A stretch of DNA of 31,285 nucleotides from Geobacterales bacterium (lineage in GTDB: Bacteria; Desulfobacterota; Desulfuromonadia; Geobacterales; Pseudopelobacteraceae): contig JBGSQR010000500.1 of the NCBI GenBank assembly GCA_041737975.1, positions 1-31,285 of the forward strand, given 5' to 3'. Positions 1 through 31,285 of the stretch are shown here, piece by piece. The notes below the pieces were generated by a model, which was not told the DNA's origin, did no database searches, and worked only from the letters and a program-made list of their open reading frames with translations. Position 1 is the stretch's first letter. Each line of letters begins with the position of its first letter. A program made the translations under genes and the position numbers.

Positions 1-487
1 GCGGTCCCAGCACATTCGCCTCCAGGCGATTGCCAAGACATTCCAACAGCCGGATGAATGCACCGATCAAGTCATCTGTCATCGGAGTTGCCGACATTCC
101 CAACGGCACCATTTCCGTAGGTGTAATGCCATCATCCATGGCCATCAGCAATTCACTTACCATTGCGGCATCCACACTTACGGACACACCCAGAAGAGGC
201 TCTTCAGCACTGGCAATAGTTTCACATTCAAAGGGGAGCGGAACGGAAAGCACCAGATAGTTATACGGATCGTAAGCGTAGACCTGATCACCCAGATAGC
301 CCTTTTTATGCCCCTGTGCAACCACGTAAATGCCCGGTTCATAAGAAACCGGCATCCTGGGGATAGATGCATTCGAACGAAAAAATCTGACGCTTTTCAA
401 TATGGACGGAGAAAACCAATTATTGTTAGCCAATGGTTCCAACAGCTGGACAAGCCGCTTTTTTGAATCTTCACTTTCCACAGTCAT
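1..487 (-). CDS. AraC family transcriptional regulator with AraC_N (YqhC-like) N-terminal domain, 3'-truncated by the window edge
   Basis: Not in the ORF track because it has no stop in the window. Manual translation from ATG at 487 (GGAG RBS) gives MTVESEDSKKRLVQLLEP...YEPGIYVVAQGHKKGYLGDQVYAYDPYNYLVLSVPLPFECE...LIGAFIRLLECL...VLGP, the typical AraC_N pattern. Confidence 0.85.
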   Translation of the reverse strand, partial: MTVESEDSKKRLVQLLEPLANNNWFSPSILKSVRFFRSNASIPRMPVSYEPGIYVVAQGHKKGYLGDQVYAYDPYNYLVLSVPLPFECETIASAEEPLLGVSVSVDAAMVSELLMAMDDGITPTEMVPLGMSATPMTDDLIGAFIRLLECLGNRLEANVLGP

Positions 488-699
488 TTTCAAATACTCC
501 CGGCCCCGCATTTGTCAACAATGATAATCTGGAAAGAAATATACATACTTTTCGAACACTTTACCAAATTTTCTACTGTCAGGAGAATTAGGCATTTATT
601 TTGGACGATCATGTATTGTTAGCTTTGAGTTACGGGTGTACAAAAAAATACTGGCCGGCTTTCGGATATGAAATTAACCACTGGAATATGGAGAATAAT

Positions 700-990
700 A
701 TGTCAAAATTAACTGTAATAGCAAAGATCGTGGCAAAAAAAGATTTTCTTGAAAATGTAAAAACTGAGCTGCTCAAAGTCATAGAACCGACCCGTCAGGA
801 GGAGGGTTGCATCGAGTACCTTCTACATCAGGACATGGCAACTCCTGAACTATTTGTCTTTTACGAAAAATGGAGCAGTGAAGGCTGCCTGGAAAAACAT
901 ATGAATACGGATCATTTCAAACAGCTGGTTGCAGCAATTGGCGATATCACAGAAGAGGTAAGCATTAACAGACTGACGCAATTGAATTAG
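700..990 (+). CDS. Putative quinol monooxygenase (ABM domain)
   Basis: GGAG RBS before ATG 700; MSKLTVIAKIVAK...TRQEEGCIEYLLHQD...FVFYEKWSS...LEKHMNTDHF is the ABM/YgiN pattern. Confidence 0.85.
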   Translation: MSKLTVIAKIVAKKDFLENVKTELLKVIEPTRQEEGCIEYLLHQDMATPELFVFYEKWSSEGCLEKHMNTDHFKQLVAAIGDITEEVSINRLTQLN

Positions 991-1047
991 GTTTGGAAGG
1001 CCGGGAGTATCTTAAAAAACATATTGAACCCAAAAAAGGAGACCCGT

Positions 1048-1629
1048 ATGGCTGCAAAAAAGATTCTTATGCTGGTTGGTGACTATGTGGAAGACTATGA
1101 AGTCATGGTGCCGTTTCAGGCATTACTGATGGTTGGACATACTGTACACGCCGTCTGTCCCAATAAGAAAGCCGGTGATTTTGTCCGCACCGCCATTCAC
1201 GATTTTGAGGGCGACCAGACTTACAGCGAGAAGCCGGGACATAATTTCACCCTCAATGCCAGCTTTGATGAAATCAAGGCCGAAGATTACGACGCCCTTG
1301 TTGTTCCGGGTGGACGTGCACCTGAATACATCCGTCTGAACAAAACAGTCCTGCAAATAGTACGTCACTTTGCCGATGCGGATAAGCCGATCGCTTCCAT
1401 CTGCCATGGCCCCCAGCTTCTGGTCTCAGCCGGCATTATCAAGGGCAGATCCTGCTCGGCCTATCCGGCGGTAGCACCCGATATCACCGACGCCTGCGGC
1501 ACTTACATGGATATTCCGCTGGACAAGGCCCATGTGGATGGCAAACTGGTCACAGCACCGGCATGGCCTGCACATCCTGATTGGTTAGCTAAATTTCTGC
1601 AGGTACTGGGCACCCGGATCGAACCTTAA
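1048..1629 (+). CDS. DJ-1/PfpI family protein (type 1 glutamine amidotransferase-like)
   Basis: AAGGAG RBS before ATG 1048; [22 protein letters not shown] and nucleophile-elbow SICHGP motifs. Confidence 0.92.
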
Positions 1630-1647
1630 CTTTACTTGTAACTGAAC

Positions 1648-1677
1648 GTGAAAGGCGGTCAAATGGCCGCCTTTCAC
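1648..1677 (+). terminator. Hairpin downstream of the pfpI-like gene, probable intrinsic terminator
   Basis: GTGAAAGGCGG...CCGCCTTTCAC, 11-bp perfect arms, 19 nt after the stop codon. Confidence 0.65.
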
Positions 1678-1722
1678 AAGCTGAATAGCTCTAAATATCA
1701 ACCCCATAATGCGAGGTGCCAT

Positions 1723-3132
1723 ATGCAGGGAATTCGAAGCATGGCAAGGGTGCTATTTCTTGTAATCGGATTGGAAGCCGTTGTTTTGGCCGGTGAAAGT
1801 CATGCCGAGGATTTCCTGATGCAGCTGCCTGCCTACCCGAAACTCACCTATCGCATCAGCACCACCAATCAACTGGTCAGACCCGAACCGTTCCAGATTC
1901 GTTTTGCACGGAAAGATTCGAGCCTGTTCTGCGGCAAGGTTGTTGAAGTCGGCATATACGCCTGCACACAAGATGACAACTTCGGCTACTTTCCAGCGCC
2001 AGGTGTGGCATATCCCAACTGCAGCCACTTCAAGTCACCGATCTCGGGAGGAGCGGCACTGTGCAGCTTCAATTACAACGATGACCTGGTAAGCCTGAAT
2101 CTGCTGTACACCAGCATGGAGAATTATATCCGCGACAGATTTACGCAGGCAACGGACATTATGTCCAACAATTATTATCTCAACCGCCGCACAAAGCTCC
2201 AGTACGAAATCGGACAAATTCCGTTCAGGGTCTTCCTACAGAAAAACGGTGGCGGGTATGACTGGAGGAATGTGGTATCCCCAAGCACCCAGATGACCTG
2301 TAACAACAAGGCGTGCTATATGCGGGTGGAAATGGCGTTGGATCCGATTGCGAATCTCCCTCCCACGATCGACTCAATATTGCTGTCTACCGATACACTT
2401 CCTGTCAATGGAGGAACGATCAAAGTAGTAATGATTGTGATTGATGATGTGGATGTTAAAAAGGTTGAAACAGTCTATAGTGTCGGGGCTCAGGCATATA
2501 ACCCTCAGCAGCTCCACCGGACCGGCACACTGGGCAAGACCGCCCGCGGTTATCAGATTTCCAAGTGGGAAGGGGAATACATAATACCCGCAAACACCGG
2601 ATATACAGCGCGTAAAATCAAGATCAACTTCAAGGTCTACGACGGAGAGGGAGGTGTGACGGATATTAGCGGGACAACTGCCAGGATTGTTCAACAAGCC
2701 GGTCTGATTGATACAGCCCCGCCCCAGATCCAGGGGATCACAGTTACGCCGCAGAACTTTCCGGCCAGTGGCGGCGGGATAACGGTCAACGTGCGCGCTT
2801 CGGACAACCAGGGTGTCGGTTCGGCCATGCTGACGCTGACAATGCCGGACGGCAGGACTTCGCCGATGCAGATGCCACTGGTCAGCGGAACCAATGCCAA
2901 TGGAGAGTGGCGCTCGTCATGGAATATGTGGACCAACACCGCTACGTCACCACTTAGCTACGGAATCAAGGTAACTGTGACCGATGTCGCCAAGAATACG
3001 ATCAGCAGCCAGACTATCCCGGTTACCGTGGCCGGTGCTGCGCCCCGCACCATCAAGCCATCGACAACCACACCCTCAACTATACAGTCAACCGTACCGA
3101 CCGGGCAGAAATATCCGCTGCCGGTCAAATGA
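1723..3132 (+). CDS. Secreted protein with Cys-rich N-terminal region and two C-terminal Ig-like repeats
   Basis: GAGGT RBS before ATG 1723; signal peptide ending ESHA; two related repeats (NLPPTIDSILLSTDTLPVNGGTIKVVMIVIDDVDV and DTAPPQIQGITVTPQNFPASGGGITVNVRASDNQGV); Thr/Pro-rich tail. Confidence 0.7.
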   Translation: MQGIRSMARVLFLVIGLEAVVLAGESHAEDFLMQLPAYPKLTYRISTTNQLVRPEPFQIRFARKDSSLFCGKVVEVGIYACTQDDNFGYFPAPGVAYPNCSHFKSPISGGAALCSFNYNDDLVSLNLLYTSMENYIRDRFTQATDIMSNNYYLNRRTKLQYEIGQIPFRVFLQKNGGGYDWRNVVSPSTQMTCNNKACYMRVEMALDPIANLPPTIDSILLSTDTLPVNGGTIKVVMIVIDDVDVKKVETVYSVGAQAYNPQQLHRTGTLGKTARGYQISKWEGEYIIPANTGYTARKIKINFKVYDGEGGVTDISGTTARIVQQAGLIDTAPPQIQGITVTPQNFPASGGGITVNVRASDNQGVGSAMLTLTMPDGRTSPMQMPLVSGTNANGEWRSSWNMWTNTATSPLSYGIKVTVTDVAKNTISSQTIPVTVAGAAPRTIKPSTTTPSTIQSTVPTGQKYPLPVK

Positions 3133-3303
3133 CCGGCGGGATCGATCTGTTGGTACAGCTTTCGGCCAATAGATGGCAACGACAGCACAAATGTTATCAA
3201 AATTTTGGAGATACTGGTTTCTCTGTTATTAGCTGATATACTTTCAAAGGTTATTAGGTCGCTATAGACATTTAAAACTGAAAATTGCATGAGGAGAAAC
3301 AGT

Positions 3304-3978
3304 ATGAAGATCCTGATGGTACTCACGTCTCACGACAAACTCGGCAACACCGGTGAGAAAACCGGTTTCTGGCTGGAAGAGTTTGCCGCCCCCTATTATG
3401 TATTCAAAGACGCCGGAGCAGAAATTACGCTGGCATCCCCTAAAGGCGGGCAACCGCCGCTAGACCCGAAAAGCGACCTTAAAGACTTTCAAACCGCAGC
3501 AACCGATCGTTTCAAAAACGACCAGGACGCACAGACCGCCCTGGCAAATACGGTCAAGCTGACAGAAATTACGGCAAACAGCTTCGATGCGGTTTTTTAT
3601 CCCGGTGGTCACGGTCCGTTATGGGACCTGGCAGAAGACAAGGCATCCATCGCCCTGATTGAAGCCATGTATGCCCAGGGCAAACCTGTTGCTGCCGTCT
3701 GTCACGCCCCTGGCGTATTGCGTCATACCAGGTCTGCAGCAGGAACTCCACTGGTATCGGGCAAGAGCGTCACCGGTTTCTCCAACACGGAAGAAGCTGC
3801 CGTTGGCCTAACCGATGTGGTGCCTTTTCTGGTGGAAGATGAAATGAAAAAAGCGGGGGGCAAATATACCAAAGGTAATGACTGGCAGGATTTTGTCGTA
3901 AATGACGGCAACCTGATCACCGGGCAGAATCCGGCATCATCCGAGTCAACGGCAAAGGCGCTGCTTGAGCAGCTTTAA
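3304..3978 (+). CDS. DJ-1/PfpI (ThiJ/Hsp31-like) type 1 glutamine amidotransferase domain protein
   Basis: GAGGAG RBS; KILMVLTSHDKLGNTGEKTGFWLEEFAAPYYVF, AVFYPGGHGPLWDL, AVCHAP, LITGQNPASS motifs. Confidence 0.92.
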   Translation: MKILMVLTSHDKLGNTGEKTGFWLEEFAAPYYVFKDAGAEITLASPKGGQPPLDPKSDLKDFQTAATDRFKNDQDAQTALANTVKLTEITANSFDAVFYPGGHGPLWDLAEDKASIALIEAMYAQGKPVAAVCHAPGVLRHTRSAAGTPLVSGKSVTGFSNTEEAAVGLTDVVPFLVEDEMKKAGGKYTKGNDWQDFVVNDGNLITGQNPASSESTAKALLEQL

Positions 3979-4001
3979 CCAGTAGAAAATTCAACCTCAA
4001 C

Positions 4002-4048
4002 AAACTATTAGTGCCCATCCGGAGATTCCTGATGGGCACTAATAGTTT
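4002..4048. terminator. Bidirectional terminator between convergent genes; bounds the tail of the cassette array
   Basis: 18-bp perfect inverted repeat AAACTATTAGTGCCCATC / GATGGGCACTAATAGTTT. Confidence 0.8.
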
Positions 4049-4116
4049 CATTCCAAATAAATTTAATACAACAGCGTGATCAACTATCGTGCAGCCAGGC
4101 TCATAAGCTTGATATT

Positions 4117-4473
4117 TTAATTATTTATCCATTCAATCGCTTCAGCTCGATCCCTGAAGATCTTCATAGTGGGCGAGACATGTTCCATGGAAGCATATAC
4201 TGAATACATTCGCAAAATACCAAACTCCACATCTGCTGAACAGACATATGCAGTTTTTTTGTGTATGGCACACTTTTTTACCATTTGTGCGATACGAGTC
4301 ATGTCATTAGCACTGAGACTTAAATTGCTTCCGTCTTTATAATTCCACAGCACACCTTTAGAGAAATTGCAGTAATGACTATTTATAATAGCAAGTACCT
4401 CGTCAAGAGAACTCTGACCATCCAACACAAACTCGACTATAGAACCTGGCTCAATAATATTAGTTTTAATCAC
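4117..4473 (-). CDS. Small STAS/SEC14 (SpoIIAA-like) hypothetical protein, probable terminal cassette
   Basis: Likely GTG start at 4473 after GTTAGAC core and AAGGA RBS; TAYVCSADVEFGILRMY...IFRDRAEAIEWIN resembles the SpoIIAA-like pattern. Confidence 0.6.
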   Translation of the reverse strand: MIKTNIIEPGSIVEFVLDGQSSLDEVLAIINSHYCNFSKGVLWNYKDGSNLSLSANDMTRIAQMVKKCAIHKKTAYVCSADVEFGILRMYSVYASMEHVSPTMKIFRDRAEAIEWINN

Positions 4474-4493
4474 TAATGATTTCCTTCTCTTTT

Positions 4494-4569
4494 GTCTAAC
4501 GGCCATGAAGTTGACCCACCGGTTTTTGGACGGGTCGTAACAGATTCATCTCCGGATCGTCGATTAGCC
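4494..4569 (-). repeat. Degenerate attC-like site
   Basis: Minus strand GGCTAAT...ATGAA-tct-GTT-ac-GACCC...GGGTC-AAC-TTCAT...GTTAGAC; R' and inner stem present, R'' has AAT instead of AAC. Confidence 0.55.
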
Positions 4570-4582
4570 CCAGATCGAATTC

Positions 4583-5785
4583 CTACTGCTCAGTCGCCTT
4601 CGACTTAAATATGCCGATTTGCTGACCCTGCGGAATGGTAATGGAGTCGATACCCTGCTCTATTAAGGTGATAACCATGGAACCACCATAGGCAAAGTGA
4701 CCGAGCATATCTCCCTTATTGATTGGGACTACTCTGGGCGCGGCTACGTTTCTGAATGCATCCTCAAACATCACCGAACCGATTGTGTCCAGTCCAACGG
4801 GAATCATTGCAATATACCCGTACTCCTTGGTTTTTATTACAACATAGCCGCGCCGGAAGTGTTCAAACACGCTGTAGCTCTGACCGTATCCGATATTCCC
4901 TTTGTTCACAAAGGCGGGAAAGTCGGGAATTCCCGAGTACTGTCCGGCAACATCATCGTGGGATTCCACGACAGTGCCCGAAGCGACGAAATGATAATTA
5001 TGGTAGGTATTCGGTAACAGAATGCAGGAAATTGCGGTCCCATTTTTAAATTTTTCCGCATAGTTCGAGCCGTTCAGCAGTTCCCTGATATTCAGCTTTT
5101 GATTCAACTTCGTAGAAACCCTGGTATCCGGCGTCAAAGGCTGAATCATATTCAGCACGCAATCTGTAGGCGCCACCAGGACCGAGTCATCCGTGGGGCT
5201 TGCGATTGTTCTCTTGCCAGGCTTCAATTTACGGGTGAAGAATTCGTTGAAAGACCGGAATCCGCTGGTAGGAATGATATAATCATCAATGTGATTGGTC
5301 GGGTCGGCCATCCACTGGGAAATGGTACCCGTCGACAGTGTGCTGTCCATGAATTTTCCGCGTGACACTACGAAATCCTTGGTCCAGCCCAAACCTGGCT
5401 CTTTCCCTACGATCTGTTGGCCATATTCGTTATCGTAATAGAACCCGCCAAACATGGTAATGAAGTTGAATTCGTCGACCTTCTGACCGGGAGGGAACAG
5501 CGAGGGAGGGGGATTCTTGCCGTTGACCGGCAGCAAAGCATACCAGTCATTAAAAAAAGAACAGAAGTCCTTGAACGTTCTGCCTTTCCAGGGATTTTGC
5601 GCGCCGTTATACGGAGACTTGATATTTGCAAGCGCCTTATCCATTGTCTTTTTAAATTCAGGATTGGTGCTGTACAGTTTTTTCAAATCCACCACCGGGG
5701 GAGCGTCCGGCTCCGCCGAAGACCAGTTAGCCGAAAACATGAGACATCCAAAAATGCAGAAGGCAGCGATTTGAATCATTTTCAT
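4583..5785 (-). CDS. Exported phosphatidylserine-decarboxylase-family (pyruvoyl) enzyme
   Basis: GGAG RBS before ATG 5785; signal peptide ending WSSA; FFTRKLKPGKRTIASP, APTDC, LLPNTYHNYH, and GHFAYGGSM self-cleavage motif. Confidence 0.8.
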   Translation of the reverse strand: MKMIQIAAFCIFGCLMFSANWSSAEPDAPPVVDLKKLYSTNPEFKKTMDKALANIKSPYNGAQNPWKGRTFKDFCSFFNDWYALLPVNGKNPPPSLFPPGQKVDEFNFITMFGGFYYDNEYGQQIVGKEPGLGWTKDFVVSRGKFMDSTLSTGTISQWMADPTNHIDDYIIPTSGFRSFNEFFTRKLKPGKRTIASPTDDSVLVAPTDCVLNMIQPLTPDTRVSTKLNQKLNIRELLNGSNYAEKFKNGTAISCILLPNTYHNYHFVASGTVVESHDDVAGQYSGIPDFPAFVNKGNIGYGQSYSVFEHFRRGYVVIKTKEYGYIAMIPVGLDTIGSVMFEDAFRNVAAPRVVPINKGDMLGHFAYGGSMVITLIEQGIDSITIPQGQQIGIFKSKATEQ

Positions 5786-5799
5786 TGTCGTCTCCAAGG

Positions 5800-5806
5800 G
5801 TTAGAT
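5800..5806 (-). other. Isolated attC R'' box (rest of attC missing)
   Basis: ATCTAAC immediately follows the TAA of the 5807-6163 gene, then runs straight into the RBS of the next gene with no palindrome or GTT core. Confidence 0.45.
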
Positions 5807-6163
5807 TTATTTCAGTGCATTGAGATGTAGTCTCTTCCTGGCCTCTCTGAAAAACAACGGTTTTAGAACTTTATAAAGCCCGACTTGTCCAATGTGCTCC
5901 AGAAAGCAAGTAGTGATAGCATTTTCTGGATTTTCACCAGCATTAACTGCCGAATTAATAAGAATTGCAAGTCCTTCAATCTGCTGGTTGCTGAATTGGT
6001 AAATCTTTCCGGATAAGTATGGCAGAATGGTCATGTAGACTGCGGAAAGATTAAATATCCCATCTTCCTTGATATATGAGTTTTCATCGTCCCATTCCTC
6101 CCTGAATCCAGGAGACAGCACAATAAGTTCATCTAAAATTTTATTGGGTGTTTGGTAATTCAT
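5807..6163 (-). CDS. Cassette-encoded small acidic hypothetical protein (CFLE motif)
   Basis: ATG 7 nt after the GTTAAGC core; 118 aa; NAITTCFLEHI motif. Confidence 0.8.
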   Translation of the reverse strand: MNYQTPNKILDELIVLSPGFREEWDDENSYIKEDGIFNLSAVYMTILPYLSGKIYQFSNQQIEGLAILINSAVNAGENPENAITTCFLEHIGQVGLYKVLKPLFFREARKRLHLNALK

Positions 6164-6170
6164 ATTTATT

Positions 6171-6228
6171 GCTTAACGGGGTGTTCGGTTGACCGGCCAT
6201 CAGGCCGCGTCTAACCGGCTGGTTATAC
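6171..6228 (-). repeat. attC site (58 bp)
   Basis: Minus strand GTATAAC-cagccg-GTTAGAC...GGTCAAC-cgaacacccc-GTTAAGC; R and L boxes visible. Confidence 0.9.
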
Positions 6229-6383
6229 TTTGGGGGCTGATATGTTTATCAAAAGTTTTATTTTCGGTGCGCCTATTGTTGTATTAATTTTGGCGATTAC
6301 TGGACTGTTTGTACATGATTATGTGCTTTCGATTATATCTGGGGTTGCTTTAATTTTACTCATGCCATTGTTGAAAGCGTATC

Positions 6384-6932
6384 CTAATTGGTGCGAGCGT
6401 CCACATGATGAAAGTGATTATGATTAGGGTCATAACGCCATGTTTCATTAACTTCAAACTCTTCTTTTGTAATGCCTTGGTACTTTATGTTTACTGTTAC
6501 ATCTAGGATGGTTTTACCACTAATAATGTTTTCATAGTCTGCGCCTGTTTTTAGCCTTATGCTGTGTGCAACTTGTGGAAAAAGGTTCGAGTTGCTGTCA
6601 TAAACATCCTCATTGGAGCGATGGGCCTTGTGGCCATCGAATAGCATATCGTACTTTATACGCACATTACTGGCAGGCACTGTGCCAAAGTTTTTATAGT
6701 TCACATAAAACAACAGGTGTTTATTATCGTCTTTATTTATTTTAAATGATTCTATGCCGACATATGGCCTATTCGCTGACTTGTAAATGTTTTTGGTTAT
6801 TTCAGTGTATTCACTTGTTTTTACGCCTACATAAATAGCCGCTCCAACATTAATTACAGTCGCAGCAGCGATCACAATGGTGGCAAGTGTAATCGGGTCT
6901 TTCCATGTTTTTTGTGAGTTTTTATTTGTCAT
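6384..6932 (-). CDS. Cassette-encoded membrane-anchored hypothetical protein
   Basis: ATG 11 nt after GTTATAC core; N-terminal hydrophobic segment ITLATIVIAAATVINVGAAIYVGV; 182 aa. Confidence 0.8.
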   Translation of the reverse strand: MTNKNSQKTWKDPITLATIVIAAATVINVGAAIYVGVKTSEYTEITKNIYKSANRPYVGIESFKINKDDNKHLLFYVNYKNFGTVPASNVRIKYDMLFDGHKAHRSNEDVYDSNSNLFPQVAHSIRLKTGADYENIISGKTILDVTVNIKYQGITKEEFEVNETWRYDPNHNHFHHVDARTN

Positions 6933-6943
6933 TTTTTTAGTCC

Positions 6944-7018
6944 GTATAACGGGGTGCCCGGTTCACCCGCATCGCCCGGTTTCTCAGGGCGGGGCGGCGT
7001 GCAACCGGCTGGTTGGAT
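6944..7018 (-). repeat. attC site (75 bp)
   Basis: Minus strand ATCCAAC...GTTATAC; interior differs from 7634-7708 at only 2 of 61 positions. Confidence 0.92.
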
Positions 7019-7024
7019 GTTTTT

Positions 7025-7621
7025 TCACTGTCCTGTAAATTTCCACCGAAAATTTTTCATTTCAATTTCTTTTTGTATGCCGTCAATTTCAAGGTATTTC
7101 TTCTTATCTTTATGGATCATTGGGGTCCACTTTGAATTGTAGTAAAGAGCTACGCTTTTTCCTGGCCCAACTTTCGCGTCATATTGACCATCAAGGTTGC
7201 TATCAATGAATGAAACACCCGATACTATATTGTTTGAATAATTGTACGACTCAAATTCTCCGGTTGATTCGTTGTAGTTCACACTGATGGCTCTATTCTT
7301 TGCATCAACAATGCTAAAGGATGGGCCATCAAAAAAATCTGTATTATTTGTGATATTTATTTGCGGAAAACGACGCTTGGATGGATACATGATTGCTTCT
7401 GTTTTTGAAGAATTACCTGGCACGAAAACAGTAAATGCTCCAAGCTTACCTGTTTTTGCTTCAGTTACCCAGGGAGCTATCATCTTCATGGCTTTTTTAT
7501 TGTCATCATCTGGCCACTTAGCCGTAATGTCTTGTGGCCTAAATTTAAAATAGCCAATAGCAGAAAGAACAACCACTCCCGCTAAGAAACCTAATCCAAA
7601 TGACTTCCAATTCATTTTCAT
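7025..7621 (-). CDS. Cassette-encoded membrane-anchored or exported hypothetical protein
   Basis: Start corrected to ATG 7621 (GGAG RBS, after GTTGGAT core); the longer track ORF reads through the attC; N-terminal FGLGFLAGVVVLSAIGYF. Confidence 0.8.
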   Translation of the reverse strand: MKMNWKSFGLGFLAGVVVLSAIGYFKFRPQDITAKWPDDDNKKAMKMIAPWVTEAKTGKLGAFTVFVPGNSSKTEAIMYPSKRRFPQINITNNTDFFDGPSFSIVDAKNRAISVNYNESTGEFESYNYSNNIVSGVSFIDSNLDGQYDAKVGPGKSVALYYNSKWTPMIHKDKKKYLEIDGIQKEIEMKNFRWKFTGQ

Positions 7622-7633
7622 TCTCCGTGTGCC

Positions 7634-7708
7634 ATCCAACGGGGTGTCCGGTTCACCCGCATCGCCCGGTTTCTCAGGGCGGGGCGGTGTGCAACCGGCT
7701 GGTTGTGC
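7634..7708 (-). repeat. attC site (75 bp)
   Basis: Minus strand GCACAAC...GTTGGAT; near-identical to 6944-7018. Confidence 0.92.
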
Positions 7709-7719
7709 GGTTAGCCTTG

Positions 7720-8070
7720 TCAGAGCCCAAGGACTGCTAGGCAATCTTCTCTCTCCAGTTGTCTCCGAATCCAAACGGTCAATTCGTCAATTAGCTTTTT
7801 TGTATCTTTCTGTTTTGAATCAAAATTCTGTAAGGTGAGATCATTAAGAATCATATTCCATTGTTCCTTTGATATGTCAGTGAATGCGTAGTGATCATAA
7901 TCTGGCACGTGGCGTTCAAATGCAGGCTCAATTAAGCTAAAAACCTCTTCGTCAAAGAAAATTGAGCCGTCTTGCCAGCAAGAACCTTTGTACTTGCCTG
8001 GCATTATTTCGAAATAGCAAGTGCCTTTTAGCTCATTTTTCTCAGTGATGATTTTAATTGGTATTTGCAT
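7720..8070 (-). CDS. Cassette-encoded small acidic hypothetical protein
   Basis: GTTGTGC-AGGAG-AAAAG-ATG; 116 aa, soluble. Confidence 0.82.
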   Translation of the reverse strand: MQIPIKIITEKNELKGTCYFEIMPGKYKGSCWQDGSIFFDEEVFSLIEPAFERHVPDYDHYAFTDISKEQWNMILNDLTLQNFDSKQKDTKKLIDELTVWIRRQLEREDCLAVLGL

Positions 8071-8080
8071 CTTTTCTCCT

Positions 8081-8150
8081 GCACAACGGTGTCGAGGCTC
8101 AGCGGCGGCGCGGCTTTATCGGGCGGCCTGCGTCCAGCCGAGAGTTGGGA
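8081..8150 (-). repeat. attC site (70 bp)
   Basis: Minus strand TCCCAAC...GTTGTGC, GC-rich palindromic interior with GGCT/AGCC inner arms. Confidence 0.85.
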
Positions 8151-8178
8151 CTTCGCGTTTTTTTCTACTTTTCTCTAT

Positions 8179-8262
8179 TCAAGGGCTGACCCCGTTGGTT
8201 CTTCCACCGAAGAGGATGAAAGCGTTTTTACGAGCTTTTGGATCAGCCTTGAGAATTGTCAT
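8179..8262 (-). pseudogene. Probable truncated cassette ORF (27 aa, MTILKADPKARKNAFILF...)
   Basis: Only reasonable ORF in a ~130 bp cassette between two att cores; stops just as a hydrophobic segment begins. Confidence 0.45.
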
Positions 8263-8276
8263 TTTTCATCTCTTGT

Positions 8277-8297
8277 GTCCAACGGACTTGGTTAGTA
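8277..8297 (-). repeat. Internally deleted mini-attC (21 bp)
   Basis: Minus strand TACTAAC-caagtcc-GTTGGAC located exactly where an attC is expected; no L boxes. Confidence 0.65.
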
Positions 8298-8318
8298 TTT
8301 GACTCTCGCAGGCAATTC

Positions 8319-8594
8319 TCATTTCACTTTGCTGCTTTTTAAGATCAACAACGCTACACGGAGTAATACGATTCCAATCCCGGAAAATGCCACTCCTATG
8401 ATGACGGCGACAAGCCCTTTACCGATGCTAATTTCTCCTGCTTTTGTCCTGAAAGCAATATTCTGATCAATGATGCCATCATTGACGCCATAATAGATAA
8501 CTCCCAAAGCCACCAAGAAAACAAGAAAGGCAACTATCCCTCCCATCCACGAGGGCAGCACAAGATCATCACGATGGTCAGATTGTAGATTCAT
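8319..8594 (-). CDS. Cassette-encoded two-TM small membrane protein
   Basis: ATG after GTTGTAC core and AAGGA RBS; two hydrophobic segments. Confidence 0.78.
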   Translation of the reverse strand: MNLQSDHRDDLVLPSWMGGIVAFLVFLVALGVIYYGVNDGIIDQNIAFRTKAGEISIGKGLVAVIIGVAFSGIGIVLLRVALLILKSSKVK

Positions 8595-8612
8595 TCTGGT
8601 TCCTTATATGTC

Positions 8613-8677
8613 GTACAACGTGGTGGGGGCGCACCGGCGAAGCACAGCGAAGGCCGTGTGCCGCCGCCTAGTTGGGC
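8613..8677 (-). repeat. attC site (65 bp)
   Basis: Minus strand GCCCAAC...GTTGTAC; interior 42/51 identical to 9941-10005. Confidence 0.9.
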
Positions 8678-8720
8678 ATTGCAATTTCTCATGTCTGGGT
8701 AGCCACTTTCGACTCTTCCC

Positions 8721-9908
8721 TTATCGTCCGGAGCAGCCAGGAAGCCACTTTGAGAGCAATTCGTTCATTTTAATTTGGTCGGTTGCCAGGTCAATAGCCG
8801 GTGATGCTGTTTTCGAAGCTGTAAGTCGATGACAGAGTACATCCACTTTATTTCCAACATATGTAATATACTCAATAGAGATTTCATTCGCTTTCTCATT
8901 GTAGCCAACAATTCTATTTGCCTCTGGAATTGCTGTATCATTTAATATAACTTCGGCTATTAAATTGCCGTTTCGAGAGAACTTCTGAATTGAAATATCA
9001 TTCTTCCATGAAAAGCTGTTTCGACCAATTAACCAAATAGCGTTTTCAGAGCAAACCATACGATCAGGATCAGCCATTGCGATAGCTTGACAACGATTTC
9101 CATCTTCAGCATCAAAGAGGATTGCCGTTCCGCTCAGTTCTATTGAACCGTTGCTAGCTTTTTTGGAAATAGAATTAAATTCCATCTTGTCTTCGCAATT
9201 ATACTGCCTTTTCCAAGTGATTGTTTCGTTAGGGTATACATTCGCCAGTATCTTGGGTGGTAAGGTTTTAGAAGTAACAAGATGTTCGACCGACGGTGGT
9301 TTATTATTTTGGCATGGTTGAGGGGCTGCTGGGTTGAAATTGCCTTGTGGAATAAAGGTTTGATCAATAAGCGACTTTTCTGTTATGCCATCCGGGCAGT
9401 GTTTGCCATGGAATACTTCATCACCCTCCCTGAAATATTGAATCATTTCGCTGAGACGTTTTTTATCGGAAATACGCTCAATCCAAGTTATGTACTTATA
9501 GACTGAAACATCTTGTAGCTTCCAAAAGTCGGAGCGTCTCTTTATTACATAATCATTAAGTATGATGCGGCTATGGTCTTTAGAAGACAAATCCTCTTCT
9601 CTTGGGGTTGCAAATTGCCCTCTCTGGAGTGATATACTTTCAAAAACGCGTATACCACCATCTTCTTTACACATTGGGGCAATTTCTTTGTCCGCAAGCT
9701 TTCTTTTACTTTGCATTATATGAATTGGCACTATCATAAGCCCGTATAAAACGACTCCAGCCATAAGCACTCTGATACCCCATTTGTTTATTTGAATGCG
9801 TATAGGGTTCAAGTTCTGTGACTGTTGAGTTCTAGAATCAATTATGAAAAGTGAGTAAATTATGTAGGCACCAATTAGCAAAAATATTATGCTTACTAAC
9901 GTAGTCAT
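8721..9908 (-). CDS. Cassette-encoded membrane-anchored protein with large Cys-containing extracytoplasmic region
   Basis: 395 aa; two N-terminal hydrophobic segments; AAAGGT RBS after GTTGGAC core. Confidence 0.8.
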   Translation of the reverse strand: MTTLVSIIFLLIGAYIIYSLFIIDSRTQQSQNLNPIRIQINKWGIRVLMAGVVLYGLMIVPIHIMQSKRKLADKEIAPMCKEDGGIRVFESISLQRGQFATPREEDLSSKDHSRIILNDYVIKRRSDFWKLQDVSVYKYITWIERISDKKRLSEMIQYFREGDEVFHGKHCPDGITEKSLIDQTFIPQGNFNPAAPQPCQNNKPPSVEHLVTSKTLPPKILANVYPNETITWKRQYNCEDKMEFNSISKKASNGSIELSGTAILFDAEDGNRCQAIAMADPDRMVCSENAIWLIGRNSFSWKNDISIQKFSRNGNLIAEVILNDTAIPEANRIVGYNEKANEISIEYITYVGNKVDVLCHRLTASKTASPAIDLATDQIKMNELLSKWLPGCSGR

Positions 9909-9940
9909 AAACTACCTTTCTGTGATGTTATAGCTTGATC

Positions 9941-10005
9941 GTCCAACGTGGCCGGGGCGCACCGGCGGAGCGGAGCGAAGACCGTGTGCCGCCTCGTGGT
10001 TAGAT
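9941..10005 (-). repeat. attC site (65 bp)
   Basis: Minus strand ATCTAAC...GTTGGAC; the TAA of the upstream gene lies inside R'', a common cassette trait. Confidence 0.92.
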
Positions 10006-10578
10006 ATGATTTTTCTCGAAAACCCATGCCACCAGGAAAAAGATCAATAGTCCAGCGTAGGTTATGCTATTGCATATCCAGTTTAGTTTTTCTGGGGTCA
10101 TCCTGCCTGTAAATTCTCGGTTTTTCCATCTCTTGCTCAAAACTTTGGTTTCATACCGCACCGTCAGAAAAAATGTCATCAGCAACCAGAATCCAGTCAT
10201 ACCAATTGAGAGTTTCGGGTACTTGATCCCCTCATAAACCCACGTACCAAGGGCTAGTAAAACATCTCCGACACCCCAAGGGATGAAAAGCCCAAACCAA
10301 GAAATGAGCCCTATCGCGAATGGGAAGCCGAAGCCCACGACAATTGTGGAGAGTATGTTAGTAACCAGAGAGTCCCAAAAGGCCAAGTCTCTTGGAACTC
10401 CCGCGAGTCGTACATACAGAAACCACTCAATAAGGATGATAAGGATACTTCCATAGAGAAATGCAAGGAAGTTGAAGATAAGAAGGAGCGGCCCTCCGCC
10501 GTCTGCGAATCCTATGGAGGGAGTCAGGACCACCAACGCTATGATACTAGAAAACATCCATTTTTTGTTTTTCATCAT
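10000..10578 (-). CDS. First cassette: polytopic membrane protein with signal peptide
   Basis: Start corrected to ATG 10578, 15 nt after the GTTAGAT core; signal peptide ending GFA plus about four hydrophobic segments. Confidence 0.8.
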   Translation of the reverse strand: MMKNKKWMFSSIIALVVLTPSIGFADGGGPLLLIFNFLAFLYGSILIILIEWFLYVRLAGVPRDLAFWDSLVTNILSTIVVGFGFPFAIGLISWFGLFIPWGVGDVLLALGTWVYEGIKYPKLSIGMTGFWLLMTFFLTVRYETKVLSKRWKNREFTGRMTPEKLNWICNSITYAGLLIFFLVAWVFEKNHI

Positions 10579-10593
10579 TGGCCTTTTTTCAGT

Positions 10594-10671
10594 ATCTAAC
10601 TCGTTATTGAGCGGTATCCGTATATAAGTGACTTGTGACTTATATAGGTGAACTGTATCGTATATAAGTGA
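10594..10671 (-). other. Candidate attI site with accessory direct repeats
   Basis: Minus strand GCTCAAT-AACGA-GTTAGAT (L box, 5 bp, R box); GTTAGAT is the exact complement of the first cassette R''; no attC palindrome upstream; TATATA(A/G)GTGA at 10621, 10641, 10661. Confidence 0.7.
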
Positions 10672-10842
10672 TCTTGAAGTCACCGATATAAGCTGCTTCT
10701 TTCTTTATCTATCGCCAAAGCCGGTAACAGGTATAGGTGACTTTTACTCCGTATAGCTGTTCTACCGATTAGGTCTGCCCGCACTAACATGCTGCCTCCA
10801 CCATCGAAACCTCTCAGAAAACCAATCAAATAAACCATTGGA

Positions 10843-10871
10843 ACTATACGAGATGTTTTAGAGGCTGTAAA
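10843..10871 (-). promoter_or_regulatory. Candidate Pc cassette promoter (sigma70)
   Basis: TTTACA-17 bp-TATAGT with AT-rich upstream tract, pointing at attI about 245 bp away. Confidence 0.6.
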
Positions 10872-10973
10872 TTAAAATTAACTTCAGAGAAGGAGTTTTA
10901 TTGATAATATTTTATGCGGCGAAGTGATGTTTTTTGAGCGAGGACTCTATGATTAGTTTTTACAATCTATTTG

Positions 10974-11891
10974 TTAATCAGCTGCAAGCGCCTCATTAAT
11001 ACAGAACTCAACACAAAGCCCGCAGGCGGTGCAGTTGACGGCATCAAATTCAAATGGTGGCTGGGATTCATCGTAGTTTTCCAGCAAGGCACCGGTGGGG
11101 CAAACTTTTGTACAGGCCCGGCAGCCGTCGCAACTTTCTCCTCGTAACAAGCTACCGGCAAAAACCGCAATTAGCCGCTTTTGTTCTTCCTCCGGCTGCT
11201 TTCCCAAAACCGTTTTCAGCAAGGCTCGTCCTAACGTCAGCTGCTTCTCCGCATATACCTTGTTTTCCGGGTCTTGAACTGTTTTGGGTGATAGCAAGGT
11301 GGCCGCCTCGCTGACAATCGATCTGGTCAGGGAACGAAAAAATCCGCGCCGGTCACAGGTTTCCCCATGAAAGATCAACTGTTCCGGTGACTCGACCAAC
11401 TGGATTTTGCTGCTGATCGGCAGCTGACTACGCGCCTCGACTGTGGCCAGCTTTTCCTTGATTTTTTTTATTCTGTCATTATTTGCGCAGGCACTGCAAC
11501 CGGTCAGATTAAGGCTGATACCGGGCGTTTCGGCCAGAAACAGGGCCATTAAAATCTCTTCCGAGATGAAGGCCAGGCATGGTGTTTTCAGATGTGAATC
11601 CTGAGTGGCCTTTTGGCAGGCGATAACAATGGCGGTCTGTTGCTGCAGGACTTTCAAGAATGACGACAAGACAATATCCGGACTCAAGGCTCCGCTGGGA
11701 CAGGCCGCAGAACAGAGCTGGCAGCCAGTACAGAGATAACTGTCCAGGACCAAACCGCCGTCAAAACTTAACGCATTATTCGGACAGACATCCAGACACC
11801 GGCGACAACTGCTGGCGCTGAATCTCATCCTCAGACAACTTGACTGGGAGACCTTTGGCAGGGGCATTTTATTTCGAGAGTCTTTTTTCAT
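10974..11891 (-). CDS. Poly-4Fe-4S ferredoxin-type protein, last gene of the arr operon
   Basis: CRRCLDVCP, CTGCQLCSAACP, CDGCRACTKVCP, CTACGLCVEFC motifs; 4-bp overlap with arrD. Confidence 0.85.
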   Translation of the reverse strand: MKKDSRNKMPLPKVSQSSCLRMRFSASSCRRCLDVCPNNALSFDGGLVLDSYLCTGCQLCSAACPSGALSPDIVLSSFLKVLQQQTAIVIACQKATQDSHLKTPCLAFISEEILMALFLAETPGISLNLTGCSACANNDRIKKIKEKLATVEARSQLPISSKIQLVESPEQLIFHGETCDRRGFFRSLTRSIVSEAATLLSPKTVQDPENKVYAEKQLTLGRALLKTVLGKQPEEEQKRLIAVFAGSLLRGESCDGCRACTKVCPTGALLENYDESQPPFEFDAVNCTACGLCVEFCINEALAAD

Positions 11892-12514
11892 TCATCCTGT
11901 GTAGGTAAAGTGGTCGCAATAACAAGTTCAGTAACATCAGCCAGGGCCTGATAGAATGGACTGTCGGAATTTGCGCGCAGAGCCTCGCAGAACCTGTCAG
12001 ACCAGTGCCCCAGAAACCTTTCCCTGAAATTGACGGCCCTATCCAGCCAGAGTGAGACTTCCGCCTGATCGTCTGAAGAAGCAGCCTTTTGCAGACAGTA
12101 GGAGACAAACTCCAGTTCAACTGCGATGTGATCCGGCATTTCAGTGAATTCCGCATCCATGACCAGACCGGACTCACGGTAAAACTGCAGCACCGCCTGG
12201 GTTGACTCACCCATTACCCGCCGGTCATGCTCCAGATAAACCGAGCCGTAGGGCGGAGCCTGCAGGGACATGGGCCCCACAAACAGCCGGGCATATTCAA
12301 CTGTCAGTTCATCCATGTCAGAGCCACTCCAGGCTTCACACATTGTCCGGGCTGCCGTGGCAAGCTGTGTAGAAATACCGGTGCAAAGCAGGGTCAGATT
12401 TGATATCAGTCCGGCCTGGTTCCATTGCGGGTCAGGCTGATAGTAACATGCCGACAACAGTCGATAGGCCGCTTCTTGATCGGCAAGTTGTTTTTTTAAT
12501 TCAGAATTGGGCAT
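11888..12514 (-). CDS. arrD: TorD/DmsD-family molybdoenzyme chaperone
   Basis: EYARLFVGP...APPYGSVYL...MPDHIAVELEF motifs; position in the arr operon. Confidence 0.88.
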   Translation of the reverse strand: MPNSELKKQLADQEAAYRLLSACYYQPDPQWNQAGLISNLTLLCTGISTQLATAARTMCEAWSGSDMDELTVEYARLFVGPMSLQAPPYGSVYLEHDRRVMGESTQAVLQFYRESGLVMDAEFTEMPDHIAVELEFVSYCLQKAASSDDQAEVSLWLDRAVNFRERFLGHWSDRFCEALRANSDSPFYQALADVTELVIATTLPTQDE

Positions 12515-12533
12515 ATTGACCTTTAATAAAACA

Positions 12534-12558
12534 GGCCGGGATTATATCAACCCCGGCC
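12534..12558 (-). terminator. Hairpin between arrB and arrD (internal terminator or stabiliser)
   Basis: GGCCGGG / CCCGGCC arms followed by TGTTTTATT on the minus strand. Confidence 0.45.
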
Positions 12559-12577
12559 CGGTAATCAGCTGCAATGA

Positions 12578-13348
12578 TCAGGCTTTTTTATCGCCCTTGA
12601 AGTTGCGGATATAGTAGACATTAGGGCTGGTGCCCTCCGCTTCCTTGAGACGCATGCCTTTGTATTTCTTGAGCAGCTTGGCCGGTTCACTGGCCGGATC
12701 ATTCAAGTCACCGAAGATGCGTGCCTGTGACGGACAGGCTTCAACGCAATAAGGCATTAAACCCTGCTTGACCCTGTGATCACAGAAAATACATTTTTCT
12801 ACCACGCCTTTTCTACGGATGCTTCCATAATCAGGGTGGCTGTGCTTGTTCTGATATGGCGGCGCAGCCCCGGCCAGCCTGGAAACTTCTGCGCCGGAGG
12901 CGGTACAACCCTTTATCAACTCTGTAGAATCACGATAAAAGGCATGCGGCTCTGCACCGGAAGCGTTGTAACTGATAACGCTGTAGGCGGCCTTTTGCTT
13001 ATCCACATCCGTGGCGCTGTAGGGGCACTCCTTCTGACAGCGACGACAGCCGATGCAGCGGGCTTCATTGTGCATAGTGATGCCATCCGCAGTTTTAAAC
13101 ATCGCCTTGGGGGTCACCGGGCAGGCGTCAACACAGGGCGCATCACTGCAATGATTGCAGAGTACCGGCATGGCAGTAAAGGCTATCTCAGGGAACTGAC
13201 CCTCTTCTTTGTAGATAAAGTCAGCCCAGTTATAGGTCTGCCCTTTGTCTGCAGCCTGAGTATTATTTTCGGTTTTGCAGGCAAAGGCACAGGCACCGCA
13301 GCCGACACATTTCTGAAGATCTATGACCATTCCGTATTTTTTTGGCAT
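12578..13348 (-). CDS. arrB: Respiratory arsenate reductase Fe-S subunit
   Basis: YGMVIDLQKCVGCGACAFAC, CNHCSDAPCVDACP, CIGCRRCQKECPY, KCIFC...CVEACP; directly downstream of arrA. Confidence 0.92.
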   Translation of the reverse strand: MPKKYGMVIDLQKCVGCGACAFACKTENNTQAADKGQTYNWADFIYKEEGQFPEIAFTAMPVLCNHCSDAPCVDACPVTPKAMFKTADGITMHNEARCIGCRRCQKECPYSATDVDKQKAAYSVISYNASGAEPHAFYRDSTELIKGCTASGAEVSRLAGAAPPYQNKHSHPDYGSIRRKGVVEKCIFCDHRVKQGLMPYCVEACPSQARIFGDLNDPASEPAKLLKKYKGMRLKEAEGTSPNVYYIRNFKGDKKA

Positions 13349-13367
13349 TTAAGTTATCCCCCCTTTC

Positions 13368-15935
13368 CTAAACCTTCTCGATCTTGACGCCGGTGAAACC
13401 GCCGTTACGCGCCGTGGCGCCGCTGAGACGATCATAATCGTCAACCAGGATCTCATTGTTATTGCCGCCGCGCGGAGCTGCCTTGGCGTAGTCTTTGGCT
13501 GCAACCCTGCCGTAGGCCCAATGTCCCTGACCGTAGCATTTTGCAGCAGTTCCGGGACGAACACCTTCCCAGAGCTTGACCTTGGTAACAATCGACCCGG
13601 TAGTAGAGGAAATTCTCACGGTATCGCCGGTTTTCAGACCCAGTTTTTTACCGTCAATCGGGTTGATCTTGACCACATCTTCCCAGGGCTCATCGCCAAT
13701 ATCGACCTTTTTGAACTCCTGGTACCAGGTCAGGTTGGCACTGCGGCCTTCGCGATTCAGACGGGATTTGTAATCGATAAAGGTAAATGGATATTCTTTT
13801 TCGCTGCCGTGACGCTTGGGTGATTCGTAATGCGGTACAAAGGCCAGCTCGCCTTTGGCTTCGTAACCACTGACCTTTAGAATATCATCCACCGTGGTGT
13901 TATGCTTCTTGGCGTGTTCTTCCAGCGCCTTCTTCATTGTCAGGCTGTAGAACTCAAATTTCTTGGATTCTGTTTTGAACTTGCCCTCGAACTTCTTGGT
14001 TTCAGGATTATCCTTGCCCCAGTTTTTCTTGTAGGCATAGGTCTCCGAATTATAGATCCCTTTCTTGCGGAATTCGGCCCAACTGGACAGCTTGTCGCCC
14101 TTCAGTTTTTCCTTGCCGTTCCAGACCTTCTGAGAAGAGATCCTGGCGGCAATTTCCGTAAATTCGGCAGCATTGGCAGGCTTCTTCTTTGTCTCCGGAT
14201 CCTCGAATGAGGCGTAGTAGTCATACAGATTGGCAAATCCACGGGCCTTTAATTTTTCAGCCAGCAGCCACATCACCTCTACCTCTTCAGACTTCACATC
14301 CCAAAGTTTTTTGCCGACCGGCTGCTGTATTGACATATGCCCGTGCAGGTTGGCCATGTTGGAGATGATGGATAACTTCTCCGTCGGCGCGAAAGTGGCT
14401 GGCAATACGATATCGGCAAACTGGGTCATCTCCGAGGCATTGGTGACCATGTGGACAAAGAAGGGGATCTTTGCCATTGCTTTGTCCCAGCGCTGGGCGC
14501 CGGTACAGGAGAAGTTGAAGTTGCTCCAACTGCTGATGAATACTTTGATGGCTCCCGGATTTTTCAGCAATCCATTGGCAACATTGTTGGTAACAACGCC
14601 GCTGCCCGGTTTGCCGCCCATCATGGCCGGCATGTCCTTGGCGCCGCGTCCGTCGAGTTTTTTGCCCTTGCCGGATTTCTTGGCCAGCTCATCCAGAAAA
14701 TTATCCTTGATTTCTGGAAACTTGGTGGTCGGGACGCTGGAACTCTGGAATACGCCACCCGGTGTTTCGATGGAGCCCAGCAGTCCGTTCAACGCATATA
14801 CCGCCATGGAAGCATAGGTACCGCGCGGGCTCATGCCCACACCCGGCCCCATCCAGACTGCGCAGGCGCTGCCGGCCTTACCCATGCTGCGGGCAACACG
14901 AATGATCTGCTCCTCCGGAATCAGGGTTTTACCCTCTGCCCAGGCCGGTGTTTTATCCTTAATCTCCAGGTTCCACCACTTGATTACGCCGTGGGTCTGC
15001 TTCTCCACAAAAGCGGCTTCATCAACGGTTTGTCCGGTTTTGAACAGATTTTTGCCTTCCTTGAAATCGCCGACAAAATCTCTGCTCCACATGCCTTCGG
15101 TCATGATCACATGGGCAATGGCCGCTGCCAGGGCACCGTCTTCACCCGGCTTAATCGGCAGCCATTCATGGGCCTTGGCTGCTGAGGCGTTAAAACGCGG
15201 ATCAACGGCAATGACTGTCCCCTGGTCAATCACATTACTGAACTTGGCGATGGCATTCGGCACCTGGCGGTTGGAGGAAAGCGGATCACAGCCCCATATA
15301 ACCAGGCATTTTGTCTTGGCCAGGTCGTAGTCGCGATATCCGAAGAAACCCTGGGTATAGCCCGGCCCCATCTTCTCGGCTTCGGCACAGATGGCACTGT
15401 GTGAAAAGTAGTTTGGTGTGCCGAATATTTTTGGGAGGGTTCCATAGAGCAAATCAGTGGCAGTCGATGAGTAGCGTCCACGCATGTACATCAGCTTTTC
15501 CGGCTCATTGGCCTTGCGCAGCTCCATCATTTTATCGGCAACCATGTCCAGCGCCTCGTCCCAGGATATGGGCACAAACTTGGGATCGATGCCGCGCCCT
15601 TTGAGAGGATTGGTTCGCTTCATCGGCACTTTGATGCGGTCAGGATCATAGGCCTGCTGGATCATCAGGTGTCCGCGCGGACAACAGTAGCCTCCGTTTG
15701 CTTTGGAAAGCTGGTTACCGCGAACTTTAACCACCCGGCCTTCCTGCACCAGGAATTCTACCGGGCACCAGGCGGTACAGCCCTGGCAGGTCGATGGAAT
15801 CCAACTACCAGCCGGCGAGGTCTGGTTTGCAACCGCCTTATCAGCTGCAAAGGCATTCAGCCTGGGCAGGCCGACTGTTGCCATGGCACCAACAGCAGCA
15901 GTAACTTTCAGAAAATCTCTGCGTTTGATCTTCAT
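13368..15935 (-). CDS. arrA: Respiratory arsenate reductase molybdopterin catalytic subunit
   Basis: Tat signal KRRDFLK; CQGCTAWC...CPRG Fe-S motif; RGRY and SHSAICAE motifs characteristic of ArrA. Confidence 0.96.
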   Translation of the reverse strand: MKIKRRDFLKVTAAVGAMATVGLPRLNAFAADKAVANQTSPAGSWIPSTCQGCTAWCPVEFLVQEGRVVKVRGNQLSKANGGYCCPRGHLMIQQAYDPDRIKVPMKRTNPLKGRGIDPKFVPISWDEALDMVADKMMELRKANEPEKLMYMRGRYSSTATDLLYGTLPKIFGTPNYFSHSAICAEAEKMGPGYTQGFFGYRDYDLAKTKCLVIWGCDPLSSNRQVPNAIAKFSNVIDQGTVIAVDPRFNASAAKAHEWLPIKPGEDGALAAAIAHVIMTEGMWSRDFVGDFKEGKNLFKTGQTVDEAAFVEKQTHGVIKWWNLEIKDKTPAWAEGKTLIPEEQIIRVARSMGKAGSACAVWMGPGVGMSPRGTYASMAVYALNGLLGSIETPGGVFQSSSVPTTKFPEIKDNFLDELAKKSGKGKKLDGRGAKDMPAMMGGKPGSGVVTNNVANGLLKNPGAIKVFISSWSNFNFSCTGAQRWDKAMAKIPFFVHMVTNASEMTQFADIVLPATFAPTEKLSIISNMANLHGHMSIQQPVGKKLWDVKSEEVEVMWLLAEKLKARGFANLYDYYASFEDPETKKKPANAAEFTEIAARISSQKVWNGKEKLKGDKLSSWAEFRKKGIYNSETYAYKKNWGKDNPETKKFEGKFKTESKKFEFYSLTMKKALEEHAKKHNTTVDDILKVSGYEAKGELAFVPHYESPKRHGSEKEYPFTFIDYKSRLNREGRSANLTWYQEFKKVDIGDEPWEDVVKINPIDGKKLGLKTGDTVRISSTTGSIVTKVKLWEGVRPGTAAKCYGQGHWAYGRVAAKDYAKAAPRGGNNNEILVDDYDRLSGATARNGGFTGVKIEKV

Positions 15936-16016
15936 TCCGTTTCCCTCCTTACCTTTTGTGATACCGAGAAAACAACCATTGTTAAAAGATGTTTGAATTA
16001 TTAAACCAGCGTTCTA

Positions 16017-16047
16017 ATCTATATATCCGCTTTTCAGGATAAATCAA
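16017..16047 (-). promoter_or_regulatory. Degenerate copy of the acr3 operator upstream of arrA
   Basis: Minus strand TTGATTTATCCTG-AAAA-GCGGATATATAGAT versus TTGAATGTATCCGC-CAAA-GCGGATACATTCAA at 20293-20324. Confidence 0.6.
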
Positions 16048-16166
16048 GGGTTTAATAAAGTATTTCAGTCAACATTTTTTTGAGTTTATCCCACTAACCG
16101 CACCACCTATTTAGTACCTCAGAGGTATACTTATGATATTGCGAAGAAAATATTCAATTAGAACGC

Positions 16167-16211
16167 TTGACAACGGCCAGCACCAAGACTATATGATTAT
16201 ATAATCATATA
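16167..16211 (+). promoter_or_regulatory. Promoter of first arsR with a perfect 22-bp palindromic operator
   Basis: TTGACA at 16167-16172; TATATGATTATATAATCATATA at 16190-16211 covers the -10 region. Confidence 0.75.
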
Positions 16212-16228
16212 TGCATTGGAGTCATGCT

Positions 16229-16543
16229 ATGAGTTCAGCAACACAATATCTGGCCGACGTACTCAAGTCACTTGCCCAACCGACCCGCCTCAAAATACTT
16301 GATCTGCTGCGCGATGGCGAACGCTGTGTCTGCGAAATATTTCCGGCTATTGACGAGGAGCAATCCAACACTTCGCGCCATCTGGCCTATATGCAGACCC
16401 ACGGCATCCTGTCGCGCCGCAAGGACGGGGTCAAGATCTACTATGCCGTCAAATATCCCGAAATTTTCCGGATGATCGATCTGGCGGCCAGCATTGCCAA
16501 ACAGGAACTGGATCACCGCATGGAACAGATGAAGGGCAATTAG
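16229..16543 (+). CDS. arsR: ArsR/SmtB family repressor (copy 1)
   Basis: GGAG RBS before ATG 16229; LKSLAQPTRLKIL, ERCVCEI metal site, SNTSRHL helix. Confidence 0.88.
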   Translation: MSSATQYLADVLKSLAQPTRLKILDLLRDGERCVCEIFPAIDEEQSNTSRHLAYMQTHGILSRRKDGVKIYYAVKYPEIFRMIDLAASIAKQELDHRMEQMKGN

Positions 16544-16571
16544 CAGTCAATTTCATCCCAAAGGAGAAACT

Positions 16572-16946
16572 ATGGAATGCTCAACATGTAACCCCCAAAG
16601 CAGTATCAATAGAATTGTTTATGCCTGTGGCGGCTGTGCAGATGTGGGGGAAGTGGCCGATCAGGTCAGTCGCAAACTTCGTAAAGACGGCTTTGCCACA
16701 CCAAAAGCCAGCTGCCTGGCCGGAATCGGGGCTGGAATGACACCGTTTATTGAGGCGGCCCAGACTGCAGATATGGTGATTACAATCGATGGCTGCGGCA
16801 TAGGTTGCGCAAAAAAAATGATCGAAAACATCAACCTGAAACCCCATGGCATTTTCCTGACCGCAATGGGACTGGAAAAGGGCAAGACAACTCCTTCTCA
16901 GGAACTGACTAACAAACTTTGCGCGGAAATAACTGCACAGTTTTAG
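16572..16946 (+). CDS. DGC-domain putative zinc-binding protein
   Basis: YACGGCADVGEVAD...CLAGIG...IDGCGIGCAKK. Confidence 0.85.
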   Translation: MECSTCNPQSSINRIVYACGGCADVGEVADQVSRKLRKDGFATPKASCLAGIGAGMTPFIEAAQTADMVITIDGCGIGCAKKMIENINLKPHGIFLTAMGLEKGKTTPSQELTNKLCAEITAQF

Positions 16947-16974
16947 GCTGCATTGAGCTCCAAAGGAATCACCC

Positions 16975-17922
16975 ATGTTAAAAGCATTCGCCGACTACGT
17001 TGTATTTACTCAGATTGGCCTTACTCCCGGCTCCCACGCCGGAGAAGCGCTCAACTTTTTCATTTATGATACCCTTAAAATCTTCCTGCTCCTGACAACG
17101 ATCATTTTCGTTGTGGCCATCATCCGCTCCTATTTTTCACCCGAACGGACCAGGCGCATCCTTTCCAGCAAACATGAATATGTGGGCAATGTGCTGGCGG
17201 CCCTGCTTGGCACGGTTACTCCATTCTGTTCCTGCTCGGCTGTACCGCTGTTTATCGGCTTTCTGGAATCTGGCATTCCGCTGGGCGTTACCTTTTCCTT
17301 CCTGATTTCCTCACCCATGGTCAACGAAGTGGCCCTGATCATGCTCTGGGGGCTGTTCGGCTGGAAGATCGCCCTGATCTACGTCGGAACCGGTCTTGTT
17401 GTGGCTATCATTGCCGGACTGATCATCGGCAGGCTGAAAATGGAGAAGTACGTTCAGGACTATGTGTGGGAAGTCAAAGTCGGCGCTGCGGAGATCCAGG
17501 AGCAGAGTTTCAGGGACAAGCTGGAATATGCCCGTGATTATACTTTGGGGCTGCTGAAAAAAATCTGGCCCTATGTGTTTATCGGCATCGGCATCGGCGC
17601 CTTCATCCATGGTTATGCCCCGGCGGATTTTCTGCTGAAATACGCCGGACGGGACAACCCCTTTGCAGTCCCGATGGCGGTTCTGATCGGTGTTCCGCTT
17701 TACTCCAATGCGGCCGGAATCATCCCGATCGTCCAGGCACTGATGTCCAAGGGCATGGCCATCGGCACTGTTCTGGCATTCATGATGGCGGTAACAGCGC
17801 TGTCTTTGCCGGAGGCGGTCATCCTGAAAAATGTTCTTAAAACCCGGCTGCTGGTTACGTTCTTCGGAATAGTTGCCATAGCCATCATCGCGGTCGGTTA
17901 TCTGTTTAACGCAATATTGTAA
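16975..17922 (+). CDS. DUF318 (ArsP-like) permease
   Basis: Polytopic; TPFCSCSAVP, FLISSPMVNE and GVPLYSNAAG motifs; ars context. Confidence 0.85.
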   Translation: MLKAFADYVVFTQIGLTPGSHAGEALNFFIYDTLKIFLLLTTIIFVVAIIRSYFSPERTRRILSSKHEYVGNVLAALLGTVTPFCSCSAVPLFIGFLESGIPLGVTFSFLISSPMVNEVALIMLWGLFGWKIALIYVGTGLVVAIIAGLIIGRLKMEKYVQDYVWEVKVGAAEIQEQSFRDKLEYARDYTLGLLKKIWPYVFIGIGIGAFIHGYAPADFLLKYAGRDNPFAVPMAVLIGVPLYSNAAGIIPIVQALMSKGMAIGTVLAFMMAVTALSLPEAVILKNVLKTRLLVTFFGIVAIAIIAVGYLFNAIL

Positions 17923-17948
17923 ACAATTCACAATAAGGAGACACAAAA

Positions 17949-18176
17949 ATGAAAATCGAAGTACTGGGAACCGGATGCGGCAAATGCAAGGATCTTTATG
18001 AAGCAGTAAAAACTGCTGTGGCGGAAAAAGGCGTACAGGCTGAAATTGTCAAAGTAGAGGACATCCCGTCCATCATGAAGTACGGCGTCATGAGCACCCC
18101 GGCCCTGGTCATTGACGGCAAGGTGGCTTTTTCCGGCAAAGTGGCTTCAGTTTCTGAAATCAAGGCACTGCTATGA
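17949..18176 (+). CDS. Small redox-active disulfide protein (thioredoxin fold)
   Basis: MKIEVLGTGCGKC...VMSTPALVIDG, 75 aa. Confidence 0.88.
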   Translation: MKIEVLGTGCGKCKDLYEAVKTAVAEKGVQAEIVKVEDIPSIMKYGVMSTPALVIDGKVAFSGKVASVSEIKALL

Positions 18177-18565
18177 AAGCGATTCTACTGGCAATTCTGC
18201 TCTCCCTGTCCACCGCTACATTTTCAACCTTGCAGGCAGCCGAGCTTCCTTCATCCAATGCCGCCACAATCAATTCTGCGCTGGCATCCGGCAAGCCAAG
18301 TGTGGTTGACTTCGGCGCCCGCAGCTGCATTCCCTGCAAGAAGATGGCGCCGATTCTGGAAGAATTGAGCAGGGAACTTAACGGCAAAGCCAATGTGATA
18401 TTTAATGACGTCTGGAAGGACAATTCACTGGCAGGTAAATACCGGATACAGATGATTCCGACCCAGGTATTCTTCAATGCAAAAGGCCAGGAGGTCAAAC
18501 GCCACATGGGGTTCATGGACAAGGCCGCCATCCTTAAAGAGTTGAAAACAGCAGGCATGCAATGA
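18173..18565 (+). CDS. Exported thioredoxin
   Basis: Signal peptide ending LQA; DFGARSCIPCKKM; IQMIPTQVFF cis-Pro loop. Confidence 0.87.
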   Translation: MKAILLAILLSLSTATFSTLQAAELPSSNAATINSALASGKPSVVDFGARSCIPCKKMAPILEELSRELNGKANVIFNDVWKDNSLAGKYRIQMIPTQVFFNAKGQEVKRHMGFMDKAAILKELKTAGMQ

Positions 18566-19248
18566 CCATTCTGGACAACATCGAGCAGATCATTACCCTT
18601 TACCCCATGATCGCTTTTGGTGCTGTATTTCTGGCCGGTGTTCTTTCATCTGCATCGCCCTGCGTATTAGCGACGATCCCATTGGTAGTCGGCTTTGTTG
18701 GCGGCTACAGTGACGGAGACAGGGGTAAGGCCTTCCGCTACTCGCTGGTATTCATACTCGGCCTTTCTCTGACTTTTACTGCTTTTGGGGCTGCTGCGGG
18801 GCTACTGGGCACCATGTTCGGCACCATGGGCGGCTACTGGTATCTGGTTGCCGGAGTGATTGCCCTGGTCATGGGTGGCCAGATGATGGGGCTGTATGAG
18901 ATTCCTCTGCCTGCAAGACGTGATTACAAACCAAAACAGGGCGGTATGATCGGAGCATTCCTGCTGGGCCTGTTCTTCGGGGTGGTTTCCTCACCCTGTG
19001 CCACGCCGGTGCTGGTGGTATTATTAACCGTTGTTGCCAATAAGGGACAGGTACTTTACGGCATTGCCCTGCTGTTCTGTTACGCCATAGGGCACTGTCT
19101 GCTGATGCTGTTGGCTGGAACTTTCACCGGTTTTGTGGAGGGATTCGTCAAGGCGAAAGGGATTGTCAATTTTTCTCTCTGGGCCAAACGCATCAGCGGC
19201 GGAATTGTTGCAGCAGTCGGCGGCTGGTTTATCTGGCAGGGGTTTTGA
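18562..19248 (+). CDS. ccdA: CcdA/DsbD transmembrane electron transporter
   Basis: Six-TM pattern with ASPCVL and SSPCATPVL cysteine pair. Confidence 0.88.
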   Translation: MTILDNIEQIITLYPMIAFGAVFLAGVLSSASPCVLATIPLVVGFVGGYSDGDRGKAFRYSLVFILGLSLTFTAFGAAAGLLGTMFGTMGGYWYLVAGVIALVMGGQMMGLYEIPLPARRDYKPKQGGMIGAFLLGLFFGVVSSPCATPVLVVLLTVVANKGQVLYGIALLFCYAIGHCLLMLLAGTFTGFVEGFVKAKGIVNFSLWAKRISGGIVAAVGGWFIWQGF

Positions 19249-19273
19249 TTATTAACAGAATATTGAGGATATC

Positions 19274-19756
19274 ATGATAAAACGAGTCTTAGTCATGTTG
19301 CAGCTGTTGCTGATAATTGCCGTAAAAACCAGCCATGCTGCCGAAGAGGCCCCTTGCGCCTTTGAATCCTATCTGACAGGTTTTAACTACGATAGCCGTG
19401 CAGAAATGAAGATCGACAGCAAACAGCTGCTGAAGCTGCTGGTCGCCAGAAAAGCCGTGTTGGTGGATATCCGTTTTCCCGAGGAAACAAAAGCCTGGCG
19501 GATGGGTTTCGGCCAGTTTATTCCGTTAAACGAACTACCCGAACGCCTTGCCGAACTGCCAAAGGACAAGATCATCGTCACCGCCTGCCCGCATAAAGAC
19601 CGCTCTGCCATAGCTATGGCCTACCTGCGCACCAAAGGGTACACAGCCCGATATCTGACAGACGGCCTTACCGGACTGGCCGAGAATCTGCGTGGTGATA
19701 CTGCCAGGGATTTTTTGGAAGATTTGGGAGCAAATGTTGTCAAAGGTAGCCCTTAA
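19274..19756 (+). CDS. Exported rhodanese-like protein
   Basis: Signal peptide ending SHA; LVDIR, IPLNELPERL, active loop CPHKDR. Confidence 0.82.
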   Translation: MIKRVLVMLQLLLIIAVKTSHAAEEAPCAFESYLTGFNYDSRAEMKIDSKQLLKLLVARKAVLVDIRFPEETKAWRMGFGQFIPLNELPERLAELPKDKIIVTACPHKDRSAIAMAYLRTKGYTARYLTDGLTGLAENLRGDTARDFLEDLGANVVKGSP

Positions 19757-19834
19757 TCAACAGCAACTTAATAATACCCCCAAATCCTTTTGTTAAGCAC
19801 CACTAGACTACTTTTATGCAATTTGTAAAAGACT

Positions 19835-19892
19835 TTGACAATTTGCATAAACGCCGCTAAAGCTACAGTTAACTGTCGATAAAGCGGAGACA
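19835..19892 (+). promoter_or_regulatory. Promoter region of second arsR with operator half-site
   Basis: TTGACA at 19835-19840; AAAGCGGAGACA at 19881-19892 matches 20308-20319 at 11/12. Confidence 0.55.
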
Positions 19893-19899
19893 CACTAAA

Positions 19900-20247
19900 A
19901 TGAAACATCTCGCCCAAACTATCAAAGCCCTTTCCGATCCGATCCGCCTGCGGATCGTCCTGCTGCTGCAGGCCGAAGGCGAACTATGCGTCTGCGATCT
20001 GATGGCTGTCCTCAAGCTGCCCCAATCAACAGTTTCCCGTCATCTGGCCTATTTAAAACGAAGCTGCTGGGTCGATATCCGCCGCCAGGGTGTCTGGATA
20101 CACTACCAGTTGAGCCAGGAGAGCTGTACCATCTGCCTGGAGATGCTGGACATGCTCAAAAAGCACGCCACCATCCTGCCCGAGGCAGAAGCCGACCGCC
20201 ACATGCTGGCTGCCATCCTGAAAGATAAAACCGACTCCTGCCTCTAG
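19900..20247 (+). CDS. arsR: ArsR/SmtB family repressor (copy 2)
   Basis: KALSDPIRLRI, ELCVCDL, QSTVSRHL; additional Cys residues (SCW, SCTIC, C-terminal SCL). Confidence 0.92.
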   Translation: MKHLAQTIKALSDPIRLRIVLLLQAEGELCVCDLMAVLKLPQSTVSRHLAYLKRSCWVDIRRQGVWIHYQLSQESCTICLEMLDMLKKHATILPEAEADRHMLAAILKDKTDSCL

Positions 20248-20292
20248 CACAATTTCCTCGCTCAAAATTACCGGATGCAACACAATTGTCAC

Positions 20293-20324
20293 TTGAATGT
20301 ATCCGCCAAAGCGGATACATTCAA
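20293..20324 (+). promoter_or_regulatory. Perfect 14-4-14 inverted repeat upstream of acr3, probable ArsR operator
   Basis: TTGAATGTATCCGC-CAAA-GCGGATACATTCAA. Confidence 0.75.
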
Positions 20325-20376
20325 AGCAGAGATTATTCTTCCACTGACAGTTACGGATTATGCACGGAGAACTACC

Positions 20377-21426
20377 ATGAGCGAACATATTTCCCATAAA
20401 CTATCCTTCCTTGACCGCTGGCTGACACTCTGGATCTTTGCCGCCATGGCTCTGGGAGTAGGCCTCGGATATCTGGTGCCCGGCACGGAAAACTTTATCA
20501 ATTCCTTCCAGGTTGGCACAACCAATATCCCGATTGCCATCGGACTGATAGTGATGATGTATCCACCTTTTGCCAAGGTAAAATACGAGGATATGCCGGA
20601 GGTCTTTCGCAACAGGAAAATTCTTGGGCTGTCACTGATCCAGAACTGGATTATTGGGCCGGTACTGATGTTTGCACTGGCGGCACTGCTGCTGCCGGAC
20701 AAGCCGGATTACCTGGTTGGTCTGATCATGATCGGCCTGGCCCGTTGCATCGCCATGGTGATTGTCTGGAATGAACTGGCCAAAGGCAATACGGAATACG
20801 CGGCCGGACTGGTTGCCTTCAACAGCATCTTTCAGGTCCTGTTTTACAGCGTCTATGCCTGGTTTTTTATTACCGTACTGCCGCCGCTGGTCGGACTGCA
20901 GGGAATGGTGGTGGATGTGAGTATCGGCCAGATTGCCGAGAGCGTGTTCATCTACCTGGGAATTCCCTGTATTGCCGGAGCCTTGACCCGACTGATCGGC
21001 GTCAAGGTTATGGGCAAGGAGCGCTACCACAGGGAATTTGTGCCGAAGATCAGTCCGCTAACCCTGATCGCACTGCTGTTCACCATCGTGGTCATGTTCA
21101 GCCTGAAAGGCAACCTGATCGTGCAGCTACCAATGGATGTGCTGCGCATCGCCATCCCGCTGCTGATCTATTTTGTGGTCATGTTCCTGGTCTCTTTCTG
21201 GATGGGCAAAAGGGTGGGGGCAGATTACTCCAAAACAACAACACTGGCCTTTACGGCCGCCAGCAACAACTTTGAACTGGCCATTGCCGTTGCCATTGCC
21301 GTCTTCGGTATCAATTCCGGCGCCGCCTTTGCAGCTGTCATCGGACCGCTGGTAGAAGTGCCGGTGATGATCGGCCTGGTCAATGTGGCTTTCTGGTTTA
21401 AAAAGAGGATGTTTGATGCTGCATAA
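20377..21426 (+). CDS. acr3: Acr3 arsenite efflux transporter
   Basis: GGAG RBS before ATG 20377; [47 protein letters not shown] motifs. Confidence 0.96.
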
Positions 21427-21454
21427 AGCATTCTTGATTTAAGTTTACACTTAA

Positions 21455-21482
21455 AAGCCCCGTCCATTTTTGAACGGGGCTT
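21455..21482. terminator. Terminator between convergent acr3 and FlgT-like gene
   Basis: AAGCCCCGT / ACGGGGCTT arms with A and T tracts on the flanks. Confidence 0.75.
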
Positions 21483-21511
21483 CTTGTTATACTTTTAAAG
21501 GAGATTAACAA

Positions 21512-22690
21512 TCAATTCCCCTGAAACTTAACCCTGATACTATTCCCCCGTGCTTCCACAACCTGCAGCTTGCTCTTACCCACACTCAAACCATGGATCA
21601 GCTGAGCCAGTCGTGCCGTATTGCAATTCTGCCAGCCGACCGCAAGTTCCATGCGGCCTTGCAGGTAGCTCTTCTGATTGACTCTGCTGACCCCCTTGAC
21701 CCCCTCCATCAGCGCGCTTCTCAGCTCATCGGCACTGCTGAACGGAACCCCTTCAAGGATCAGCACAATTTCATGCTCGTTATAGCAGGCATCCAGCCAA
21801 CCTTTGATGATACTGGAGGCGATATTGTCACCCAGCTTTTCCGCCGCCTTTTGGGCTGCTTTCTGCGTCCCCAGACTGTAGCTCTGGTGAGGCAAACTGG
21901 CGTCTGCCGAGGCCGAGGCCAGCATACGTCCGGTAACATTCTCAAAAACTTTGGCGGTCAAAAAGGCGCTATAGCTATGAATTCGTTCATTGTAGGGAGA
22001 AGAGCCGTTATCCTGAACCACCGCCTGACCGGCTATGACCACCTGGGAAAGAAAGGAGGCTTCTTCAAGAGCCTTACCGGTTTTATTGCCGGTGGCTTCC
22101 ATCAATGAAGACTGACGCAACCGCTCAGCCATGAGGGCCGAGACCTCGGCAACCCGAAATCCCTTTTTCACCAACCGGGCCGTAATAGTCTGTTCAACCG
22201 TATCCAGATTGAGAGAGACAGACTTCTGATCCTTATCCAGTGACTTCTGGGTAAAGGAGACAACCACTGTGGGATAGTTCATCTGGGGCAGAACATGGGC
22301 CAGGGCCGCCACATCATCCGCCAGGGCCATACGCTCAACCTGGGCCTTAATTTTAACGACACAACTGCTGTCCTGGCAGGATTTATCCAGAATTTCATGC
22401 TTTTTCACATATCCTTCAACTTTGGCAAGTATCCGGTCATGAATCAATTCGTTCTGCTCCACCAAGGTCTCGCTGCTGATCAGCGTACCCAGCACCTGTC
22501 CGACCACAGTCCGCTGTGCATCGCGAAGCGCATCATTCAGTGCAGCTTCACGCCCCTTGCCTTCCATAGCCGCCGTCCCCGTACCTTCCACCCAGCTGTC
22601 GTCTGTTTGGGCAGATACGGCCAAAGGCAGGAACAGCATGATCATGAACAGAAAGGCGAACGTCCTGGAAAACAATTGATTAAATGACAT
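21512..22690 (-). CDS. Exported FlgT-like (FlgT_N/LPP20-type N-terminus) envelope protein
   Basis: Signal peptide ending AVSA; VEGTGTAA...AALNDALRDA...GTLISSETLVEQ...KVEGYVKKHEIL pattern; middle alpha/beta domain. Confidence 0.7.
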   Translation of the reverse strand: MSFNQLFSRTFAFLFMIMLFLPLAVSAQTDDSWVEGTGTAAMEGKGREAALNDALRDAQRTVVGQVLGTLISSETLVEQNELIHDRILAKVEGYVKKHEILDKSCQDSSCVVKIKAQVERMALADDVAALAHVLPQMNYPTVVVSFTQKSLDKDQKSVSLNLDTVEQTITARLVKKGFRVAEVSALMAERLRQSSLMEATGNKTGKALEEASFLSQVVIAGQAVVQDNGSSPYNERIHSYSAFLTAKVFENVTGRMLASASADASLPHQSYSLGTQKAAQKAAEKLGDNIASSIIKGWLDACYNEHEIVLILEGVPFSSADELRSALMEGVKGVSRVNQKSYLQGRMELAVGWQNCNTARLAQLIHGLSVGKSKLQVVEARGNSIRVKFQGN

Positions 22691-22705
22691 GAACAGCCCC
22701 CTTTT

Positions 22706-22825
22706 TCCAGTTCCAAATCAAAGATGAAACCAAGGCGGCGAGGACTAAGGCGACGAGGCGTACACGCAGTACGTTAAGGAGCCGAAGACGAGCCAACGAA
22801 GGTAGCGCTTTGATTTGGAATTGGA
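22706..22825. repeat. 120-bp palindromic intergenic element (REP/MITE-like)
   Basis: 18-bp terminal inverted repeats with one mismatch (TCCAGTTCCAAATCAAAG / CTTTGATTTGGAATTGGA), internal AAGGCG(G/A)CGAGG duplication and CGTAC-acgca-GTACG hairpin. Confidence 0.65.
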
Positions 22826-22826
22826 C

Positions 22827-23936
22827 CTAAAACTGTGCCATCGTGCCGATATACACTAGGTCTGAACGATAGTTAGTCATGCCCAGCACCTTCTTGTAAC
22901 CAAGGCTGAAGGACCATGTATCGCTCAAATTGGTGCGATACTCGGTTCCCAGTTCATAGTAATTAACATCATCAGGCATGGATGTGTAACTGGTCACATC
23001 ACAGGTCAGGCTGCTGAAAGCGCTCAAAACATTGTCAGGTGTAATGCGGTAACCACCGTTAAGGCCCATTTTCAGCAGGTGCTGACTGTTGTCCGTCGAG
23101 ACATCATCGCTGCGGTTGTACTGATATGAGATACCGCTGCCGAGCTCATATTTCTCTTTCATATAGCGCAGGGATGTGCTGAAACCACCACCGTAAGTGT
23201 GCAGATTATCACTGGCAGCACCACCAATAGAATTCAGCTGGGTAAACAGGTAGTTCATGTTCCCGGTCAGGGACACTTCCCAGTTGGTCGCAGGCTGCAG
23301 ATGGTACTGGCCAAAAGCGACCAGACCGGCCCGATTTCCTTCCAGCTCGCCGATGTTTAGCCGGTCGTAAGGGAGCATGACACCAAAGGTGTATTTATCC
23401 TTATCGTAGGCCAGACCCAGGTTTAAACCGTAGATAGTACCACTGCTGTCGTTGGATTTGACAAACTCACCGCGCAGCATGGCGCCAAAAGTGCGGACCG
23501 CTCCATCAGCTTTCTTCTGGCTTTCCATGCGAAGTTCGGTGGTTGTTTTGACCGACGTCAGCACCAGATTTTCATAAACCAGCCGTGAGGTAACCTGCGA
23601 CGGAGAGTTTGGATTGGACAGACTGCCCAGGGCAATACTGCCGGCAATAACGTTATAAATGGCATCAAAGGCCTGGGCGGCGTTCAGATTAGGTATAGGC
23701 AGACCACCATTAATTGTAATTTCTGCAATTGCTGTCCCTGGAATAAACCAAGAGATGGACTGGCCGTTGACAACATCGGTAAACGACGTACCAAAAGAAC
23801 CGCTAATAGCGTTGTTTACATAGCCCTGCAGAGCAGATTTGGTGTTAAAATTGTAGGTAGCCGACCACCCCAGGGCAGGACTCAACAATAACAGTAAAAA
23901 TCCCAGACAGATGTAACGTGCGGCATAGTTTTTCAT
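22827..23936 (-). CDS. Outer-membrane beta-barrel protein with short N-terminal domain (autotransporter-barrel-like)
   Basis: AAAGGA RBS before ATG 23936; signal peptide; alternating amphipathic strands over the last ~230 aa; C-terminal YIGTMAQF Phe signal. Confidence 0.75.
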   Translation of the reverse strand: MKNYAARYICLGFLLLLLSPALGWSATYNFNTKSALQGYVNNAISGSFGTSFTDVVNGQSISWFIPGTAIAEITINGGLPIPNLNAAQAFDAIYNVIAGSIALGSLSNPNSPSQVTSRLVYENLVLTSVKTTTELRMESQKKADGAVRTFGAMLRGEFVKSNDSSGTIYGLNLGLAYDKDKYTFGVMLPYDRLNIGELEGNRAGLVAFGQYHLQPATNWEVSLTGNMNYLFTQLNSIGGAASDNLHTYGGGFSTSLRYMKEKYELGSGISYQYNRSDDVSTDNSQHLLKMGLNGGYRITPDNVLSAFSSLTCDVTSYTSMPDDVNYYELGTEYRTNLSDTWSFSLGYKKVLGMTNYRSDLVYIGTMAQF

Positions 23937-24011
23937 AACAGTTCCTTTCTTAAATGTAATTCCATTTCCCAATCAATGCTTCTCATTATTGACCGGAAAC
24001 GGATTAAAATG

Positions 24012-24635
24012 TTAACGCAACCTCTTCACCAATCCAATCACTGCGGCCTTGATAGCCTGATCGGAAGCCTCCCCGATATCGCGACCGCGCCCCACACCGC
24101 TGGCCGGGATATATTCCAGGGTTTCCACATCCACGCAGCGAAGCTGTATTCCTACCCTGGTGGTTAATTCCTTACGGGCCGACAATCCCGTAACCTGCTC
24201 GCCCCCCTGGGCATAGTCATAAACCTCACCGTAAACAACCTTTTTCGCCCCCAGAATCCGGCCCATTTCTACCGCAGAGGACTGCTCAACCATACCCGCT
24301 GAGCTCATCCACTGCCGGTCAAGGGCATCCTTGATCACTTCCGGCTTTTCCTCTACCAGCCGGAAACGGTTGGAGTCAAACAGATTGTCAACCACACGAT
24401 TATGAACTCCCAACCCCACATCCTTTGCAAGCAGGTGCGGATAGGCTTTGGCTGCCCGCTCTGAAAGGCCGAGTGGTAGAACAGCCACAACCACTTTTGG
24501 CCCTTCATATTTAGGCAGCTTGTTAATATCCGTAATAAGCCCTGCTTTGGGCGGCTCATCCACATATGTGGTTGCACAGCCTGCCACAAGAAGCAGCATC
24601 AGAGCGACTGTCAGTAAAGTATTTATTGTTTTCAC
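24012..24635 (-). CDS. CsgG/HfaB-family lipoprotein
   Basis: GTG start overlapping upstream TGA; lipobox VAGC; NRFRLVE...AVEMGRILGAKKVVYGEV...VGIQLRCVDVETLE pattern. Confidence 0.8.
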   Translation of the reverse strand: MKTINTLLTVALMLLLVAGCATTYVDEPPKAGLITDINKLPKYEGPKVVVAVLPLGLSERAAKAYPHLLAKDVGLGVHNRVVDNLFDSNRFRLVEEKPEVIKDALDRQWMSSAGMVEQSSAVEMGRILGAKKVVYGEVYDYAQGGEQVTGLSARKELTTRVGIQLRCVDVETLEYIPASGVGRGRDIGEASDQAIKAAVIGLVKRLR

Positions 24636-25252
24636 TGATCTTCCTTTTTTTCGAACATTTTTTTGATCGCCTGCCGGACAGCATCCTGAGTTGCCAGACC
24701 TACGCTGGTCTTGTCAAAATGAATCTTATCGTTGCGAACCTCAAAAAGTATACCTCGCGCCTTGGTGGTTGCAGTTGAACTACCCATGGAGGTCAGCGCT
24801 ATTCGCTCACCTTCCTGCAGGGTCACCTCAACATCCATCTCAATATTCACATTGGAACCGGAAAACGGCCCTGCGAAACCCCTCATCCTGGATTTGCTGA
24901 ACCGCTTTACCCTGGCATAGGCGATTGCCTCACACCCCAACTGCTTTCTGATGGCAGTGGAATCAACCTGCTTCCTGTCTGTTACGGACAAGGTCATCAA
25001 ATCACTAATACGCTTGGTAATTTCCGGATTATCCTCCACAGGCACAAAACGACCTGTGTCATAGAATTCCTGGGCAACAAGACTGGCTATCCCCTGGGCA
25101 ATCAGCAGATTATTGAACTCTGGTTCCTCGGTCTCATTACTTACCGAGACGATCGCCAACCTGCCAGGCGACCCGGCATAGGCCGGAAAGCTGCCGCAGG
25201 CAAGCATTGCCAAAAATAGCAAAACCGGAACGATTCTAACCTTCATCAACAT
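24632..25252 (-). CDS. Exported CsgG/TolB-N-like fold protein
   Basis: GGAG RBS before ATG 25252; signal peptide; LAIVSVSNET...GIASLVAQEFYDTGRFVPVE pattern. Confidence 0.65.
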   Translation of the reverse strand: MLMKVRIVPVLLFLAMLACGSFPAYAGSPGRLAIVSVSNETEEPEFNNLLIAQGIASLVAQEFYDTGRFVPVEDNPEITKRISDLMTLSVTDRKQVDSTAIRKQLGCEAIAYARVKRFSKSRMRGFAGPFSGSNVNIEMDVEVTLQEGERIALTSMGSSTATTKARGILFEVRNDKIHFDKTSVGLATQDAVRQAIKKMFEKKEDQ

Positions 25253-25449
25253 GGTGATTCTCCACAATCTGTTTATACCGGCAACGCACCTGATATAGTT
25301 CCTAATTGCATAATAAAAAACGAAAACTTATGTGCTTTTTGCTTCTGACATTACCGCAATAAAGCATACCGGCACAATTGCAGTATTGCAAGCTTCCAAT
25401 ACTGCTGAATTTACGAAAAATTTGGTATTTAATACCACACAAATATATA

Positions 25450-25490
25450 AAACAAAACACCCTGCTCTAAACGGGCAGGGTGTTTTGTTT
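25450..25490 (-). terminator. Terminator of the nap-onr operon
   Basis: 16-bp perfect arms AAACAAAACACCCTGC / GCAGGGTGTTTTGTTT. Confidence 0.82.
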
Positions 25491-25511
25491 GCAGAAGCTA
25501 TGTAAGTAAAA

Positions 25512-27143
25512 CTACTTTTTTGCAGCGCCCTCTCTAGCCACTCTCATGGCGTCATTCAGGATCTTGACACCTGCCTTTGAGGCTGTGATGGAACCGGTCA
25601 GACTTTCTCTTGCCAACTCCGGATTATGAAAACCGTCCGAGTTCTCGGCAGTCCAATATTCCCACAGGGCATGGCCTTCTTCATGCTTGAGGCGGGCCTG
25701 TGCCAGTACGGATTCAACTACTCCAAGACGCTGGGCGGCGGCATAGGTATCGATCAACTGACCCAGCCAGTATTCAGCCTTGCGCATCTTGCCCTTGGTG
25801 TAGTTCTGAATGGCATCAATCTGGTAGGACTTCTGCGCTACTGACGACTTTGGATGACAGGTCAGACAGGATTCCTTGACTGTCAGCTTGGGACGTGTAA
25901 CACCGTGGGTTGAAAACATCTTGCCGTTTTTGCCCTTCTGTTGCGGCATGTGGCACTGGTGACACTGGACACCAGCCTTGTCGTGAACACTTCCCGCATA
26001 GGTCTCTGCCTCGGGATGCTGGAACTTGATCAGACGTGCGCCGGTAACAGCATGCTTGAAGTCGTAGAAATCGATACTCTGATAGTACTTGAACAACTGC
26101 AGTGAATTCTTGAGCGGAAACAGATTGGTGCGGCGGTCATCAAACTTGACCGGTTTGCCGTCACTCTGTTGTGTTCCTGGATTACAATTGTATTCCACAT
26201 GGCATTGGGCACACATCATACGTGAATCGGTCTTCTCCATTACGCCGATCTTGCGGAATCCGTCACGGAAGGAAACGACCTTCAGATCGGTTTTGCCGCT
26301 CTTGGCAAAAATATTGCCGGACGGATCTTTGGAAATGGCGTCAATCAAAGCATCACGGACAACACGCGGCTGTGTGCCGTGCGGATCATGACAATGAATA
26401 CAGCCAACCGCATTATTGGTTGCCTTGGCAACATCAACAACATTGGAACCACGATCAAACTTGGCCTTGGGATCTTTATCACCCATGTACTTCATATTCA
26501 GGATATGATCGGAAGTTTTGCACTGGATACAGGTTGCATTACCGGCCATGGCGGTCTGCTGCATTTTTTTGCCAGTATCAACCAGCACATCCCAGGTTTT
26601 ACCGTTTTTATCGATACCATTCCAGCCATCCTTAAACTGGAAGCGGCCACCCTGAAAACGATCAACCACGAACTGATCTGTCACCATGTAGGCATGGCCG
26701 CGAGGCTCGGCATGTTCAAATGTAAAACCATGACCATCCAGCAGCTTGTCCTGCATTGGTGACCGGCCAGTCGGCATCCCTTTGTCTTTACGGGCAGCGG
26801 CATCATAATGGATCTTATAGAAGCTGTCATACTGGTCCTTGTGACACTTACCGCAAAGCGCCTGATCGATAATAGTAACCGGCTTGTACTTTTCCGGGTC
26901 GTTCATGTGGTCAACTGTTTTGTCATGACAGACCTTGCAGGAAATTGAGGCATGCTTCGACCCCTCCTTCATGGCCTTGACCTCGTCGTGACAGGAATAA
27001 CATTGCGCCCGTCCGTCATCGACCTTCTTGGCAGCCGTCTTTGTTGCCGGTTTGGCTTTGGCAGCCGTGGTCATGGCGGGAATTGACAGCACAGCCACCG
27101 CACCAGCCATTGCTGCAACCAGAGCCAGTTTTTTCTTCAGCAT
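25512..27143 (-). CDS. Octaheme cytochrome c nitrite reductase (ONR, TvNiR-type)
   Basis: Signal peptide; heme motifs CYSCH, CKVCH, CGKCH, CIQCK (catalytic), CIHCH, CAQCH, CHQCH, CLTCH; VEYNC and QHPE active-site motifs. Confidence 0.9.
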   Translation of the reverse strand: MLKKKLALVAAMAGAVAVLSIPAMTTAAKAKPATKTAAKKVDDGRAQCYSCHDEVKAMKEGSKHASISCKVCHDKTVDHMNDPEKYKPVTIIDQALCGKCHKDQYDSFYKIHYDAAARKDKGMPTGRSPMQDKLLDGHGFTFEHAEPRGHAYMVTDQFVVDRFQGGRFQFKDGWNGIDKNGKTWDVLVDTGKKMQQTAMAGNATCIQCKTSDHILNMKYMGDKDPKAKFDRGSNVVDVAKATNNAVGCIHCHDPHGTQPRVVRDALIDAISKDPSGNIFAKSGKTDLKVVSFRDGFRKIGVMEKTDSRMMCAQCHVEYNCNPGTQQSDGKPVKFDDRRTNLFPLKNSLQLFKYYQSIDFYDFKHAVTGARLIKFQHPEAETYAGSVHDKAGVQCHQCHMPQQKGKNGKMFSTHGVTRPKLTVKESCLTCHPKSSVAQKSYQIDAIQNYTKGKMRKAEYWLGQLIDTYAAAQRLGVVESVLAQARLKHEEGHALWEYWTAENSDGFHNPELARESLTGSITASKAGVKILNDAMRVAREGAAKK

Positions 27144-27167
27144 AATTTTTCTCCTTTCATGATTAAA

Positions 27168-27539
27168 TTACTTCCCCGAATCAATTTTTGGTCGCACCCG
27201 CAGCCTGACCGCCTTTGGTGACACCGGGCAGATATACTCGCAGGTACCGCAACCGTTACACATCTTTTCATCAATTCTGATTCCTTCGCCCATAACCACC
27301 AGAATTGCCTGGGCTTCGCACTGCTCAACGCAACTGAAACAACCGGAGTTTTTGGCCAGGCAGTGCTGATTATCGGCAACAGCCACCATATCCTCATCCG
27401 GTGCCGGGACAAAATTCTCATCCAATTGCTGCGAAGGCTCGTTAACAGACTGGTTAGTAAGCACATCCTTGGCCGACAGAATGGCTTCACCGAGTGAAAA
27501 GAGGCTTTTCCTGAAAAAATCTTTGCGGCTTATTTCCAT
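27168..27539 (-). CDS. NapF/NapG-like 4Fe-4S ferredoxin
   Basis: SRKDFFRKSL N-terminus; CLAKNSGCFSCVEQC and CNGCGTCEYICP. Confidence 0.8.
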   Translation of the reverse strand: MEISRKDFFRKSLFSLGEAILSAKDVLTNQSVNEPSQQLDENFVPAPDEDMVAVADNQHCLAKNSGCFSCVEQCEAQAILVVMGEGIRIDEKMCNGCGTCEYICPVSPKAVRLRVRPKIDSGK

Positions 27540-27553
27540 AATTATCTCTTGTT

Positions 27554-27832
27554 CTATTTTTTTATTTCACCCTGAACATGACACTGCACACAATCCAGCC
27601 GTTGCGGGTGGGAAGTTTCCGGAGCTTTGTTCAAACCTTTTTCGTGACAGGCCAGACAACTTTTGCCCGTGTCGCCTTCTTTCATCCTGTGCGGTACGGT
27701 TGGCGGATCACCGCCGGTCTTGGCGGCATCGGCAGCATAGTTGACAGGCGTTTCATCCGCGTTTGCCAGTAAAGGTAAGACTAAAGCCGCAGACAAACAT
27801 AAAACGGTCAGTAATCGGATAATACTTCTCAT
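27554..27832 (-). CDS. napB: Very small diheme c cytochrome, NapB-like
   Basis: Signal peptide; PPTVPH, CLACH, SHP, CVQCH layout; directly after napA. Confidence 0.8.
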   Translation of the reverse strand: MRSIIRLLTVLCLSAALVLPLLANADETPVNYAADAAKTGGDPPTVPHRMKEGDTGKSCLACHEKGLNKAPETSHPQRLDCVQCHVQGEIKK

Positions 27833-27881
27833 CTATATAACCTCCGGAATCAATTTTTAGGTCAAAAAAACCATTGGAGCA

Positions 27882-30212
27882 CTAAACTTTCTGAATTTTA
27901 ATAGCGCACTTTTTAAAGTCAGGCTCTTTGGAAATCGGGCAAAATGCATCAATACACAACTCATTGATCATCTTGGTTTCATCAAAGAAAGCCACAAAAG
28001 TACTGCCCTTTTCCGGCTTGCCCCGACCATTCAGTTCAGCTGTCATGACAATTGAACCTCGACGCGAACTGACCCTGACCTGGTCCCGACTCTTGATGCC
28101 AAGTTTTTTGGCATCTTCCGGATGAATCTCGATAACCGCCTCAGGCATGGCCCGCTTCAACTCCGGCACTCGGCCGGTCATGGTAGCGGTATGCCAATGC
28201 TCCAGCAGACGTCCGGTACAAAGCCAGAGGGGGTATTCCATGTCCGGAGATTCAGCTGGCGGCTCATAGGGTCGGAACCAGATACTGGCCTTTTTGTTGG
28301 GCGCTTTATAAAATTCAACACCGACGCCTTTGGTTACTTTTGGATCATGCCCCTCGGCGTAACGCCAGCGTGTTTCCTTGCCGTTGATGACCGGCCAGCG
28401 CAGACCGCGCACCTTGTAATAGGTTTCATAGGGCGCCAGGTCCTTACCGGTGCCGATGGTAAACTGGCGGTATTCTTCAAACATCTCTTTATCAAAGTGT
28501 TTGTATGGGAATAGACCACCGTGACCGAGACGCTTGGCCAGTTCTATCAACTGCCAGGTGTCATTTTTAGCCTGCCCCGGCGGCTCAACCATCTTGAACC
28601 AGTGCTGGGTGCGGCGCTCCGTATTTCCGAAAACCCCTTCCTTCTCTACCCAGCTTGCAGAAGGCAGAATCACATCAGCCATTTCCGTACTTCGCGTCGG
28701 ATAAATATCAGACACAACAATAAAGGCATCATTTTTTTTCGCGTAAGTACCTGGCTTGTCGCCCGCTTTGCGGTAGCGATTCAGATTCGGCAGGGACTGA
28801 TAGGGGTTAGTGCATTGAATCCAGATACATTTGATATCACCACGGTCAACGGCCCGAAACATTTCAGTGGCATGGGGACCGGGCTTAGGGGAAATCCGTC
28901 CAGCCGGAATACCCCAGATTTTTTCCGTAATTTCCCTGTGTTTAGGATTCATAACCACCATATCGGCAGGCAGGCGATGCCCAAAGGTGCCAACTTCGCG
29001 GGCCGTACCACAGGCCGAAGGCTGGCCGGTCAGCGACAGCGGATTTTCACCCGGTCGACCGATTTTGCCGGTCAGCAAGTGCAGGTTGTAAAGCAGGTTA
29101 TTAACCCAGGTGCCGCGTACATGCTGATTGACACCCATGGTCCAGAGCGAGTTGATCTTGCGTGTTTTATCGCCATAGATATGGGCCAGTTCAACCAGTT
29201 TTTTAGCCGGAATGCCGCAGATTTTTTCAGCCCACTCAGGCGTTAACGGTTTCATCAACTCTTTGTATTGCTCGAATGTCAGCGGCTTGGCAACATCATC
29301 AAAGGATTCTTTATCCTTCAACCCGTACGGCGCATTCTCGGTCCCGCGCTTAAAGACCGTATTCTTGTCAATAAAGGCCTGGTCATAGAGTTTATCTCGC
29401 AGAATCACATGAATAATGGCATTTATCGCAGCCAGATCTCCATGCGGCTTGAACGGGATATACTCATCGGCCTGCTGGGATGTGCGCGTCCAGCGAGTGC
29501 CCAGATCAATGATTTTGACATTGGGGTGTTTCAGCCGGTTATCAATCATACGGGAATAGAGAACCGGATGGGCCTCTGCCATATTGGCGCCCCACAAAAT
29601 ATAGGTATCACCCAGATCCAGGTCGTCATAACACCCCATGGGCTCATCAGAACCAAACGTATTCATGAAAGCGCCCACGGCTGAAGCCATGCAGAGACGG
29701 GCATTCGGATCCACGTTGTTGGTGCCGATACCGCCCTTGAACAGCTTGACAGCCGTATAACCTTCCAGAACAGTCCACTGGCCGGAACCATACATGGCAA
29801 CGGAATTCGGACCATTTTTGGCAATGGAATCCTTGAATTTGGAAGCGATCAGGTCAAGCGCCTCATCCCAGGAAGCGGGCACCATTTTGCCGTTTTTACG
29901 AATCAGCGGAGTTGTCAGACGATCCTTGCCATACAATGCCTTGGAAAGAAAATAACCCTTGACGCAGTTGAGCCCCCGGTTAACCGGACCGGCAGGGTCA
30001 CCCTTGGTAGCAACAATTTTGCCCCCTTTGACACCGACCAGCACACTACATCCAACTCCGCAGTAACGACAGGGAGCCTTATCCCACTTGATCCCATCAT
30101 CAGCCGCCTCGGCAATACCGGCTTTAAGTGGATTTAAAGCCGATGCACCGACAGCTGCAAATGCTGTTGCTGCTGCACTGGCCTTGAGAAAATCACGTCT
30201 TGTCACTCCCAT
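27882..30212 (-). CDS. napA: Periplasmic nitrate reductase catalytic subunit
   Basis: Tat signal TRRDFLK; CRYCGVGC...NCVKG; PNARLCMASA; GQPSACGTAREVG; KEPDFKKCA. Confidence 0.96.
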   Translation of the reverse strand: MGVTRRDFLKASAAATAFAAVGASALNPLKAGIAEAADDGIKWDKAPCRYCGVGCSVLVGVKGGKIVATKGDPAGPVNRGLNCVKGYFLSKALYGKDRLTTPLIRKNGKMVPASWDEALDLIASKFKDSIAKNGPNSVAMYGSGQWTVLEGYTAVKLFKGGIGTNNVDPNARLCMASAVGAFMNTFGSDEPMGCYDDLDLGDTYILWGANMAEAHPVLYSRMIDNRLKHPNVKIIDLGTRWTRTSQQADEYIPFKPHGDLAAINAIIHVILRDKLYDQAFIDKNTVFKRGTENAPYGLKDKESFDDVAKPLTFEQYKELMKPLTPEWAEKICGIPAKKLVELAHIYGDKTRKINSLWTMGVNQHVRGTWVNNLLYNLHLLTGKIGRPGENPLSLTGQPSACGTAREVGTFGHRLPADMVVMNPKHREITEKIWGIPAGRISPKPGPHATEMFRAVDRGDIKCIWIQCTNPYQSLPNLNRYRKAGDKPGTYAKKNDAFIVVSDIYPTRSTEMADVILPSASWVEKEGVFGNTERRTQHWFKMVEPPGQAKNDTWQLIELAKRLGHGGLFPYKHFDKEMFEEYRQFTIGTGKDLAPYETYYKVRGLRWPVINGKETRWRYAEGHDPKVTKGVGVEFYKAPNKKASIWFRPYEPPAESPDMEYPLWLCTGRLLEHWHTATMTGRVPELKRAMPEAVIEIHPEDAKKLGIKSRDQVRVSSRRGSIVMTAELNGRGKPEKGSTFVAFFDETKMINELCIDAFCPISKEPDFKKCAIKIQKV

Positions 30213-30289
30213 AAAACTCCTCCCCTAAAGTGGAATAATTCAAAATAAAAACCATGCAAAAATGCCATGGTTTTCGGGCAGCAAAAGCT

Positions 30290-30523
30290 TCATGTATCCT
30301 CAAAATAATGGCAGGCCAATCTAACCGAAACAACGCCTTCGATTTCATGCAACTGTTCCACCAGCGCAACCTCGCCATTTACTGTATCAGCCTCAACAAC
30401 TGCAATGATCTGTGAGTCCGGCAATACGCCATGCACTTCAATGCCGTCAAGCAGAGCGGCCTTTTCTGCAACTTCATCCGCCTTCCCTTCAAGGCAGGAC
30501 AGGACAATTCCGGAAACAGGCAT
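30290..30523 (-). CDS. napD: NapA chaperone
   Basis: MPVSGIVL...GIEVH...IIAVVEAD...IEGVVSVRLACHY; precedes napA. Confidence 0.88.
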   Translation of the reverse strand: MPVSGIVLSCLEGKADEVAEKAALLDGIEVHGVLPDSQIIAVVEADTVNGEVALVEQLHEIEGVVSVRLACHYFEDT

Positions 30524-30614
30524 ATTTCACACTCCTCAAACCATAAGCATAATACTAAAGCAAACTAATACAAGCTAAGTAAATAGGGGAACAAATGAAG
30601 AACTAATTTTAATT

Positions 30615-30630
30615 TGCAACGTTTGGACCA
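30615..30630 (-). promoter_or_regulatory. Sigma54 (-24/-12) promoter of the nap-onr operon
   Basis: Minus strand TGGTCC-AAACG-TTGCA, exact GG-N10-GC spacing, 92 bp before napD. Confidence 0.72.
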
Positions 30631-30758
30631 AAAAATGGGAGGAAAATTGAGTGCCGTAGAAACAGGCACTTAGTGAGGGATTACTATGTAAAATCTGGCT
30701 GACCTGGCAACATCAGTAGCAAAACAGTTACGCAACAACCAATTCAATGTTACCAATT

Positions 30759-31285
30759 CTACACATCTTCAAGCTGTTTCAATTTCTGCCAAAGAGTTTT
30801 TCTGGAAATGTTCAGCAATTTGGCTGCATCAGCCTTATGCCCGCCAGTCTTAGCCAGAGCATCCAGGATTAGCTGTCTTTCAAAATCAACTACGGAATCT
30901 GACAGCGGTCGATGATTTTCCCCATAATGCCCATTACTCTCCGGGACAAAGGATTGATCTGTCCGCGCCGCCAGAAAGCAGTCCGGCAAATCCTGTGGAT
31001 TCAGAACTGTTCCGGTGCAGAGTACCAAGGCCCGCTCAATAGAGTGTTCCAGCTCACGCACATTGCCCGGATAGTCATAAGAAACAAGAACGCTGATGGC
31101 TGAATCACTAAGCTCCAGCAAGGGGCGCTCCATTTTCTCCGCAAACTTGCGAATAAAAAATTCCGTCAACGGCAGGATATCATCTCGCCTGTCCCTGAGA
31201 GACGGGACATTGATGGCGATCACATTCAGGCGATAATAAAGGTCTTCCCGAAACTGCCCGCTAGCCACCAGGCTATGAAGATTCT
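30759..31285 (-). CDS. Sigma54-dependent transcriptional activator (NtrC/Fis family), 5'-truncated by the window edge
   Basis: NLHSLVASGQFREDLYYRLNV, YDYPGNVRELEH, C-terminal AAKLLNISRKTLWQKL HTH. Confidence 0.93.
   Translation of the reverse strand, partial: NLHSLVASGQFREDLYYRLNVIAINVPSLRDRRDDILPLTEFFIRKFAEKMERPLLELSDSAISVLVSYDYPGNVRELEHSIERALVLCTGTVLNPQDLPDCFLAARTDQSFVPESNGHYGENHRPLSDSVVDFERQLILDALAKTGGHKADAAKLLNISRKTLWQKLKQLEDV

Follow-up and report, generated by a model that had tools for sequence, protein, structure and literature searches.

Clusters of attC sites without an integron integrase, referred to as CALINs, occur frequently, and both how they arise and how active they are have yet to be settled (Cury et al. 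2016, PMC4889954). Loss of intI is one of the origins listed, the same genome often encodes an IntI at another position, and mobilisation of CALIN cassettes in trans has been proposed. In the same study, 95% of CALINs were without an intI pseudogene, and attI sites outside classes 1–3 could not be sought. Questions about CALINs persist in part because attI is unrecognisable outside a few integron classes. The attI1 site of class 1 integrons is presented in PMC3146285, after Partridge et al. 2000, as a simple site with GTTRRRY at the crossover and the accessory direct repeats DR1 and DR2.

The locus described here lies in a window of 31,285 nucleotides, a single contig of a fragmented metagenome-assembled genome (MAG; 637 contigs, 89% complete). 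On the minus strand, from 10871 to 4494, a conserved promoter is followed by attI and then by a cassette array. The window is a CALIN that retains its attI: six co-oriented attC sites occur within 4 kb and there is no intI on the contig, and in terms of the IntegronFinder definition of a complete integron, attC is present and an intI near attC is absent. As in the CALINs of PMC4889954, at least two attC sites share one strand, no intI is nearby and no intI pseudogene is left; the difference is that the attI, accessory repeats and platform promoter of the window could be identified, by comparison, as retained. In all probability, the stretch is what is left of a chromosomal integron of the Geobacteraceae, with the cassette-side half kept and the recombinase side lost. 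Like the sedentary integrons of the Vibrio cholerae type (PMC8191803, PMC11023631), it is chromosomal, its array is lower in GC than the chromosome around it, its cassettes have no assigned function and its attC sites are alike within the genome; in contrast to them, it is a small array with no integrase in cis, in a genome that carries several separate attI heads instead of one platform. The Treponema chromosomal integrons (PMC3607928) reportedly likewise represent a lineage with platform gain and loss, but belong to another clade.

Covariance models were built for this analysis because no Rfam family matched the attC sites of the array. One of these, R2, was trained solely on 30 attC sites from integrase-linked arrays of other genomes; its training alignment is 94% paired and shows compensatory changes in 10 of 11 stem pairs. 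With this independently trained model, the six sites that a first-pass annotation of the sequence had listed as intact attC score 34–60 bits (E-values of 2e-5 to 4e-11). All are on the minus strand, at 10005–9941 (a), 8677–8613 (b), 8150–8081 (c), 7708–7634 (d), 7018–6944 (e) and 6228–6171 (f). In the alignment and consensus fold, R″ (..AAC) and R′ (GTT..) boxes surround an imperfect palindrome (L″/L′) that has unpaired bases and a variable loop. Sites d and e are 97% identical, and a and b 84%. Two additional sequences, a seventh site at 4569–4494 (8.9 bits) and a mini-site at 8297–8277 (9.1 bits), are degenerate by the same model. The overall reading of the first-pass annotation, an integron array with an attI, an outward promoter and eight to ten cassettes but no integrase, was upheld by the R2 scores, by homology and by conservation of the promoter.

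The count of eight to ten cassettes follows from the GTT junctions, and all of the units are on the minus strand. Cassette 1 (9947–10599) starts exactly at the attI crossover and joins a membrane-protein ORF (10578–10000) to attC a (53 bits). It shares 76% nucleotide and 80% amino acid identity with a cassette that lies inside an array of another genus (L036), and the homologous stretch runs exactly from GTTAGAT to the R″ box. Cassette 2 (8619–9946) carries attC b (59.8 bits) and an ORF of 395 aa (9908–8721), for which no match was found in Pfam, NCBIfam or PADLOC. Cassettes 3 and 4 together span 8087–8618, the former with an ORF of 91 aa (8594–8319) closed by the stemless mini-site, the latter a short unit closed by attC c (33.9 bits). 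Cassettes 5 and 6 (6950–8086) comprise ORF 8070–7720 with attC d (53.1 bits) and ORF 7621–7025 with attC e (51.4 bits), respectively, and the protein of cassette 6 is 45% identical to that of the cassette in first position behind a canonical attI (L024). Cassette 7 (6177–6949) contains an ORF of 182 aa (6932–6384) and attC f (54.1 bits). Cassette 8 (4494–6176), possibly two fused cassettes, encodes a DUF7674-like protein (6163–5807; weak match to PF24722) and an exported protein of the phosphatidylserine decarboxylase (PSD) family (5797–4583; PF02666, E 4e-35), and ends in the degenerate attC-like site, the R′ box of which reads GTTAGAC. It is followed by a tail unit (4002–4493) without attC, whose ORF of 118 aa (4473–4117) had no family match; this unit is closed by a 22-nt perfect palindrome (4002–4048) that is common to a convergent PfpI-like gene. 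Among the cassette proteins as a whole, PADLOC and NCBIfam gave no match, and Pfam gave the PSD-family domain and the weak DUF7674 only. Inverted repeats that might represent transposon ends were sought around the array, and none was convincing.

In relatives, the platform consists of intI, a gap of ~30–40 nt, a divergent promoter, a small unnamed conserved gene of 115–123 aa (termed geneX here), three to five phased palindromes, the attI core and attC-bounded cassettes. The first-pass annotation had placed intI immediately next to attI; in this clade, geneX and the phased palindromes intervene. A search of 41 relatives showed geneX next to intI, in divergent orientation, at 16 loci, and at 80 further geneX loci every attC match (84/84) is found downstream of the gene and has the same orientation as it. 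No description of the gene was found in the literature. Its fold model (pLDDT 88) had no match in the PDB, and a comparison with the AlphaFold DB gave uncharacterised relatives only, plus a weak DUF5710 C-terminal motif. We know of no extra platform gene in Treponema integrons.

The attI region of the window (10594–10787, minus strand) is made up of the spacer that follows geneX, the repeats and a core of ...TCAATAACGA|GTTAGAT, with the crossover between G10600 and T10599 and the terminal GTTAGAT at 10600–10594. Judged by homology, this head site, previously noted as attI-like, is attI. It is not scored as attC by either covariance model (R1 or R2), is 72–92% identical to array heads in eight genomes, and aligns with 27 sites of related Geobacteraceae, some of which directly adjoin intI. 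In the resulting 28-site alignment, information content drops right behind GTT, and the sites cease to resemble one another precisely at the GA|GTT crossover. The same core is found next to intI–geneX in L022–L031, and the repeat subfamily of the window occurs beside an intact intI in L030 (G006:C12) and L045. No account of a Geobacteraceae attI was found in the literature.

Upstream of the core, at 10619–10671, are three direct repeats of TCAC(T/C)TATATA(C/A)G on the minus strand (10671–10659, 10651–10639 and 10631–10619) with an exact 20-bp period; further copies are a partial one at 10740–10731 and an inverted one at 10691–10680. These repeats are putative geneX-binding palindromes. Every geneX–attI locus has equivalent phased palindromes, the sequence of which varies by geneX subfamily, and CATATACATGTAGATG-type repeats are the palindromes of another such subfamily. 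Compared with attI1 as described in PMC3146285, the site is similar in its GTTRRRY end, in the short repeated motifs upstream and in having no attC-type palindrome. It differs in that the Geobacteraceae repeats are three to five phased palindromes of ~18 bp, subfamily-specific and mostly not IntI-box-like, and in that an additional gene precedes them and sets attI ~0.9 kb apart from intI.

A predicted sigma-70-type promoter, TTTACA-17-TATAGT, is located at 10843–10871 on the minus strand and is directed into the array; it agrees with the consensus at 10 of 12 positions. This promoter, "TTTAATTTACAG ... CGTATAGT", recurs between the intI start and geneX at the integrase-linked loci L022–L028 and L030, and is also found in L034, where intI is decayed, and in L019, which has no intI. 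The first-pass annotation had called this element Pc. Its position and direction stand, but by sequence its identity is that of the conserved geneX/cassette-direction promoter of the clade. It forms part of a platform remnant (10788–10886, minus strand) made up of the geneX promoter, 5′ leader, ribosome-binding site and ATG (10790–10788). Beyond the ATG, which now opens an unrelated frame of 37 codons, the geneX coding sequence is absent. The remnant is 84% identical to a segment (L019:8929–9026) of contig C5 in G002, a genome of the same genus, where the ATG starts a geneX homologue; its match to the canonical intI–geneX spacer on G002:C2 is weak. The intI side of the platform is lost at a spacer of unique non-coding DNA (10887–10973), which separates the end of the arr operon from the platform remnant, and for which neither a homologue in its own genome or the fetched loci nor an IntI-like translation was found.

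The array adjoins an arsenate-respiration and arsenic-resistance cluster where the chromosome is variable, and the host is a member of the Geobacteraceae from a hot spring or biofilm. The arr operon, which comprises arrA, arrB, arrD and ferredoxin, ends at 10974. In G002, the promoter remnant lies 35 nt from an arsR homologue, with neither an arr operon nor an intI, and this junction on G002:C5 is syntenic with that of the window and also keeps one attC. Since G002 shares the integrase-less arsR junction without arr, arr did not displace intI, and loss of intI predates the difference in arr. Of the earlier proposal that intI was deleted or displaced, possibly by the arsenic island, the loss holds and displacement by arr does not.

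Neither the TIGR02249 profile nor tblastn with both IntI proteins of the MAG (best E-value in the window, 0.37) detected intI or a remnant of it on the 31-kb contig, and the view that intI was lost, not merely unassembled, is supported. A search for IntI elsewhere in the genome gave TIGR02249 matches on contigs C366 and C407 only. The IntI of C366 is intact (352 bits) and matches VchIntIA (2A3V) with an E-value of 6e-69, the integron-specific insertion being covered, while the intI of C407 is partial. On C366, intI has an attC 155 nt upstream, of the same family as those of the window (54 bits with R1), and is without geneX or attI. The MAG has three attI heads, in the window, on C319 and on C210, all without intI, and C319 also carries an intact geneX of the window's subfamily. 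That C366, C407 and C319 come from the same cell as the window contig is a presumption, given how fragmented the MAG is. Two other pairings of contigs were considered. The idea that C366 and the window contig are halves of one split integron is unsupported, with no homology outside the intI coding sequence. C60, which starts with a geneX-like fragment, was rejected as the continuation of the truncated intI of C407, as it carries an N-domain-only paralogue in another context.

With regard to how this arrangement arose, the junction beside arsR that is without intI in G002 as well would place the loss of intI before the divergence of the window's genus. The geneX coding sequence would then have been removed by illegitimate deletion or by recombination at a 5-nt microhomology (AGCAT), and the arr operon may have been gained here, or lost in G002, within the former promoter–arsR spacer. 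As to its present working, we lean toward a joint arrangement in which the promoter reads into the cassettes, IntI acts in trans and geneX is supplied from C319. The conserved promoter would drive transcription through attI into the first cassettes, and the attC and attI sites would be substrates of IntI from C366 and perhaps also of the partial C407 enzyme. Cassettes might thus still be excised, inserted at the window attI and exchanged with other arrays, and the palindromes probably serve as binding sites for geneX protein from the same-subfamily copy on C319.

The window array probably remains usable by integrases whose genes lie at other places in the genome. The first-pass annotation had left the choice between a frozen array and one served in trans, and the latter is plausible in view of the intact IntI on C366 and of the cassettes at two orthologous integrase-less loci, L047 and L067. 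These loci share their upstream flank and a module that is 95% identical, and their cassettes are entirely different, which would favour service in trans; independent decay, not new insertions, could account for part of the difference. Should the array instead be a frozen relic, the array and attI would be real and recombination over, leaving decaying former cassettes that are expressed, or not, from the surviving promoter. The deletion of geneX and intI in cis is in keeping with such an end, as are the degenerate last attC, the junction reduced to a stemless mini-site, the tail unit without attC and the presence of the same junctions in contigs of three samples from one study. However, the six attC sites are intact, as is the attI core, the three phased repeats keep perfect spacing, and the MAG has an intact IntI with same-family attC. 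Metagenome contigs also part ways within attC e and f, with loose ends at 6175 and 6219 (attC f), and this, together with the wholly different cassettes at orthologous loci of other species, makes a relic rather unlikely.

Integrons frequently break assemblies and the MAG is highly fragmented, which raises the question of whether intI–geneX is really present at 10.7–11 kb, or whether an array of another organism was misjoined to the arr contig. None of the public contigs listed bridges 10772–10893, where depth is low, so that the case for continuity is made by the assembly, synteny with G002 and the lack of any long repeat at the join. Misassembly, a risk already raised for this interval, left no sign, though read support is thin: no loose ends or joints are reported at 10.6–11.0 kb, and the platform/attI join has just 5 nt of shared sequence. 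The genome has no repeat of the join region above 77% identity, so there was nothing for a de Bruijn assembler to collapse. Given that the promoter remnant also stands beside the ars cluster of G002, an artefact is very improbable. It is just as hard to credit that the head element is a mere geneX operator array or a secondary insertion site, and that the cassettes came by another route. Likeness to IntI boxes (GTTAC half-sites) is seen only in the TTATATA repeat subfamily and is absent from the others, and IntI binding at the head site is a prediction. Yet the core ...AACGA|GTTRRRY is kept in all repeat subfamilies, including at sites ~0.9 kb from an intact intI, and similarity stops exactly at the crossover. 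Moreover, homologous cassettes share the opening GTT..., which follows an attC in one genome and the head site in the window, and the first cassettes at two attI subfamilies (L014 and L026) share the same opening sequence.

The retention of attI in an array that may be served in trans bears on integrons of the family more broadly. Tentatively, and with some doubt, Geobacteraceae integrons might be viewed as distributed systems in which one or two IntI serve several scattered landing pads (promoter, geneX, palindromes and attI), geneX being an attI-specific DNA-binding accessory factor that lets pads persist and capture without a cis integrase. If so, the window would be a pad that is also minus geneX and dependent on the C319 copy. 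In any case, the locus points to an undescribed platform gene and to palindromic sites between that gene and attI. With attI recognisable by comparison in Geobacteraceae, many integrase-less arrays prove to be whole landing pads rather than stray cassettes. Service in trans could be tested directly in the MAG, which combines an intI without attI (C366) with three attI heads without intI.

The integrase-less state is common in the Geobacter family. The first-pass annotation had set the locus apart from a typical CALIN in being able to capture cassettes still; within this family, the distinction does not hold, and the MAG alone has its three attI heads. Of the 80 geneX–attI modules from other species, 62 are without an intI at a distance of up to 3 kb, six have intI fragments and 12 have an intact intI. 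These counts constitute a decay series, from intact intI through fragments to none, and in L034 and L039 the intI fragments adjoin geneX.

On the minus strand, the array contains seven junction elements with the layout of attC sites: an R'' box with a terminal AAC and an R' box of the form GTTRRRY, separated by an imperfect GC-rich palindrome. Six of these (10005-9941, 8677-8613, 8150-8081, 7708-7634, 7018-6944, and 6228-6171, referred to in this order as attC a-f) can be aligned, and their consensus fold has a 5' arm with unpaired bases and includes compensatory changes. A covariance model built from the six (R1) finds more attC sites in the same metagenome-assembled genome (MAG), one of them on contig C366, 155 nt upstream of a gene for a complete integron integrase, and dozens in relatives, always on the strand predicted from the adjoining platform. 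To avoid the circularity of R1, a second model (R2) was trained solely on 30 attC sites from arrays in other genomes that adjoin an intact intI; its training alignment has 94% paired cells and two-sided changes in 10 of 11 stem pairs, with all controls far lower. With this independently trained model, the six window sites reach 34-60 bits, every one of them on the minus strand.

The seventh site (4569-4494) is degenerate and reaches only ~9 bits with R2. The same score is obtained for a degenerate, stemless R''-R' mini-site (8297-8277, minus strand; ACTAAC, 7 nt, GTTGGAC), which lies at an expected attC position and looks like an attC minus its central palindrome. Part of the array is decaying, as its degenerate tail shows. 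By the count of GTT junctions there are eight to ten cassettes, the number first proposed. Two pairs of attC sites are nearly identical (6944-7018 and 7634-7708, 97%; 8613-8677 and 9941-10005, 84%). Public metagenome contigs split within two of the sites, attC e and f, which means that these sequences also occur next to other neighbors in the community. Most cassette proteins gave no family match, which is their usual state. Positions 4002-4048, between the last array ORF and a convergent PfpI-like gene, form a perfect inverted repeat (22 nt, 3-nt loop) that is probably not an attC but a bidirectional terminator.

The array opens with a 190-nt stretch, upstream of GTTAGAT (10600-10594), that has counterparts of 72-92% identity in at least eight genomes of the family as well as on two other contigs of the MAG (C319 and C210); in every case an unrelated gene comes next and attC sites after it. 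Aligning 28 such heads reveals a conserved core, ...TCAATAACGA|GTT, and information content drops sharply directly past GTT, as it should at an attI crossover. Cassette 1 shares 76% nucleotide and 80% amino acid identity with an internal cassette in a genome of another genus (L036), where it follows an ordinary attC, and the homology starts exactly at GTTAGAT and ends with the R'' box. Moreover, at the attI sites of two loci from different genera and repeat subfamilies (L014 and L026), the first cassettes open alike, GTTGAACTAA.CCGCTTCGCGG, consistent with one cassette captured twice. Because of this crossover-like conservation, the boundaries of cassette 1, and the shared openings, we conclude from sequence comparison that the array has a true attI at its head, active at least historically. 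Only the ORF and R'' box (9999-10005) are common to cassette 1 and its L036 counterpart; the remainder of the attC is unrelated, which suggests that attC bodies are exchangeable independently of the cassette gene.

The platform of this clade includes a small gene, here called geneX (115-123 aa), that lies upstream of the attI-like element in most copies and divergently adjoins intI at 16 loci among 41 relatives searched. Ten fetched loci with intact intI share the order intI, promoter, geneX, three to five phased palindromes, attI core, and cassettes. The palindromes vary with geneX subfamily (TTATATA, CATATACATGTAGATG, and AATAATAGA types), while the attI core is common to all. Every one of 84 attC matches at 80 additional geneX loci from other species is downstream of geneX and on its strand; upstream, intI is intact at 12 of these loci (divergent in every case), fragmentary at 6, and absent within 3 kb at 62. 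Fragments also adjoin geneX at L034 and L039. Read from sequence, the progression from intact to fragmentary to absent intI is a decay series.

The nearest homologues of geneX and related loci are found in the Geobacteraceae (Geobacter, Geomonas, Geotalea, and Pelotalea), which assigns the window to this family; the gene occurs in 61 of 75 genomes searched within the order versus 8 of 75 from the rest of the class. It is annotated only as hypothetical, no description was found in the literature searched, and its confident structure model matched no solved fold, its C-terminus bearing a weak likeness to DUF5710. Between species, the ~570-nt module of geneX, palindromes, and attI is 70-95% identical (L020, L040-L047, L058, and L067). 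Similarity begins approximately where geneX starts, and most upstream flanks are unrelated, so the module seems to move as one piece. Elsewhere in the MAG, a 52-aa paralogue of the N-terminal domain alone (C60:4-156) lies in non-integron surroundings, so integron platforms are not the only place where this domain is used.

The window retains the predicted promoter that canonical loci conserve between geneX and the start of intI (TTTACA-17-TATAGT, 10871-10843, minus strand). Positions 10788-10886 are 84% identical to a locus in a same-genus genome, G002, whose ATG opens a geneX homologue. In the window, sequence past the ATG (10790-10788) runs straight into the post-stop region of subfamily-A modules, with only 5 nt of microhomology at the join; the geneX coding sequence has thus been deleted. 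Platform homology ends ~14 nt upstream of the -35 box, and the intI start codon of canonical loci is 30-40 nt from that box, so intI has been wholly removed; no IntI-like translation is left in the window. The integrase-less array with attI and a putative promoter reported in the first-pass annotation is confirmed, and the interpretation given there is supported in part.

The absence of intI could be an assembly artifact at 10.7-11 kb. The MAG, of which the window is one entire contig (C27), is fragmented (637 contigs, 3.64 Mb, 89% complete). Biofilm and hot-spring metagenomes are the closest public runs. Public contigs are short and shallow: one crosses the junction of attI and cassette 1 (10440-10772), two cross the end of the arsenate-respiration (arr) operon (10893-11043 and 10916-11359), and none of those listed bridges 10772-10893. 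Neither loose ends nor joints were reported in that interval, loose ends occurring only inside attC e and f; no repeat able to mislead an assembler was found at the join, and its right-hand side is backed by synteny with G002. Misassembly is accordingly very improbable. The arsenic island, first suggested as a possible cause, did not displace intI. The arr operon (arrA, arrB, an arrD-type chaperone, and ferredoxin, 15935-10974) is followed by ars genes, and in G002 a 35-nt gap separates the promoter remnant from the counterpart of the window's arsR (16190 onward), with no arr operon in between and no intI; one good attC persists at that locus. The integrase was therefore already absent in the common ancestor of the two genomes, and by this comparison the arr operon is a later difference within the promoter-arsR spacer. 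Relative to G002 (L019:9026-9061), the whole operon with its flanks (10887-16189) was inserted into this short divergent spacer, or else deleted in G002.

The array had been proposed to be frozen or served in trans. A search of the MAG found an intact IntI on C366 (352 bits versus a cut-off of 265), whose alignment with VchIntIA extends over the integron-specific insertion and C-terminal catalytic motifs, and a second, 79% identical IntI on C407, truncated by the contig end. The C366 gene lacks its own geneX or attI and has an attC of the window's family directly upstream, making three integrase-less attI sites the only ones in the assembly. Two orthologous integrase-less modules of other species (L047 and L067) are 95% identical and have an upstream flank in common, yet carry completely different cassettes; likewise, the window and G002 loci have no cassettes in common. 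Given an intact IntI without its own attI and these differences, we favor integration in trans at orphan attI sites, which is plausible at the window locus, alongside decay of part of the array.

By definition, the window element is a CALIN, a cluster of attC sites lacking an integron integrase, for which loss of intI and mobilization in trans are among the proposed origins and behaviors (PMC4889954). It differs in that its attI, repeats, and predicted promoter are identifiable and retained, and in that the platform of its clade has an extra gene with its own palindromes; in the window, that gene, geneX, has itself been deleted. On C366 (2143-2596; L001:740-1193), a group II intron 3' end (Rfam RF00029, 58 bits) lies ~280 nt past the attC, with a 45-aa maturase-like ORF stump before it and a putative PIN-type toxin-antitoxin pair after it; this may be the remnant of an attC-targeting intron.

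Follow-up and report, generated by a model that had tools for sequence, protein, structure and literature searches.

The closest described system is the Nap-TaNiR module of Trichlorobacter ammonificans G1 (structures 8rv0, 8rvm and 8rxu), in which nap genes, a small ferredoxin gene and the gene for an octaheme nitrite reductase (ONR) lie together, as they do in the locus analyzed here. Sorokin and colleagues, in their 2023 study of T. ammonificans, are said to have named NapGH as the electron supplier of this module, and TaNiR reportedly serves an obligate ammonifier as its dissimilatory enzyme. The orthologous cluster of T. lovleyi SZ, Glov_1055-1061, encodes NapD, NapA, NapG, NapH, NapB, a 4Fe-4S ferredoxin and ONR, in that order; all seven genes were induced under DNRA, with tabulated fold-change values of 5.3 to 5.8, and in the model proposed for this organism NapGH supplies the electrons (PMC11972089). 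A further paper names TaNiR among the nitrite reductases whose ammonium formation has been proven biochemically (PMC12142623). DNRA partly decides whether nitrogen is retained as ammonium or lost as gas in soils, sediments and wastewater, and Geobacteraceae are increasingly seen as ammonifiers.

The window, i.e., the whole stretch of DNA that was analyzed (31,285 nucleotides), carries on its minus strand a five-gene operon, napD-napA-napB-ferredoxin-onr, which from promoter through terminator occupies positions 30630..25441 and repeats the T. lovleyi order minus napG and napH. Its features are:

30759..31283, minus strand: sigma54-dependent activator, C-terminal 174 aa (end of the AAA+ domain, lid and Fis-type HTH), the remainder lying beyond the contig end
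30615..30630, minus strand: predicted -24/-12 sigma54 promoter element, TGGTCC-AAACG-TTGCA, 107 nt upstream of napD
30290..30523, minus strand: napD, NapA chaperone, 77 aa (Pfam NapD 63.5 bits, full length)
27882..30212, minus strand: napA, periplasmic nitrate reductase catalytic subunit, 776 aa (NCBIfam equivalogs, Tat signal)
27554..27832, minus strand: napB-like gene for a short diheme cytochrome c, 92 aa (Sec signal, CLACH and CVQCH)
27168..27539, minus strand: small 2x[4Fe-4S] ferredoxin, 123 aa (8 Cys, N-terminal S-R-K-[DE]-F-F motif)
25512..27143, minus strand: octaheme nitrite reductase (ONR, TaNiR/TvNiR type), 543 aa (PDB matches, heme motifs)
25441..25490, minus strand: intrinsic terminator that ends the operon (16-bp stem, 9-nt loop, U-rich tail)

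The nitrate-reducing half of the operon was assigned as follows. NapA exceeded the cut-offs of both NCBIfam equivalog models (NF010055, 1073 vs. 904 bits; TIGR01706, 1036 vs. 931 bits) and contained the Pfam domains TAT_signal, Molybdop_Fe4S4, Molybdopterin and Molydop_binding. The short diheme cytochrome is the positional counterpart of Glov_1059, annotated 'NapB' in T. lovleyi. As a single sequence it fell below the Pfam NapB cut-off (18 vs. 25 bits); a profile built from 12 orthologues retrieved as its top three PDB matches the NapB chains 1ogy_B, 3ml1_B and 1jni_A (E 9e-5 to 2e-4), with which the protein has a PPxIPH motif in common. NapA, NapB and NapD could all be identified, NapB at profile level only, and NapAB, with NapD for maturation, would take nitrate to nitrite.

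The ONR sequence contains CxxCH motifs at residues 48, 69, 97, 248, 311, 394 and 426 and a CIQCK motif at 205-209, and its CHVEYNC segment (314-320) is identical in TvNiR and 8rv0; the seven CxxCH, the one CxxCK and the EYNC listed in an earlier note on this DNA were all located. Residues 64-106 matched Pfam Cytochrome_C7. Comparison with structures gave 846 bits for 8rv0 (E 1e-253) and 513 bits for TvNiR (2ot4/2zo5, E 1e-152), as opposed to 111 bits at best for pentaheme NrfA (E 1e-31 or weaker). Among 48 orthologues R148, K209, E317, Y318, C320 and H376 were invariant; R148, Y318 and H376 align with the catalytic residues of TvNiR, and Y318 and C320 make up a Tyr-x-Cys motif that is predicted from the sequence to be able to form a Tyr-Cys crosslink. 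With eight hemes and with scores far below the NrfA models (NF008339, 120 vs. a cut-off of 595; TIGR03152, 105 vs. a cut-off of 693), the protein is not a pentaheme NrfA, and the comparisons support assignment to the octaheme TvNiR/TaNiR type, in agreement with the call made in the note. The further suggestion that nrfA-based surveys could misclassify such an enzyme holds for the curated NCBIfam equivalog models, below whose thresholds ONR falls, which is relevant to gene-centered DNRA surveys; it does not hold for Pfam Cytochrom_C552, which still matched ONR at 209 bits. Given its close similarity to the characterized TaNiR, we infer that ONR catalyzes the six-electron reduction of nitrite to ammonium, and it would then take the nitrite formed by NapAB to ammonium. 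The operon of this uncultured member of the Geobacteraceae should convert nitrate to ammonium.

The genes are separated, from napD to onr, by gaps of 77, 49, 14 and 24 nt. These short gaps, the -24/-12 site, the presence of rpoN in the window's genome (448 bits, above the model cut-off) and the terminator were the grounds on which the operon boundaries were called, and they support one transcription unit of sigma54 type, begun by a single promoter and closed by a single terminator. The element TGGTCCAAACGTTGCA, located upstream of the first gene, agrees with 9/11 positions of the GG-N10-GC consensus TGGCAC-N5-TTGCW. Since the bare pattern was no rarer in the window than chance (2 matches vs. 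2.2 expected), support for the predicted sigma54 promoter comes from where the element lies and from its retention in relatives. It is conserved in the closest relative found, L010, where the sequence downstream of it diverges, and a site with at least 9 of the 11 positions was present at 8/8 loci with an adjacent activator vs. 3/36 loci without one. The second -24/-12-like match (30348-30363) lies inside napD and was taken as coding sequence, not as a promoter. The activator fragment showed AAA_lid_14 (86 bits), HTH_8 (58 bits) and the C-terminal end of Sigma54_activat in Pfam searches, and it matched NCBIfam sigma54 regulators at 1e-40; its complete orthologue in L010 (5015-6388) is a 457-aa PAS-AAA+-HTH protein with a Sigma54_activat score of 240 bits. 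The locus suggests that a Nap-ONR module can come under sigma54/PAS-activator control. At the distal end, the terminator hairpin folds with -30.3 kcal/mol (z -5.9), and 0/200 shuffles were as stable. A consensus terminator scan did not pick up the hairpin at 25441..25490, which was detected by RNA folding, because its 9-nt loop exceeds the scanner limit of 8 nt. The earlier note had read from this DNA the same gene order behind one -24/-12 promoter, with an adjoining sigma54 activator; every gene was recovered in its place on the minus strand, and the promoter element and the activator fragment were both present, together with the single terminator and the short gaps. Its description of a compact DNRA module is consistent with a NapA above the equivalog cut-offs and an ONR of the TvNiR/TaNiR type.

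Gene calls and family searches identified no napC, napG, napH or nrfH in the operon, as the note had also claimed. The napA-napB spacing is only 49 nt, and in most relatives napG and napH, which encode the presumed menaquinol dehydrogenase of the published module, are positioned between these two genes. A synteny survey that covered 80 related loci among 282 relatives revealed approximately 16 nap-linked ONR loci of Geobacteraceae with napGH and six without, to which the window is added (7 of ~23 lacking napGH); all seven napGH-less loci come from MAGs. Peptide matching did not recover the T. ammonificans locus itself among the fetched loci, L068 coming nearest. When only well-supported branches were counted, the presence and absence of napGH required at least four changes on the NapA tree and at least three on the ONR tree. 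Judged from these gene calls and trees, the loss of napGH is real and has occurred repeatedly within the family. The operon in the window represents a minority architecture.

A dedicated quinol dehydrogenase was found neither in the operon nor elsewhere in the genome, in agreement with the earlier note, which assigned no specific route of electron entry. A candidate donor in the window's genome is an ImcH-like protein (507 aa, seven hemes, NapC/NirT domain), whose gene on contig C466 adjoins that of a 4x c7 cytochrome; in the napGH-less genomes the NapC/NirT family consists of ImcH-like proteins only (516-527 aa), except for an NrfH in L010. Geobacterales seldom have small CymA/NapC/NrfH proteins (PMC11492766), and ImcH oxidizes menaquinol and reduces PpcA (bioRxiv 10.1101/2023.05.03.539133). 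On the basis of gene presence and of what is known from G. sulfurreducens, we infer that electrons are supplied by common Geobacter quinol oxidases and periplasmic c7-type cytochromes. Electrons of the menaquinol pool would enter through non-dedicated Geobacter-type quinol:cytochrome c oxidoreductases, e.g., the ImcH-like protein, and periplasmic c7-type cytochromes would then pass them to NapB and to ONR, in the latter case via its c7-like triheme domain at the N-terminus. The ImcH-like gene and a gene for a NapH-NapG-like fusion (contig C559) are also present in relatives that keep napGH and are consequently not specific replacements. The fusion was rejected as a specific NapGH substitute, being found in 8/10 napGH-keeping genomes and paired with a Tat-DUF362 gene; a stand-alone NapH-like protein of ~335-366 aa with Fer4_5 domains was set aside together with it.

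The small ferredoxin might itself be the point of electron entry. In this scenario it would be exported or membrane-associated by means of its S-R-K-D-F-F motif, and electrons would flow from a membrane NapH-like protein (either the fusion, of 520-544 aa, or the stand-alone Fer4_5 protein) to the ferredoxin and on to ONR, possibly also to NapB, making NapGH redundant. Several observations are in keeping with such a route. The ferredoxin gene is the one most often paired with ONR, being located directly upstream of it in 43/69 loci; the pairing extends to nar-linked loci and to loci with no nitrate reductase nearby, and in some relatives the ferredoxin stop overlaps the ONR start. Among 24 orthologues eight Cys residues (C-x6-C-x2-C-x3-C and C-x2-C-x2-C-x3-CP) as well as R5, K6 and F8 were invariant, and every genome examined possessed NapH-like and NapG-like paralogues. 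However, a Tat-exported, NapG-like ferredoxin was rejected: the motif reads R-K in 24/24 sequences and never R-R, and it is followed by a charged segment with no conserved A-x-A cleavage site, whereas true NapG proteins of relatives carry a canonical twin-arginine signal, TRRRFLK, succeeded by a hydrophobic stretch. A similar motif occurs in the middle of the polyferredoxin linked to arr, a position that rules out a signal peptide. The presence of the candidate fusion in napGH-keeping genomes, beside its Tat-DUF362 gene, likewise speaks against this route. The gene is the positional counterpart of Glov_1060 ('NapF?'), and in the T. lovleyi study the orthologue was interpreted as a cytoplasmic, NapF-like maturation factor (PMC11972089). 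Entry through the ferredoxin is on balance unlikely. A database search with the protein yielded 561 clusters with generic names only, and a PDB profile search yielded generic polyferredoxin matches only. Within the preferred scheme of electron supply by common quinol oxidases and c7-type cytochromes, the ferredoxin would be a small, conserved, ONR-linked partner.

A dedicated quinol dehydrogenase, be it napGH, napC/cymA or nrfH, could also be present in sequence that was not assembled. The window's genome is a MAG of 89% completeness in 637 contigs, hence such a gene could lie in the missing ~10%, and the closest relative does carry nrfH. Against this, the assembly, when searched with tblastn and HMMs, yielded no NapG or NapH above cut-off and no NapC, CymA or nrfH. 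The genomes of five napGH-less relatives, one of them a complete 4.2-Mb chromosome (OW818669.1, L053), had no NapG or NapH above cut-off either and no NapC or CymA; among these five, nrfH was found only in L010, with nrfA and directly after ONR, and the other four, including the closed chromosome, lacked it. Downstream of ONR the napGH-less relatives had only B12/UroD-like, Pqi/Mla and chemotaxis genes, none of them related to electron transfer, and no quinol dehydrogenase. In the window a different, 4.1-kb cassette occupies the exact position of nrfH-nrfA in L010, showing that nrfH is absent from that position and was not lost in an assembly gap. We consider a hidden dehydrogenase improbable. 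The location of nrfH-nrfA at the operon end in the closest relative implies that an ancestor of the window's lineage may have relied on NrfH, in which case the window's copy of the module could be impaired.

The module might instead be a detoxification or redox-balancing device that acts on nitrite, hydroxylamine or sulfite and dissipates excess reductant, with no part in respiratory DNRA; such a non-respiratory role would need no efficient quinol link. This reading is at odds with the dissimilatory function reported for TaNiR in an obligate ammonifier, and with ONR being the sole Cytochrom_C552 family member in the window's genome. It is also at odds with the strong induction of the orthologous T. 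lovleyi cluster during DNRA growth (PMC11972089). What speaks for it is that Nap systems often serve redox balance and that the physiological role of ONR has long been debated (PMC10949509), as well as the lack of an energy-conserving entry point encoded in the operon. We regard a non-respiratory role as very doubtful.

Compared with other members of the family, genes have been lost twice in succession (napGH and, in the window's lineage, nrfHA), which might suggest that the operon is a decaying, non-functional remnant. This is highly improbable in view of five intact reading frames with retained cofactor motifs, a conserved promoter, the same architecture kept in at least four other lineages, and an identity to L010 of 97% in NapA and ONR protein vs. 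86% in DNA, which is evidence of purifying selection. The repeated loss of napGH (at least four times) and the strong purifying selection on the remaining genes argue that the module works without NapGH, so these natural variants point to NapGH being dispensable.

Taken together, the putatively sigma54-dependent napD-napA-napB-ferredoxin-onr operon is probably a Nap-TaNiR DNRA module that has lost napGH and would receive its electrons through non-dedicated quinol oxidases. Tentatively, we propose as a possibility that several lineages of Geobacteraceae run Nap-ONR on ImcH/Cbc-type quinol oxidases and on a c7 pool common with extracellular electron transfer, and that the R-K ferredoxin, not NapGH, is the conserved specific partner of ONR. 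If true, the published electron-flow model (2023-2025), which gives electron delivery in the Nap-octaheme module to NapGH, would need revision. The napGH-less variants offer a comparative and genetic handle on electron delivery to Nap and ONR in Geobacteraceae.

Comparison with known systems places the locus as follows. TvNiR of Thioalkalivibrio nitratireducens (2ot4, 2zo5) resembles the window's ONR in its eight hemes, N-terminal triheme extension, CxxCK catalytic heme, catalytic Arg/Tyr/His set and Tyr-x-Cys motif within CHVEYNC, the alignment (513 bits) extending over residues 45-534. It differs in being gammaproteobacterial and more distant in sequence from the window's ONR than TaNiR is, and it is not known to be encoded in a nap operon. 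NrfHA catalyzes the same reaction with the same catalytic core, as evidenced by the alignment of ONR residues 203-532 with NrfA (E 1e-31 to 1e-22); however, NrfA has five hemes and ONR eight, E. coli NrfA has EYYF where the window's ONR has EYNC, and no NrfH partner is present in the window. In Shewanella oneidensis the napDAGHB operon has no NapC of its own and is fed by CymA, a likeness in that a periplasmic nitrate reductase relies on a non-dedicated membrane quinol oxidase; unlike the window's genome, which has neither and offers only the ImcH-like protein and other Geobacter-type candidates, S. oneidensis keeps napGH and has CymA. With respect to the Nap-TaNiR module, Glov_1057 (napG) and Glov_1058 (napH) are without counterpart in the window or the assembled genome, and it is this absence of napGH alone that sets the window's copy apart from a module that is not new, having been described in 2023 and partly characterized.

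The minus strand carries five co-directional genes with intergenic gaps of 77, 49, 14 and 24 nt, preceded by the gene of a sigma54 activator whose orthologue in the nearest relative (locus L010) is a PAS-AAA+-HTH protein of 457 aa:

31283..30759, minus strand: sigma54 activator, C-terminal 174 residues, truncated by the contig end; upstream of the operon
30630..30615, minus strand: -24/-12 element TGGTCCAAACGTTGCA, 107 nt upstream of napD
30523..30290, minus strand: napD (Pfam NapD, 63.5 bits)
30212..27882, minus strand: napA, 776 aa, with a Tat signal; exceeds both NCBIfam NapA equivalog cut-offs
27832..27554, minus strand: exported diheme cytochrome, 92 aa, NapB-like (NapB PDB hits at profile level)
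27539..27168, minus strand: ferredoxin, 123 aa, eight Cys
27143..25512, minus strand: octaheme nitrite reductase (ONR), multiheme cytochrome of 543 aa, seven CxxCH and one CIQCK

This layout is the one described in the earlier note, and the seven CxxCH motifs, single CxxCK and EYNC that it reported for the nitrite reductase are all present, the last within CHVEYNC. A terminator hairpin 22 nt past the ONR stop codon (16 bp stem, U-rich tail; -30.3 kcal/mol and z -5.9 upon folding) closes the transcription unit, and the envelope genes downstream are therefore separate.

The window is the entire 31.3-kb contig C27 of a MAG (3.64 Mb, 637 contigs, 89% complete), and judging by related loci its organism belongs to the Geobacteraceae. 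L010, from an uncultured Geobacteraceae MAG, shares 97% protein identity with the window in ONR and NapA, and 86% DNA identity across the shared region. An arrA-arrB-chaperone-polyferredoxin cluster of the window (10886-16190) is missing at the matching place in L010 (20131 to 20166), a comparison that indicates an insertion or deletion; its ArrA-like protein scores 1023 bits, under the 1600-bit equivalog cut-off.

By itself, the -24/-12 pattern is no rarer than chance. The proposed sigma54 promoter is supported by its context: the element is kept in L010, whereas the sequence immediately downstream diverges; a site agreeing with the consensus at 9 or more of 11 positions, no more than 300 nt from the first gene, occurs in all eight loci with a co-directional adjacent activator vs only 3 of 36 loci lacking an adjacent activator; and rpoN is encoded in the window's genome. 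A perfect inverted repeat, AGTGCC-N9-GGCACT (30650-30670), precedes the -24 element by some 20 nt; it is kept in L010 bar one base and may be a regulator binding site. A second -24/-12 match within napD (TGGTGGAACAGTTGCA, 30348-30363), also found in L010, probably reflects coding constraint instead of a promoter.

Residues 44-536 of the nitrite reductase match the solved octaheme cytochrome c nitrite reductases 8rv0, 8rvm and 8rxu (E 1e-253), and the protein also matches TvNiR, the Thioalkalivibrio nitratireducens ONR (E 1e-152); pentaheme NrfA structures align to the C-terminal catalytic part only, at E 1e-31 or weaker. R148, K209, E317, Y318, C320 and H376 occupy the positions that in TvNiR hold the catalytic, calcium-site and crosslink residues, and they are invariant across 48 aligned orthologues. 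On these homology grounds the protein belongs to the ONR family and does not group with pentaheme NrfA, as the earlier note had held; it is the sole Cytochrom_C552 family member found in the genome. Its N-terminal triheme part is c7-like (Pfam). Residues 1-43 comprise a hydrophobic segment and a Lys/Ala-rich linker with conserved Pro residues, and the solved chain of TaNiR, the Trichlorobacter ammonificans ONR, begins at the residue aligned with G44.

There is moderate support for regarding the 92-aa cytochrome as a shortened NapB, since the best PDB hits of a profile of 12 orthologues are three solved NapB proteins (approximately E 1e-4), via a PPxIPH-heme motif. The ferredoxin possesses a pair of [4Fe-4S] motifs, and its N-terminus bears S-R-K-[DE]-F-F, which is invariant; the 561 related clusters bear generic database names only. 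The N-terminal motif resembles a twin-arginine signal, but R-K is found in 24 of 24 sequences, charged residues follow, and no cleavage site is conserved. The NapG of relatives has a canonical twin-arginine signal. A similar motif occurs mid-sequence in the arr-linked polyferredoxin (305 aa, 10977-11891), where D-R-R-G-F-F-R-S-L aligns with S-R-K-D-F-F-R-K-S-L of the small ferredoxin; BLASTP gives E 5e-6 between the two proteins.

Sequence and homology support the compact module for nitrate reduction to ammonium that had been proposed: NapD would assist Tat-exported NapA, NapA and NapB would reduce nitrate, and ONR would turn nitrite into ammonium. The accompanying claim that no quinol dehydrogenase is present is borne out for the operon and also, within the limits of an assembly that is 89% complete, for the genome, in which no nrfH, nrfA, napG, napH or small NapC was found. 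In L010, nrfH (154 aa) and pentaheme nrfA (482 aa) come straight after ONR (11895-13837); at this position the window has an unrelated 4.1-kb cassette of four envelope/lipoprotein genes (25498..21416), with collinearity on both sides. No electron-transfer genes were found 3' of ONR in the other napGH-less relatives, where the neighbours are unrelated. No NapH or NapG above the family cut-off turned up in five genomes with napGH-less loci, among them a closed chromosome of 4.2 Mb, and apart from the nrfH of L010 their NapC/NirT-family proteins are ImcH-like only (516-527 aa).

Since NapGH, NapC and NrfH are absent, electrons would most likely be supplied by general Geobacter machinery. ImcH oxidises menaquinol and reduces PpcA (bioRxiv 10.1101/2023.05.03.539133), and Geobacterales seldom have small CymA/NapC/NrfH proteins (PMC11492766). 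On contig C466 (L002:553-2076 plus neighbouring genes) the window's genome encodes an ImcH-like inner-membrane cytochrome (507 aa, seven hemes, NapC/NirT domain); multiheme cytochromes lie on either side of it, one of them an adjoining c7-type dodecaheme protein with four domains. Such a donor route is no more than plausible, because the candidates also occur in napGH-bearing relatives. The arr operon likewise lacks a membrane anchor, which fits a shared periplasmic electron pool. Contig C559 (2-1249; L003) encodes a fusion protein, 520-544 aa long in relatives, that joins a NapH-like membrane domain to a NapG-like ferredoxin domain, with an internal RR and hydrophobic segment between the halves, adjoining a Tat-signal DUF362 protein; the fusion is kept in 13 of 15 relatives examined, with or without napGH.

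The window proteins, together with NapG and NapH from locus L024, were mapped onto 80 fetched loci of 282 related ones. In 43 of the 69 loci that have 1 kb or more of sequence upstream, the ferredoxin gene immediately precedes ONR. For the 60 loci where this upstream stretch reaches 5.9 kb or more, the architectures were napD-A-G-H-B-ferredoxin-ONR (14), napD-A-B-ferredoxin-ONR (5), narGHJI-narK-narK-PAS-ferredoxin-ONR (7; L017, L034, L035, L044, L049, L064 and L067, the PAS protein being small), ferredoxin-ONR alone (12), and neither ferredoxin nor nitrate reductase near ONR (22). With L078, which has shorter upstream sequence, and the window, the napGH-less loci total seven. In an unrooted NapA tree (21 sequences) they are scattered among napGH-bearing loci, well-supported branches forcing at least four changes, and the unrooted ONR tree forces at least three changes in napGH presence. 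The majority of loci have napGH in one and the same position, so repeated loss is the simplest reading, which we infer from trees that lack a root.

Papers citing Sorokin et al. 2023 attribute a "Nap-TaNiR complex" to T. ammonificans and term TaNiR a biochemically proven ammonifying nitrite reductase (PMC12142623). In T. lovleyi, the supplement of PMC11972089 lists Glov_1055-1061 as NapD, NapA, NapG, NapH, NapB, a 4Fe-4S ferredoxin ("NapF?") and ONR, all induced during DNRA; according to the same supplement, the pentaheme NrfA-2 of this organism, too, has a 4Fe-4S ferredoxin gene ahead of it, in a nar cluster. The recurrent napGH-less architecture argues that NapGH is dispensable for the Nap-ONR module, and makes it a more pointed question how electrons enter. 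The window shares the T. lovleyi gene order but lacks its NapG and NapH; the module itself is of a known kind, and what is new is that napGH-less architectures recur, the one in the window being under probable sigma54 control.
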